Assembly: GCF_032191835.1 (NCBI RefSeq)
Contig: NC_083237.1
Coordinates: 17,918,001 to 17,982,000 of the forward strand
Reading direction: 5' to 3'
DNA length: 64,000 nucleotides
Source of the DNA: Heteronotia binoei
Lineage: Eukaryota
Shown here: piece by piece, positions 1 to 64,000 of the stretch
Position numbering within the stretch: position 1 is the first letter of the stretch
How the letters are laid out: the number at the start of each line of letters is the position of its first letter
Translations under genes and position numbers: made by a program
Notes under the pieces: generated by a model
What the model saw: only the letters and a program-made list of their open reading frames with translations
Databases searched by the model: none
What the model was told of the DNA's origin: nothing

Positions 1-100
1 CACCAGTAATCTGACTCAGAATAAAAGAGGCCTTACAGATGTTCAGAATTTAGGATTTTGTAAACCAAAAACCTCATAACAATGAGGAGCCACTGAGCCA

Positions 101-379
101 GAAAGAAGAAGACTGCAGAGTTATACCCCACCCTTCTCCCTGATTCAGAGTCTCAGAGTGGTTTACAATCTTCTATATCTCCTTCCCCCACAACAGACAC
201 CCTGTGAGGTGGGCGGGGCTGAGAGGACTCTCACAGCAGCTGCCCTTTCAAGGCCAATTCCTGCGAGAGCTATGGCTGACCCAAGACCATTCCAGCAGCT
301 GTAAGTGGAAGAGTGGGGAATCAAACCCGGTTCTCCCAGATAAGAGTCCATACACTTAACCAATGCACCAAACTGGCTC
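101..379 (-). mobile_element. tRNA-derived CORE SINE (Squam3-like)
   Basis: Reverse complement has a tRNA-like head, cagggtgtctgttgtgggg core and (CTT)n tail. Confidence 0.75.
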
Positions 380-659
380 CCTCTGGTTCTCGGGTGAATG
401 TCCTTCCTAAATCCCAACTCAAAAATATAGCTTCTGATGAACATCACAATTGGAAGTGGAACAAGTGTGTGAAGACTTCTAGTCGTTCTTTTTGTAAGTT
501 CACAAGTCTCTTGTTCAAGGGCAGAGTATGTCAGGGCCATGATCCGTCTGTGTGGGGCCATGCCTGGAGACTGGCTGGTGGTCTCTTGGTGGAACTAGGG
601 CTGAAGCACCATGGGGGAAAAATATTTTGTCTGTCTCTTAGAATTTACGTTAGGTCTTT

Positions 660-1589
660 TCAAGCAATAGGTCTACGTCTGCTCAACAGCCTCCTCATGG
701 CTTGTTTGATCTCCTTGTTCCTCAAAGTGTAGATCATGGGGTTCATCAAGGGGAAGACCATAGTGTGGAATACAGCCACGACCTTGTCAAAAGGAAATTC
801 CAAGAAAGGATGGCAATAGATGTAGACGGCAGGACCGAACATAATGACCACGATGATCATGTGGGTGATGCAAGTGGAGGCAGCTTTGCTCTTCCCTTGG
901 CTTGAGCCTGTCCTCACCTTGACCAGTAAGATCCCATAGGAGATGATAAGAAGGATGAAGCCGATGAGGGTGGAAATGCCACTGTTCACAAACATGAAGA
1001 GCTCCAGAGCGTAGGTGTCCGTGCAAGCCAATTTGACGAGCTGGGTGATATCACAGAAGAAATTGTCCAGCTTGTTAGGGCCGCAGAAAGGGATGGGGAC
1101 AATAAGGATGACTTGGACAATGGAGTGCACAAATCCTAAGAACCAGGATCCTGCCACCATGGAGCTGCAGACTGGTCTGCTCACTACACTTGAGTAATGC
1201 AAGGGGTGGCAAATGGCCATGTACCGATCGACAGCCATGGCAATGAGAAGGAAGACTTCAGATCCTCCGAGCAAATGGAGGAAGAAGAGCTGGGCCATGC
1301 AGCCCTTGTAGGAGATGGTCTTGTGGCGGGAGAAGAAGTCGGCCAGCATCTTGGGAGGGGTGACGGAGCAGTAGCAGATATCCAGGAAGGCTAAGTTGGC
1401 CAAGAAGAAGTACATGGGGGAGGCCAAGCGAGGGTCTCTCCGGATGGTCAAGATGATGAGGACATTTGCCGGCAGGACCAACGAGTAGAAGACGAGGAAC
1501 AGGACAAAGAGGAGGAGCTGGACTCCTCTGGCCTGGGAGAGGCCCAGCAGTACAAACTCCTTCACCACAGACTCGTTCCCTTGCTGCAT
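660..1589 (-). CDS. Olfactory receptor family 4, OR4N/OR4M-like (A1), 309 aa
   Basis: OR motifs N-x-S (NES), [50 protein letters not shown]. Start set at MQQGN (1589); the ORF track's 11 extra residues cross a splice acceptor. Confidence 0.96.
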   Translation of the reverse strand: MQQGNESVVKEFVLLGLSQARGVQLLLFVLFLVFYSLVLPANVLIILTIRRDPRLASPMYFFLANLAFLDICYCSVTPPKMLADFFSRHKTISYKGCMAQLFFLHLLGGSEVFLLIAMAVDRYMAICHPLHYSSVVSRPVCSSMVAGSWFLGFVHSIVQVILIVPIPFCGPNKLDNFFCDITQLVKLACTDTYALELFMFVNSGISTLIGFILLIISYGILLVKVRTGSSQGKSKAASTCITHMIIVVIMFGPAVYIYCHPFLEFPFDKVVAVFHTMVFPLMNPMIYTLRNKEIKQAMRRLLSRRRPIA

Positions 1590-1789
1590 ACCTGTTGTGG
1601 ATCCTCCCTGCAGAAAACACATACGGCTGCAAAAAGGAGTAACTGATCTTATTGCAAAACATAATATACTTTAAATATAGTGTAGTCTAAGCTTCCCTGA
1701 GGATTAAGATAGGCCAGGGGTCTTCAGGTTTACTCGTCTGTCCCATAAGAAGAGGGGGAAAAAAATGGACTTCTGGAGGAGGAAATTTT

Positions 1790-2100
1790 TGTTTGTTTGT
1801 TTGTCTGTTTATTTATCAGATTTATATCCCACCCTCCCCTGACAGGCTCAGAGCTGCTAACAAGAGTTAAAAAAAACATTAACAATTAACAAACATAGAG
1901 TATTAACAATAAAATATATAATAAACATTTTCATCCATATTAACAATCATCCATCCATTCGTTAAAAGTCCAAGATGGCAAATTTCTAATTTCCATTATA
2001 TTAGTTCAGTGAGATTGTTGGTGCTGTAAGGTAATAGTCCCCTCCCCCTAACAGTTGAAGGCGAGTCTGAATAACTCAGTCTTACAGAAGTGTTGGACTT
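1790..2100 (-). mobile_element. L2-like LINE 3' end
   Basis: Reverse of the shared tail gagccgccctgagcc..gggcgggatataaat with AT-rich terminus. Confidence 0.6.
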
Positions 2101-2154
2101 CATGAAGCAGAGAAAATGTTGCCTTTTGCTGTTGGCTTAACTTATCTCATGGAT

Positions 2155-2365
2155 TGCCAGCTCTGGTTTGGGAGATTCCTGGAGATTTGGGAGTAGAGTC
2201 TGGAGAGGACAGAGTTTGGGGAGCGGAGGGACCCAATGGGGTATAATGCCATAGAGGCCACCCTCCAAAGTAACCATTTTCTCTAAAGGAATTGATTTAT
2301 GTAGTCTGGAGGTCAGTTGTGATTACAGAAGACTTCCAGTTCCAACTTGGAGGCCGACAATCCTT
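2155..2365. mobile_element. Degenerate MITE of the TAGGGTTGCCA-TIR hAT family
   Basis: Internal motifs ggagatttggg, tataatgccatagag.ccaccctccaaag shared with other copies. Confidence 0.55.
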
Positions 2366-2485
2366 CTGACCTCAGGTAGTTACTGAGAATAGTAAAGTGG
2401 GATAGGCTGCTGCCAACTTCCTAAGCTCTTTGAATGTCAGGCAAGGTGGCATCTCTTGATAGATAGAATACTAGAAGCTTCAGTC

Positions 2486-3045
2486 CCAGGGTGGCCAAAC
2501 TTGCCTTAATATAAGAACCACATAGAATAAATGACAGATGTTTGAGAGCCGGAAAGAAGGAAAGAAGAGGAGGAGGAGAAAAGGAACAAGAAAAAGATTA
2601 TAATGAATTTATACCCCATCCTATACTCTGAAACTCAGAGTGGCTCACAATCTCCTCTACCTTCCTCCCCCACAACAAATACCCTGTGAGGTAGGTGGGG
2701 CTGAGAGCACTCTCCCAGAAGCTGCCCTTTCAAGGACAACTCCTACGATAGCTATGACTGACCCAAGGCCTTTCCAGCAGGTGCAAGTGGAGGAGTGGGG
2801 AAACAAACCCGGTTCTCCAAGATAAGAGTCCACACACTTAACCACTACACCAAACTGCACAAACGGAAGGGAGGGAGGAAGGAAGATGGGGGGAGGGAGA
2901 GGGAGAAAGAAAGCAACTTTAACATTAAATGCATTCTCCAAACTGCTGACTGGCTTGGTTCGGAGAAGTGATTTAAAGAGAGAAATGCCTTCTCCAAGCA
3001 GGCTGCTGTGGCGGTGGGGGCTTTGAGAGCCACACCATACGTGTG
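2486..3045. mobile_element. Non-autonomous hAT element interrupted by a Squam3-like SINE (about 2565-2856)
   Basis: gggtggccaaacttg terminus and internal sequence match 35356-35691. Confidence 0.65.
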
Positions 3046-3435
3046 AAACAGACTCAGACAGGTGATCTGTTCTACAAAGCACCAAATGACAGCTGGCAAT
3101 CCGACCTCACATCCTATGCTTATACCTGGTACAAATACAAAATTTCCTCTTCACCATTCAATGTCCAACTCCCCAGCCTACCCTGTAGAGAAAATATGGC
3201 CAGCCTGAGCAAACCTGGCTGTTGCAATGTCTTCCACAGAACTATTCACATTCCCAGGAGGCAACAATTCCTCTGATCTCATACTTATTTTTAGAAGAGC
3301 ATTTGTGGTTTAGAAACTTTCCAGTTCAAAAGCCAGCGGCAGCTGACAATCTCCCTCCACTCAGCCAACATTCTCCCCCTGGTTCAAGGTGCATTTTTCA
3401 AGAACACCATTGCCCTCATCACATTTGAACAAGCC

Positions 3436-3600
3436 CTTGTGCTCTGACCTGGACAGCCCAGGTTAACCCAGTTTCATCAGATCTTGGAAGCTAAGCAGGG
3501 TTGGCCCTGGTTAATACTTGGGTGGGAGACCTCCAAGGAAACCCAGGGTCTCTATGCAGAGGCAGGCGATGGCAAAGCCACCTCTGAGCACCTCTTAGCT
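3436..3600 (+). mobile_element. 5S rRNA-derived SINE (SINE3, 5S-Sauria-like)
   Basis: tcagatcttggaagctaagcagggttggccctggttaatacttgggtgggagacc matches the 5S internal control region; followed by a Sauria-like ggcaaagccacctctg tail. Confidence 0.7.
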
Positions 3601-3693
3601 CAGAGAGACCCTGCATAGAGACCCTGGGTTTCCTTGGAGGTCTCCCACCCAAGTATTAACCAGGGCCAACCCTGCTTAGCTTCCATGATCTGA
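3477..3693. repeat. 83-bp inverted repeat, one mismatch, 51-nt spacer
   Basis: Arms 3477-3559 and 3611-3693 compared base by base. Confidence 0.93.
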
Positions 3694-3724
3694 AGCTTCC
3701 AAGAGGTGCTCTTAGCTTCCAAGA

Positions 3725-4110
3725 TCTGAAGGCCACCCGGGATCGGGCCTTCTCTGTCGTCGCTCCATTATTGTGGAACCAACTCCCCGAGGAGATGAGG
3801 GCCCTAAGATGTTTAGATGAATTTCGTAGGGCCTGTAAGACCCACCTTTTCAAGGTGGCCTTCAACTAGCGATAGAATCAGTAATAAAGCTAGGTATGCT
3901 GCTGGAAATGTTTTTATTATCTGATGTTACGAAATCTAATGTTTACAACGCCATATTGTTATGTTAATTTTAATAATTTATAACTGTTTTAACCATGTTT
4001 TTATAACGTAAACTGATGTAATGTGTATTTTATGCTGTGAGCCGCCCTGAGCCTGCTTTGGCGGGGAGGGCGGGATAGAAATAAAAAATTATTATTATTA
4101 TTATTATTAT
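3725..4110 (+). mobile_element. L2-like LINE 3' end with (ATT)n tail
   Basis: Encodes RAFSVVAPLLWNQLPEEMR..FRRACKTHLFKVAF; shared gagccgccctgagcc tail. Confidence 0.75.
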
Positions 4111-4115
4111 TGTCT

Positions 4116-4385
4116 TGAAGAAGAAGACGACGACTGCAGATTTATACCCCGCCCATCTCTCTGAATCAGAGTCTCAGAGTGGCTCACAATCTCCTTTACC
4201 TTCTTCCCCCTGCGAGGTGGGTGGGGCTGAGAGCGCTCTCCCAGAAGCTACCCTTTCAAGGACAACTCCTACAAGAGCTATGGCTGACCCAAGGCCATTC
4301 CAGCAGTTGCAGGTGGAGGAGTGGGGAATCAAACCCGGTTCTCCCGGACAAGAGTCCGCACACTTAACCACTACACCAAATTGGT
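4116..4385 (-). mobile_element. Squam3-like SINE
   Basis: Same consensus as 101-379. Confidence 0.75.
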
Positions 4386-4712
4386 TCTCTTCATATCCTC
4401 ATGGCTAGGACTTGGTGGAACTTTCTACCATGTGGTTTGTAGGAGAAAAGGAAATTTAAGGAACAATTATTTCTTTTAGGGAGGTGTTGATCATGGGTTG
4501 CTAAGAGCTTCTGAACTCAATGTCGATTCCCCTCCAGTGCATTCTCACACATTTCCTATGCGTGCCTATTAGAAAACCCCTGAGTTCCCATTCATTCCTT
4601 CAGCACCCCACCTGCCCGACACACAGAGACACACTTTTTGCATCCCCTCATCTTACCTGGTCCTCTGCTCATTGTCACCCACTCTACACTACCCAAGATC
4701 AGCTGACTTGGT

Positions 4713-4770
4713 CCATTTCTCCAGACATTTTCTCAAAAGATGGTTTTTGAGAAAATGTCTGGAGAAATGG
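4713..4770. repeat. Perfect 26-bp inverted repeat with 6-nt loop
   Basis: ccatttctccagacattttctcaaaa-gatggt-ttttgagaaaatgtctggagaaatgg. Confidence 0.95.
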
Positions 4771-5299
4771 GTGTGTAGAAGTGATGCTTGGAGAGCAAAT
4801 AGTAAGATTGTTATCGGCTCGCGAAAAAGCTTTGCATAGTGGAACGTGGATCTTCTAGCTGGCAACCACGTGAAGGAAAATGACCCTTTGGAGCCAAATC
4901 CTGGATATTGACTCCTCTTTGTGGATTGAACTTTGGACCTTCTGTGGCTTTTGCTAAAGAAGAAAAAATTGAGGAGTCATACAGCAAGAACTTTATGTTG
5001 CTTTAAGAGACACTGGACTTTGGGAATTATCTGTCTGAAATTTGTTATATGTCTTTTGTATTTGTAGTGTAAATTTAATAGAAAAATTATTGTAGTGAAA
5101 ATTATTATAGTTTTGTTTTTGGGCGCAGTTGTTTTTTCTAAGTTAACATGATGGCAGAACCATTAGGAGAGACTTCCTAATGATAACAGCAGCACTTTAA
5201 AAACAGAACCAATTACCTGGAGCGAGTCGAGATGTCTTTCAACAGAGATGGGACAGCTATCTGTTGGGGAGAGCTCTGGTTTTCCTGCTTGGGAAACAG

Positions 5300-5630
5300 G
5301 GGCCACAGATCAGTGGTAGAGCATCTGCTTTGCATGCAGAAGGACCCCGGTTGAAAGGACTAGGCAGTAGCTGATAGCAAAGACCTCTATTTGAAACCTT
5401 GGGGAGCCACTAGGTGAATCTCTAGGCAAATAGGTGTGAAAAACCTCAGCTTGAGACCCTGGAGAGCCACTGCCAGTCTGAGTGGACAAAACTGACTTTG
5501 ATGGACCGAGGGTCGATTCAGTAGAAGGCAGCTTCATATGTTCATTTACACTGCTAGTCTGGGTAGACAATACATACCTTGATGGACCAGTGGTTTGATT
5601 CAGTATAAGGAAACTTGGTGCAAGTTCAAT
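5300..5630 (+). mobile_element. tRNA-derived SINE (second family)
   Basis: cagtggtagagcatctgctttgcatgcagaagg head; body shared with 35925-36130 and 41395-41600. Confidence 0.75.
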
Positions 5631-5769
5631 GGAGGCTGTGAAGGCCCCTTCCAGTACTTGGAATGTATGTCAGACAGAGAGGGAACGATGAGGGAATTTT
5701 GATGGTGCAACTTGCCATATAGGGCTGGGAAAAGCTGCTTTTGACCCACGATTTACAAAACACAAGTGC

Positions 5770-6420
5770 CCTGTTCTCTCTGGCATCTGGTGACTTAAGT
5801 AGGAGAGGCTGCAGGAGATCTCTCCCCCACCCCCGTTCATTGTGGAACTAAAGTCTTCTGAATGAGGACCAAGCAATAGCAAAACTCAATGTGGGAAGCA
5901 GAGCATTACATCCCCATTGGGTAAGGATGGGTTTGAGGAGAACCCGTCATGGAAAAGGAAAGGGACACTTAAAGAGGACCCTTTGCAGAGAGAATTTTTT
6001 AAAAAAAAATGCATTGCCAGAAAAGGACACTGTGGCTGCAATCACTCACACGAGATAATGCACTTTCAATCCACTTTCAAAGCACTTTCCAATTGGATTT
6101 TGGCAGTTCACACAAGTAAAATCCAGTTGGAAAGTGCATTGAAAGTGCATTATTTAGTGTGTGTGATCACAGCCTGTGATACATTTCTAAATCAATGTGT
6201 GCTCTTAAGGAGAAATATAATAGGTTACACAGGGTGTCAGAAAATTGTCCCCGGGTATCAGAACAGTCTTTGCTGATAATTCAAAACACTCAGATCTTGG
6301 AGAACAGGAAGATAATACTTGGTTTCAGTGAAGGTTTTAGGAAGGTTTTAATTGCCGCAGTTCAAATCACACACACTTCTAAATGCCCGGTGGACTTTAG
6401 ACCATCAGTGAGAAGGGAAG
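5770..6420. other. Conserved paralogous non-coding block in the putative A1 intron, homologous to 27540-28060
   Basis: Shared runs such as aagtcttctgaa..gaccaagcaa, cctttgcagaga, aaatcaatgtgt, ggagaaa..taatagg. Confidence 0.6.
6034..6174. mobile_element. Palindromic MITE (PIF/Harbinger-like)
   Basis: TIR ggctgcaatcac../gtgatcacagcc, 3-bp TSD TGT; further copies at 12994-13144 and about 23323-23457. Confidence 0.65.
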
Positions 6421-6439
6421 AACGTGAAGCCAGTATCAG

Positions 6440-6840
6440 AAGATTAGAAAGACTGACCTACCCTTCAGTGCATTGGTGGGAAGAGAGAGACCCTCCACTA
6501 GCAACGACTGTTCTTGCCATCCCAACAATTAAATCACGTTGAGGGAAAGCCCTTCCGGAGGAGAATGGACTTGCTTCATTGCTGGCCCTGGTAAGAAGTC
6601 CAGACCCAGAATTTGGAGACCTTGTTAAGGAAGCTGGCAGTTGAAATTGCAAAGGGCAAACACATCCCATGGTGTTTGTGTGTGTGTGTAAAGGAACAGA
6701 ATGACAACAGGTACTCTGGCTTTTCCCGGTGGAGGGTGGCATGACTCATTTGTCCGTAACATCTGCAATATGATTCCCCCCCCCCATCCTTCTAGTGAGT
6801 TCATGAGAAATCAGGAATTTGGACTCCAGCTTCTACTCTG
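6440..6840 (-). promoter_or_regulatory. Putative promoter and non-coding exon 1 of A1
   Basis: Non-repeat block homologous to 17318-17694 and 28080-28270; degenerate composite at about 6610-6635; GTAGGT donor at 6461-6456. Confidence 0.6.
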
Positions 6841-6844
6841 CTAT

Positions 6845-8275
6845 TTTCTTTTTCTTTTCTTTTCTTTCAAATTTAAAGTTTTATTTCAATACAACAACAT
6901 AACAACATAAGTAACAACAAATAACAACAAATACATAAATCAACATATAAACACAACAGAAAAACTACATACACACCTCACAAAACACTCTCCCATTCAC
7001 ACAAGGAGTGTTCAGGGGTTTGTCAATTCAAATTCTATTATTCCAACACAAGACCTTTACTTTTGACCCAAGTATACATAGGATCCCATGCCTCTTTACA
7101 TTTTTGTAGGTTACCATCATGCAATCTTGTGGACAATATATCTAATTCAGCAGCCTCTAATAGTTTGGATACGAATTCCTCCCTATTAGGTATCTTGGAC
7201 ATCTTCCAGTATTTTGCATATAGTATTCTTGCAATCGTAACTATATGCAGCAATAATTTTATCATTGCTTTGGGGATATTTTCTCTACAGATACTTAAAA
7301 GATATAACTCAGGTGAATGACGAATTCTTATTTTTAAATTTTTTTGAGACCATACATTAATCTGGACCCAGAATTTTTTGGCATATTCACATTGCCACCG
7401 TATGTGGAATAACAATCCCTTTTTTTCTTGCATTTCCAGCACTCATTCGAGTAATTCGGATATATATTGGCTAGTCTTTCTGGAGTGAGGTACCAATGGT
7501 ACATCATCTTATATAGGTTCTCTTTGAAAACCGCTGACTTTGTTAATTTTAAATTTTGCTTCCATACTTTTTCCCACTCCACCAAATCTATGTTAAAACC
7601 AAAATCTTTTAGCCATTTTTTCCAGCTCTCTTTCACGATCTCTCCTTGCATTTTAGTTTGAAGTAACCATTCATAAGCTTTCGAGATAATTTTCTGATTG
7701 GTTTGTATTACTAAGTCAAGGTCATTTAGCTTTTTGGGGAAACCTTTTTCTTTATCGATTTGGTATCTCGGTTTCACCTGACATTTTACCCACCAATCTA
7801 ATTTTACAATATCTTCTAATTTCAAGATGTTTTGATTATCTAATAAATTTTCATAATTGTACTGGTTTTCCCAGTCATACAAGTTTGGATGTGTGGAAGC
7901 CTCTATTGGAGACAACCATAATGGTGTATAAGAGTAGTTTTCCTTAATTTCCAACCAAACTCTAAACAATGACTTCCTTATTTCATGTCTTAAAAAAGAA
8001 CTGGTTTTTGAAGGATTATGATACCAAATGTAATTATGCCAGCCTTCTCCTAGTCCTGCTCCTTCAAGGACTAGTAATCTTTTGTTCTCCAGCGTGAGCC
8101 ATTCTTTTAGCCATGCTATACAGCAGGCCTTATAATACAAGTTCCATTCCAGTAATGCTAGTCCCCCTCTTAATTTGCTATCCTGTAATACTTTTAGCTT
8201 TATCCTGGGCTTCTTGCCCTGCCAGATGAATACCATAATCTACTCTGCTATTTTCCAGACCGCACCAGGTCTCTT
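6845..8275 (-). mobile_element. L1/Tx1-clade LINE, 5'-truncated ORF2 3' part
   Basis: ORFs 7334-8236 and 7038-7442: LRGGLALL.W.LYYKA, WYLTPERL..CWKC..HMWWQC-like zinc knuckle, AWDPMY; frameshifted. Confidence 0.85.
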
Positions 8276-8304
8276 GAAATAATAACAATTTCTTGCCATT
8301 TGAG

Positions 8305-8602
8305 GTGGATGAGAGGTGATATGATCACCATCTTCAAGTACTTAAAGGGCTGCATATAGAGGATGGTGCAGAATTGTTTTCTGTGGCCCCAGAAGGTCGG
8401 ACCAGAACCAATGGGTTGAAATTATATCAGAAGAGTTTCTGGCTCGACATTAGAAAGGACTTCCTGACAGTTAGAGTGGTTCCTCAGTGGAACCATGGGA
8501 GGTGGTGGGCTCTCCTTCCTTGGAGCCATCTGGCCATCTGACAGCAATGCTGATCCTGTGAACATAGGGGGAAGTACTTGTGAATTTCCTGCATTATGCC
8601 AG
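8305..8602 (+). mobile_element. CR1 LINE 3' end
   Basis: RGDMITIFKYLKG..GRTRTNGLKL..FLTVR consensus. Confidence 0.8.
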
Positions 8603-8934
8603 TTTCCTGCTGGGTGTTGGCAATCTCCCACCCCTATTTCCTGTCAGCCTTCTGATTGCTGGTGTGAAGGGAAACAATTTTAAAAATGCCATCAGATAAC
8701 AGTGTGATGTCACTTCCAAGGAAAAACCCTGAAGTCAATCCTCTTTAGGAATCAGCAAAAATGCTGTGGTTTTACAACAGAGTTCCCAGCAATTCCTAGA
8801 AAGTCATGATGCCACTTCTGGGTTTTCCCTGAAGGGATGTTACACCACTGATGATCATGATTTCTTTTTTCTTTTCTGTCATTGGTCTCTGGACTACCAG
8901 CAGGCTTGTGGCAGCCTGAACTAGGCCTGATATA

Positions 8935-9117
8935 CAGGGCATTTTTGTACCAGGAACTCCTTTGCATATTAGGCCACACCCCCTGATGTAGCCGGTCCTC
9001 CAAGAGCTTACAGTAGGCCCTGGAATAAGAGCCCTGTAAACTCTTGGGAGGATTGGCTACATCAAGGGTATGTGGCCTAATATGCAAAGGAGTTCCTGCT
9101 ACAAAAAAAAAGCCCTA
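8935..9117. mobile_element. Palindromic hAT MITE (CAGGGCTTTTT TIR)
   Basis: 8-bp TSD CTGATATA. Confidence 0.85.
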
Positions 9118-9470
9118 CTGATATATATATATATGGAAATCTCTGGCCCTGGATTTTTCACTCAAGGACCCTGATTTAAAAGTAGCATTGCTTCTCTACA
9201 GATGTGGCCTGGCATTGTCCAAGAGTTACAGCTGGTCTCCAGATTGCAGACAGATATTAATGACCACAGTAAAAAATGGCTGCTTTGGAAGCAGACTCTA
9301 AAGCATCACATCTCTGTTAACCTCTCTTCTCTCCTCAGCCTCCACCCACCCCAGGATCCACCTCCAAATCTCCAGGAATTTCACAACCCAGCATTGACAA
9401 CTGTAGTGAAAGGGGATGATTACACTCAGACCATGCAAGGACCATAATGTGGTTGTGTGGAACTCTTCGA

Positions 9471-9756
9471 GAGCCAGTTTGATGTAGTGGTTAAGTGTGC
9501 GGACTCTTATCTTGGAGAACTGGGTCTGATTCCCCACTCCTCCACCTGCAGCTTTTGGAATGGTCTTGGGTCAGCCATAGTTCTTGCAGAGCTGTCCTTG
9601 AAAGTGCAGCTTCTGGGAGAGCTCTCAACCCCACCCACCTCACAGGGTGTCTGTTGTGGGGGAAGAAGATAAAGGAGATTGTAAGCTGCTCTGAAACTCT
9701 GATTCAGAGAGAAGGGTGGGGTATAAATCTACAGTCTTCTTCTTCTTCTTCTTCTT
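9471..9756 (+). mobile_element. Squam3-like SINE, full length
   Basis: gagccagtttgatgtagtggttaag head; (CTT)n tail. Confidence 0.78.
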
Positions 9757-10028
9757 GACTCAAGGCTTGGAAGGTGTGTTCTCCCACAGGAACACTGACA
9801 GCATCTGGTGGAATACCTGTTGAAGCACAACAACAGAAGATATTTCTCTGCTGAAAATGGCCAAGCAGAACTCTGGTCTCCTAGCATTTACACAAGGGGT
9901 CTCTGTTTGCTCAGTATCCTCTCTCAAGGATACTGATGGCATCTGGTGGAATTTGAGGCTGAAGCACAAGTCTCTGCTGAGAATGCCCAAGCAGAACTCT
10001 GGTCACCTAGAACTGGCACTATAGCTCA

Positions 10029-10958
10029 TCAACTCCTAGGTCTACATTTGCTCAACAGTCTCCACATGGCTTGTTTGATCTCTCTGTTCCTCAGAGTGTA
10101 GATCATGGGGTTCATCAAGGGGAAGACCACAGTGTGGAGAACAGCCATGACCTTGTCAAAAGGAAATTCCATGAACGGACGACAATAGATGTAGATGGCA
10201 GGTCCAAACATGATGACCACCATGATGATATGGGTGATACAAGTGGAGGCAGCTTTGCTCTTCCCTTGGCTCAAGCCTGTCCTCACCTTGACCAGCAGGA
10301 TCCCATAGGAGACAAGGAGGAGGATGAAACAGATCAGGATGGAAATGCCACTGTTCACAAACATGAAGAGTTCCACAGTGTAGGTGTCCGTGCAAGCCAA
10401 TTTGACAATCTGGGTAATGTCACAGAAGAAACTATCCACTTTGTTGGGGCCACAAAATGGGAGAGGGACAATCAAGATGACTTGGATAATGGAGTGCATG
10501 AATCCCACACACCAGGATCCCACCACCATGACGCTGCAGGTTGGTTTGCTCATTACATTTGAGTAATTCAGTGGGCGGCAAATGGCCACGTACCGATCGA
10601 TGGCCATGCTAATGAGAAGGGAGATTTCAGCTCCTCCGAGAAAATGGAGGAAGAAGAGCTGGGCCATGCAGCCCTTGTAGGAGATGGTCTTGTGGCGGGA
10701 GAAGAAGTCGGCCAGCATCTTGGGAGGGGTGACGGAGCAGTAGCAGATATCCAGGAAGGCTAAGTTGGCCAAGAAGAAGTACATGGGGGCACCCAAGTGA
10801 GGGTCACTCCGGATGGTCAAGATGATGAGGACGTTTGCTGGCAAGACCAATGAGTAGAAGACGAGGAACAGGATAAAAAGGAGAAGTTGGACTTCTCTTG
10901 CCTGGGAGAGGCCCAGCAGTACAAACTCCTTCACTGCAGACTGATTCCCTTGCTGCAT
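10029..10958 (-). CDS. Olfactory receptor family 4, OR4N/OR4M-like (A2), 309 aa
   Basis: Intact ORF with [36 protein letters not shown]; close paralogue of A1 and A3. Confidence 0.96.
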   Translation of the reverse strand: MQQGNQSAVKEFVLLGLSQAREVQLLLFILFLVFYSLVLPANVLIILTIRSDPHLGAPMYFFLANLAFLDICYCSVTPPKMLADFFSRHKTISYKGCMAQLFFLHFLGGAEISLLISMAIDRYVAICRPLNYSNVMSKPTCSVMVVGSWCVGFMHSIIQVILIVPLPFCGPNKVDSFFCDITQIVKLACTDTYTVELFMFVNSGISILICFILLLVSYGILLVKVRTGLSQGKSKAASTCITHIIMVVIMFGPAIYIYCRPFMEFPFDKVMAVLHTVVFPLMNPMIYTLRNREIKQAMWRLLSKCRPRS

Positions 10959-11108
10959 ACCTGTTGTGGAAACACATAGAGCTTCATGTAGGAGGAAGTC
11001 AATATAGTTAATATATTTAAAGTATGGAATAGTGCAAACAGGAGGAATTCAATATAGTTTAAAATATTTAGAGTAGTACACACTTTTCTGGAGAGGGATG
11101 GTTGCATG

Positions 11109-11302
11109 CAATGTTCCCCCTAAGCTGCAGAGTCTTGTGAGCAAAAATTCTACTCTGTGAGCTACTGGCATTAAAGTTGTGAGATACTGCATATGTTAGT
11201 GTGCTCTGGGGTCATCCTTCCTGAGCTAAGACAAAAATTTGTGAACAGGAGGCTAAAAATCTGTGAGCTAGCTCACATTAACTCACCTTAGAGGGAACAC
11301 TG
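11109..11302. mobile_element. hAT MITE (CAGTGTTCCCTCTAAG TIR)
   Basis: 8-bp TSD GTTGCATG; related copies at 27237-27430 and 63217-63410. Confidence 0.85.
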
Positions 11303-11825
11303 GTTGCATGGTATACTGTGATCTCATCAGATCTTGGAAGCTAAGCTATTTGATAAGATATCTGGACAGGGGACCACCAAGGAAGACTCTGCAGAAGAAG
11401 GCACTGGTAAACCCCCTCTGCTTCTCACTTGCCTTCATAGCCCCTTACAGGGGTTGCCAGAATCTTTCAGCACTTATGAACATACATTTCCACAATTAAT
11501 AGGATTTCCCAGGTTTTTGCTTCCCCCCCCCCTTTAGTTAATCTTTCTATACTAGTGACAGTTGCATACATAGGAGAAAGAATGCTAGACTTCAAAAGAG
11601 GAACTGTGGGTTCAAATTCTGGCTCACCCATGAAGCTGACTAGGTGTGGTCCGTCAAGCTAAATAATCTCACAGGGTCATTATGGGTGATAACAGATGGG
11701 TGGTTTAAGCCGCCCCGGGGACAGGAGGCAAGTGGCTCAAAAAACGCGCATACACAAACACACATCTGCCTGCAGTCCCCATCCCGCACACAGCCCATCC
11801 AGGGCCGAATTGAAGCCTCCTCAGA

Positions 11826-12720
11826 AAGGTATCACTGTCAAAGATTGTATGATTAAGTGGGCCCAAAATTTGGGACATAATATAGACTTAGAAGCCTGGG
11901 AGAAAGTTTGGAAATGTAATATAAAAATGGCTAGATCAATGGATTTAAAAGAAAATATCTATAAATTGTTCTATAGATGTTACTTAACCCCAGACAAATT
12001 AGCAAAAATGTACCAAAATATGTCAAATAAGTGTTGGAAATGTAAGACTACAACCGGAACTTTTAATCATATGTGGTGGTTGTGTAATAGAGCCAAATCT
12101 TATTGGAAGATGGTACATGATCTACTACAAAAGATTATGAAAATACAAATTAGATTTCAACCTGAGACTTTTTTTTTATTAAACATGTTACCAGAAGATT
12201 ATTCCAGATAGATTAAAGCGTTTCTAATGCATGCAGTGACTGCAGCTAGAATAATTTTTGCTAAATATTGGAAAATATATGAAATACCAAGAAAAGAAAA
12301 GCTAAGCTTGTAGACCTCACAGAAATAGATATATTATCAGCTAGACTGAAAGATGCTAATCTGTGTGAAACTAAGAAAATATGGGAACCATTATATAGAT
12401 GGTTACGGTATAATATATGAACTTCCAAAATAAGATAAAAATGTGATTTATGACAAGTACTGCCATGTAAAAATATATTCTTGTCTTAGTAGGAGTTTTG
12501 AGAGGTATTAATGATTAATGAATTAGAAGATACAATTGCAGAAAATGTTGCAAGATGACTGATATTGAAGATAAAGATATAAAATGAATAATGCATAAGT
12601 GGAAATATTATAAATTTTAATCCATGTATCCCACCCTTTTCCCTTCCCTCCATCCCCCCTTCCTATTTTACCTGAAAACCTAATAAATCTATTTAAAAAC
12701 TGGAAAAAAAAGGTGGTGCC
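11826..12720 (+). mobile_element. L1-clade LINE 3' fragment with A-rich tail
   Basis: LEAWEKVWK..YLTPDKL..CWKCKTTTGTFNHMWWLC; aataaa plus A-run near 12680-12710. Confidence 0.85.
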
Positions 12721-13539
12721 TAAATTCTGAGGTGGCTCTGAGATGTCTGGATGGCCGGGGAGCACCTGGGGAGCCCCCAACAGGTACATGAGCACTGTGG
12801 AAGCTCCTCCAAAACGCATGCAGCCTGTCCCTGTTCCGGGAGCAGGCCGTGTGATGCCCGGAGGCTCCGAGCCGCTCCTTTTCCAGCCGGCTTACTTCTG
12901 GGGTGGTTTGATGCCACATTGAGCTGGCCATCTGGTTTTGGCCTATGAGTAATAGAAAGGGCTAGGCCCCTGCTAATTTTCCTGAATGACTGAGGCGACG
13001 ATCACACACACTCAACAATGCACTTTCGACCCAATTTCAATGCACTTTCCAACTGGATTTTGCCATTTCACACAGTAAAATCCAGTTGGAAAGTGCATTG
13101 AATGTGGATTGAAAGTGTATTATTTGGTGTGTGTGATTGCAACCTAAAGGAAGGTAACACAGCAGGTACTGTGTCTAGGGGTCCAGATGCTTTTCAGACC
13201 AGACTCGGGTATTTGCCCTGCTTGAGTACTTATCCCTACAGCTCTCTTAACCAGAGCTAACATCTCCTCTTCTGTTTCCCTTAAGTCAACTGGTAGATAT
13301 TTCATTCGTGCCCTCCCTCCCTCTCTCTCTCACATACACACAGACATATTTTTTTTCTTGTTTGGAACACCCTCTGTCATTTTTCACTCCTCCATTTTAT
13401 CAGCACAACAACCTTGCAAAGTAGGTTAGGCTGAGGGAGTGCAGCTGGTCCCCGGTCAGTCAGGGAGGGAACTACAAGGCTCAGTAAGAATTAGCTCCCA
13501 GGCCACCCTAGGTATACTCCAGGAATCGAAGCAACACAA

Positions 13540-13900
13540 TATACTGGCACTTTGTTGGACATAGAAAAAACAGAGAGGGGAAAGAAACTTAACCCAAAAA
13601 GTGGAGTAAGAAACCTAAAAGGTTAATACACAATTAAAGGGCCAAACATTAAAAGCAAACAGTATAATAAATCATAACCATACATACATGTATTTATTAT
13701 AGAAAGCTAAAACCATTTAGGTTTTATTACAGAAAGCTAAAGCCATTAGCCTCTATCCTTTGTACAATCATAAAACCACAATGGGAACCCACTTAACTTG
13801 ACCTGACGTGTTTCGACCTAGACTGGACTTATTCAGAGGTCAGAAAAGTAAATACACATCTTGACTCATAATACAGAATACAATAAAACAACAGAACAAT
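13540..13900 (-). mobile_element. Penelope-like element terminal region with degenerate hammerhead motif
   Basis: Minus strand tgacct-ctgaata-a-gtcc.agtcta.ggtc-gaa-acacgt-c-aggtca at 13842-13799. Confidence 0.55.
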
Positions 13901-14384
13901 GTTAGACCACAAGAAAATTTAAAGATATTCTTGAGGCATTCTACAGCCTTATGTCCTAATCAAGGACACACATATTGCATCCAGTGTCTTATTGTATGCC
14001 TCACCACAGGGTCCAGAATTGATCAAGGTAAGTGTAATGTCAGAGCCTATGTGCCAAGAGTTATGTGTCACTTTGCTGGACTTCACCATCTTTTAAGTGC
14101 CAGGCTTCAAATTGTTTTGAGTCTGCCCCCAGGATATGACTTGCAACAAAGAAGCAGAGTTGGGTGGACAGTCTCCTTTACAAATGACCGGATGACGCTC
14201 ATACCATGATTTACGCACGTTTCAAAGTTATTAAATGCAAATACATAACAGATTCCAGCTTCAGCATTCTTCGGGGAGAAATCAGCCAGTTCAGATGAAC
14301 ATTTTACTATGCCTTTCATCCTCTCAAAGCTGGTGTAAGTGTGTTTTCTGATAGCCCATCCTAGCCTTATCTTGTCAGAATTAA

Positions 14385-14630
14385 GAACATAAGAGAAGCC
14401 ATGTTGGATCAGGCCAATGGCGCATCCAGTCCAACACTTTGTGTCACACAGTAGCCAAACTGCCCCTTGCCCCAGGTACCGTCAGGAGGTTCATCAGTGG
14501 GGCTAGGACGCTCGAAGCCCTCACACTGTGGCCCCTTCCAAGCACCAAGAATACAGAGTATCACTGCCCCATACAGAGAGTTCCAACAATACACTGTGGC
14601 TAATAGCCACTGATGGACCTCTGCTCCATA
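14385..14630 (-). mobile_element. CR1 LINE 3' end (TTCTTATG-tail subfamily)
   Basis: aagaacataagagaagccatgttggatcaggcc; related to ends at about 29690-29878 and 61170-61245. Confidence 0.7.
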
Positions 14631-14849
14631 TGTTTGGAAGCTAAGCTGGGCCCACCATAGTTAGTTTGGAAGCTAAACTGGGCCCACCATGGTTAGGAGA
14701 CCACCACCAAGCGGGTCCAGGATCACTAGGAAAGTTGGACAATGAAGAAAGCTGACAGGAGGAAAGTTGATTCGTTTGAAATATGATGTTGGAAGTGAGT
14801 TTTATGAATACTGTGGACTGCCAAAAAGACAAAAAAAAAGTAGTTCTAG

Positions 14850-15275
14850 AATCAAACAATCCTGAACTCTCTCCCTAAAAGTTAAAATGTCCAAACTGAG
14901 GGTATCAAACCTTGGTTACACATGAGAAGACAAAAACACCGGAAAGGCAATAATGCTAGGAAAAGATGAAGGGAGCAGGAAAAAACGCAGTCCCAGCATG
15001 AGATGGATTGACACTATAGAGCAAGGGTGGCCAACGGTAGGTCTCCAGATGTTTTTTGCCTACAACTCCCATCAGCCACAGCCAGCATGGCCAATGGCTG
15101 GGGCTGATGGGAGTTGTAGGCAAAAAACATCTGGAGAGCTACCATTGGCCACCCCTGCTATAGAGGAAGCCACAGCTTCCAATATCTGTGCAAGGCTGTT
15201 AACAGGACAACATTTTTGGAGGACATTAAATCTTGGGGTCACCATAAGTCAAAAGTGACCTGATGGCACTTATTT
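14850..15275 (+). mobile_element. RTE (BovB-like) LINE 3' fragment interrupted by a MITE
   Basis: MLGK.EGSRKKRSPSMRWID motif. Confidence 0.7.
15022..15157. mobile_element. 136-bp palindromic hAT MITE (CAGGGGTGGCCAA TIR)
   Basis: 8-bp TSD CTATAGAG. Confidence 0.88.
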
Positions 15276-16308
15276 AACAGAGAGAGAGAGAGGCAACGAT
15301 AAACCACCTCTGCTCATCTTTTGCTTGGAAAACCCTAATGTCCTGCAGTCACCACGAGTGACTTGATGACACATGACCATTGTTTATTCTTACTACTGCT
15401 GCTGCTCCTCCTCCTCCTCCTACTAATAATAATACTATCTCAGCCACTCCAGGAACATCAGTGCTCCGTACCTAAGATATTTTTAAAATAGGCTTTTAAA
15501 TTTGTGAGATGACATTTCCCATTGGAACTGAATTGGTTTTAAAGAATTTTTTTTTAAAGAAAATCACTAGCGCATGCCCCTCTTTCCAAGACTCACTCCT
15601 ATAACTTGCCCGTCTTTATTTCCCGGGCTCAAGGTAGATTTTTGGGGAAACAAAGCATTGCCGATTGCTTTCAGGAGGCCAGGGGCAACGTAGGAACATG
15701 ATTCTTTTCTTAATGAAATTGTGGATGGTAAGCCAAGGCAAAGTTTCTGAACTTCACAGTCACGATTCTCATTCCACTTGTACATTTCTGATGCAGGCAC
15801 GTCCCAGACACTTGGACTTGGCAGCAGTGGTGGGAAGCTCTGTGAAGTGGCCACTGACTTAGGGCAAACCTGTAGGATTTTCAAGGCCAGAAGCATACAG
15901 AGGTGGTTTGCAAATTGCCCTCCTCTGCCACTGAGTAGCAACCCTGGACTTCCCATCTGTGAGCTAACTAGGGGACCTGGCAGCAGGTTTATTTTTAAAA
16001 GTTCTGTTAGGAGATCATGGATTTCCTACTGACGGTGTCAAATGTTTGGAATAAAGTGGTAGAGCAAATAAAACTTATATTCGATCTAACCATGCCAGTA
16101 GATTTTAAGTGTCTCTTATTTGATATTTGGCCTGGTAAGTTGGTGAGTAAATATTAGAAATCTTTCATCTCGACAATGTTGGAGATAGCTAAAAACTGGA
16201 AACCCCCGCGATTGAAATATGGTATGATAAGTTATGGGACCAGCAAGAAATGGGAAAGAAAATGGATAAAATGTGAGAATGTCTGCTAATCACCCTATTG
16301 GTTATAGG

Positions 16309-16822
16309 AAAAGGAAAGGAAAGGTCCCCTGTGCAAGCACCAGTCGTTTCCGACTCTGGGGTGACATTGCTTTCACAACGTTTTTACGGCAGACCTTTTT
16401 ACGGGGTGGTTTGTCATTGCCTAGGCGGCCCCATGGCACAGAGTGGTAAAGCAGTTCAGTGGTCTGAACTCTCTGCTCATGACCTGAGTTCGATTCTGGT
16501 GGAAGCTGGATTCAGGTAGCCCCGGCCCAAGGTTGACTCAGCCTTCCATCCTTCCGAGGTCAGTAAAATGAGTACCCAGCTTGCTGGGGGGAAAGTGTAA
16601 AAGACTGGGGAAGGCAATGGCAACCCACCCCGTTAAAAAGTCTGCTGTGAAAACGTTGTGAAAGCAACGTCACCCCAGAGTTGGAAACGACTGGTGCTTG
16701 CACAGGGGACCTTTCCTTTCCTTGCCATTGCCTTCCCCAGTCATCTACACGTCCCCCCGAGCAAGCTGGATACTCATTTGACCGAACTTGGAAGGATGGA
16801 AGGCTGAGTCAACCTCAAGCCA
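16309..16822. mobile_element. Sauria SINE (+, 16423-16721) nested inside an antiparallel Sauria SINE (-)
   Basis: 12-bp TSD ttg(t/c)cattgcct at 16411-16422 and 16722-16733; Sauria tail acctttcctttcc. Confidence 0.85.
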
Positions 16823-16829
16823 GTTTATA

Positions 16830-17312
16830 AGTCTGGGCCAAAATGAGGGAGAAAGAACTCAGAAGTTTTTCCCATCCAACTAATTTACCTTTTAACATGT
16901 AACATGCATATAGTTTGCCATATAACATATGAATGTTACATGTTAAAAGGAAAAAACTTCTGAGAAAGAAATGCTTATAAACAATAGAGCAATTAGCAGA
17001 CATTCCCACATTTTGACATGTTACTGTTTTATCGGTTTCGCATGCTCATGCTACCCTGATCAAAGGTTTGCTCAATTTGTTAATTTTACTATTCTGTCAT
17101 TGGATTTTAATTTGTACCATTTTGCATTCTAAACCGCTGCCTACCAGCTTTATATAGCTCTGCTCACTGTACCTGATTCCTCGTCTGATGAAGCGTGCAT
17201 GCACACATGAAAGCTTACATTCTGAATGAAACTTGGTTGGTCTTAAAGGTGCCATTTGACTCCTACTTTGTTCTACTGCTTCAGACCAACACGGCTGTCC
17301 ACCTGGATCTTT
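16830..17312 (+). mobile_element. Penelope-like element 3' end/terminal repeat with hammerhead-like core
   Basis: ctgatga..gtgcatgcac..gaaagctt followed by ttggtcttaaaggtgcc..ttcagaccaacacggct; related pieces at about 37040-37100, 48600-48730, 52421-52462 and 58820-58985. Confidence 0.6.
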
Positions 17313-17317
17313 CTAGC

Positions 17318-17694
17318 AGAAAAGGAAGACTGACCTACCCTTCCGTGCTCTGAGGGGAAGTGAGATCTCTCAGCCAGCTGTGACTGTTCATGGATTTCCA
17401 AGCTAAACTGTGTTGGGACAGAAAGCCCCACAATGGAAGAATGGACTTGCTCTATGGCTGGCCCTGGAAAAAAGATGAGCTCCAGCATTTGGGGACCTCA
17501 TTTTCAAATGTTAGCAACCGAATCTGCCAGGAGTGAAAGCATCCCATGGGGGGGAGTGTGTGTGAGGGAATAAAATGACGCAGGATGACACTGGACTAGC
17601 TTTTCCCAGTGGAGTGTGTCATGGCTCATTCCCTCTGTGATAGGACTCTTCTGCCCCCACGTCCTTCTAGTGAGTGCACGAGGAAGCTGGGGTT
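17318..17694 (-). promoter_or_regulatory. Putative promoter and non-coding exon 1 of A2
   Basis: Homologous to the A1 block; degenerate composite at about 17486-17515; O/E-like TCCCATGGGG at 17542-17551; GTAGGT donor at 17338-17333. Confidence 0.6.
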
Positions 17695-17894
17695 TAGGGC
17701 TGCCAACCTCCAGGTGGTGTCTGGAGACCTTCAGATCTCCAAGTGACGGGAATCCATTCCACTGGAGGAAATGGCTGCCAGGGAAGGTGTTGCATTATGC
17801 CCCGCTGAAGTCCCTCCCCTCTCTAAACCACAGTCTCCTCTGTCTGCACCCCAAAAATCTCCAACTATTTCCCAACTCAGAGCTGGCAACCCTA
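17695..17894. mobile_element. hAT MITE (TAGGGTTGCCA TIR)
   Basis: TSD (c/g)tggggtt; absent from the paralogous A1 block. Confidence 0.8.
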
Positions 17895-19266
17895 GTGGGG
17901 TTTGAACTCCAGTTTCTACTCTGGTATCATCTAGACCACACTGATTATCTTGTAAGGATAACATTTGGTTGTCCTTCAGATCATTTCTCAGTCATGAGGT
18001 TTTTTTTTTTTTGAGCAGAAACACACAGGAAAGCAGTTCCGGCTGGCTTGGCACCAGAGGGTGTAGCCTAATATGCAAATGAGCTTCTGCTGGGCTTTTT
18101 CTACAGAAAGTCCTATGCTAAACAATGGTGATGTCAGGAGGTGTGGCCTAATATGACAATGAGTTCCTGCTGGGCTTTTTCTACAAAAAAGGCCCTGGTC
18201 ATAAGTATACAATACAAAAATGTATTTATTTAGTTCAGTTAGTCCAAGGACTTCTCTGCAGTGGGGACAAAAGCAGCTTACAGAGTTCTCTGTGATTCCA
18301 TTTTATCCTCTCAGTAACTCTCTGAGGTGGGTTATGCTGAGACTGCATGACTTTCCATGGCAGAGTGGGGATTCAAAGATGTCTCTCTAAGGTCCAGTCT
18401 GATACAGTTCTACATGATAGGTTTTCTCATCTGCCTATGCAGTTGTGCCGTTGTCCTTATTTGAGTAATGCAGTTGAGTCAATCACAAACCACATTTAAA
18501 GAGACCACACACCTTTTAAATGCCTTCACTCCATTGGGAAGGATAGGGGCACCTTCTTTGGGGGGGCTCACAGAACTGGACCCCCTGGTTCAATCCTTTT
18601 GAAACTTGGGGGGTCTTTTGAGGAGAGGCACTGAATGCTATGTTGCAAATTTGGTGTCTCTACTTCAACAAAACAGTGGCATAAGGGCAAAATTATATTT
18701 TGAAGTAATTGGGACACTGTAGGTATATCCCCCCCCCATTTGCTGCCATTTTGCCCCCCACTGGCCAGCTGAGCGGAGGAAGGGGAGTACTTGCAGGGTA
18801 TAGAGGGTCACTCACTCCTGATGTGATGTTGGGTTGCCAGCCTTCAGGTGAGCCGGTAGCAGCAGATGAGAGCATGAGTTGATCCATGTTGTAAAGAGTA
18901 GAGCTGTGGCTCCATGTAGCGTCAGGAGAAAGAGGCTGAAGAGGTACTGATAAATGAAACTATGAGGATTCTTTTTAAAAACGGTTCCTTATTCTCTCCA
19001 TATCGTCATGAGTGGAAAAGTAAGAGATTAAAAACTACACCCACATCTTTACTATGCCTATCTTGAAGAGACTGCTACTCTTAAAAGACTGTTGAGAGAC
19101 TGTGTGGGGAAATTTCAAATGTTGAGTATTTTATGTTCCTTAGTTGTGTTGTATTTAGTTTGCAGTAAAAGAACGCATTTATGCACACTTTGTGTGAGAG
19201 TTTAATTGCTTCCAGTGGTTACTATATATTCCCTTGGAGAAAATGGCTGCTTTGAAGGGTGGACTC

Positions 19267-19448
19267 TAGGACTTTTTTTGTAGCAGGATCTCCTTTGCAT
19301 ATTAGGCCACACACCCCTGATGTAGCCAATCCTCCCCGAGCTTACAGTAGGCCCTGTACTAAGAGCCCTGGAAGCTCTTGGAGGATTGGCTACATCAGGG
19401 GTGTGTGGCCTAATATGCAAAGGAGTTCCTGCTACAAAAAAAGCCCAA
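19267..19448. mobile_element. Palindromic hAT MITE (CAGGGCTTTTT family) nested in another MITE
   Basis: TSD g(t/c)ggactc. Confidence 0.8.
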
Positions 19449-19747
19449 GCGGACTCTATGGCATTGCATCATGCCGAGGCCCCTCCTTCCCAAACCCCTC
19501 CCTCTCCCAGCTCTTCCCTCAAAGTCTCCAGGTATTTTCCAACACAGACTTGCAAACCTCAGACATGAATATGGTGGATGTAGGTGGACTGTCTGGCATT
19601 ACATCCCTACTGAGCTCTCCACACACTCCCAGGCTCCACCCCCAAAATTCCAGGAATGTCCCAACCCAGAGTCAGCAATTGTAACAAGAGAGTATTACTG
19701 TGCTCAGACCACACCAGGTTCTTAGTGTCATAGTGCATAGGTATTCT

Positions 19748-19929
19748 CAGGACTTTTTTGTAGCAGGAACTTCTTTGCATATTAGGCCACACCCATCTGA
19801 TGTAGCCAATCCTCTAAGAGCTTACAGGGCTCTTCATGCAGGGCCTACTGTAAGCTCCAGGAGGATTGGCTACATCAGGGGGTGTGGCTTAATATTCAAA
19901 GGAGTTCCTCTACAAAAAAAAAAGCCCTG
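19748..19929. mobile_element. Palindromic hAT MITE (CAGGGCTTTTT family)
   Basis: 8-bp TSD GGTATTCT. Confidence 0.85.
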
Positions 19930-20072
19930 GGTATTCTTGATTACAGGCATGGAAGGTGTGTTCTCTATCAAGGATACTGATGGCATCTGGTGGAATTTGA
20001 GGCTGAAGCACAAGTCTCTGCTGAGAATGCCCAAGCAGAACTCTGGTCACCTAGAACTGGCACTATATCTCA

Positions 20073-21002
20073 TCAACTCCTAGGTCTACATTTGCTCAAC
20101 AGTCTCCACATGGCTTGTTTGATCTCTCTGTTCCTCAGAGTGTAGATCATGGGGTTCATCAAGGGGAAGACCACAGTGTGGAGAACAGCCATGACCTTGT
20201 CAAAAGGAAATTCCATGAACGGACGACAATAGATGTAGATGGCTGGTCCAAACATGATAACCACCATGATGATGTGGGTGATGCAAGTGGAGGCAGCTTT
20301 GCTCTTCCCTCGGCTCAAGCCTGTCCTCACCTTGACCAACAGGATCCCATAGGAGACAAGGAGGAGGATGAAACAGACCAGGATGGAAATGCCACTGTTC
20401 ACAAACATGAAGAGCTCCAAGGTGTAGGTGTCCATGCAAGCCAATTTGACAATCTGAATAATGTCACAGAAGAAACTGTCTACCTTGTTGGGACCACAGA
20501 ATGGAAGAGGGACAATAAAGAAGACTTGGATAATGGAGTGAAAAAATCCTAAGCACCAGGAAGCCACCACCATGACACTGCAGACTGGCCTGCTCACTAC
20601 ACTTGAGTAACGTAAGGGGTGGCAAATGGCCATGTACCGATCGATAGCCATGCTAATGAGAAGGAAGACTTCTGATCCTCCAAGAAAATGGAGGAAGAAG
20701 AGCTGGGCCATGCAGCCCTTGTAGGAGATGGTCTTGTGGCGGGAGAAGAAGTCGGCCAGCATCTTGGGAGGGGTGACGGAGCAGTAGCAGATATCCAGGA
20801 AGGCTAAGTTGGCCAAGAAGAAGTACATGGGGGAGGCCAAGCGAGGGTCACTCCGGATGGTCAAGATGATGAGGACATTTGCTGGGAGGACCAATGAGTA
20901 GAAGACAAGGAACAGGACAAAGAGGAGGAGCTGGACTCCTCTGGCCTGGGAGAGGCCCAGCAGTACAAACTCCTTCACTGCAGAATGATTCCCTTGCTGC
21001 AT
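20073..21002 (-). CDS. Olfactory receptor family 4, OR4N/OR4M-like (A3), 309 aa
   Basis: Intact OR motifs. Start set at MQQGNHS (21002) by alignment to A1/A2; the 26-aa upstream extension is intronic. Confidence 0.96.
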   Translation of the reverse strand: MQQGNHSAVKEFVLLGLSQARGVQLLLFVLFLVFYSLVLPANVLIILTIRSDPRLASPMYFFLANLAFLDICYCSVTPPKMLADFFSRHKTISYKGCMAQLFFLHFLGGSEVFLLISMAIDRYMAICHPLRYSSVVSRPVCSVMVVASWCLGFFHSIIQVFFIVPLPFCGPNKVDSFFCDIIQIVKLACMDTYTLELFMFVNSGISILVCFILLLVSYGILLVKVRTGLSRGKSKAASTCITHIIMVVIMFGPAIYIYCRPFMEFPFDKVMAVLHTVVFPLMNPMIYTLRNREIKQAMWRLLSKCRPRS

Positions 21003-21086
21003 ACCTGTTGTGGAAACATACCAGAGCTGGAAATAGGAGGAATACAATAGTTTTTTTAAAAAAGTACATTTCAAGTACACAATAGC

Positions 21087-22820
21087 GGCAAAGCAGGACT
21101 CTTACGGTTTTTGGAGCACAAACTCAATAAAATTCTTGTTTCAATTAATCGTTGGGAGCTCAATTTTGTCGATGTTTGAACTGAGAAAGAAACTAAATTG
21201 CCTTCCTTCTTGGTCTGAGTATACTCAGCTAACACACCTTTTAAACTCCCCAATGTCGTTAGCAGCTAAATTACGTCCTAAAACTGATTTTGAACGATTG
21301 GTGATGAATTTTAACCAAAACAGTAAACATACTATCTCTAAATTGTATTGCATGTTATTGTTAGATCATTTTAGACAACCGCCATCTTATGTTGTACGTT
21401 GGCATAGAGATTGTGATATGATTCTTGATGCAGACCATTGGGATTCTATATGGTCATCAGAAGCTTTTAACACCAATTCACTCAATACTTTGCAGTTAAA
21501 TTTTAAAATACTTTTAAGGTGGTATTATACTCCTATACGTTTAGCACTTATTTTACCAGTAGGCTTCCCAACCCTCCCGCCCTGGCGGGGGACCCCAGGA
21601 TTTCCACCCTCTTCCCCCGCTCCCCAAAAAAATGGAAGCGGGGGGAGAGGGGGGAAACGGCACCGAGCCGCCCGATCCTGGAGCCGGCGAGGCCGCCGCG
21701 CCGCTGCCACCCCCTCCCCGCCCACCGCAGTTGCTCCTCCGAGATGAGCCCAGGCTGAGCCCATCTTGGAGGAGCAGCCAAGAGGCGGCAGCAGTGCAGG
21801 GGAGGGCGAGGCAGGCCAGGAGCATGGCGAGCTGCGAATCCAGGCCCTTCTAGGACCCGGATTTGCGGCTCGCCATGCTCCGGGCCCGCCTCCACCCCCC
21901 CTCCGCTTCCATCCCAGAGGCGGAGCGGGCGAGGCCACCGCGCAGCTGCCGCCTCTTCTATGCTTGCCGTGGCTGCTCCTCCAAGATGGGCTCAGGCTGA
22001 GCCCATCTTGGAGGAGCAGCCACGGCGAGTGGAGAAGAGGCGGCAGCTGCGGGGCGGCTCGCCATGCTCCTCGGCGCCGTTTCCCCCCTCCCCCTAGCTC
22101 CACCCCAGTGTCTCCTGGCTCCACCCCCAAAGTCTCCTGGCTCCACCCCCAAAGTCCCCAGATATTTCTGGGGTTGGACTTGGCAACCCTATTTACCAGA
22201 CTGTTCCCCTTTGTGTTGGAGAAGGTGTGGCCAGAAAGCTTCTTTTTTCCATTGTTGGTGGGAATGTGAGAAAGTCATAAGCTTCTGGAAATGTATTACC
22301 CAAAAGGTGTCAGAAATTACAGGTGTTCGCATTCCATATACTCCAGATTTCATATTATTGTATAACTGGTTAAATTCGAAAATTCCATCTAGGCATCGCT
22401 CATTGTTGGTAACTCTGCTGACAGCAGCGAAATCTGTCATAGCTACCACATGGAAAAGCCCTAATTATTTAAGTGTTGATCAATGGTTTTCCAAAATTTG
22501 GGGCCATATGGCCATGGAAAAAATTGCATCAGGTCTTAATTCTATAGATCCCTACATGGCCCATGAAAAGTTTATTGCAAATGGTTTCCGATAATTGAAA
22601 AGTTAGACAACGATCCTTGCTATGTAAATTCACTCTTGAAATGTGAGAGTTATAAATTTCTGTTACTAATGTAAATATGGTTAGTTTTGGGCAGGCCTTT
22701 TGGATGTAATTCGAAATATTTGATTACAATTTGTTTAGGGGGTTTTGAGGATATATGTACACATTTTTAAGAAGGATTCTTTTGACTATTTTGTATGTAT
22801 ACAATTTTATTTTTTTTAAA
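21087..22820 (+). mobile_element. 5'-truncated L1-clade LINE, antisense to A3, split by a hAT element
   Basis: 14-bp TSD aagtacacaatagc (21073-21086, 22821-22834); ORF2 reads LRWYYTPIRLALILP|DCSPLCWRRCGQKASFFHCWWEC across the insertion. Confidence 0.88.
21560..22191. mobile_element. CpG-rich 632-bp non-autonomous hAT element
   Basis: TIR taggcttccca/tggcaacccta, 8-bp TSD TTTACCAG, internal duplicated GC-rich hairpin modules. Confidence 0.85.
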
Positions 22821-22928
22821 AAGTACACAATAGCTGATATTTGGGATAACATGATCTCATCAGATCATGAAAGCTAAGCAAGATTGATACTTGGAGACAA
22901 CCAAGAAAGGCTGCGCTCACATGCACTA

Positions 22929-23325
22929 AATCATAGAATCATAGAGCTGGAAGGGATCTCCAGGGTCATCTAGTCCAATCCCCTGCACAATGCAGGAAAC
23001 TCACAAATACCTTCCCCTAAATTCACAGGATCTTCATTGCTGTCAGATGGCCATCTAGCCTCTGTTCAAAAACCTCCAAGGAAGGAGTGCTCTCCCACCT
23101 CCTGAGGAAGCCTGTTCCACTGAGGAACCACTCTAACTGTCAGGAAGTTCTTCCTAACGTTGAGCCACAAACTCTTATGATTTAATTTCAACCCATTGGT
23201 TCTGGCCCTACCTTCTGGGGCCACAGAAAACATTTCCACATCACGCTCTACATATGACAGCCCTTCAAGTACTTGAAGATGGTGGTCATATCACCTCTCA
23301 GCCTCCTCCTCTCCAGGCTAAACTA
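22929..23325 (-). mobile_element. CR1 LINE 3' end
   Basis: Reverse of (ATTCTATG)n tail and CR1 3' UTR. Confidence 0.8.
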
Positions 23326-23574
23326 AATAATGCGTTTTCAATCTACTTTCAATGTGCTTTCCAACTGGATTATACTTGTGTGAATTGGCAAAATCCAGTT
23401 GGAAAGGGCACTGAAAGTGAATTGAAAGTGCATTATTTAGTGAGTGTGATTGCAGCCAAAGACTCTGCAAAGGAAAGCATTGGTAAACCAGCTCTCCTTC
23501 TCACTTACCTTGAAAGCCTTTTGCTGGGGTTGCCATAAGCTGGCTGTGACCTCTTGGCACTAATATATATGCAC

Positions 23575-23853
23575 TTCCAGTTTGGTGTAGCGGTTAAGTG
23601 TGTGGACTCTTATCTGGGAGAACCAGGTTTGATTCCCCACTCCTCCACTTGCAGTTGCTGGAATGGCCTTGGGTTAGCCATAACTCTCACAGAGCTGTCT
23701 TTGAAAGGGCAGTTTCTGGGAGAGCTCTCTCAGCCCCACCCACCTCACAGGGTGCCTGTTGTGTTTGGGGCGGGGGGAAGGTAAAAGAGATTGTGACCAC
23801 TCTGGGATTCAGAGTATAGGGTGGGATATAAATCCAATTTCTTCTTCTTCTTC
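23575..23853 (+). mobile_element. Squam3-like SINE
   Basis: Head and (CTT)n tail. Confidence 0.75.
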
Positions 23854-24274
23854 CCTGAATAATAGGATTTCCCAACTTTTTGTATTTTTTTCCTCTTAAG
23901 GCTTCTATACACACACACAAAGGAGAAAGAATGCTGGACCTCAAAAGAGGACCTTTTGGTTCAAATTCTGGCTCACCCATGAAGCTGACTAGGTATGGTC
24001 TATAAGGCTAAATTATCTCACAAGGTCATTATGAGTAATAAAAAGGGCTAGACCCCCGCTCATTTCCTTGGATGACACATGGAAGGGAACCACAACAGAT
24101 ACAGTGTCTAGAAGTCCAGATGCTCGTCAGACCAGACATGGGTGTTTCTCCTGCATGGCTCGTTATTGCTATAGCTCCTTCTGCCTTTTTAAATACAGCT
24201 AACATCTCTTCTGTTTCCCATAAGTCAACTGGTAGATATTTCATTCATGCTCTCCCTCACACGCACACCTTTTC

Positions 24275-24648
24275 AACCTGTTCAGGGCATTCTTGAACAG
24301 TTCCGCAGGGCCTGCAAAACAGCCCTCTTCCGGGTGGCATACAATTAATTGTTATCGGAATGCCTGTACACCCAAATCTCGAACACCAGATTATTTAATA
24401 CTGGAATATTGAAGAATTGATCTAAGGAAGGCAGCATAGTACATACTGAAGTGAGTTTTATGTGTTTTTATGTATTTTATATGTATTTTAGGTATTTTAT
24501 TGTATAATTATAATTATTAACGTATTATTAATGTATTTAAATTGATTTTGTTGGTTTTTATGTTGTAAGCCGCCCTGAGCCCACCTCGGTGGGGTAGGGC
24601 GGGATATAAATCGAATAAAATAAATAAATAAATAAATAAATAAATAAA
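24275..24648 (+). mobile_element. L2-like LINE 3' end with (TAAA)n tail
   Basis: ttccgcagggcctgcaaaac..; gtaagccgccctgagcc tail. Confidence 0.7.
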
Positions 24649-25458
24649 TTCTCCACTCCTCCATCTTATCATCACAACAACCTTGTGAGGTAGGGTAGGC
24701 GAAAGGAGTTCAACTGGCTGAAGATCAGCCAGGGAATTTCATGGCTAAGTAAGGATCAGCACCCAGGCCTTCCGAGGTATAGTCAGTAACCAAACGGATA
24801 CACCATACTGGCACTTGGTTGGACTTCACCATCTTCTAAGAGCCAGCCTTTACATGGTTTTGAAACCAGGACATGACTTGCAATAGACAAAGAAGCAGAG
24901 TTGGGTGGGTGGTCTCTTTTATGACTTACTGAATGACAGTGTGGACTCATACCAGGATTTGTGCACATTTCTAAGTTAACAAACGCAAATACAAAACACT
25001 TTCCAGCCTCAACAGTCTTAGATGAAATATGCCAGTTCAGTTTTCACTGGTATTCAAGTCAAGGCCTTCAAAGGTGGTTCGTCATTTTCTTCCTCTGCTT
25101 AGCAACCCCAGCCTTCCTTAGTGGTCCCCAATCTGAGTACTAACCAAGGACTTGGCAATAAGGTTATTAAAATTCTCATCTGTTAGCAGATCACAGATTT
25201 CCCATTGATTCCTTTGAAGACCCATCAGGAAAGAAGGCGGTTTATGGCTCCAGGTCTTTTCCCTACCTTCCCCTACCATTATAAATGTTTATAGAAGTTT
25301 CCTGAGGCCCAAAGAGGAAGAACAAGCAGCCAGCCACCCTTTGATTATACTGGGATCCCATTCCGTATTGCTTGCATTCCAGTTGCTCTATTTACTCAGA
25401 AGCAGCTCCTACTTTCTGGATCCTGCCCCTTGAAGAGAACAGCTAGCAGTAGGTTTTT

Positions 25459-25795
25459 ACTCAGCCTTCCATCCTTCCGAGGTTGGTAAAATGAATACCC
25501 AGCTTGCTGGGGGGGGGGGGGAAGTGTAGATCAGGGGTGGCCAACGGTAGCTCTCCAGATGTTTTTTGCCTACAACCCTCATCAGCCCCAGCCAGCATGG
25601 CCAATGGCTGGGGCTGACGGGAGTTGTAGGCAAAAAACATCAGGAGAGCTACCGTTGGCCACCCCTAGTGTAGATGACTGGGGAAGACAATGGCAAACCA
25701 CCTCGTAAAAAGTCTGCCATGAAAACGTTGTGATGCGACGTCACCCTAGAGTCGGAAACAACTGGTGCTTGCACAGGGGACTACCTTTACTTTTT
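25459..25795 (+). mobile_element. 5'-truncated Sauria SINE with a nested 136-bp MITE (25532-25667)
   Basis: Sauria body; MITE TSD GTGTAGAT. Confidence 0.85.
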
Positions 25796-27059
25796 TCCTC
25801 CTCTACCCTAAAAAGTCTCAAAATGGCTTACAATTGCCTTCCCTTCCTCTCCCCACAGCAGTCTCCTTGTGAGGGAGGTGGGGCTGAGAGAGTTCTATGA
25901 CTGGCCCGAGGTTAGTCAGCAGGCTTCATGTGGAGAAGTGGGGAATCAAACTCAGTTCTCTAGAGTCCACCATTCTTTACCACTTATACCACACTCAGTC
26001 TCAAACTGGGCCTTGCAAACCACTATATTTATTTTGTCCATCTTCCTCTCTTTTGGGAAATGCTTTGCTAAATAGCTTGGGCTATGGATTGCTAGAGAGC
26101 CACCTTAGGAGTGGATGAGGAAAAGGAAGGGGTCATTTCATAGAAGAAGTGCCAGAGCAAATTAGCACAACTAATTTGCATATACCACACACCCCTGACA
26201 TCACCAGAAGATGTACTAAATTATATCCACTCAGTATCTATCTTAAAATGCTTCTTGAATTATAATGGTCATAATCAAACCCTCCTCCCATCATACTTTT
26301 AACATTGCTTTCTCCTCTGTGGCCACAGTGGCACGAGGAAGATTTCCATCCGTCTGCTTGATATGTTTTGGATATTAGAAAGTTTGTCAGATCTTTGAAT
26401 TCAGCAAAATTCTCAGAGGGGTTTGAAAAATGGAGCCCCAAAGCAAGGGAGTTTTTTGAGGGGGTGGGGAGAGAAAACCGAGCACAATAAAACTTAAGAG
26501 GTTCTGGAGCTCCGCTCCTGTGAGCTCCTGCCCAAAATGAGGCATGGGAAAAGGTAAAAATAATTAAAGATACAAATGTTTGGGGTTCACTCCCTGCTCA
26601 GAACTTATAGAGATTAAATCTCCGAGTGAGGGGCATTTTGCCTCTAAGGCATGAATTCTGAGGAGCCAGGAAGGGAACAGAAGGCTGCTAAATTCTGTGC
26701 TGGAAGACAGGTATAGTACCTTCACACTGAGAAAAATGTTGCCAGCAATAAATTCCATCAGGTTTTCTAGCCTGACCAGGGCTTTGCTCTACTCAAAACC
26801 AGCATACACTTTATTTATTAGATAAATTTGTGTCCTGGTAAGAACAACTAGTTTATGTAACCAGGAACCATCCTGTTTAGAAGCACTCTACCTTTACCCA
26901 TCAGACGCGGGTGATGAACAGCGGGAGTTGTCCTTCTCTTTGCCTGCAAGAAGTTCTGAAGCCACACAGGACAGCTGGCCAGGAAGTCCATCACAGAGCA
27001 AATTTTAGCAGATGCAGCTTTCCATGAAGGGTTGAGAAAAGGTGTATGATTTGTAGGTA

Positions 27060-27545
27060 CCCAGTTTGGTGTAGTGGTTAAGCGTGCGGACTCTTATCTG
27101 GGAGAACCGGGTTTGATTCCCCACTCCTCCACTTGTAGCTGCTGGAATGGCCTTGGGTCAGCCATAGCTCTGGCAGAGGTCGTCCTTGAAAGGTCAGCTT
27201 CTGGGAGAGAGCTCTCAACCCCACCTACCTCACAGGCAGTGTTCCCTCTAAGCTGAGTTAGTCTGAGCTAGCTCACAGTTCCTTAGCCTCCAGCTCACAC
27301 ATTTTTGTCTTAGCTCAGGAAAAATGGTCCCAGAGCAAACTAATTTATGCAGTAGCTCACAACTTGAATGCCAGTAGCTCATTAAGCAGAATTTTTGCTC
27401 ACAAGACTCCACAGCTTAGAGGGAACATTGCTCGCAGGGTGTCTGTTGTGGGGGATGAAGGTATAGGATATTGTGAGCCATTCTGAGATCCTGAGATTCA
27501 GAGTGGAGGGTGGAAAATAAACCCAATATCTTCATCTTCTTCTCT
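27060..27545 (+). mobile_element. Squam3-like SINE with a nested hAT MITE (27237-27430)
   Basis: MITE TSD ctc(a/g)cagg. Confidence 0.8.
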
Positions 27546-28079
27546 CCAGCATCTGGTCACCTGTGTGGGAGATCCTGCAGGAAATGTGCCTCTCCCTTGG
27601 ACTTCCATGTGAGTGATGGGACTGAAGTCTTCTGAAGGAGACCAAGCAAGAACAAAACATCTCAGCCTGGCATGAGCAGCACCCTAGAGTAGACCCAATG
27701 AACAAGGCTTGGTTTGAGGGGGGCCAACCACTCATAATGAAGGAAAACCAGAAAGTTTAAGGGGGGATCCTTTGCAGAGAGGAAATATTCTAGAAGTTGT
27801 TGCCAGTGAAAGGCATTGTGGTATAGTTCCAAATCAATGTGTTCTGAGGAGAAAATAATAGGGAATCATGTCACATCAGAACACTTTTTCCAGTTATCCA
27901 AAACTACCTGGTGCTCGTTCAAAAGACCCATATCTCAGAGAATAGGAAGATAGTATTTGGTGTCTGTGATGGGGAAGGGCTTTAAGAGCCCCAGATTCTA
28001 ATGTCACACACTTCCGTTTGCCGGGTTGACTTTAGACACCCAGTAAGAAGAAGGGAAGGCGGCGAACTTATAAGGAGAT

Positions 28080-28270
28080 AAGAAAGACTGACCTACCTGT
28101 CAGTGCTTTGATGAGAAAAGAGAGGTCCTCAGCTATCACAAATCCCATCATGAAATTGTCTCTGGCCTTTTAGGAAAGCCCCACAACAGAACAGACATGC
28201 TTGACGGCTGGGTTGGAAGAATGCCCAGCCCAGTATTCAGGGACCTTGTTTAAAATAAAAAGTTAGCAGC
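28080..28270 (-). promoter_or_regulatory. Putative promoter and non-coding exon 1 of A3
   Basis: Homologous to the A1/A2 blocks; degenerate composite at about 28234-28267; AG|GTAGGT donor at 28096-28091. Confidence 0.58.
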
Positions 28271-28489
28271 AGCTGAACAGGGAGGAGGGAAGAGAGGAGA
28301 ATGAACCGGCTATTCCCAGTTCAATGTAGAATGGCCCAATTACTTGAGTCACCTGTGATATGACTCCCTCCCCCTAATTCTTCTAGCAAAAAGGTGTTTT
28401 TGTTTCATGAAAAGGGGGACGGGGGGTCTGAACACTGGCTTTTGCACCAGTGTCTTCAAGAACACATCAGTAGGCTTGTCAAGTCCAGG

Positions 28490-28735
28490 CTGAATCTCAG
28501 AGTCTCAGAGCGGCTTACAATCTCCATTACCTTCCTCCCTCCTCCCCCTCCGCAACAGACACCCTGTGAGGTAGGTGAGGCTGAGAGAGCTCTCACAGAA
28601 GCTGCCCTTTCAAGGACAACTCTGCGAGAGTTAAGGCTGACCCAAGGCCATTCCAGCAGCTGCAAATGGAGCTGTGGGGAATCGGTTCTCCCAGATAAGA
28701 ATCCGCACACTTAACCACTACACCAAACTGGCTCC
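28490..28735 (-). mobile_element. Squam3-like SINE
   Basis: Same consensus as other copies. Confidence 0.72.
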
Positions 28736-29189
28736 TTATGGCGGAGGGGGCTCAGTGGGGTACAATGCCATCCAGTTCACACACTCAAAAGCTGCCATTT
28801 CCTCCCCGAGAACTGATTTCTGTAGTCTAGAGATGAGCTGTAATTTCAGGAGACCTCAAGATCCCACCTGGAGACTTGCCACTCTACATATTCGATTGCT
28901 TGTAATAGTAACACATGATGGCCCTTAAATGTTTGAATTATTTTTATGCATGTGTGCATGTGCGCCTGGAAGTCATGGCAATCTTTGGTGACTGACCCCC
29001 ACTGGGGGGCCTGGAGGATATTCAGGGAGGTGGCTGAATAAAGCCTGACCCTGTACTCCCAGCTACATGTATTCCAAGGAGGTCTCCCATCCAAGTATTT
29101 GCCAGTCTGCCCTGCTTAGCTTCTCAGATCTGACGAGATCAGGCTTGCCTGGGCTATTCCAGGGCAGGGCAGAACACAGGGCCCTTGAA

Positions 29190-29878
29190 ATCACTTCACA
29201 ATCATATTTCAGCAGCCAGTATCATAATGCCCCTGTCTCAATCAACAATGCGGCCTCATTTGGAGCACTGTGTGCATTCTGGTCACCGCACCTCAAAAAA
29301 AGATATTAAAGCATTGGGAAAAGTCCAGAAAAGGGCAACTAGAATGATTAAAGGGTTGGAACACTTTCCTCATAAAGAAAGGTTGAAACGCTTGCGGCTC
29401 TTTAGCTTGGAGAAACGTCGACTGCGGGGTGACATGATATGCATGGGATGGAGAAAGTAGAGAAAGAAGTACTTTTCTCTCTCTCACACAATACGAGAAC
29501 TCATGGACATTCAATGAAATTGCTGAGAATGGTTAGAGCAGAAAAAAGGAAGTACTTCTTCACCCAAAGGGCGATTAACACGTGAAATTTACTGCCACAG
29601 GAGGTGGCGGCGGCTGCAAGCACAGACAGCTTCAAGAGGCGATTTGATAAACATATGGAGCAGAGGTCCATCAGTGGCTATTAGTCACAGCATATTGTTG
29701 GAACTCTCTGCCTGGGCAAATGATGCTCTTGGTGCTTGGGAGGGGTGACAGTGTGAGGACTTCTAGTGTCCTGGCCCCACTGATGGATCTCCTGATGGTA
29801 CTTGGGTTTTTTGGCCATTGTGTGACACAGAGTGTTAGACTGGATGGGCCATTGGCCTGATCCAACATGGCTGCCTGG
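29190..29878 (+). mobile_element. CR1 LINE 3' fragment
   Basis: MRPHLEHCV..KKDI.ALGKVQKRATRMIKGLEH..LEKRRLRGDMI. Confidence 0.85.
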
Positions 29879-29959
29879 CCTGAATACACACAAAACAGGC
29901 ATGGACTTTAAGATCATATCCCATTGCTTTGGCAAAACAGGGCAATCTAGCTCCTTATT

Positions 29960-30362
29960 TAGGGTTGCCAAGTCCCTCCACCACTGTGGTGGGGGACTTC
30001 TCACATGTGTGTTTTGCACACACGTGGCATGATAATGTTAGATGGAGGTGACATTGTGAGCCGCCCTGAGCCACTTCGGTGGGAAGGGCAGGATATAAAT
30101 CAAAATATAAATAAATAAACATCATCACACCGGGCACATTGCATGGGGGATGCTCTAGGAATCGTGATAAAACTCTATGGTACCTAGAGTGTCCCCAGTG
30201 CATTGCATCCAGCGTGACATCACTTCTGGGTGATGTCATCATGCTGTGCAGCAACAGGGTTCCTTGGGGTGGGCATTCCCCGGGCAGCCTCTTCCCTGCC
30301 AGCAGGTTGAGGCTCCCCAAACCAGAGGATCCCCCGCCCCTGGCAGGAGCATGGTAGCCCTA
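29960..30362. mobile_element. hAT element (TAGGGTTGCCA TIR) with an inserted L2-type tail
   Basis: TSD tc(c/a)ttatt. Confidence 0.7.
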
Positions 30363-30829
30363 TCATTATTCCATACATTCCTGAGACGTTTCATATTATA
30401 TTTATTAACTAACATCAAATATCTATAAACAAATTTTAGGTTTTATCTTCTGCATTAGGGTCTCCTGGAGCAGAGTGGACTCTGAAACACTTAATGCCTC
30501 AGGGTCATATTTAAATACCAGTAGATGTTGCAATTGTAAATACTGCCATTCAACAGACATTGCCAAGTCACATCTAGACCTCAGGTGAGAAAATGAGAAA
30601 CATTCATCATCACAGTCTACCAATGGGTCCCGTGTAAAAAATCTCTCTATAAGTGCAAACCTTCCATTTTAAAAAAATCTTCCCGATTTTTAGGTCTGGG
30701 TTAATATAGCATGTGGAAATGGATCAAATGGATATTGTTGTGACTTTATGCACCATTGTTGTCTAGCTGCAGAAACTTCAGGAGGAATGGGATTCACTCT
30801 ACCAGTTGCAGAGGCATTCCACTTAGAGA

Positions 30830-31590
30830 GGGACATCAGACTCTTTTGGGCTGTATTAACAGAAATACAGTGTCCAGATCATGCGAAGTGATGGTATTGC
30901 TTTACTCTGCTCTGGTAAGACCTCACTTGGAGTATTGTGTTCAGATTTGGGCACCACATTTTAAAGATATAGCGGGGTGGCCAACGGTAGCTCTCCAGAT
31001 GTTTTTTGCCTACAACTCCCATCAGCCCCAGCCATTGGCCATGCTGGCTGGGGCTGATGGGAGCTGTAGGCAAAAAACATCTGGAGAGCTACCGTTGGCC
31101 ACCCCTGAGATATAGACATGCTGGAACGGTCCAGAGGAGGGCAATGAAGATGGTGAGAGGTCTGGAGATCAAGTCCTATGAAGAAAGGTTGAAGGAGCTG
31201 GGCATGTTTAACTTGGAGAGGAGGCGGCTGAGGGGTGACATGACCACTATATTCAAGTACTTGAAGGGCTGTAATATTGAGGATGGTATGGAATTATTTT
31301 CTGTGGCCCCAGAAGGTAGGACCAGAACCAGTGGGTTGAAATTAAATCAGAAGAGTTTCCGGCTCAACATTAAGAAGAACTTCCTGACCGTTAGAGCGGT
31401 TCCTCAGTGGAACAGGCTTCCTCAGGAGATGGTGGGCTCTCCTTCCTTGGAAGTTTTTAAACAGAGGCTAGATGGCCATCTGACAGCAGTGCAGATCCTG
31501 TGACTTTAAGGGGAAGTGTTTGTAAATTTCCTGCATTGTGCAGGGGGTTGGACTAGATGACCCTGGAGGTCCCTTCCAACTCTATGATTC
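30830..31590 (+). mobile_element. CR1 LINE 3' fragment with a nested MITE (30973-31107)
   Basis: [29 protein letters not shown]; MITE TSD AGATATAG. Confidence 0.87.
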
Positions 31591-31896
31591 TAAGAAATCT
31601 CCAAAAGAGTTCAAGACAGACAGAGGCTTTACTGTTCTTCCAGGGCTAAGCTCTGCTGCAAGGCTGAGCAAGACGTCAGGCCAATTCCATTGCACAATAC
31701 ATAATCACAGCTGGCCTTTGCCATTCAGCACATGCCAAGGACTGCAATGCCCAGTATATAAGCAGAAGATCTAAACAGGAGGGCAGTACTGGAGCAAATC
31801 TTTTCCTCCTTAGCTGGAAAGCCATGCTGGACTTCATATGACCTGTTGTCCTGGCTGTGTATTTCTCATGAGGCCCTCAGCTGTGCAGTGTCCATG

Positions 31897-32943
31897 TTAG
31901 ACAACTGGCAGCTGTGATGTCAGTTGAAGGCCTGGCCCACCTGGAAATCTGTTCCTCTGGTGTCGAGAGGACATCACCCTTCCTGCTGGAATAGTAGGAA
32001 CCTGAGCAGAGACCTGCATGGAATGTCTGGCCAGCAACTTCCCCGTGGCAGATTTCATTTCTTTGCTCTTTGGAGTATAGACAGCTGGGTTTAGCAATGG
32101 GGTGATGGTGATGGAGAAGACTGAGAATGCTTTATCATTTGCGAACCTGGTGAATGGATGCAGGTAAATAAATATACAGGGCCCAAAGTACATGGTGACC
32201 ACAATGAGGTGAGAAGTGCAGGTGGAGATGGCCTTGGAATTCCCTTCAGAAAGAGCTCTGGAACGGATTGCTGAGAGAATGAGTCCATAGGAGATGAACA
32301 AAGTAATGAACCCAACCAGAGAGATGATACCACTGTTGGTCACCATCATGATCTCCAGGGGATAGACGTCAACACAGGCCAACTTGATGACCAAGGGGAT
32401 GTCACAGAAGAAGCTGTCCAGATGGTTGGGCCCACAGAAGGGGACATTAATGGTGAAGCTCAACTGCACACTGGTGTGGAGGAGCCCTCCAGCCCAGGAG
32501 GCCAGCAAAAGCCCCACACAATGGCGTTGACTCATGAGTGAGGCATAGTGGGGCGGATGGCAGATGGCCATATAGCAGTCATAGGCCATAGTCATGAGTA
32601 GGATCATCTCACTGCCTCCAAACAGGTGGAGGAAGAAGATCTGTGCCATGCAGCCTTGAAAGGAGATGGTCTGATGCTTAACTAGGAAGTCAAAGAGGGC
32701 CCAGGGGATGGCAAAGGAGGACATGAGGAGGTCCAGGAAAGCCATGTGACCCAGAAGAAAGAACATGGGTGAACTGAGAAGATGTTGATTCTGGGAAATT
32801 GCCAAGATGATGAGAAGGTTGATGAAGAGTGTGGCCACATAGAGGACAACGAAGAACACAAATAAGAGGAGGTGGGCTTCCCAAGATGGGGAGAGGCCAA
32901 GGAGGACAAACTCAGTCACTGTGGTCCTGTTTCCCCACGCCAT
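31897..32943 (-). CDS. Olfactory receptor family 4, OR4K-like (B1), 348 aa; open frame but several canonical motifs altered
   Basis: OR4K-type signatures (LSFTINVPFCGPN..DSFFCDIPLVIKLAC, EIMMVTNSG). DRY>DCY, CHPL>CHPP and YxLKN>YTPKS suggest possible loss of function. Confidence 0.88.
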   Translation of the reverse strand: MAWGNRTTVTEFVLLGLSPSWEAHLLLFVFFVVLYVATLFINLLIILAISQNQHLLSSPMFFLLGHMAFLDLLMSSFAIPWALFDFLVKHQTISFQGCMAQIFFLHLFGGSEMILLMTMAYDCYMAICHPPHYASLMSQRHCVGLLLASWAGGLLHTSVQLSFTINVPFCGPNHLDSFFCDIPLVIKLACVDVYPLEIMMVTNSGIISLVGFITLFISYGLILSAIRSRALSEGNSKAISTCTSHLIVVTMYFGPCIFIYLHPFTRFANDKAFSVFSITITPLLNPAVYTPKSKEMKSATGKLLARHSMQVSAQVPTIPAGRVMSSRHQRNRFPGGPGLQLTSQLPVV

Positions 32944-33562
32944 TCACTTCTTACCTCTCACTGAGAAAACTGGGGAAAGAAGAAAAAAATAGTAACGAAT
33001 GACACAGGCTTAGGGTCCAACCACACATGGAAGTGCTTTTGCTTTGCCCAATTTGCTATCACCATTACCAATAATGTTGGCCTTCACCTTTCACATTGTG
33101 GCATGTTTGGGAGCTGTAGGATGCCAGGGGCAGAGCCAGCTCTGCCTAGAAGGCAGGTCAGCTAGAGAGATGGATTTGCAAAAGCAAAGTGTAAATCGGC
33201 GAGCAGATGTTACTCCAGTATTTCTGCACTTCTGCCCATTCTCTGTATCCAAACACCACCCTGAACCTCAAAGCACCAACTGTAATTTTTATGTTTTATT
33301 GTTTTGTGTTATTAGATGCTTCTGTTTTATCATTGATGTTTTTATATTGCCAACTGGCCTGTGAGCCACCCTGAGCCTGCCTTTGGCGGGGAGGGCTGGA
33401 TGTAAATCTAATAACATAAATAAATAAAATAAAGCCATCTCCAGATGCTGTCAGCCTTGGAAGTAAATGCGGGCACAGATGTCTCCTCCTATGGAATTTC
33501 CTGTCCCATTCTTCTCATCTCTGAGCCACCATCCAGCACAGAATGCAACTCTTGCCCTAGAG

Positions 33563-34256
33563 CAGGGGTGGCCAATGATAGCTCTCCAGATGTTTTTTGC
33601 CTACAACTCCCATCAGCCCCAGCCAGCATGGCCAATGGCTGGGGCTGATGGGAGCTGTAGGCCATACCATACCAAACCTTTAATGGCATAATAGATTCAG
33701 ATAAAAATACACGGAATATAAAAATTTAAACATTGGAGATAAAATCAAAATGAAACCGAGCTTACAGATGCATTCAAACATGGTCAGAATTAAATTTAAG
33801 GATGTCAGCCAGAAATTTTGGCACAGCCTCACTAACCACCCCCTCAGTATCACTCAGTAGATAATAACAGGGTGGTAGAATAGACAAATCAGGGGGAAAA
33901 GAAAGCTTGCCAAATAAATCTTTGTGGAGGTTATGGTATTGAGTCAGGAGTATTCGCTCCACAGGAGCAAAGTCTGTCGGCTAAAGGGACTCGCTGATAT
34001 CTCCCTTGTAAAACTTTGGAGGGAAACGCGTTTAGTCTAGCCAACATAAATGCCCTGCGATGACTTGGAGTGGTTAAGTCTGATAGATAATTGGGCTTTT
34101 TGCCACAGAAAGCATAGAGTCCTAAGGAAGCTGGAGAGCAAATATAAGGGTCAGTTGGCTGTAATTTCATTTCCTCCAATTCCCACAGTCTCAATTTAAT
34201 ACATCTGAAGAGTTGTAGGCAAAAAACATCTGGAGAGCTACTGTTGGCCACCCCTG
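33563..34256. mobile_element. 136-bp-family MITE split by a minus-strand non-LTR retrotransposon 3' fragment (33663-34211)
   Basis: MITE halves rejoin at g(c/t)tgtaggc; insert encodes RRAFMLARLNAFPSKVLQGRYQRVPLADRLCSCG and ends attaaaggtttggtatggtatg. Confidence 0.75.
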
Positions 34257-34444
34257 CCCTATACCCATGGTAGGCAACACCCACCACCACAGTGGATTAC
34301 ACCTTCCTAGTCAAGTCCTGATAGTGAGAGTTGGTGCTGCCTAATTTGAGAGGTACATCCAAGGTCTGTGCCATTGGGTCTACTCCAGCACCCCTTCAAT
34401 AAAGTACTAAGAACTAAATGCGTATAAGTTACAACAGGACAAAT

Positions 34445-34560
34445 GCTAATGGAGGAGGAGGAGGAGCAGCAGCAGCAGAAGAAGCAAAAGCAGAAGAAGC
34501 AGCAGCAGAAGAAGAAGAAGTAAAAGCAGAAGCAGAAGCAGAAAAAGCAGCAGAAGAAGA
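34445..34560. repeat. Compound (GGA)/(GCA)/(GAA) microsatellite, expanded SINE tail
   Basis: Directly abuts a minus-strand Squam3-like SINE (about 34500-34770). Confidence 0.85.
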
Positions 34561-35355
34561 TTTGGTTTTATACCCTTTGAAGTGGCTTACAATTCCTTTC
34601 TTTCCCCACAGCAGGCACTCTGTGAGCTAGGTGGGGCTGAGAGAGCTCTGAGAGAACTTTGACTGGCCCAAGGTCACCCAACAGGGTTCATGTGGAAAAG
34701 TGGGGGAATCAAACCAACTTCTCCAGATTAGAGTCCACCGCTCTTAACCACTACACCATACTAGCTCTCAGAGAACCCCTTCCAAAGTATCTGACTGGAA
34801 ACTGCTGGAAGGCAGAAAGATAAATTAGATAGCCACAACCTAACCCAACACTGGATGTCAAGTTTCTCTTTTTATTATGATCCTTCTGAGTATAAAACAT
34901 TCACTCTCACCACAGCACTTCCTACCTGGAGCTGTATGTGGGCTGAAATGCGTATCAGAGCATCTCAAACTTCAGCTGATGTTCATCTGATATCTTATTT
35001 GTTCCAAAGTGAAGGATCCTATCTAGTGCCAATCTAGTGAGTGAATATTCAGGGTTATTAATTCGTTTATTTCCCTTAAACTACATATCAAACAATGTAA
35101 TGCTTTCATCATGTCAATATTCCACGTACCTAAATATATCATGAAGATAGTTTTGGAGGGTAGCCTTGTTGGTCTGCAAGGGAAGCAGTATATTTGAGTC
35201 CAGTAGCACATCAGAGACCCATAAGAATTTCAGGGTATGAGCATCTGAGAACCTAACAATGGAAGATTTTATTCTCAGAAGCATATACCCTGAAACACTT
35301 GTTAATTTCTAAGGTGATCCTGGACTTGAATGAAACGGTTAAATATGCCATAGTA

Positions 35356-35691
35356 CAGAGGTGGCCAAACTTGCTTAACCTAAGAGCCACATAGAATAAA
35401 CATCAGATGCTTGAGAGCCACAAGACATGAATGCCGGATGTCTGAGAGCTGCAAGATAGGAAGGAGGGAAGGCAGACAGGCAAATAGATGGGGAAACTGA
35501 GAGGTGGAAAGAAAGCAACTTTAACTTTAAATGCATTCTCCAAGCGGCCAGTTGGCTTGGCTTGGCAAAGTGAATTAAAGAGACAAATGCCTTCTCCAAG
35601 CCAGCCGACGGGGTGACAGGGGCTTTGAGAGCCACACAATATGTGTGAAAGAGCCACATGTGGCTCCTAAGCCACAGTTTGGTCACCCCTG
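35356..35691. mobile_element. Non-autonomous hAT element
   Basis: TIR cagaggtggccaa/ggtcacccctg, 8-bp TSD CCATAGTA. Confidence 0.85.
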
Positions 35692-35924
35692 CCATAGTAT
35701 TTGGGGAGAGAGGAATGGAGGAGGCTGTGTTTTGACCCAAGTCCTGGGTGGGCTGCAGCTCTGCTTATTTTATTGCATAAGTTTCATAAGTAGATTTTAT
35801 CTGGATCTCTCAAATGCAACATTTGGTAACTTAAATCTTGGCACATCCGCATATTGATTTGTAGGCATTTTCTCAACTCACTTACCATGTCTGTTGGCAA
35901 GTGTTAAAGTGCTCTTTGGGGAGG

Positions 35925-36130
35925 GATGGTGGCTCAGTGGTAGAGCAACTGCTTGGTAAGCAGAAGGTCCCAAGTTCAGTCCCTGGCATCTCCAACTAAA
36001 AAGGGTCCAGGCAAGTAGGCGTGAAAAACCTCAGCTTGAAACCCTGGAGAGCCTCTGCCAGTCTGAGTAGACAATACTGACTTTGATGCACCGAGGGTCT
36101 GATTCACCATAAGGCAGCTTCATATGTTTA
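35925..36130 (+). mobile_element. tRNA-derived SINE (second family)
   Basis: ggctcagtggtagagca head. Confidence 0.75.
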
Positions 36131-36209
36131 TATGTTCCTTCCAGTCAGAGCATACTTAGGATGTTCTGCTACCATTTCCCCAATTGCATCTCAAGATGCT
36201 GATCAAGTG

Positions 36210-36418
36210 AAGAAGAAGAAGATGATATTGGATTTATATCCCACCCTTCACTCTGAATCTCAGAGCTGCTTATAACCTCCTTTACCTTCTTCCCCCACAA
36301 CAGACACCTTGTGAGGTGGGTAAGGCTGAGAGAGCTCTCCCTGCAGTTGCCCTTTCAAGGACAACTCCTATGAAAGCTATGGCTGACCCAAGGCCATTCC
36401 AGCAGCTGCAAGTGCAGG
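36210..36418 (-). mobile_element. Squam3-like SINE, partial
   Basis: (GAA)n tail and core. Confidence 0.7.
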
Positions 36419-37204
36419 AATGGTGTGGGTGGACGAACAGCCACATAATCTAGAACAATTCCTTAAGTATCCTTGAGTATGTCCAGCAGTGACCCAACTG
36501 CTCCAAATTTCATATCCTCCCACAGGAATGCCATATGGGATAGCCTTGTGGGACGATACATCCAGGGATGGAAAGGAAAGATAGGTAGTTTGATAGAAAA
36601 CAGAGAGATCTTCTCGGGAGAGACTACAGATTGTCATACTTCTCACAATCCCTTTTAAAAAATGAGATCTGTTTGGAAATAGGAGAAATGAACTACCTCC
36701 TGTTTGCTTGTTGGCAAAATTTAAGACGCAACCGGATTCTTACCCACCTGTTAAACCTCAAAAGGAGCTCTGAGACCAGGTTCTTCTGAAGTCCACCTTA
36801 GCATCAATATTAAAGGATTGCATCTGGACACATCTTCTATATAGAAGTGTGATGTGGAGGACATATATCTGCTCAGAATGCAGGCTGAAGGGAGATGAGA
36901 ACCAATCATAGGGAAAAGACGTGGGTACAAATAACAGTTCACTGTTTTGGGAAGGGGTGGTACGCATGGGTGTTTTATGAGCATGCATAGAAAGAAATCC
37001 GTCATTTATGTAATTAGGAGGAAAGGACCAAGAAAAGCATTCCTTAGAGAGCACACAAAAGCTTACGTTCCGAATAAAACTTGGTTGGTCTTAAAGGTTC
37101 TTCCCCTCATAGTTATAGTCTCTTTGGATCTTCTTCATCAGCTGTAGAAGCTGCCATAGTAAGGGCCACAGCACACGTAGAAAAAGATACCCAACTGCCA
37201 GCTT

Positions 37205-37229
37205 TCTCAAGGGACCTCATTAAAAAGTT
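37205..37229 (-). promoter_or_regulatory. Composite homeodomain (Lhx2/Emx2-type) + O/E(Ebf) site upstream of B1, with exact 13-mer AACTTTTTAATGA
   Basis: Minus strand reads AACTTTTTAATGA-GG-TCCCTTGAGA; about 4.3 kb upstream of the B1 ATG. Confidence 0.8.
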
Positions 37230-37589
37230 AAAACTGATTCTTACCATCAATGCACACAACCTCTGGGGGCAGTAGAGAGGCAGAAAGCAAGCAAGCCTTG
37301 ATCCAGATTCCTGTCTGGTACAAACTGATCCACAGAATTAGCAAAATAAAGGTTGTCTAAAGATACTTTCAGAGATGGGCTGGCAGAAGAAGAGGGATCT
37401 GGTTGATCTGACATCTACAAGATCAGCCACTGTGCTGATCTTCATGCAAAGAGGCCATAACTGGGAGAGTAGCCAGTTCCTCAAGTCCTTCTCCCAGTTA
37501 ATCACCGCATCTCAAGTTATCTTTCCCTTCATTCATATCTACTTTAGTAAACCACTTTTGAATCTGCCATTCAACAAAATTTTTAATTG

Positions 37590-37912
37590 AATTTTTACTA
37601 GCACTATCAATTTCTTTATGGTTTGATAATATCTGGAAATTTTTTGTTATGGAAAAGATTTTGTACCATAATCAATATAGAGGAATTGCTGACTTTCCAG
37701 CGATTTGGCTGCCCTTGTTAAATTATATGATTTTAATGGGGAATGTTCCAAGTCGTGTATCCCATAGATCTGCTGCAATTGTAATCTGATTATTATCTTA
37801 GTCACTTATCTTACAATTCTGTGTTTCGGTTCGTGCTTACCCATAATGTGTTTATTTGATTGGAGAATGTATTTATTGTATTACAATTTTAAAAAAATGG
37901 CATTAAAAAAAG
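37590..37912 (+). mobile_element. L1-clade LINE extreme 3' end
   Basis: Reads WFDNIWKFFVMEKI..FPAIWLPLLNY-like; ends attaaaaaaa. Confidence 0.5.
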
Positions 37913-39298
37913 TCATGACGGACTTATGGTGACCCCATGGGGTTTTCAAGTCAAAAGATTAACAGATGTGGTTTGACCTTGTCTTCTTCTGTGTAGCAAC
38001 CCTGGCCTTCCTTAGTTGTCTCCTATCCAAGTAGTAACCAGAGGTGACCCTGCTTAGATTCTGAGAGCTGATGATGCTGGGCCATTCAGGTCATCCTACT
38101 GAACATCGTGACCCAAGCAGAAATTCAAACCCAGTTCTCCCATATTCAAATCTAGCACTCTAATCCCAACAACACACTAGGGTTATCCCATACCAAACGT
38201 TTTGGTTTCACCTAACAAGGGATTTCAAGTCATGGTGCCCACTGGCAATAGTAAAAAAAATTGGCAAGATATACAAATGAGATGGTTTGTCATTTGGAAC
38301 CTGGAATGGCTTAGCTTGGGAGGTTAAATGTTATCAAAGACATATAAAAGGAGAATATAATTTTCTAAGAAAGTACAACAGCTTTTTAAAAGTCCTGTCT
38401 ACTTAATTCAGCTGAAAAGCACACAACTTACATTTTACGGTGCGGAAACCAAAATTAAAATGTGTATTTAAAAACATGGGAATTTATAGGATCTATTGTG
38501 AACTTCACATCCGGTGTCCAATTAACAAGCAGTAGGTAAGACTGTTTATTAAGACTGCTATTCTTTGTATCATTTTATGCCAGAAAGTTAAGGATACCGT
38601 ACCAGTTTAAAATTATGTGTGTACTCTTTGGTTGTTAAGTTGCAACCAACTTATGGTGACCACAGCAAGGGGCTTTCAAGGTGAGTGAGAAGCAGAAGTG
38701 ATTTGCCTTCATCTGCAGAGCCTTCCTTGAGGGCCTCCCATCAATGTAGTGGCACTGCTTAGCTTCCAAGATCTGACAAGACTTAGCTTCCAAGATCCCA
38801 TGCTGCCTTCCCTCCAATCTAAAATTACACAGCTAAGTTCACAAGACTTCTCAATGCATCTACATTATTCCATAAGTCTTTGAACTGGTGGAGCCATACC
38901 TGATGGAAACCGAGTCCACGAAAATAAAACAGTAACAACCATGATATTTTTGCTGAGTTCAAGCTGATGGTACAACCCATGCACTCTCCGGTAAATAAGC
39001 AGCAGATCGAAACAAGAGGGCAATCAGGGGATGTTTTGTAGAAAAAAAGGTGCAAGAGATCAGTAGCATATCTCATGCGCATATGCCCTGAGATCTGTGT
39101 GCAGCAGGGAGAGAACTCCCCGCAGCATGCAGACCCTGGCTGGAGGTTCAGAAGCTGTGCTCCTGTGAGCTCCTGCTGAATTCAAGCCCTGAGGGCAACA
39201 ATGGAGAAAACCTTTCCCTCATAACTGGGACATCGTGCTGGACTTCATCTCAATGGCACCCCTGGCTGTGTGTTTCTCATCAGCGTCTAAGCCATAAA

Positions 39299-39507
39299 AG
39301 CTTGGGAGGTTAAATGTTATCAAAGACATATAAAAGAAGAATATAATTTTCTAAGAAAGTACAACAGCTTTTTAAAAGTCTTTGAACTGGTGGAGCCATA
39401 CCTGATGGAAACCGAGTCCACGAAAATAAAACAGTAACAACCATGATATTTTTGCTGAGTTCAAGCTGATGGTACAACCCATGCACTCTCCGGTAAATAA
39501 GCAGCAG
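39299..39507 (+). repeat. 209-bp composite duplication of 38313-38394 plus 38874-39005
   Basis: 82 bp with 1 mismatch and 132 bp identical, overlapping by the 5-bp microhomology AAGTC. Confidence 0.93.
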
Positions 39508-39513
39508 TATACA

Positions 39514-40560
39514 TTATGCAATTGGTAACTGTGATGCTGAATGAACACCTGGCCCACCCTTACGGCTGCTTCTCTTGCATCTCCAAGAGGTGACCACTGC
39601 TGCTGAAATGACTGGAATCTGACTGGAAACCTTCGCAGAATATCTTCCCAACAACTTCCCCATGGCAGATTTCATCTCCTTGTTTTTCAAAGCATAGATG
39701 GCTGGGTTGAGCAAGGGAGTGATAGCTGTGTAGAAGACGGACAACACTTTATCAATTGTGAAGCGGGTCTTTGGACGCAGGTAAATAAATACACAAGGCC
39801 CAAAGTACATGGTGACCACGATGAGGTGAGAAGTGCACGTGGAGATGGCCTTGGAAGTCCCTTCAGAAGGAGCTCTGGAATGGATGGCTGAGAGAATGAG
39901 TCCATAGGAGACGAACAAAGTGATGAACCCAACCACTGAGAGGATACCACTGTTGGTCACCATCATGATCTCCAGGAGATAGATGTCAGTGCAGGCCAAC
40001 TTGATGACCAAGGGGATGTCACAGAAGAAGCTGTCCAGGTGGTTGGGTCCACAGAAGGAGACATTAATGGTGAAAGCCAACTGCACACTGGTGTGGAGGA
40101 GCCCTCCAGCCCAGGAGGCCAGCACAAGCCCCACACAATGGCATTGACTCATGAGTGAGGCATAGTGGAGTGGATGGCAGATGGCCACATAGCGGTCGTA
40201 GGCCATAGCCATGAGAAGAAACATCTCAGTGCCTCCAAACAGATGGAGGAGGAAGATCTGGGCCATGCAGCCTTGGAAGGAGATGGTCTGACGTTGGGTG
40301 AGGAAGTCAAAGAGGGCTCTGGGTGTGGCGAAGGAGGACAGGAAGAGGTCCAGGAAGGCCAAGTGACCCAGCAAAATGAACATGGGTGAACGGAGAAGAT
40401 GGCGGTCCTGGGAAATGGCCAGTAAAATAAGAAGGTTGCTAAAGAGGGTGGCTGTGTAGAGGAAAAGGAAGAGCATAAATAAGAGGAGACGGGCTTCCCA
40501 GGATGAGGAGAATCCAAGGAGGACAAACTCAGTCACCACAGTCTTGTTTCCCCACGCCAT
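39514..40560 (-). CDS. Olfactory receptor family 4, OR4K-like (B2), 348 aa
   Basis: Intact MAYDRYVAICHPLHY, KAISTC.SH, PLLNPAIY. Start set at MAWGNKT (40560) by alignment to B1. Confidence 0.95.
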   Translation of the reverse strand: MAWGNKTVVTEFVLLGFSSSWEARLLLFMLFLFLYTATLFSNLLILLAISQDRHLLRSPMFILLGHLAFLDLFLSSFATPRALFDFLTQRQTISFQGCMAQIFLLHLFGGTEMFLLMAMAYDRYVAICHPLHYASLMSQCHCVGLVLASWAGGLLHTSVQLAFTINVSFCGPNHLDSFFCDIPLVIKLACTDIYLLEIMMVTNSGILSVVGFITLFVSYGLILSAIHSRAPSEGTSKAISTCTSHLIVVTMYFGPCVFIYLRPKTRFTIDKVLSVFYTAITPLLNPAIYALKNKEMKSAMGKLLGRYSAKVSSQIPVISAAVVTSWRCKRSSRKGGPGVHSASQLPIA

Positions 40561-41394
40561 TCGCTTCTTGACTATCTCTGAGAAGACTGGGGAAAGAGAA
40601 AGGAAATGGTCATGAGCCACATCCACCCCAATTCCTTGCAGCTTTGGTTGAGTGTTACTTCCTTGTAGATGCTGCTCCCACCCAAAATTTTATCTTCAGA
40701 AGCAACATAATTCATTTCTTCAAGAAATTGTTCATCACCCAGAATACACTTCTCTGTCCTTAGAAATACCTGGGCATTTCCTAATAAATCCTGCAAATAG
40801 AATAGAACTAAATTGAACAATTTCCCCCCCTGCTGAGCCTCAGCCTTGTCTTGAAGCTGCCATGTAATAAGATTTATTAGAATACAGTGTATATGAAGCA
40901 GTTGGAACTATGAAAGCTAGAGTCAAGGAAGAAGCTGATGCAGATTTTGAGAATCAAATTCTTACCTGACAATGCTCTGACTCTCAAAAGCTGATACCCC
41001 CAAAATTGTGTTGGTCTCTGAGATACTATTCAAATCCCGCTGTTCTACTGCAGGCCAACTTTGAACAGTAAAACCCAATTCTAGATATTATGCTGCAAGC
41101 TCTGGCCATCAATGGCTTCATTAGAGTGTTGGAGGCAGCTTTCTGGTTTAAAAAAAATTAAAAATTGAATTTGTTTGAGGAACTGGTTTGGAGTTGTGTG
41201 GAAGAATTCCCCGGGTGAACCTGTCCCAGGCACTTTCCTTCAGCTGAAGGGTTGTGAAGGCTGTTCCACATCCACATGAAGTTGCATTACATTGAAGCGG
41301 ACCATTGGTACATGAAGCACAGTATTGTCTGCTCAGACCATCGGCGGCTTTTCAGGGTTTCAGGCAAAGGTCTTTCCCCTCTGAACATATGAAC

Positions 41395-41600
41395 ATATGA
41401 AGCTGCCTTATACTGAATCAGACCCTTGGTCCATCAAAGTCAGTATTGTCTTCTCAGACTGGCAGTGGCTCTCCAGGGTCTCAAGCTGAGGTTTTCACAC
41501 CTATTTGCCTGGACCCTTTTTTGGAGATGCCGGGGATTGAACCTAGGACCTTCTGCTTCCCAAGCAGATGCTCTGCCACTGAGCCACCGTCCCTCCCCAT
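41395..41600 (-). mobile_element. tRNA-derived SINE (second family)
   Basis: Reverse complement of 35925-36130. Confidence 0.75.
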
Positions 41601-41680
41601 CACCTATTGCTAGATCTTATAATCTGAAGATGATGGGGACTGAACCTGGGACCCTGTGCATGCCAAATAGATACTGACAG

Positions 41681-41947
41681 CCAGCCTGGTGTAGTGGTTA
41701 AGTGTGTGGACTCTTATCTGAGACGACTGGGTTTGATTCCCCACTCCTCCACTTGCAGCTGCTGGAATGGCCTTGGGTCAGCCACAGCTCTCATAGGATT
41801 TGTCCTTGAAAGGGCAGCTTCTGTGAGCGCTCTCTCAGCTCACAGGGTGTCTGTTGTGGGGGAGGAAGGTAAAGGAGATTGTGAGCTGCTCTGAGATTCT
41901 GAGAGTCAGAGTAGAGGGCAGGATATAAATTCAATATCTTCTTCTTC
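41681..41947 (+). mobile_element. Squam3-like SINE
   Basis: Head and (CTT)n tail. Confidence 0.72.
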
Positions 41948-42597
41948 TACTATACCACTGAGTCACAACTGCTCCCCCTATTATTTGAAACGCTCTGACA
42001 AGAGTAAAGCTATCCCCTCCCAATCTGTTGCAATTCCACGCTCCTTGATCCTAATGACTTTCATCTCAAAATGGGGTTCAAACAGAGGATATATGATGAT
42101 GCGCTGTCACAATATGCGGAGCATTCTCCACAGTATCCTTGGCTTGGTATGCCATTGTTCCATCTGCCTAAAAGGACCCCATCCTGGCATAGAAACACCA
42201 CAAGAAATGGCCAACCGTACCCAAGGAATGTGAAGGCCTAGGTAAGGTTGAAAAGGTAGAAAAGAACAGGAAGGTCCAGGTAAGGTTGCAAATCCCTGCA
42301 GAAAAGTGCTGCAGAGATTCTTCAACATGCCCTCTGAACTGTTGCAGAGATGTGACAGTAGGCAGGGCCAGTTCCAGGCCCAGGGCCCCTGTCCCCTTCT
42401 GCACCTGTATCAAGTCCCCCATACATGTCCTTCTTCCCTTTGCCCTACCTTACCTGCCTCTCACCTGCCTGTGGGTCCTTCACCTGCCCCACTTGTGAGC
42501 TTTCCCACTGCTGTTCCTCCAGTAGCACTGGGCAGTAAGTGCAGCTGGGAGCACAGTGGAGTGCTAACATATGAGTGAGTGTTAAAGCTGTCTTTGA

Positions 42598-42975
42598 GTA
42601 GAATCATAAAGTTGGAAGGGACTTCCAGGGTCATCTAGTCCAACCCCCTGAAAAATGCAGGAAATTTACAGATGCCTTCCCCTAAATCCACAGGATCTTC
42701 ATTGCCATCAGACAGCCATCAAGCCTCTGTTTAAAAGCCTCCAAGGAAGGAGAGCCCACCACCTCCCAAGGAAAACTGTTCCACAGAGAAACCGCTCTGA
42801 CAGTCAGGAAGTTCTTCCTCATGTTGAGCTGGAAACTCTTCTGATTTAATTTCAACCCCTTGGTTCTGGTCCTACCTTCTGAGGCCACAGGAAACAATTC
42901 TACACCATCCTGTATAGGACAGCCCTTTGAGAACTTGAAGATGGGAATGAACTATCTTCTGCCTGCTTGTTGAAC
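42598..42975 (-). mobile_element. CR1 LINE 3' end
   Basis: FPVASEGRTRTKGLKLNQKSFQLNMRKNFLTVR. Confidence 0.82.
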
Positions 42976-43291
42976 AGGAAGTTTAAAGTACTCTCAATTA
43001 GATTCCCACCCACCTGCAAAGTTTCAACAGAAGCTCCTTGGGCTCTGCTGGACCAGCTTCTTCTGAAGGCATCGGCACAGAACTGTTCTAGCAAGATGTG
43101 TCTCCGTGATGCCAGTGGTGAAGGGAGGAGCTATATCTACAGAGTGCAGGTTACAAGCAGGTGACAGCCAATCAGAGGGAAAGGAGTCAGTGGGAGAAGA
43201 ACTTAATTCTTTTGGGAGGCACACTATTAGCTGGCACTTTGCTCTTAAGGGAAAGGATTCCAGGGCAAGTTTTACTCAGTTACCCTTAAGG

Positions 43292-43472
43292 CAGGGCCGG
43301 ATCTAGGGGGGCGGAGAGGGATGCTTGCCCCGGGCGCCGACGGAGGCGGGGTGTGTGCCAAATTGGGTATGGAGTCCATTGTATTCTATGGGACCATAAG
43401 ATAGAATGGCCCATAAGGGGGCGCCATTTTTTAATTTTGCTGCCTCTCAAAAAACATGTAGATCAGGTCCTG
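43292..43472. mobile_element. hAT MITE (CAGGGCCGGATCTA TIR)
   Basis: 8-bp TSD CCTTAAGG. Confidence 0.82.
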
Positions 43473-44038
43473 CCTTAAGGGATTGCTTTCTGGTCTGGTT
43501 TGCTGAGTAAACAGTGTCTGTGCAGTGGATAAAATGCAAGCGGTAAGAATCCTCTCCCCCCCCCACCCCGCGAATGAGTGATGCCACATTTCCCACACTT
43601 CCACAACCTGGGGAGACTGCAGCCTTTTAGAACTTGCAGGTGTCTTTGGAATCCTGACACAGAATGGCAGGCAGAACCACAAAATGGCTGCCAAAGGAGG
43701 TGGAGCCAACCACAAAATGGCTGCCACTGGGGGGGTGGAGTCTACCACTAAAGGGCTGTCATAGGTGGTGACGCTATGAGTAAAGTTATATTTAACTCTA
43801 GTAGTAACTCTTCAACATTTCAGGCAGGAGACCTGTTTAAACAAAATGCCTTTTAAAATGAACATACAGTTTTAAAATATTATCTTGCATAGACACGCAG
43901 CTTACCTGCAGGGACACAATGAAGATCCTCATGATAGGGTGGAAGCTGCTCTCTAGGTACATATCCAAAACAGACCTGTATATGCCGGAAGTCTAGTCCC
44001 CTGATCACTTGTGTCAATCAGTGACTGTATCTTTCCTT

Positions 44039-44414
44039 TAGGGTTGCCAGGTCCAATTCAATAAATATTTGGAGACTTTGGGGGTGGAGCCAGGAGATAT
44101 TGGGGTGGAGCCAGGAGCAAGGTTGCGATAAGCACAACTGAACTCCAAAGGGAGTTCTGGCCATCACATTTAAAGGGACTGCAAACCTTTTAAGTGCCTT
44201 TACCTCAAAAAACAGGCCCTTCAGAGCCCCAGATACCCCCCCCCCCGATTAATTCTCCATTATACCCTACGGGAATTGGTCTCCATAGGGAATAATGGAA
44301 GTGCCCAGAAGTCATTTTCCCGCTCCACTTTCTGAGGACCCTGAAGCAGGGGGAGGGCCTCCAAACTGGGGGGGGGGGGGGGTTCCTGCCCCCACCTGGG
44401 GATTGGCAACCCAA
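44039..44414. mobile_element. hAT element (TAGGGTTGCCA TIR)
   Basis: 8-bp TSD CTTTCCTT. Confidence 0.82.
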
Positions 44415-45777
44415 CTTTCCTTTCCCCTACCTCTGCTGTTTTGGCAATGGAGGGGGGTGGGTAAACTCATTAATGGCCTTGGTAGGATCCAGACTAGCTT
44501 GCCAACTTCCAGTAATTTCCCCCTTCTTGCTGCCTACCCGCCCTCTACTCATATGATTCCTCAGGGTCTTGTATCCCTGAGGAGCAGCATTTTGCAGAGA
44601 CCAGTGGGCTGCAGCTGGAGGAGAGAGGCAGGTGAAAGACAACTAATTGGGCCATAATGCAAACAGCTGGAACTGATGATATCTCAATCGGCCAGATAGA
44701 GGGTGGAATACTGCAACAAGTGAGGCCAGACTCAGAGTACTATAGGCGTCTGCTGCCTCACTCAAAAGCCTGGGGGAACGTTGCTATCTGTGGCCACAAG
44801 ATGGCCATGTATGGATGCACTGTCTCAATGAAGCGTACGCACAGAGAACCAAGCATCCAGGCCTAGACACTCAGAGTTGATTCTGATTGAATCCACCAGC
44901 AGAAAACTCCTGTTCAAAAGTGCTCTTGTAAAGTCAGGAGCAACTCTGGGGTGAAACCACTTTCAGTGGCAATTCAAGAAAACGAGTGTAAATGACTTAA
45001 GAAAAAGCAAAGCAATGAAACACCCTTGGTTCCATGTCCATGACCCTAACAGGTCTTCTCGGATTTGCTGCTACCATTTGAATTTTACTGTTTTAATGTT
45101 TTTCAGGTTGTCAGGTCTCTGTTGGAAAATATCTGGAGACTTTGGGGGTGGAGCTAGGAGGGGAAAGGGAGGGGCCTTGGCATGGTGCAATGCCAGAGAG
45201 TCCACCCTTCAAAGCATCCACGTCCTCCAGGGGAGCTGATCTCTGCCAGCTGGAGATCAGTTATATAAGCGGGGGATCTCCAGGCCACACCTGGAGGCTG
45301 GCAACCCTAATTACTGACTTTGTTTGTTGTGATCTACCCTGAGCTTGCTTTGGGGAGGGCAGAATAGAAATCCAAAAAAATGAATAAATAAATCTCCAGA
45401 AAACAATTGTGTGATTTGGGCCTTTCCACAATGGATTTTACAGGCATTTTACTCCTCTCTTATTCATCTGGGGGATTGTTCCACACACATGCCTATGAAA
45501 TACTCTTCCATTCCTAAAAGTTAGAGTTTCTCTAATCTGTGCTCTGGAAGCTGTAGGGCTGCCAACCTCCAGATAGGACCTGGAGGTCTCTCAAAATTTC
45601 AAGACTATAGAAATATGTTCCCCTGGAGAAAAATGGTTGATATGGAGTGGGGACATTATGGCATTTTACCCTACTGAGGTCCCTCCCACTCCCCAGGCTG
45701 CTCCCACAAATCTCTAGGAATTTTCCACCCTTGAGTTGGCATCTCTAAGACAAGCAGAGGTATCCTTCCCTCATCTT

Positions 45778-45802
45778 CCTCAAGGGACCTCATTAAAAAC
45801 AT
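45778..45802 (-). promoter_or_regulatory. Composite homeodomain + O/E site upstream of B2
   Basis: Minus strand reads ATGTTTTTAATGA-GG-TCCCTTGAGG; same spacing and homologous flank as 37205-37310; about 5.2 kb upstream of the B2 ATG. Confidence 0.75.
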
Positions 45803-46549
45803 CACACTTGGCATCCCAAGCCACCACTGCCGACGACCTCTGGGGCAAACAGGAGACAGAGAGATGGAAGGCCTTGATCTGGACCCAAATCCAGAAGGAA
45901 ACAAGCCCCAGACAAAGCAAGAGAGATGCTGCTGCAAGCCCCTCCAGGGAGAAGGGCTTTGGGAGTCCACGTGAAATGGAGACCTGCCAATCCAAAAGGA
46001 CGTATCAGAACCACAGCTGAGTCCTTCAATCAGCTGTGCCAGTCAGCAGCACCACTGCTTCAAAATCCCTTCCTTTTTTTCATTTCTAGTTTGCAAATCC
46101 AAATCAGCCACAGGGGGAATCTGTCACAGAGAGACCAAAGTTGTAAAACAATAAATACAACTCTTGCATGGCAGATGCTTAATAGAAATGGCACAGAGTC
46201 AATTACAAGTTCCCTGCTCTTTTCTCACTGGGCACATTCACCTTATGAACTCTTCTTTGCCTGATAGATGATGCCAAAGGTTGTTTGGAGGATTATCCTG
46301 AACCGACATCTAAGGTTTCTATTTGCAAGGAACTTCAGGGTGTCTCATCATCACTTTCCTTGCATCCAAAACTGATAAACATGGTCACTTATTTGCACAT
46401 TTTAGCTTGCATCACCAACCCAAAAGCACCTCAAGAAATCATATCTTACATTCAGAATCACATCAGAATATGGGAGACATACTGATTAGGCATATAGTTT
46501 CTCTGTATTAGAGTTCATTTTTCATGTGTACTTCCAGCTGGATTACTGA

Positions 46550-46826
46550 TGATGATGATATTAGATTTATATTCCGCCCTATACTCTGAATCTCAGAGTC
46601 TCAAAGGTCCCAATCTCCTTTACCTTCCTCCCCCACAACAGACACCCTGTAAGGTGGATGGGGCTGAGAGAGCTTTGACAGCAGCTGCCCTTTCAATAAC
46701 AACTCTTACGAGAGTTATGGTTGACCCAAGGCCATTCCAGCAGCGGCAAGTGGAGGAGTGGGGAATCGAACCCTGTTCTCCCAGATAAGAGTCGGCACAC
46801 TTAATTTCTACACGAAACTGGCTCCT
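46550..46826 (-). mobile_element. Squam3-like SINE
   Basis: Same consensus as other copies. Confidence 0.72.
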
Positions 46827-47580
46827 ACACCAAACTGGCTCCTTTGAAACTAGCTTCTTGACAAAATGTTGGGACAGCAGGCAGCACGTCAGAGGGGCCA
46901 TTAATCTTGCTGCTGGAGCTGCTAAATAGCATTTTTGATTCCTGGCAAGAGGATATTTCAGAAGGCAAAAAGAAGGCAAGAAGAGGACAAAGGAATGTGC
47001 CATCTAGAATCTGCAAGCGGAGGTCTTCTGGAAGCATTGGCTTGAACTTCTGGTTGCATTTGGCTTGAACTTGGAAACCAAAGGTCTTCTGGACACATGC
47101 GTGTTTTAAAAGAACTGTATACCCCGTATCAAACTGTAGAATGCAATTGTGAAAAATGCAAGAGAGACATTTTCACATCAGCTCAAGTAACCCAAGGGGG
47201 ACTTATCCAATCACATAGGGACAGGTCATCAGGTCAGGCACCTGATGGACCAATTATAACTGTTTTGTATAATTTTGGGCGATGTCATGTTAAGTATAAC
47301 ATTCCTCAAAGAACTGTTGGTGCCTGAGGGTCTTTATCCCTCTGGTCAGTTTTCTTTAATTAATTAATTAAGTGTGGGGGAGTTAATTAACTCCTTTGCA
47401 TATTAGGCCACACACCCCTGATGTAGACAATTAATTGATCAGTTTTCATTTTTTTCACAGGACGCCAAGTGTGCTCTGAATTGGGCAGCGGAGCATGTTT
47501 GGCTCACAGGTTGTGTGCAACAAAACTGAGTGTTGTTGTTGTTGGGCTGATTTTCAGACTAGGCACCAAAGTGGTGCTTC

Positions 47581-47762
47581 CAGGGCCTTTTTTTGTAGCA
47601 GGAACTCCTTTGCATATTAGCCACACACCCCTGATGTAGCCAATCCTCCAAGAGCTTACAGGGCTCTTTGTACAGGGCCTACTGTAAGCTCCGGGAGGAT
47701 TGGCTACATCAGGGAGGCATGGGCTAATATGCAAAGGAGTTCCTGTTACAAAAAAAGCCCTG
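47581..47762. mobile_element. Palindromic hAT MITE (CAGGGCTTTTT family)
   Basis: 8-bp TSD GGTGCTTC. Confidence 0.85.
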
Positions 47763-48889
47763 GGTGCTTCACTTGCTCACCAACATCACAACTCTTCAGT
47801 CCCATCCAAAGTAGGTTAGAACCTGGGTACAGCAGTATAGGACCAGTTCTGCACAGACTAGAACCCACCAAGGTGAACACAAGCTGCCATGTTCTGTGGC
47901 CTGCCACATGTATCGCATATAGACCGCTTCCACTTTTACCAGTCAATAGTTTTATGGAGGCTTCATTGGGGCATCATAGATGGCCAATAGCGCATATTGA
48001 GTTCAGTGGCCCACAAATTGTGCTCTGTTTGCGTAGTTGTCACAGTACCAGGCTCCTAGAGAAATGGGCATTCTTGATGGCTTCTCAGCCTCAATTATCC
48101 TTCTGTCAAATGGGAAAGCAGGGCGGGGCTTGTTGCTTGTGGGCTTGTAAAAGCATGTGCATAAAGCACAACTCAAGTTGACCTGAAAAAACCGTACATG
48201 TGTCAGGCTAAAACCGTATTCACACATTTTTTGTAGCCACAAGTTGTGTCTGAGTACATAACGAACTAGCATTCTGAGGCTGTAGAAAAGAGCAAGCGCC
48301 CAGTCATACCTTAAAGACAAGCAACATCTATGGCAGGGACTGAACTTTCATGAGTCACTGCTCAGTTCTTCCCCCTCTCTCCCCCATCCCACCCAACACC
48401 GTCATCATACTAACTTCTTGAGAGCCCTTGGGTGGGAAGACATTCTAAGGATATGCTACATAAGTAAAAACTCGCCCAATGTTCTTCTTTCTCAGCATAC
48501 AGATAGGACAAAGGGAACATTAACTCATAAAAGTTCATACCCTGAACATCTTGTTGGTCTCTACTGTGCTCAACTCTAGATGTGCTACTGCAGTTCAACA
48601 GACGTTGTCTGACAAAGTGTGCACACACACAAAAGCTCACACCCAAAATAAAACTTTGTCTTTCTTAAAGGTGCCACTGGATTCTCACTTTGTTCTGTGG
48701 CTTCAGACCAACATGGCTGCCCACCTGAATGACCCTTACCATGCAGATCAGGAGAATAGCTCTACAGATGTCTTTTGCAAGTTCAATAGTATACATATGG
48801 AAATGGACAGAACAGCCATTTTGAAGACAGGAGATTTGCCCACCTATCCAACTCCTTTGGCTGCCACGTGGGAGATGGTGGAAATGCTT

Positions 48890-49332
48890 AGAAGAAGAAG
48901 ACTGTAGATTTATACCCCGCTCTTCACTCGGTAAAATGAGTACCCAGCTTGCTGGGGGGAAAGTGTGGATGACTGGGGAAGGCAATGGCAAACCACCCCG
49001 TAAAAAGTCTGCCATGAAAACGTTGTGAAAGCAACGTCACCTCAGAGTCGGAAATGACTGGTGCTTGCACAGGGGACTTTTCCTTTCCTTCACTCTGAAT
49101 CAGAATCTCAGAGCAGCTTACAATCTCTTCTATCTTCTTTCCCCACAACAGACACCCTGTGAGGTGAGTGGGACTGAGAGGGCTCTCCCAGAAGCTGCCC
49201 TTTCAAGGACAACCTCTGCAAGAGCTATGGCTGACTCAAGGCCATTCCAGCAGCTGCAAGTGGAGGAGTGAGGAATCAAACCCGTTTCTCCCAGATAAGA
49301 GTCCACGCACTTAACCACTACACCAAACTGGC
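48890..49332 (-). mobile_element. Squam3-like SINE with a nested 5'-truncated Sauria SINE (+, about 48931-49089)
   Basis: TSD ttcactc flanks the Sauria piece. Confidence 0.78.
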
Positions 49333-49508
49333 ATAATTACCTTTTATTGGTTATGTGTTTCAGTTTAAAAAGGTGATGTGGTGACGTTTGCATAGATCAT
49401 AAGTGACCATACCTTTCCTGCAATGGCTTGTTTGGACCTAAATAATACAACATTATCCCTTCTTGGGTCTGTATTTATTACTACGACATTTTTTAAAATA
49501 TAGCTCAC

Positions 49509-49813
49509 AGCGGCCCCGTGGCACAGTGGTAAAGCAGCAGTACTGCAGTACTGTGGTCTGAACTCTCTGTTCACGATCTGAGTTCGATTCCGGCGGAAGC
49601 TGGATTCAGGTTGCCGGCCCAAGGTTGACTCAGCCTTCCATCCTTCCGAGGTCGGTCAAATGAGTACCCGGCTTGCTGGGGGGAAAGTGTAAAAAGACCG
49701 GGGAAGGCAACGGCAAACCACCCCGTAAAAAAGTCTGCCGTGAAAACGTTGTGAAAGCAACGTTACCCCAGAGTCGGAAACGACTGGTGCTTGCACAGGG
49801 GACTTTTCCTTTC
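49509..49813 (+). mobile_element. Sauria SINE, full length
   Basis: gcggccccgtggcacagtggtaaagc head to acttttcctttcc tail. Confidence 0.85.
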
Positions 49814-49947
49814 CATAAGATAGATTGGAAGAGGAAAGACCTCCTTCTCATGACAGGTTATTACCAATATTTTTCATCATTACGAGCGTGTGGATTCTAG
49901 AGTGTAGACAGTTGCGTGAATACAGAAGATGCGGTTCAAGAGACTTG

Positions 49948-50214
49948 GACCGATTTCACACTAGGGCTTGTTCCGGGTGGAAAGCCTTTTTGCTCCCAGG
50001 GCTTTCTCTCCGTTTTCACACAAGTTGCCCCAGAGCTGCAAGTTGATGCACCGCTATTCCGCAGCAAGTGAGATCCTCTGACAAGCAGTTTCTGCTTGCT
50101 ATGGAAAAGTGGTACATCAACTTGCAGCTCCGCAGCAGCTTATGCGGAAATTGAGAGAAACCCTGGGGGCAAAAGGGCTCTCTACCCGGAACAAGCCCTA
50201 GTGCAAAATCGGTC
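49948..50214. mobile_element. Palindromic MITE (PIF/Harbinger-like, GACCGATTTCACACTA TIR)
   Basis: 3-bp TSD TTG; second copy at 62680-62945 with TSD TGA. Confidence 0.75.
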
Positions 50215-50497
50215 TTGATGATTTTGGCACATTACTATAGAAATGCTACAGCACTGCTATATGATGAATCTAATACACCAATCTAGATAACCTGGGTATC
50301 TTTTCCCTAGTGTATATATTAATTTCTTTCAAGTACTTGAGGAGATATGGTTGATACAATATCGAGCCCTAATATTAATGAATTAAATTGCTACATAATT
50401 ACTTTTCGGATACTTCAATGTTAGCACACAATCCAAGAAAGTAAAAAGAAAAAAAAATCAATACATCGACCTTTATGTCACAGTATTGTTTTTTAAT

Positions 50498-51433
50498 TCA
50501 CTTGTCCCTTCCAACTTTATTTTTCTTTAGCAGTCTGAACATAGCAGCTTTGATCTCCTTGTTCCTCAAGGTGTAGATCATGGGGTTCATCAAAGGAAAG
50601 ACCACAGTGTGGAAAAAGGCCACCACCTTGTCCAATGGGAAGTCTTGGAAAGGGCGGCAATAGATATAGATGGCCGGGCCAAACATAATGAAGACGATGA
50701 TGATGTGGGTGATGCACGTGGATGCGGCTTTGTTCTTCCCTTGGACCGAACCTGTCCTCACTTTGACCAGCAAGGCCCCGTAGAAGATGAGGAGAATGAT
50801 AAAGCATGTGGCGGTGACCAGGCCACTATTGATAAACATGGCAAACTCCAAGGTGTAGGTGTTGGTGCACGCCAACTTGATGATCTGGGTGATGTCACAG
50901 AAGAAGTTGTCCAGTTCGTTTGGACCGCAGAAAGGGAGTGGGATGATGAGAATCATTTGGATCATAGAGTGCATGAAGCCTTCAGCCCATGAGCCAATCA
51001 CTAGCACCCAGCAAACGACTCTGGTCATTGTCGTGGCATAATGCAGTGGGTGGCAAATGGCTACATATCGGTCAACCGCCATGGCAACAAGCAAGCAAAT
51101 CTCAGCTGCACCTAGGAAGTGGATGAAAAAAATTTGCGCCAAGCAGCCTTGATAGGAGATGGTTTTCTGGCGAGTGAAGAGGTTGGCCATCATCTTTGGA
51201 GGGGTGACAATGCTATAGCAGATGTCCATAAAGGCCAGGCTGGACAAGAAGAAAAACATGGGGGACCCTAGGCGGAGGTCACTCCGAATTGTCACAATGA
51301 TAAGGATATTCCCTGGTAGAATGATGACATAGAAGAGTAATAAGAGGGCACAGAGGAACAACTGTAATTCCCAGTTCTTTGCTAATCCTTGGAGAACAAA
51401 CTCTGTCACCACTGTGCGATTCCCACGTTCCAT
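50498..51433 (-). CDS. Olfactory receptor family 4, OR4N/OR4M-like (C1), 311 aa
   Basis: MERGNRT start, [40 protein letters not shown]. Confidence 0.96.
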   Translation of the reverse strand: MERGNRTVVTEFVLQGLAKNWELQLFLCALLLLFYVIILPGNILIIVTIRSDLRLGSPMFFFLSSLAFMDICYSIVTPPKMMANLFTRQKTISYQGCLAQIFFIHFLGAAEICLLVAMAVDRYVAICHPLHYATTMTRVVCWVLVIGSWAEGFMHSMIQMILIIPLPFCGPNELDNFFCDITQIIKLACTNTYTLEFAMFINSGLVTATCFIILLIFYGALLVKVRTGSVQGKNKAASTCITHIIIVFIMFGPAIYIYCRPFQDFPLDKVVAFFHTVVFPLMNPMIYTLRNKEIKAAMFRLLKKNKVGRDK

Positions 51434-51649
51434 CCTTACAATGAATAGCTATGTAGTGGGGTTATTATTGATATGGCTACTATTGTTAATATTATTTACA
51501 GAAACATATATTAGGGAGGGGATACAGAAATAGTGTTTGGGATGTATATCAAAACACAACTAAAACGTTCATGCCTCCTCTTTGCATATACACCTTGTTA
51601 TACTACTGCCATTGAGTAGGTTAGCTATGGATGGTCCAGAAATTTGTTT

Positions 51650-51985
51650 ATTTATTTTATTAAATTTATATCCTGCCCTCCCTTATTGGGCTCAGGGTGG
51701 CTAACAACAGTTGAAATACATAATGTTAAAATAAATTACAGGAAAATCGTTAAAATTCATTGTACACATACAATACATTTGCAGTTTTAATACTAAAATC
51801 CAAGATGGCGTCAGTATTATTAGTTCCTATTTAGAGCTGCATACAGTAATGTTGTCAAAGACTGTTTAGCGCACTATATTTATACTGGGATGGGTTTAGG
51901 TATCAGTGCTGTGATAAAGTGGTCACTTCCCTGTTAGTTGTTAAAAGTTAGTTTAAACGGTTCTGTTTTGCAGGCCTTACAGAAT
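51650..51985 (-). mobile_element. L2-like LINE 3' end
   Basis: Related to 1790-2100. Confidence 0.6.
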
Positions 51986-52192
51986 TGTGGCAAGTGAAAT
52001 GATCTTTCTCCCCAGATTTTTGGAGTTCTGAATTACCTGCTCCAATTTCCAAAACGGGAACCTGTGCCCAACACTGGCTCTTAATTTTTCGTTGCACCCA
52101 GCTTTTCTGGTATGGGAGATGATGGCAGGATGAGTGGTCTCTGGTTCATCTAGGAGGCAAGATGAAGACATAGGTCAGCTGGCTGGTTTTCA

Positions 52193-52421
52193 TTTATTTT
52201 TCTTTAGCAGTCTGAACATAGCAGCTTTGATCTCCTTGTTCCTCAAGGTGTAGATCATGGGGTTCATCAAAGGAAAGACCACAGTGTGGAAAAAGGCCAC
52301 CACCTTGTCCAATGGGAAATCTTGGAAAGGGCGGCAATAGATATAGATGGCCGGACCAAACACAATGATGATGTGTGTGATGCATGTGGATGCGGCTTTG
52401 TTCTTCCCTTGGACTGAACCT
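52193..52421 (-). pseudogene. Partial duplicate of the C1 3' end (TM6-TM7-C-terminus) with a 9-nt in-frame deletion
   Basis: Aligns to 50516-50753 with only a few substitutions. In the OR frame it reads ..[33 protein letters not shown]-stop; no 5' part. Confidence 0.93.
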
Positions 52422-52469
52422 TTGTTCTATCACTTCAGACCAACATGGATGCCCACCTGGATCACTCTC

Positions 52470-53030
52470 CCTTGTCGCCTGTAATCAAATTGTTGCTGGT
52501 GTTTGTCTCTTATTGATTGGCCTTTCTTATGACAAATACTGTTTTGTTCCATCCAGTAAAGCCCACTGCATGCATTCAGGACTGCCTCTCCCCATATGTG
52601 CCCCAGAGAGCACTACGTTTGGATCCCAAAATCTTCTTAAGATCCCCGGACTGAAAGAAGGTCAACTGTCCACCACTAGAGCCAGAGCGTTTTCAACAAT
52701 AGCCCCCGCTCTGTGGAATGCCCTCCCTGAAAACATCAGGGCCCTGCAGGACCTGCCACAGTTTCGCCGGGCCTGCAAGACCAAACTATTTAAACTTGCC
52801 TTCAACGGTTAAGGGGAGGTCGCTAATTCCCCACAGCACTGACAATCTCATTGGACAAATACAGATAATCAGACATGCATCTTGGATTTTTATGGCTGGA
52901 ACATGTATGTTTATTGTATATTCTGGGTTTTTAAAAAAATATTCTATGTGGTTTTGAGCTGTTGTTAGCCACCCTGAGCCCGTTAGGGGAAGGCGGGATA
53001 TAAATTTGATAAAATAAAAATAAATAAAAT
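52470..53030 (+). mobile_element. L2-like LINE 3' fragment
   Basis: TRARAFSTIAPALWNALPENIRALQDLPQFRRACKTKLF. Confidence 0.78.
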
Positions 53031-53311
53031 TTGATAAATTTATTTATTTATATTTAATTCCATTTATATCCCACCCTCCCCGCCGAGGTGGGCTCAGGGC
53101 GGCTTACGTGGTCATGCACATACATGAGTAAACATAATGATAGGGCATAAAAGCCATAAAAACCATAAAACAGTTTAAAAACATAGAATAATTGACATTT
53201 CGGTGCAATGATCTTAAGTTTCAGATTAATGATTCTCTGTAAACTGAACTCTAGTCCACAAAAACTCGTGTGTTAAATAAGTTGCTTCCAACTTACAGTG
53301 ACTCTATGAAT

Positions 53312-53595
53312 CAGGGGTGGACAAACTGTGGCTTGGGAGCCACTTGTGGTCCTTTCATACATATTGTGTGGCTCTTGAAGCCCTCACCATGCTGTTGGCC
53401 AGATTGGAGAAGTCATTTGTCTCTTTAAATCACTTCTCCAAGTCAATGCAGAGAATGCATTTAAAGTTAAATTTGCTTTCTTTCCACCTCCCCATCTATT
53501 CTTTCCCTCTCTCTCTCTCTTCCTGTCTTGTGACTCTCAAACATCTGACGTTTATTCTATGTGGCTCTTATGTTAAGGAAGTTTGGCCACCCCTG
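53312..53595. mobile_element. Non-autonomous hAT element inserted in an RTE fragment
   Basis: 8-bp TSD CTATGAAT; RTE VEGSRKRKRPDVRWIDSIK on the minus strand at about 53600-53740. Confidence 0.82.
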
Positions 53596-54570
53596 CTATG
53601 AATTAATGACCTCCAAACCCCCCCTCTCATTAACAGCCTTGCTCAGGTCTTGCAAACTGAGGGCCACAGCTTGTTTTATGGAGTCAATCCATCTCACGTC
53701 GGGTCGTTTTCTTTTCCTGCTGCCCTCCACTGCTGCCCTCCACAAAAGCTTTTGCCAGACTAAAAGAATTTCAACTGTCACAAGACTTCCTGTTTAATTT
53801 TGCTGCAACAGACTAACATCTCTGGAATTATGTTCAGGGGAAGGGGTTCATGCATATTAACGGCCTTTTTAAATTGCTTCCTCAATTTCACACTAAAGAC
53901 AGAAGACAATGTAGTTGTTTACAAGGTGTTAGAAAACACAGACCAGCCTTGGCATCTAGAGATCATCAGGGTGCAATAAGGGGATTCAATGTCTTTCCTT
54001 TATCAATGGGGCATTTCCCACTTCTGCCTCTGAAGCAGTAGCCAAAGGGAAGGAAGCTGCCCAATCCACACCTCTATGGCTTTCTAATGCCTGAATGGCT
54101 GGAGTAGGAACTGCAGAAGACCAGTGGAAGAAGAAGAGTAGGTTTCTATACCCCGCTCTTCTCTGTTTTCTGCACCCAAGAGTTCACCAGGGAACAGAAA
54201 TGAGTTGCTCTGGAAGGCTGATCTTTGTGAAATATCCTGAGAATTATTCAGATAGATGATTTGATAGATAGTTCAACTTACTCTGGGGCAAACATTTATG
54301 CAAAGCTCTGGCCAGCAGGGAAGAAGAGACTTGTGTGGATCTGTTGAGAAGGTTCTTCTAGCAAAATGTTGAAGGATGGCCAAGGAGATCAGTTGGAGGA
54401 GAGAAGAGGAAAGTCATTCACCACTGTTTCCTTCCAAATGACTGGCTGTTCTTCAAGGGAAAAGAAGGCTTCCAGATCATCATAGCTGTGCTGCTGCAGG
54501 CCCTAGGAGAGCCTGGAGTGAGAAGGTGTATTTAAGGACACACAAACTTCTGGTGTGTTGCTCCTGTCAG

Positions 54571-54595
54571 TCCCCAAGGACCTTATTAAAAAGTT
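54571..54595 (-). promoter_or_regulatory. Composite homeodomain + O/E site upstream of C1
   Basis: Minus strand reads AACTTTTTAATAA-GG-TCCTTGGGGA; same 2-nt spacer; about 3.1 kb upstream of the C1 ATG; GTAAGT donor at 54281-54276. Confidence 0.72.
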
Positions 54596-55989
54596 AGCAC
54601 CAAACTAATATTCCATACCACTTCTGCAAGCAGCACAAGATAGACAATCTCTTTTTGCACTTCTGAGTCCTTCAGGGCACGTTCAGATCTCTGCGAATAG
54701 TGAGCAATATGGATGACTCTCTTTATCATGCCTATTTTGTGAGCCCCTCCAAGTTTCAAAAAGATTGGACCAGGGAGTCCAATTCTAAGAGCCCCAAAAG
54801 AAGGTGCCCCTATCCTTCATTATTTCCAATGGAGAGAAGGCATTTAAAAGGTGTGCAGTCCCTTTAAATGTGATGGCCAGAACTCCCTTCAGAGTTCAGT
54901 TATGCTTATCACAACCTTGCTCCTGACTCCACCCCCAGTGTCTCCTGGCTCCACCCCCAAAGTCCCCAGATATTTCTTGAATTGGACTTGGGAACCCTAC
55001 TTAGGCATGTTGGCTAAGTGGAATCTCCATGTTCAGAGGCAGATATTCTTCTGCAGTTGGTACTGAAAGTCTGAGTAGGACTGTTTGTTAGGCCAGGGAC
55101 TTGGTTTCCAGGCCCCACTCAGTCAGGTGTTCTCTCTTAACCTAACCTACTTTCAGTGGTTGCCATGACAATAAAATGGAGGGAAGCACACCAACCCTAG
55201 GTTCTATCAGGAAAGACAAAGATGATTTTTGTAAAATGGGACACAATGTGCATCTGTTGATTTGGGTTTGTTTGTTTTTTGTGAGGTGAAAGCTGCCGTT
55301 TAGTCCTTCTTGTTTGGAAGTTTACCCCTACTGGCACTTGGGAACAAATTTCTCACAATGGTTAGAAATAAAAATGGCGGGAAGAGAAGGGTAAGCTCTG
55401 GAGAAAAGGCGCTATCAACACAGTGCTTGTATTTCTCTCTGTGTCTGTGCATATTTAGACATTTACTTAGCATACCCGGATAGAAAAATGCTAACAAATG
55501 TTTCAAGAGTGGAACCACTAACATTGACTTCAAAATATTTAATTCAAGTTTACAGTTCTACAAATCTATATTTTCATTTTTTCCCAGTCATCTTAAAATA
55601 GTTTCATTCTTAAAATTTTGGTCAAAATCCATAACCATAAGATATTATAAGGGCCTTAACAATCCATCCCTTCCATACACAGAATAAGTGTTCTGCCTTC
55701 ACACACGTACACCTGAAATTCTCAGTGAGGCTCGATAGCAAGAAGTCTTCCACGGCTGCATTTTCTGGACCTCAAATCACACACAGGATCCCATGGAGTG
55801 CCACTTACATGAGCAGTGCAAAATGGCAGTGCAGGTTTTTCTGCAATTGCAATATTACACCAAATTGAGACCACCTCTGGATCACTTCCAAGCAGAGATG
55901 CCCTCCTTTGGGGTATTAGCCGAGAACAGAATGAATTTCTGTGATGTAGTCTATCCTAGATTTCGAAAGTTTTAGTAGTTTTAAAGAGT

Positions 55990-57590
55990 AAGGGATGGGG
56001 AATAGAAGGGAATAGAACATGGAGTTTATAAGTCAATCATATTCTGCATAAAAGTACTTTCAAAGAAAAGATACAAGTCTGCATCAGCTATTCTTTCTTA
56101 AAATACACAGAGTGTCACATATTATCTCATTACTTCACATCAACCATATTTTAACATTTTATATTATAGATCTTTCTGTTAATACATCTGTTATATTTGA
56201 CATTTCCAATAAAGGCAATCTTGAAATATAAGGTACAGAAAAAGGGAGATATAAGTTCACACCAGAGAAACTTAAGAGTCTTGAGTATCCAACCAAGTAT
56301 CAAATTTCAACCAATATTTTCTTACTTCTTCCTTAGATTTCCCAGCTAATAATTGGGATAAGTAGTCCAGTTCTGCTGTTTCCAGAATTTTTCCCACCAA
56401 GTCCATTCTTGTAGAAGTTTCCATCTCTGTGCCAAAAGAATTCTGGCTGCTGTATTGAAATGTACCAACAAATGTCTCACTTCCTTGGAATAATACTCTG
56501 GAAATATGTTCTGGTTTGAATTGGATCTGAGTCTTCACGGTTTTCTGTAATAGTTCGTGAACCATTACCCAATAGTCCTTCACCCTCTCACATGTTCACC
56601 ACATATGGTAAAAAGAACCCACCAGTTTTGCAGATTTCCAACATTTATTAGACATATTAGGATATATCTTGCATAACTTCTGTGGAGTCATGTATCAAAT
56701 TTTCTTTAAAAGCTACGGACCTGGTTAATTTAATATTGAATTTCCACAATCTCTCCCATTCTTCTAACATAATATTATGACCCAACTTTTTTGCCCATTG
56801 GACCATACAGTCTTTTACGATTTCATCTTGTGTCTTCATCTGTAATAGATATGCATATAATTTAGAAATTAACTTTTCTTGAGGTCCTAAACATTTTTTG
56901 TCAAATGGGTATTGTTCTGCATTAAAACCAATCTTATCTTTACTATACCTAGATTCAACCTGCATTCTCAGCAAACCAATTCATTTTAATGTCCATACTT
57001 TCTAATTCTTCTCTGGTTTTCAGTTGATTATCTTTTCCCAACAGGGCATCATACCTATAACTCTGATTAGGTTTTAAAAGATTTGGATGGGCAAATGCTT
57101 CCACTGGAGATATCCATCTTGGAATTTTCTGGTAGATTCTTGTTTTAACCATGATACAAAGATTTCTGAAACCAATGATTCTTGAAGTTGGAATGACCTT
57201 CAAGTCTTTGGTACCATAAGTATGCATGCCAACCCAGAGTGAGATCATGTCGCTCGAGCAACATTTGCCTCTTGGCGTTCAGTAATATCCAGTCTCTTAC
57301 CCACAAAAGTACAGAACCTTTATAGTACAATTGCCAATCTGGAAGACCCAAACCAGCTCTCAGTTTAGAGTCTTGCAATGTTTTCAGTTTAATTCTTGGT
57401 TTTATGCCTTACCAAATATATTTAGATACCATCTTGTTCAATTGTTAAAGAACCCACTGTTTAAGAATACTGGAATAGTTTGGAATAAAAATAGTAACTT
57501 TGGTAAAACATTCATCTTTATTAAGGCTATTCTGCCCATTAAGGAGAGATTCAGATCATGCCATTTTTCCAAGTCTTACCCCGACGTGCA
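55990..57590 (-). mobile_element. L1-clade LINE ORF2 3' part, frameshifted
   Basis: GLGLPDWQLYY, PRWISPVEA, KDYWVMVHELLQK. Confidence 0.85.
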
Positions 57591-58213
57591 TTGGCTGCCA
57601 GACTATTCTGTCCTATCCCTGAGTCTGCTTTAACTTCACTACAAGGGGTAAGGAAGAAATGTGGACCAGCAGTGACCATGCCTTTGAAGAAGCATCGGTC
57701 TTGCCTCTTTAAAAAGTCTGTCTTTTTTTAGGGCTTCTGATTCTCCATCATTACAGGAATTAAGCAGCAAAACCAGAGAGCCAATGAACAAGTGTTGTGA
57801 ACGGTCTCAGTATTTTTCTTAAGTATGCAAGTCAGTGATATCACAACCTGCATGTCATGGCCTTCTCATCAGACAGCTGGCTCCAATACACAAAAAGCTT
57901 TGACAAGAAGAACAGCTGGTTAGTATTTGAGGTTTATTATGTAAACTGACAGAAATAGCGTCAGGAACATCATTGTTACTGTCAGATTAAGTTGTTTTAA
58001 TTAAGTACCGACTGGTTTTTAAACAATGTTAATTTAAAGTTTTATATTTATTGTACTGTGTCTCTATGCATTGTTGTTAGCCGCCCTGAGCCTGCTTTGC
58101 GGGGGAGGGCGGGATATAAATAAAATTTTATTATTATTATTATTATTATTAAGGTGCAAGGTTGCTATTTCCTACTATACACTAACACAGCTGCTCCTTT
58201 GGAATCCTCTTAT

Positions 58214-58395
58214 CAGGGCTTTTCTTGTAGCAGGAACTCTTTCGCATATTAGGCCACACCCCTCTGATGTACCAAGTCCTCCAAGAGCTTACAGGGCTCT
58301 TCTTACAGGGCCTACTGTAAGCTCCAGGAGGATTGGCTACATCAGGGGTGTGTGGCCTCATATGCAAAGGAGTTCCTGCTATCAAAAAACCCCTG
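58214..58395. mobile_element. Palindromic hAT MITE (CAGGGCTTTTT family)
   Basis: 8-bp TSD CCTCTTAT. Confidence 0.85.
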
Positions 58396-59083
58396 CCTCT
58401 TATTATCACCTCTGTATTCAATACTGTGGGGGTATCTCCACAATCGCATGCAGAATATTCCTAACAAAATGGCTTGTGGGACTGATTGGAAGCATCTACA
58501 TTGCATAGTTTTGCTGTGTGATTCGATTACAAACCATCTTCTTTACAAGGAGTGCTAGGAATAGCCTCCACATTTCCCATGAGTGGAGGATTGCATAAGA
58601 ATAACATTATTAAAGTCAATATGCCTCTAGTCTTTCCCCAGTCTTAAAGACAAGCTTCTAAATTTGCTACAGCTACAGGGCTATTCCACCACACCACTGT
58701 ACAGTCTAGATATCTGTTGGGTTTTGCTTTATCCTCTTGTATATCTTCATTCCTTCAGAATAGGGAGGAAAATCTTACCTTGCCCTAACATTACATAACT
58801 GTCAATTTACTACACAAAGTTTGAGTCCAGTGGCACTTTTAAGATCAACAAAGTTTAATTCTGGGTATAAGTTTTCATGTGCACGAACATGAATGGTTAT
58901 ACCTCTACTTTGTTGGTCTTAAAAGTGCCTCTGGACTCAAACTTTATTCTATTGCATCAGACTAACACAGCTACCTACTTGAATTTACTGCACAGTTACT
59001 TCAGAGTTCCTACAATTATTACTATATGATTTTTTTTTCAAAAAAAAAAGGAATAAACCAATAAGCCAACACTTGCATTGTTT

Positions 59084-60019
59084 TCATTTAAGCCTTATAA
59101 CATTGTACTTGTTTAGCAGTCTCATCACAGCAACTTTGACCTCTTTGTTCCTCAAGGTGTAGATCATGGGATTCATCAAGGGAAAGACCACAGTGTGGAA
59201 GAAACCCACCAACTTGTCAAAGGGGAAGTCCTGGAATGGATGACAGTAAATGTAAATGGCAGGACCTAACATGACGAAGATGATGATGATGTGGGTGATG
59301 CAGGTGGAAGCAGCTTTGCTCTTCCCTTGGCCGGAGACCATCTTCACCTTGATGAGCAGGGCACTGTAGGAGATGAGGAGGAGGATGAAGCACATGGTGG
59401 TGACCAGGCCACTGTTGATAAACATGAGGTACTCCAAGGAGTAGATGTTGGCGCAGGCTAACCTGATGATCTGGGTAACGTCGCAGAAGAAGTTGTCCAC
59501 TTCATTTGGGCCACAGAAAGGGAGCGGGAGGATGACACTCATCTGGATCATAGTGTGTATGAACCCTCCACCCCATGCGCATAATACCATCACCCAGCAA
59601 ACTGCTCTGGTCACCATGGTGGCATAATGTAAAGGGTGGCAAATAGCCACATACCGGTCAACGGCCATGGCTATAATAAGATACACCTCAGCCCCACCCA
59701 GGAAGTGGATGAAAAAAATCTGAGCCATGCAGCCTTGGTAGGAGATGGTCTTCTGACGAGTGAAGAGGTTGGCCATCATCTTTGGAGGAATAACCATGCT
59801 GTAGCAGATGTCCATTAAAGCCAGATTGGCCAAGAAGAAAAACATGGGGGACCCTAGCTGGGGATCACACCGAATTGTTATGATGATAAGGATATTCCCA
59901 GGCAAAATGATGATATAAAAGAGTAGAAGCAGAGCAGAGGTGAACAGCTGCAGCTCCCAGTTCCGTGCCAATCCCTGGAGAATGAACTCTTTTACAACAG
60001 TCTGATTCTCATGTTCCAT
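59084..60019 (-). CDS. Olfactory receptor family 4, OR4N/OR4M-like (C2), 311 aa
   Basis: MEHENQT start, all canonical OR motifs; paralogue of C1. Confidence 0.96.
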   Translation of the reverse strand: MEHENQTVVKEFILQGLARNWELQLFTSALLLLFYIIILPGNILIIITIRCDPQLGSPMFFFLANLALMDICYSMVIPPKMMANLFTRQKTISYQGCMAQIFFIHFLGGAEVYLIIAMAVDRYVAICHPLHYATMVTRAVCWVMVLCAWGGGFIHTMIQMSVILPLPFCGPNEVDNFFCDVTQIIRLACANIYSLEYLMFINSGLVTTMCFILLLISYSALLIKVKMVSGQGKSKAASTCITHIIIIFVMLGPAIYIYCHPFQDFPFDKLVGFFHTVVFPLMNPMIYTLRNKEVKVAVMRLLNKYNVIRLK

Positions 60020-60711
60020 CTCACAAGATGGTCGCTCTGCAAAAATAATACATAGGGCTGTAAAATAGGAAAGGAGCTACAGAATTTCTATATTGATACA
60101 TCTTGATATAAATCCAATGAAAGGATAGCTGGGTCTACTCTGAGCTGGATTGGGACCCCCTGATAAGAGAGTCACCATTATTTGTCAAAATGACAATCAA
60201 AAGAAACTGCTCAAGTGAAGCAGCCGCCTCAAATTTGTCAAAGAACATAAGAGAAGCTATGTTGGATCAGACTAATGTCACACAGTGGCCAAAAAACCAG
60301 GTGCCATCAGGAGTTCATTCAGTGGGACCAGGACACAGTGGCTAAGAGACCCCCAATTTCAATTACATACGGACGTCATAATCACCCATTTGGTTGCCAG
60401 GATGTCTGGAGATTCAACTCACACACAACTGCTATGAGACGTGGGTTTTATATACCAGTTTATAAGAGACTTATGTGAGTACTAACAGCCTCAACATTAC
60501 AACAGCACTCTATATTTCCGGAAGAATGCTAGCCAGAAGTACAGATGGATTTCCAGCTGCTCTGTGCATACACCATCCTGGCCGTTGCAGTGGAAGAAGT
60601 CGTGCCGCCAGGAACTGTCTGGGCAAGCGGTTTTCAGCATCAATCATAAAAGCCATGTTGGTAAGCTAACACCACCAGCAACCATCTTCCTGAAGCACTA
60701 GACTCCATGAC

Positions 60712-61121
60712 AAAAAGTCCAGAAAAGGGCAACTAGAATGATTAAAGGGCTGGAACACTTTCCCTATGAAGAAAGGTTGAAACGCTTGGGACTCTTTAGC
60801 TTGGAGAAACGTCGACTGCGGGGTGACATGATAGAGGTTTACAAGATAATGCATGGGATGGAGAAAGCAGAGAAAGAAGTACTTTTCTCCCTTTCTCACA
60901 ATACAAGAACTCATGGGCATTCGATGAAATTGCTGAGCAGACAGGTTAAAGCGGATAAAAGGAAGTACTTTTTCACCCAAAGGGTGATTAACCTGAGGAA
61001 TTCACTGCCACAGGAGGTGGTGGCAGCCACAAGCATAGCCACCTTCAAGAGGAGTTTAGAGAAAAATATGGAGCAGAGGTCCATCAGTGGCTATTAGCCA
61101 CAGTGTGTGTGTGTGTGTGTA

Positions 61122-61166
<45 letters not shown>

Positions 61167-61245
61167 TTTTTTGGCCACTGTGTAACACAGTGTGTTGGAC
61201 TGGATGGGCCATTGGCCTTATCTAACATGGTTTCTCTTATGTTCT
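60712..61245 (+). mobile_element. CR1 LINE 3' end containing a (GT)n(AT)n microsatellite
   Basis: MIKGLEHFPYEERLKRLGLFSLEKRRLRGDMIEVYKIM; microsatellite at about 61101-61162. Confidence 0.88.
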
Positions 61246-61446
61246 TATGACAGTGAGGCAAGAGGCTCACGTACTCAACGGTTAGTACTTTTGCATAAGG
61301 CAATCAAGTCCATCTTAAGCATAAATCCTGCCAGGCTGCTTGAAGCTTTGATCGACAGAACCCAAGACAATAGATGGCACCAAGATGGAAATAAAGAAGA
61401 GGAAGAACATCTTCACCTAGAGCCAGAGTTCTTTGTATAGAGCGAG

Positions 61447-62122
61447 TGTCACCTTAGGTAACAATTTGCCCCCCCTATTGTTTCCTTTAGATATATGTAG
61501 ATAGCTTGCTAATCACTTCAACCTCAACACCCTCTCCCATTCTGTGCCCTAATGGTCACCCTGGAGCTTCCCCTTTTTGCCCATTGTTACCTGGAAACCC
61601 AATCAGGTAACCAGGGCCAGGCCCACCCATTGGCCAGGTATGGACATCCAATCTGGAACCCCTAATAAACTGGCCACTGGCCACCGCACAAGACCAGCCT
61701 TTATGGTCACTGCGGAGCCTCCCCTTTTTCTGAGGTCATGTACCAGCTGACCACCTGTCACCTGACCCCTGTACCTCCTACCCCCTGAGGGTTCAAGGTA
61801 GTCCTTATAACCTCTGACCCATCTCCCCACATGTGTGCAGCTGACAGTACCCCATACCCCACTGTTAGATACGCCCCCGATTCCGGATCAGTTGAGGGTC
61901 CATCCCTCATCTCCTTTTTGTCGCCATTGGAGCCTTCCTTGAAGACTAATTATTACCCTGTTTGTCAATCCTTTTATGTACCCCTGTCTATTTCTCTTAT
62001 TTTCATTAGGACTGTATGTGTGTTGTGTGATTTTATATCCTTGTATGTTTGCTTTATTCCATAATAAACCTTTTTATATTATATTATATTGTCTTGTTAT
62101 TGGGTAAGTTCCAAAGCAGACA
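61447..62122 (+). mobile_element. Possible solo LTR
   Basis: TG..CA ends, ccaat/tataa-like motifs and aataaa at about 62063; no TSD found. Confidence 0.35.
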
Positions 62123-62214
62123 CCTTCTCTATAAACAAGTTTTTGATCTTGCTAAAAGGCAGATTGCCCTCCACTATAAATTCCCCAAAATCCTATTTTT
62201 AGGGCTATTTGCTT

Positions 62215-62495
62215 AACAACACTAGAAGCCCTCCCACTATTCCTCCCCCACCACACACACACACAAGCACCAAAAATACAGAGCATCACTTGCCCCAGAC
62301 AGTGAGTTCCATCAATATGCTGCGGCTAACAGCCACTGATGGATCTCTGCTCCATAGGTTTATCCAATCCCCTCTTGAAGCTGTCTATGTTTGTAGCTGC
62401 CACCACATCCTGTGGCAGTGAATTCCATTGGTTATTCACCCTTTGGGTGAAGAAGTACCTCCTTTTATCCATTCTAACCGGAGTGCTCAGCAATT
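62215..62495 (-). mobile_element. CR1 LINE 3' end
   Basis: KRRYFFTQRVNNQWNSLPQDVVAATNIDSFKRGLD. Confidence 0.8.
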
Positions 62496-63216
62496 TCATT
62501 GAATTTGATTGTGCTTGCTTCATACTGTTTGCTAGGTCCTCAGTCACTGATTTAACGTTACGAAAGTCAATTCGTGTATTGCAGAACGACTGAGATTCTG
62601 AAAGATTTGAGTCCAGTAACACCCTAGAGAAGAACATGTGTTTCAGCTCAAAGCTCCCTTTGTGAATGGAGATCTCTGAGACTGATTTCACATTATGCTT
62701 GTTCTGGGGTGGAGAGCCCTTTTGCTACCAGGGCTTTGCTCCGTTTTCACACAAGTTGCCCCAGAGGAGCAAGTTGGCACGCCGCTATTCCGCAGCAAGC
62801 GGGATACGCTGACAAGTGGTTTCCACTTGCTGCAGAATAGCGGCATGACAAATCGTAGCTCTGGGGCAGCTTGTGTGAAAATGGAGCGAAGTCCCGGTAG
62901 CAAAAGGGCTCTCCATCCCAGAACAAGCGTAGTGCGAAATCGGTCTGAGTCTTTTTATCTCAGTCAAAGGGGAGCTGCAAAGAATGCCGTTTAACAGATC
63001 CTATGGGATAATGCATACTGTAGTCAGCCTGATTAGAGCAGAGAGAAAATGCTCAGGGGCAGAAAAAGAGGAAACACAACAAGATAAGAATCCTCTGCAA
63101 GATAAGGACCCTCTGTCCCTCTTTGGCCTGGTGGGTCCCTTGTTCAGAACTTGTGAATGAACTCAGGTTCTCTTCTGCAAGTTTGCTTCCATTACTCGAT
63201 ACCGGAATGCTGCAAA

Positions 63217-63410
63217 CAGTGTTCCCTCTCCGCTGAGTTAGTGTGAGCCAGCTCACGGTTTTTTAGCCTGTGGCTCACACATTTTTGTCGTAGCTCAGGA
63301 AAAATGCCCCCAAAGCAAACTCATTGACGCAGCAGCTCACAATTTTAACGACAGGAGCTCACAAATTAGAATTTTTGCTCACAAGACTCCACAGCTTAGA
63401 GGGAGTGTTG
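63217..63410. mobile_element. hAT MITE (CAGTGTTCCCTCT TIR)
   Basis: Imperfect TSD g(c/t)tgcaa(a/g). Confidence 0.75.
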
Positions 63411-63509
63411 GTTGCAAGCTGCCATTGTTCGTGGCTTTTTTTTTTTCTGGTCTTGCCTATATGTATTATTTTTTTGGTTGGCATTTATCATAACAGGTGC
63501 ATGAGACGC

Positions 63510-63940
63510 CGCCTCGGTATTGATGGACATCTCTCTCTTTTTGCCATCAAGTCACAGCTGACTTACATGGACCCCCATAAGGTTTTCAAGGCAAAAGACC
63601 TCCAAAGGCTGCTTCCTATTGCCTTCCTCTGCATCGCAATCTTGGACTCTTTGGAAGGTCTCCCATCTAAGCACTAAGTAGGGCTGACCCCATGTAGCCC
63701 CTGAAATCTGACAAGGTCAAGCTAGCCTGGGCCACCCAGGCCAAGGCACACATGCCTGTGGTGGTGAAAATTGCCCACAAGTCACAGCCAATTGGGGGTT
63801 TTCAAGGCAGGTGACCTTCAGAGGTGGCTTACCGTTGCCTGCCTCTGTGCAGTGACCCTGAACTTCCTTGGCAGCCTCCCACCCCAATTTCCATCAGGGC
63901 TGATCCTGTTTAACTTCTGAGATCTGATGAGGCTCATCTG
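63510..63940 (-). mobile_element. Two degenerate 5S-derived SINE copies
   Basis: Reverse of the 5S-like head plus ccttgaaaacccc..caccataagt tail; similar remnants at about 29050-29165, 37925-38075 and 38640-38815. Confidence 0.5.
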
Positions 63941-64000
63941 GACATCTAAACTCTTTAAAACGTGGATGTGACTGAAAAGTAAGCTTATGCCAAGGATTTT

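Follow-up and report, generated by a model that had tools for sequence, protein, structure and literature searches.

The site at positions 37205-37229 on the minus strand of the DNA analysed here (the window: 64,000 nucleotides of the gecko Heteronotia binoei, C15:17918001-17982000) is probably the 25-bp core of a promoter or promoter-proximal cassette of about 240 bp, which is present per OR gene and would be bound by Lhx2-type and Ebf factors. The element as a whole appears very probably to be a working on-switch of OR4K/OR4N-like genes. On its minus strand the window carries intact OR genes arranged in tandem, and this strand reads AACTTTTTAATGA-GG-TCCCTTGAGA from 37229 to 37205. The features at and around the site are the following:

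37217-37229, minus strand: extended homeodomain (HD) site AACTTTTTAATGA, TAAT core at 37219-37222; identical to the 13-mer of mouse H, P and P3
37205-37214, minus strand: O/E (Ebf)-like site TCCCTTGAGA, 4 nt after TAAT; register as in the mouse Sfaktiria composite
37094-37331, minus strand: A-type conserved non-coding element, copy s1, about 240 bp, delimited with nhmmer, alignment and BLAST to the skink; the composite is its most conserved core
31897-32943, minus strand: OR4K-like coding exon B1, 348 aa; the motif lies upstream of this gene
32961-32990, minus strand: polypyrimidine tract and AG (32970-32971, 32961-32962), 18-28 nt upstream of the ATG; resembles a 3' splice acceptor
37043-37098, no strand assigned: 56-bp high-copy repeat; an insertion in H. 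binoei, downstream of the element and outside the conserved cassette

A preliminary description of the site, made from the letters of the window, had reported an exact mouse-type 13-mer fused to an O/E site on the minus strand. The sequence does read so, with one mismatch between the O/E part, TCCCTTGAGA, and the Ebf consensus, which is TCCCNNGGGA. The distance given there, about 4.3 kb upstream of the B1 start codon, was measured as 4,286 bp (ATG at 32943, OR4K-like gene 31897-32943 on the minus strand), and the gene falls into the OR4K clade of our protein tree, in agreement with its description as OR4K-like. The literature likewise agrees that the 13-mer is common to the mouse H and P elements and the P3 promoter and that its multimers raise OR choice. 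Also the statement that the site lies in non-repeat DNA was borne out: a 651-bp query around it matched itself only, barring the 56-bp repeat, which lies about 120 bp downstream.

The 56-bp unit was found in at least 58 places on many chromosomes at 88-98% identity, with some copies in short tandem or inverted arrays (e.g. C1:6973606-6973891), and it falls where the Gekko ortholog has no counterpart stretch. The presumed intron of the OR4K-like gene (33300-36470) is dense in interspersed repeats that unrelated public runs contain abundantly in their contigs, with loose ends resembling a tRNA-derived SINE. On the stretch 31800-37400, the contigs from public runs (three metatranscriptomic RNA, one probably DNA) covered only the interspersed repeats at 33.3-36.5 kb and the 56-bp repeat.

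Paralogous copies of the cassette were searched for in 264 kb assembled around the window, with a matrix threshold of 20 bits. Matches above the threshold were obtained at 37222, 45795, 54588, 64916, 66098 and 86880, all of them on the gene strand and 3.2-6.1 kb upstream of the next OR start codon, and at 28251 and -3480 there were variant copies whose TAAT is replaced by TAAC or AAAC. Overall there was roughly one set of O/E and HD sites per gene in this cluster. When an O/E site with a nearby TAAT was sought upstream of the 16 ORs of the 264 kb, only the known cassettes and one repeat-borne site were recovered. The copies inside the window and the genes paired with them are:

45778-45802, minus strand: paralogous composite s2, ATGTTTTTAATGAGGTCCCTTGAGG; its distance to the downstream ATG (OR gene at 39514-40560) is 5.2 kb
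39514-40560, minus strand: second OR4K-like gene, 348 aa, 76% identical to B1, paired with copy s2
54571-54595, minus strand: paralogous composite s3, B-type, AACTTTTTAATAAGGTCCTTGGGGA; its distance to the downstream ATG (OR4N-like gene at 50498-51433) is 3.2 kb
50498-51433, minus strand: OR4N/4M-like gene, 311 aa, paired with copy s3
28230-28264, minus strand: C-type variant cassette AACTTTTTATTTTAAACAAGGTCCCTGAATACTGG, TAAT replaced, 7.2 kb upstream of the OR gene at 20073-21002

The element around s2 spans about 45670-45906, and the ortholog of s3 was identified in Paroedura (L031:677). The cassette types track the gene subfamilies, type A being found with the two OR4K-like genes, type B with OR4N/4M-like genes and type C with a second OR4N/4M-like group. 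Genes of types A and B share 42-48% protein identity; the cores of their cassettes are about 80% identical and the flanks unalignable. The C-type variant, TTTTTAACAAGGTCCCTGA(A/G)TGCTGG with the core TAAC or AAAC, was detected also in Gekko, Paroedura, Tiliqua, Thamnophis and Lacerta (L029:12935, L031:11872, L032:13441 and 20607, L033:17524, L035:16685), and in several squamates it is positioned 2-7 kb upstream of the OR4N/4M-like gene that comes next after the OR4K-like gene.

Some copies depart from the pairing of cassette and gene. The A-type copy at C15:17984082-17984102 of the H. binoei genome (G000; about 66098 relative to the window) has no A-type OR gene downstream, and in the second Eublepharis copy (L030:7345-7472) the TAAT has decayed (AAAAAAATGATGCCCCTTGAGG). 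This orphan copy and the TAAT-less one are possibly natural 'dead' copies, and some cassette copies may thus be ones that need not be active. The B-type cassette at 54588 is separated from its gene by an OR C-terminal pseudogene fragment (52178-52426, minus strand; about 85 aa, 56% identical to a neighbouring OR), and in Paroedura, which is without this fragment, the cassette and the ATG are only 1.3 kb apart. As to the proteins, squamate OR4K-like genes have in common an N-terminal extension of about 30 aa starting with MAWG (32854-32943 on the minus strand of the window); the OR4K-like proteins of H. binoei, Euleptes and Thamnophis have 348 aa, the typical OR having about 310. A 300-aa ORF with no Pfam match lies within the OR array at 7334-8236 on the minus strand, and the flanking cluster holds several ORFs of 800-1,060 aa (105970-108426, 121876-124536 and 134570-137755 relative to the window), which may be retroelements.

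Orthologous loci were taken as the 10-kb flanks of the closest homologs in six species. The preliminary description had named a lack of conservation in orthologous lizard loci as an outcome that would speak against the site, and the module was found conserved in all six squamates examined, on the gene strand and 1.3-7.6 kb upstream of the ATG:

Gekko japonicus, L029:2601: exact 13-mer and GGTCCCTCAAGA
Eublepharis, L030:4223: TTTTTAATGAAGTCCCTTGAGG
Paroedura, L031:677 and 4891: two copies
Tiliqua (skink), L032:5826: TTTTTAATGAGGTCTCTTGAGAA
Thamnophis (snake), L033:5444: TTTTAATAAGATCCCTTGAGAA
Rhineura (amphisbaenian), L034:2391: AACTTCTTAATGAGCTCCTTAAGGG

The pair of H. binoei and Gekko is by itself uninformative, since most of their intergenic DNA still aligns (76-89%). 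Between gecko and skink, the motif block was the sole alignable non-coding DNA in the 6.6-kb intergenic region, besides about 36 nt before the ATG. An nhmmer profile built from gecko copies only (-110 to +130) gave a single significant match per 21-kb locus in Rhineura (E 6.5e-22), Tiliqua (3.2e-21) and Thamnophis (8.8e-6), from which it follows that a conserved non-coding element of about 240 bp is common to geckos and other main squamate lineages. The split of geckos from these lineages is roughly 190-200 My old. Stops are present in all frames of the element, ruling out a coding exon, and a known RNA was ruled out on the basis that Rfam gave no match for it.

Within the alignment of the element, the composite was the best-conserved 21-column window, with a majority identity of 0.91, and 11 of the 31 invariant columns fall within 25 columns at the composite (Fisher p 1e-5). 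The strongest constraint was seen in TTTTTAAT-A--TC--T---G, which corresponds to the HD core and the O/E half-sites. Conservation of the element reaches from about -105 to +120, well past the composite, and among its conserved blocks some, such as CCCCAGAGGT and GTGTCTCTGCC, matched none of the motifs tested. The majority consensus of 13 squamate copies is AACTTTTTAATGA exactly. The exact 13-mer itself was found in only two of these copies (the site at 37205-37229 and its Gekko ortholog), the others differing from it at 1-5 positions, mainly in the 5' AAC and in TAATGA versus TAATAA. The exact match to the mouse 13-mer, as read from these alignments, reflects the consensus of the cassette family. 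Judged by the same alignments, the composite is under strong purifying selection across Squamata, which is the expectation for a promoter or enhancer core.

The rarity of the motif was examined both in the window and in the whole genome. In the window the exact 13-mer occurs once (37217-37229, minus strand) and there is a single copy with one mismatch (54583-54595, minus strand); these two matches with at most one mismatch compare with 0.16 expected, and two were reached in 1 of 100 shuffles. TCCCNNGRGA was not enriched in the window (2 matches versus 5.7 expected). In the genome of 2.63 Gb the 13-mer occurred 281 times versus 287 times for the reversed control, which gives an expectation of about 0.007 per 64-kb window. 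This is about 3.4 times the estimate of about 0.002 in the preliminary description, which was made for uniform base composition, and the 13-mer is still rare in such a window. None of the first 100 genomic matches listed lay inside the listed OR clusters. With these frequencies and no OR cluster among those 100 matches, the 13-mer is neither over-represented nor OR-associated genome-wide. The degenerate 21-mer TTTTTAATRAGGTCCYTKGRG gave strict matches at three places only in the 2.63 Gb, all within the window. With up to two mismatches it gave 63 matches versus 58 in the control, including two extra copies just past the end of the window, and in the other OR clusters listed only one such match was found (C15:20553545), not above chance. 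As matches with up to two mismatches elsewhere are at the level of chance, the cassette is specific to the OR4K/4N array and not a general OR-cluster motif.

These counts bear on the simplest alternative, in which the site is a chance k-mer in neutral DNA or a functionless passenger of a recent tandem duplication or of a transposable element. This reading would fit with a 13-mer that is as frequent genome-wide as its reversed control, and with the ready alignment of H. binoei and Gekko intergenic DNA, mostly at 76-89%, which makes the Gekko match alone non-probative. It does not explain why, the stretch at the ATG apart, this is the only non-coding block kept between gecko and skink, why a profile made of gecko copies finds the element in an amphisbaenian and a skink at E values around 1e-21, or why the core is kept between subfamilies with such low protein identity. 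The element is moreover single-copy per locus and does not occur elsewhere in the genome. Taken together, the conservation between gecko and skink, the profile matches and the conservation statistics effectively refute the chance or passenger reading, which we regard as hardly credible. The site is therefore non-random on account of its conservation in paralogous and orthologous loci, and not on account of the rarity of the 13-mer.

The composite consists of an extended homeodomain site that is rich in T (Lhx2/Emx2 type, TAATGA) and of an Ebf (O/E) site that begins 4 nt after the TAAT. On the promoter reading, Lhx2-type and Ebf factors would co-occupy it in olfactory sensory neurons. The bound factors would open the chromatin and lead to transcription of the downstream OR gene, or set its choice probability. 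Transcripts would begin with a non-coding first exon located a short distance past the cassette, and this exon would be spliced over an intron of about 1-7 kb to the acceptor just before the ATG. The putative acceptor is conserved in the H. binoei paralogs and in five other squamates, and a conserved polypyrimidine-AG acceptor in front of the ATG implies that the coding exon is preceded by a non-coding one. Downstream of the composite, at a distance of about 100 bp, a TATA-like ACTATAAC is partly conserved. No consistently placed splice donor was detected with an approximate matrix within 330 bp downstream of the motif.

Instead of a promoter, the element could be an intergenic enhancer of the Greek-Island kind, i.e. 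an accessible island in OR heterochromatin that acts from a distance on one or several ORs, possibly in hubs; the true promoters would then be at other places in the 1-7 kb that separate the cassette from the ATG. By the rules known from mouse, the composite argues for an enhancer rather than a promoter, as the composite with stereotyped spacing of the 1-bp type is the hallmark of mouse OR enhancers and is reported to be depleted from promoters, and the gecko site fits the published composite pattern in register. A conserved donor or a clear TATA/TSS signature adjoining the site was likewise not detected, and the distance between cassette and ATG varies widely, from 1.3 to 7.6 kb; the latter is explainable by a variable length of the intron. 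What favours the promoter reading is that the copies number roughly one to a gene and share its strand in every case, whereas mouse has only 63 islands for more than 1,000 genes. In addition, the copies have co-diverged with the gene subfamilies into types A, B and C, the conserved acceptor implies an intron upstream of the coding exon, a TATA-like sequence is partly conserved, and the 13-mer is found also in the mouse P3 promoter. On this evidence we consider a distant enhancer possible, if rather unlikely. The element could also have another function altogether (different factors, an insulator, a silencer or nucleation of OR heterochromatin), its resemblance to HD and O/E sites being incidental. 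Such a function would account for the conserved sequence from about -105 to +120, with blocks that lack a motif match, and for the TAAC or AAAC that C-type copies have instead of TAAT. The constraint, however, peaks exactly on the HD core and the O/E half-sites, and a mouse OR choice element that has been validated functionally is identical to the consensus of the 13 copies, so that an unrelated function appears improbable.

The preliminary description had further proposed that the H/P-type motif predates the split of mammals and reptiles. Searches with the gecko-trained matrix and profiles over about 6-10 kb upstream of related OR4K/4N genes gave no significant homolog in alligator, painted turtle, cassowary, Tasmanian devil or rabbit, and the proposal found no support in the loci of these five non-squamate species. 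The scan across amniotes that had been suggested thus turned out positive for squamate OR loci, which carry the module, and gave nothing significant in the bird, turtle and mammal loci examined. The idea that the site acts as a promoter or enhancer core agrees with its position, its Lhx2/Ebf register and the constraint in squamates; ancient homology to the H/P type would be a possibility argued indirectly from the gene tree.

An origin deeper than Squamata can still be considered from the genes. In the protein tree the gecko A-type genes belong to an OR4K clade that is sister to mammalian OR4K. The B- and C-type genes belong to an OR4N/4M clade together with turtle, bird, alligator and tuatara genes, with mammalian OR4N2 in the enclosing clade. 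On this tree the split between OR4K and OR4N/4M genes predates amniotes, and common descent of the A and B/C cassettes would make the module older than amniotes as well. The identity of the consensus with the mouse 13-mer and the presence of the cassette at both the OR4K and the OR4N/4M types indirectly keep an ancient origin alive. Promoter conversion, or convergence on the same transcription-factor code, would explain both arguments equally well. In the most far-reaching form, the fused HD and Ebf module would be an ancestral promoter grammar of amniote OR4K/4N/4M genes that existed before their duplication, which squamates have kept per gene for at least the duration of their radiation and which in mammals persists mainly in a handful of enhancers (H, P, Sfaktiria, J) and the occasional promoter (P3). 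A module present before the duplication into OR4K and OR4N/4M would also have been present before the mammal-sauropsid split. We consider this scenario unlikely; if true, the Greek-Island enhancers would have descended from promoter cassettes of individual genes, or be functional relics of them. Two mutually similar sites in Alligator sinensis (L036:8498-8525, plus strand, and L036:18360-18395, minus strand) read ACTT(T/G)TTAATAA(YY)CCCTCTG...CTGCACC(A/T)GGCC. Both have the orientation of the OR genes downstream, at distances of 1.5 and 3.9 kb; L036:8510 carries AACTTTTTAATAA, the other being L036:18381. The sites resemble B-type copies, with GCACC(A/T)G at the same offset, and are suggestive, though they were below significance in the profile tests.

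The choice of one OR per neuron has so far been worked out almost entirely in mouse, and no description of squamate OR cis-elements was found in the literature searched. The cassette is a concrete, sequence-defined candidate from a reptile, which combines the layout of the Lhx2/Ebf composite with the extended HD sequence that raises choice probability in mouse, and which is conserved in all major squamate lineages sampled. If the cassette is active, amniotes would have the cis-code of OR choice in common. The composite, thought to be specific for enhancers in mouse, could then also serve in promoter-like positions, and this would bear on the evolution of enhancer hubs. The A, B and C types and the decayed copies provide a natural set of variants for comparison.

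Several mouse OR elements can be compared with the gecko site. A 21-mer, ACATAACTTTTTAATGAGTCT, which contains the 13-mer, has been used in 5x and 9x arrays as a mouse OR 'gene choice enhancer'. The 13-mer of mouse H, P and P3 is matched at 13 of 13 positions at 37217-37229 in the gecko, as it is by the consensus of the 13 squamate copies, and the gecko site also has in common with the 21-mer the continuation TAATGAG. After this the mouse 21-mer has TCT, whereas the gecko has GTCCCTTGAGA, a full O/E site. The setting of the gecko 13-mer is like that in mouse, namely in an OR cluster and upstream of an OR gene. The Greek-Island Lhx2/Ebf composite is exemplified by the Sfaktiria EMSA probe AACTTTTTAATTGATCTCCAAGGA (Monahan et al. 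2017, PMC5608512). The gecko site has the same register, with CC at +10/+11 and G at +14 counted from the first T of TAAT, and the AACTTTTTAAT flank is identical. In the TAAT register TAATGAGGTCCCTTGAG fits the degenerate composite pattern (PMC11643329), as do 8 of the 13 squamate copies, the remaining five failing at one position each (read by eye). The pattern is permissive (164 matches in the window versus about 100 in shuffles), so this fit is a check of register and not a test of significance.

Mouse composites are reported to be concentrated in intergenic enhancers, with depletion from OR promoters (PMC11643329; PMC12547500), and there are 63 Greek Islands for more than 1,000 OR genes. 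Greek Islands are intergenic, few per cluster and distinct from promoters; the gecko cassettes are, in contrast, about one per gene, on the gene strand and co-diverging with the subfamilies. Mouse thus has about 63 intergenic enhancers where the gecko has roughly one copy per gene in a promoter-like position, and the gecko element is a sequence of about 240 bp that has been conserved for the whole squamate radiation. Mammalian OR promoters have O/E and HD sites, and sometimes a TATA, within a few hundred bp of the TSS of a non-coding first exon (PMC3247239, PMC12547500). The gecko likewise has O/E and HD sites per gene, a putative intron before the coding exon and the partly conserved TATA-like ACTATAAC, but differs in that HD and O/E are fused as a composite of the enhancer type. 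The core of the mouse J element, a class I OR enhancer conserved from platypus to human, consists of HD1 AAACTTTTAATGA and the composite HD2. Like the gecko cassette, it combines conservation over more than 150 My with an extended HD site of the AACTTTT-AATGA type and a composite motif. As one long-range enhancer, J serves about 75 class I genes across 3 Mb, whereas the gecko has cassette copies for individual genes of an OR4 (class II) cluster.

What the first reader, a model, noticed from the sequence alone, without database searches (positions are those of the whole stretch)
45778..54595. The same HD-GG-O/E module sits upstream of both OR4K-like and OR4N-like genes: a per-gene ancient promoter cassette
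Seen: 45778-45802 (ATGTTTTTAATGA-GG-TCCCTTGAGG, 11/13 match) and 54571-54595 (AACTTTTTAATAA-GG-TCCTTGGGGA, 12/13 match) keep the identical 2-nt spacer, orientation and upstream position (5.2 and 3.1 kb). The B and C proteins belong to different OR4 subfamilies and their wider flanks barely align. A GTAAGT donor lies about 290 bp downstream of the C1 module. Inference: the cassette was inherited with each duplicated gene unit and kept by selection, so choice elements here may be distributed per gene instead of acting as one cluster-level enhancer.
Basis: partly seen in the sequence, partly recalled or inferred. Interest (0 to 1): 0.75.

Follow-up and report, generated by a model that had tools for sequence, protein, structure and literature searches.

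The report
Conserved promoter switch before gecko smell-receptor genes
Each smell-receptor gene in this stretch of Bynoe's gecko DNA has, a few kilobases upstream, its own conserved block with two adjoining transcription-factor sites; it is most likely the gene's promoter, built like the mouse "Greek Island" enhancer motif, but no RNA data could confirm it.

Summary
Both motifs are real. They lie on the minus (gene) strand, 5.2 kb upstream of an OR4K-like gene and 3.1 kb upstream of an OR4N-like gene of Heteronotia binoei. A third copy lies at 37205-37229. Chance expects about 0.15 matches to the shared pattern.

Each motif lies in a 300-400 bp block found once per gene, in sense orientation. 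I found 12 C-type and 7 B-type blocks in geckos, a skink, a lacertid, an anguid and a snake. Eighteen of the 19 keep the same 2-nt spacing. The motif is the best-conserved 25 nt of each 600-bp alignment. C-type blocks also keep a splice donor 150 nt downstream, and the genes keep an acceptor just before the ATG. I therefore read the blocks as promoter plus short non-coding exon 1.

- **Not supported:** with the motif deleted, B and C blocks show no homology, so a shared origin is unproven.
- **Not supported:** nothing was found in alligator, turtle or a marsupial.
- **Does not follow:** "instead of a cluster enhancer".

No RNA run was listed, so the start site is inferred. In mouse, this adjoining-site motif marks enhancers rather than promoters. 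The scan already followed up the neighbouring 37205 site (s1-330095) and reached a similar verdict.

The parts
45778..45802 (-). B2 module: extended homeodomain site (11/13), 2-nt spacer GG and an O/E-like site, 5.2 kb upstream of the B2 ATG
   Evidence: The orthologous site is in Eublepharis at L002:15140-15164, 5.8 kb upstream of its B gene.
54571..54595 (-). C1 module: extended homeodomain site (12/13), GG spacer and an O/E-like site, 3.1 kb upstream of the C1 ATG
   Evidence: Orthologous sites are in Eublepharis, 3.0 kb upstream (L002, TAAT core at 6987), and in Paroedura (L003, module anchor at 8698).
37205..37229 (-). B1 module: 13/13 match to AACTTTTTAATGA, then GG and TCCCTTGAGA, 4.26 kb upstream of the B1 ATG
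   Evidence: Already covered by earlier scan note s1-330095.
45586..45970 (-). B-type conserved block around the B2 module (candidate promoter); it carries a B2-specific insertion of about 120 nt downstream of the module
   Evidence: nhmmer E = 1.2e-92; alignments
54385..54692 (-). C-type conserved block around the C1 module (candidate promoter plus exon 1)
   Evidence: nhmmer E = 2.7e-87; alignments. It is the only sense-oriented, non-coding, non-repeat island that aligns to lacertid and anguid DNA.
37002..37400 (-). B-type conserved block around the B1 module; interrupted about 110 nt downstream by a repeat
   Evidence: nhmmer E = 9.1e-80; the repeat is recognised
54416..54422 (-). Position of the splice donor conserved in C-type blocks (GGTRAGT in other species; here the weakened GGTGAAT), 150 nt downstream of the module
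   Evidence: GT in 11 of 12 blocks and GC in one; the alignment decays just downstream of it (profile)
54276..54281 (-). It is present but not conserved in other species; it may be a replacement donor in this gene.
50498..51433 (-). C1 coding exon (OR4N-like, 311 aa); AG acceptor about 15 nt upstream of the ATG (51449-51450)
39514..40560 (-). B2 coding exon (OR4K-like, 348 aa from MAWGNKT); conserved AG acceptor 11 nt upstream of the ATG (40572-40573)
6611..6628 (-). A1 degenerate module TTAACAA-GG-TCTCCAAAT; conserved donor GGTAGGT 150 nt downstream (6461)
17487..17504 (-). A2 degenerate module AAAATGA-GG-TCCCCAAAT; donor GGTAGGT 149 nt downstream (17338)
28235..28252 (-). A3 degenerate module TAAACAA-GG-TCCCTGAAT; donor GGTAGGT 139 nt downstream (28096)

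Best explanation
The two sites are the core of per-gene promoter blocks of olfactory receptor genes. Each block is about 300-400 bp. It carries one composite site: an extended homeodomain site of the Lhx2 type, then, after exactly two bases, an O/E site of the Ebf type.

By analogy with mouse, Lhx2 and Ebf would bind side by side here and open the promoter in the neuron that chooses this gene. Transcription would start roughly 100 nt downstream. A short non-coding exon 1 would end at a donor about 150 nt after the site. A 3-5 kb intron would then be spliced to an acceptor 11-15 nt before the ATG.

**Shown.**
- The sequence and position of the sites.
- One block per gene, in sense orientation.
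- Blocks duplicated together with their genes within each subfamily.
- Conservation across Squamata, peaking on the motif.
- Conserved donor and acceptor consensus sequences.

**Inferred.**
- Factor binding.
- The position of the start site.
- The role in gene choice.

Whether the B-type and C-type modules share an ancestor, or were shaped alike by the same pair of factors, is open.
For: **Not chance.** There are three sense-strand matches in 64 kb against 0.15 expected, and the literature 25-mer has 2 matches against 0.00 expected.

**One block per gene.** nhmmer finds 12 C-type and 7 B-type blocks. All are on the gene strand, 1-6 kb upstream of an OR ATG, in Heteronotia, Eublepharis, Paroedura, Tiliqua, Podarcis, Elgaria and Thamnophis. 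A-type blocks lie upstream of the three A genes and of their gecko and skink relatives.

**Fixed spacing.** Eighteen of 19 B/C blocks keep the module with no indel between the two half-sites.

**Conservation peak.** The ten best 25-nt windows of each 600-bp alignment all start within 9 nt of the motif. Identity is 0.74 against a mean of 0.38 for C, and 0.82 against 0.40 for B.

**Island of conservation.** Against lacertid and anguid DNA, the C1 block is the only sense-oriented, non-coding, non-repeat stretch that aligns.

**Splice signals.**
- Donor GGTRAGT lies 150 nt downstream of the module in 11 of 12 C-type blocks, with GC in the twelfth.
- GGTAGGT lies 139-150 nt downstream in the three H. 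binoei A-type blocks and is conserved in the five-block alignment with Eublepharis.
- Acceptors just upstream of the ATG are conserved.

**Mouse literature.**
- OR promoters carry O/E and HD sites within a few hundred bp of the start site (PMC12547500).
- The mouse Sfaktiria composite has the same TAAT-to-O/E register, and a 2-bp insertion impairs its recognition (PMC5608512).
Against: - No RNA run was listed for this stretch. The start site, exon 1 and splicing are therefore all inferred.
- In H. binoei C1 the conserved donor is weakened to GTGAAT.
- For B-type blocks no donor is conserved beyond geckos, and the conserved part lies mostly upstream of the motif.
- No clear TATA box is conserved.
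- In mouse the composite arrangement is described as typical of enhancers and depleted from promoters (PMC5608512, PMC11643329, PMC12547500). Only 4 of the first ~215 promoter rows of the source data score 10 or more.
- Between the two geckos much intergenic DNA still aligns, so that pairwise comparison alone proves little.
Confidence: 0.7

Rival explanations
1. The blocks are gene-proximal enhancers of the Greek Island type, not promoters. Lhx2 and Ebf bind the composite cooperatively and keep the element open in most olfactory neurons, while the real start sites lie elsewhere.
For: - In mouse the juxtaposed HD-O/E composite marks enhancers and is reported as absent from promoters.
- The spacing register equals that of the Sfaktiria composite.
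- An orphan B-type block with an intact module and no B gene lies upstream of C2 (L001:3733-4121). Elgaria has two C-type blocks upstream of one gene.
Against: - There is one block per gene rather than a few per cluster.
- A donor consensus is conserved at a fixed 140-150 nt downstream in C- and A-type blocks, and the alignment decays right after it. That pattern fits an exon-intron border.
- Blocks duplicate together with their gene.
Confidence: 0.15
2. One reading: one ancestral OR4 cassette was inherited by every duplicated gene unit since before the OR4K/OR4N split. Gene choice in this cluster is run by these per-gene elements instead of a cluster-level enhancer.
For: - The A, B and C modules share AACTTTTTAA(T/C)RA-GG-TCC, including bases outside the core contacts.
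- The module-to-donor distance is the same (about 150 nt) in A and C blocks.
- One weak collinear hit links C and A blocks with the motif deleted (E = 0.003).
Against: - With the motif deleted, B and C profiles share nothing.
- No block or clear composite was found upstream of the alligator, turtle or marsupial OR4K/OR4N-like genes within 10 kb, although the B/C split predates amniotes.
- The same 13-mer occurs in unrelated mouse elements. Constraint from the binding factors can therefore explain the likeness.
- The absence of a cluster enhancer was not tested and cannot be tested here.
Confidence: 0.25
3. Chance matches, or pieces of a repeat that happens to lie near OR genes.
For: The motifs are short and AT-rich on the homeodomain side, and the window is full of SINE- and MITE-like repeats.
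Against: - The chance expectation is 0.15 or less.
- The sites do not overlap multi-copy repeats.
- They sit at syntenic positions in species about 200 million years apart, always on the gene strand.
Confidence: 0.02

Closest known systems
Mouse class II OR gene promoters (for example M71, P3): HD and O/E sites within a few hundred bp upstream of the start site, non-coding exon 1, intron, single coding exon (Rothman 2005, Clowney 2011 and Plessy 2012, as cited in PMC5608512 and PMC12547500)
   Same: - One per gene, in sense orientation and a few kb upstream of the coding exon.
- HD and O/E motifs.
- A short upstream exon is predicted, spliced to an acceptor just before the ATG.
   Different: - Here the two sites adjoin at a fixed 2-nt spacing, which the mouse literature reports as depleted in promoters.
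- The start site is not mapped.
- The organism is a squamate.
Greek Island composite Lhx2/Ebf motif (Monahan et al. 2017, PMC5608512; also in the class I J element, PMC7804114)
   Same: - A homeodomain site directly followed by an O/E-like site.
- The same TAAT-to-O/E register as the Sfaktiria EMSA probe.
- A degenerate O/E half, as in many mouse composites.
   Different: - Mouse composites lie in a few intergenic enhancers per cluster that act on many genes. Here there is one per gene, with exon-like features downstream.
- The HOMER matrix was not on hand, so no composite score could be computed.
Extended homeodomain 13-mer AACTTTTTAATGA of the mouse H and P elements and P3 promoter; the x21 'gene choice enhancer' ACATAACTTTTTAATGAGTCT
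   Same: Matches are 13/13 (B1), 12/13 (C1) and 11/13 (B2). The TTTTTAAT core is kept in 16 of 19 B/C blocks.
   Different: In the mouse x21 no O/E site follows at this spacing. Any function in the gecko is untested.
Earlier findings of this scan in the same genome: s1-330095 (the 37205 site) and s1-325736 (a ~130-bp block upstream of six OR genes of another clade)
   Same: The same kind of per-gene, sense-oriented upstream block, conserved among lizards.
   Different: This report adds the following:
- the B2 and C1 sites and the C2 copy beyond the window;
- the A-type TAAC variant;
- the conservation-peak test;
- the negative test for B-C homology;
- the conserved donor.

Membership tests
OR gene promoter of the mouse type | HD and O/E motifs upstream of the gene, on the gene strand | tested here: met
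   present for B1, B2, C1 and C2, and degenerate for A1-A3
OR gene promoter of the mouse type | Motifs lie within a few hundred bp upstream of a mapped transcription start site | not testable with these tools
   No RNA run was listed. The only support is indirect: a conserved donor 140-150 nt downstream.
OR gene promoter of the mouse type | Non-coding exon 1 spliced to an acceptor just upstream of the ATG | tested here: inconclusive
   The donor consensus is conserved in 12/12 C-type blocks (one with GC) and in the five A-type blocks aligned. The acceptor AG is conserved upstream of the ATG. No transcript evidence.
OR gene promoter of the mouse type | One element per gene, duplicated with the gene | tested here: met
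   Exceptions are the orphan block X, a second block in Elgaria and in Eublepharis, and no block found for the Paroedura B gene.
Greek Island composite motif / enhancer | HD and O/E sites juxtaposed at the stereotyped spacing | tested here: met
   The spacing is invariant in 18 of 19 blocks. The register equals that of the Sfaktiria probe, where the authors inserted bases between TAATTGA and TCTCCAAGGAAT. The register assignment of that degenerate O/E site is tentative.
Greek Island composite motif / enhancer | HOMER composite score of 10 or more with the published matrix | not testable with these tools
   The matrix is not in the text or in the held supplements.
Greek Island composite motif / enhancer | Few intergenic elements per cluster, acting on many genes at long range | tested here: not met
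   Seven blocks for seven genes in the window, each at a fixed place upstream of its gene. Long-range action is not testable.
Greek Island composite motif / enhancer | Co-bound by Lhx2 and Ebf and open in most mature olfactory neurons | not testable with these tools
   No ChIP or ATAC data for any squamate was available here.
Extended HD 13-mer (H and P elements, P3 promoter) | Sequence AACTTTTTAATGA | tested here: met
   13/13 at 37217-37229, 12/13 at 54583-54595 and 11/13 at 45790-45802

The most novel reading that the evidence does not exclude
In squamates the composite Lhx2/Ebf grammar, which in mouse distinguishes the long-range Greek Island enhancers from OR promoters, sits in the promoter of each gene of this OR4 cluster (the A-type blocks carry a TAAC variant). 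It has stayed there for roughly 200 million years. On this reading the enhancer grammar began as promoter grammar. Orphaned promoter blocks, such as block X upstream of C2, would be the raw material from which cluster-level enhancers arise.
Probability: 0.25. Interest if true: 0.75.

Novelty: new variant of a known kind. Interest (0 to 1): 0.5.

Why it matters
OR gene choice is understood almost only from mouse. There, the side-by-side Lhx2/Ebf composite is held to separate enhancers, which are always open and form hubs, from promoters, which stay closed until chosen.

A reptile in which this composite is conserved in a promoter-like block of each gene would matter in three ways:
- It shows that the binding grammar is far older and more rigid than the surrounding DNA.
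- It gives precise, testable promoter predictions for annotating squamate OR genes.
- It raises the question of whether the enhancer/promoter division of labour is a mammalian refinement.

It remains a prediction until start sites and factor binding are measured.

Tried and rejected
**RNA evidence.** The look-up of sequencing runs listed no RNA run, so read laying could not be used.

**Homology between block families with the motif deleted.** B against C gave nothing. A against C gave one marginal collinear hit (E = 0.003). A against B gave nothing.

**Outgroups.** Alligator sinensis B-like and C-like genes, the Chrysemys C-like gene and the Sarcophilus OR4K14-like gene were searched with 10 kb of flank each. 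There was no block hit and no convincing composite. An alligator TAATTA-AT-ACTCTGGGGA 4 kb upstream of the B-like gene has no supporting context.

**Leads that turned out to be repeats.**
- The 91%-identical stretch upstream of A2 and A3 (15017-15167 and 25527-25677) looked like a candidate A promoter. It is a fold-back repeat, as is 6029-6175 / 12989-13145.
- The GTAAGC about 140 nt downstream of the B1 motif lies in a repeat that is also present in Paroedura.

**Gene models.** The long Gnomon models of Tiliqua and Paroedura have extra 3' exons, not 5' exons. They say nothing about the start site.

**Other points.**
- A conserved upstream start codon in exon 1 was considered and dropped, because the ATG is not conserved.
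- No TATA box could be assigned firmly.
- The published composite matrix was not available, so no composite score was computed.
Full report
**What the window is.** The window comes from Bynoe's gecko, Heteronotia binoei. It holds seven intact olfactory receptor genes, all on the minus strand:
- A1 660-1589, A2 10029-10958 and A3 20073-21002, which are closest to the C genes;
- B1 31897-32943 and B2 39514-40560, which are OR4K-like and 348 aa long;
- C1 50498-51433 and C2 59084-60019, which are OR4N-like and 311 aa long.

B and C proteins are 42-48% identical. A and C proteins are 62-68% identical.

On the gene strand, 45778-45802 reads ATGTTTTTAATGA-GG-TCCCTTGAGG and 54571-54595 reads AACTTTTTAATAA-GG-TCCTTGGGGA. 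These are 11/13 and 12/13 matches to AACTTTTTAATGA. That sequence is the extended homeodomain site of the mouse H and P elements and the P3 promoter (PMC7804114) and the core of the x21 'gene choice enhancer'. Two bases later comes an O/E-like decamer.

- The sites lie 5.2 and 3.1 kb upstream of the B2 and C1 start codons.
- A third copy, 13/13, lies at 37205-37229, 4.26 kb upstream of B1.
- The shared pattern has 3 matches, all on the gene strand, against 0.15 expected. The literature-defined 25-mer with up to 3 mismatches has 2 matches against 0.00 expected.
- None of the sites lies in a multi-copy repeat.

**Each site lies in a block that recurs once per gene.** I fetched the DNA around orthologues from other species and built profiles. 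nhmmer found 12 C-type blocks of about 300 bp and 7 B-type blocks of about 390 bp. The species are Heteronotia, Eublepharis, Paroedura, Tiliqua (skink), Podarcis (lacertid), Elgaria (anguid) and Thamnophis (snake). Every block is on the strand of the neighbouring OR gene, 1-6 kb upstream of its ATG.

Synteny is kept:
- The Eublepharis C1 orthologue has its module 3.0 kb upstream.
- The Eublepharis B orthologue has its module 5.8 kb upstream.
- The Thamnophis B orthologue has its module 4.6 kb upstream.

It is at L001:5095-5119, equivalent to about 64.9 kb and 4.9 kb upstream of C2. It reads AACTTTTTAATAA-GA-GCCTTGGAGA.

The three A genes have their own block family, also found in Eublepharis, Paroedura and Tiliqua. 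Their module is a variant, TTTTTAACAA-GG-TCCC..., at 6611-6628, 17487-17504 and 28235-28252. The TAAC core is itself conserved.

**The motif is the conservation peak.**
- Eighteen of the 19 B/C blocks keep the module with no indel between the two half-sites. Sixteen have an intact TAAT and two have TAAC.
- In free MAFFT alignments of 600 bp, the ten best 25-nt windows all start within 9 nt of the motif. Mean pairwise identity there is 0.74 against 0.38 overall for C, and 0.82 against 0.40 for B.
- Between the two geckos much intergenic DNA still aligns, so that comparison alone is weak.
- Against skink, lacertid, anguid and snake DNA, the C1 block is the only sense-oriented, non-coding, non-repeat stretch of the 7.6-kb intergenic region that aligns.

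**Why a promoter rather than an enhancer.** C-type blocks keep a donor consensus GGTRAGT 150 nt downstream of the module in all 12 copies. GT is kept in 11 and one has GC. The alignment decays just after it. A-type blocks keep GGTAGGT 139-150 nt downstream. Both gene groups keep an AG acceptor after a pyrimidine tract, 11-15 nt before the ATG. For the B genes this extends to alligator.

The simplest reading is promoter, short non-coding exon 1, a 3-5 kb intron, then the coding exon. This is the usual layout of mouse OR genes, whose promoters carry O/E and HD sites within a few hundred bp of the start site (PMC12547500).

Weak points remain:
- In H. binoei C1 the conserved donor position reads GTGAAT (54421).
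- For B-type blocks only a gecko-specific GTAAAA is seen, and the conserved part lies mainly upstream of the module.
- No TATA box is firmly conserved.
- No RNA run was listed for this stretch, so the start site is inferred.

**Origin of the likeness between B and C.** Within each family the blocks are plainly copies made when the genes duplicated. Between families only the module is shared. With 26 nt around the motif deleted, the B and C profiles do not find each other. A and C give a single marginal collinear hit (E = 0.003).

No block or convincing composite was found within 10 kb upstream of OR4K- or OR4N-like genes of alligator, turtle or Tasmanian devil. Yet the B/C split is older than amniotes, since each is closer to its mammalian namesake than to the other. 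The same 13-mer also occurs in unrelated mouse elements.

Common descent with eroded flanks, and parallel shaping by the same pair of factors, are therefore both open. 'Ancient' is shown only for Squamata. From general knowledge, the gecko lineage split from other squamates roughly 200 million years ago.

**Comparison with what is known.** In mouse, Monahan et al. (PMC5608512) found that Lhx2 and Ebf sites placed side by side form a 'composite' motif. It is enriched in the 63 Greek Island enhancers, 35 of which have a strong one, relative to OR promoters. Later papers describe composites as depleted from, or not found in, promoters (PMC11643329; PMC12547500). In the part of the published source data that I read, 4 of the first ~215 promoter rows score 10 or more.

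The Sfaktiria composite used in their gel shifts, AACTTTTTAATTGA|TCTCCAAGGAAT, has the same TAAT-to-O/E register as the gecko modules. Inserting 2 bp at the bar impaired recognition. The register assignment of that degenerate O/E site is tentative.

The gecko modules therefore look like Greek Island composites by sequence, but they are distributed like promoters. I could not compute the published composite score because the matrix is not in the held texts.

'Per-gene elements instead of a cluster enhancer' does not follow. In mouse both layers coexist, and nothing here tests for a cluster-level element.

One observation bears on the question. An orphan B-type block with an intact module lies 1.2 kb upstream of C2's own block (L001:3733-4121). 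It is a copy of the B2 upstream region, and there is no B-type coding remnant within 10 kb. Such gene-less promoter blocks could in principle serve as enhancers.

**Verdict.**
- Best explanation: per-gene OR promoter blocks whose conserved core is a composite Lhx2/Ebf-type site (confidence 0.7).
- I rate it a new variant of a known kind, of moderate interest.
- The scan had already followed up the neighbouring 37205 site (s1-330095) with a similar verdict, and a like block in another OR clade of this genome (s1-325736).

Noticed in passing
L001:3733-4121 (H. binoei, equivalent to about 65.9-66.3 kb, beyond the window's end): An orphan B-type block with an intact module (GGGTTCTTAATGA-GG-TCCCCTGAGG). 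It lies 1.2 kb upstream of C2's own C-type block and is a copy of the B2 upstream region (77-84% identity). No B-type coding remnant lies within 10 kb.
   Followed up: partly
window 52193-52421: A 229-bp copy of the 3' end of the C1 coding sequence (93.7% identical to 50516-50753). It lies about 0.8 kb upstream of the C1 ATG, inside the putative intron 1.
   Followed up: partly
window 6611-6628, 17487-17504, 28235-28252; L011:6019 and 13863; L003:19811-20140; L004:18968-19201: A-type blocks keep TTTTTAACAAGGTCCC, with TAAC rather than TAAT, in Heteronotia A1, Eublepharis, Paroedura and a skink (H. binoei A2 and A3 read AAAT and AAAC). The non-canonical core therefore seems to be selected in its own right. 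Two Elgaria C-type blocks also have TAAC.
   Followed up: partly
window 15017-15167 and 25527-25677; 6029-6175 and 12989-13145: Two families of fold-back (MITE-like) repeats lie upstream of the A genes. They mimic conserved upstream blocks.
   Followed up: yes
window 31897-32943 and 39514-40560: The B receptors are 348 aa long, with a C-terminal tail of about 37 aa beyond the usual OR end. Proteins of the same length with full coverage occur in snakes (Thamnophis, Notechis, Protobothrops).
   Followed up: no
L002:18231-18627 (Eublepharis): A second B-type block without a recognisable module lies 2.3-2.7 kb upstream of the B gene. It is downstream of the module-bearing block at L002:14962-15349.
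   Followed up: no
window 45600-45720: The B2 block carries an insertion of about 120 nt between the module and the downstream conserved part. B1, X and Eublepharis lack it.
   Followed up: no
window 7334-8236: A 300-aa minus-strand ORF resembling the C-terminal part of a LINE-1 ORF2. This was judged by eye and not searched.
   Followed up: no
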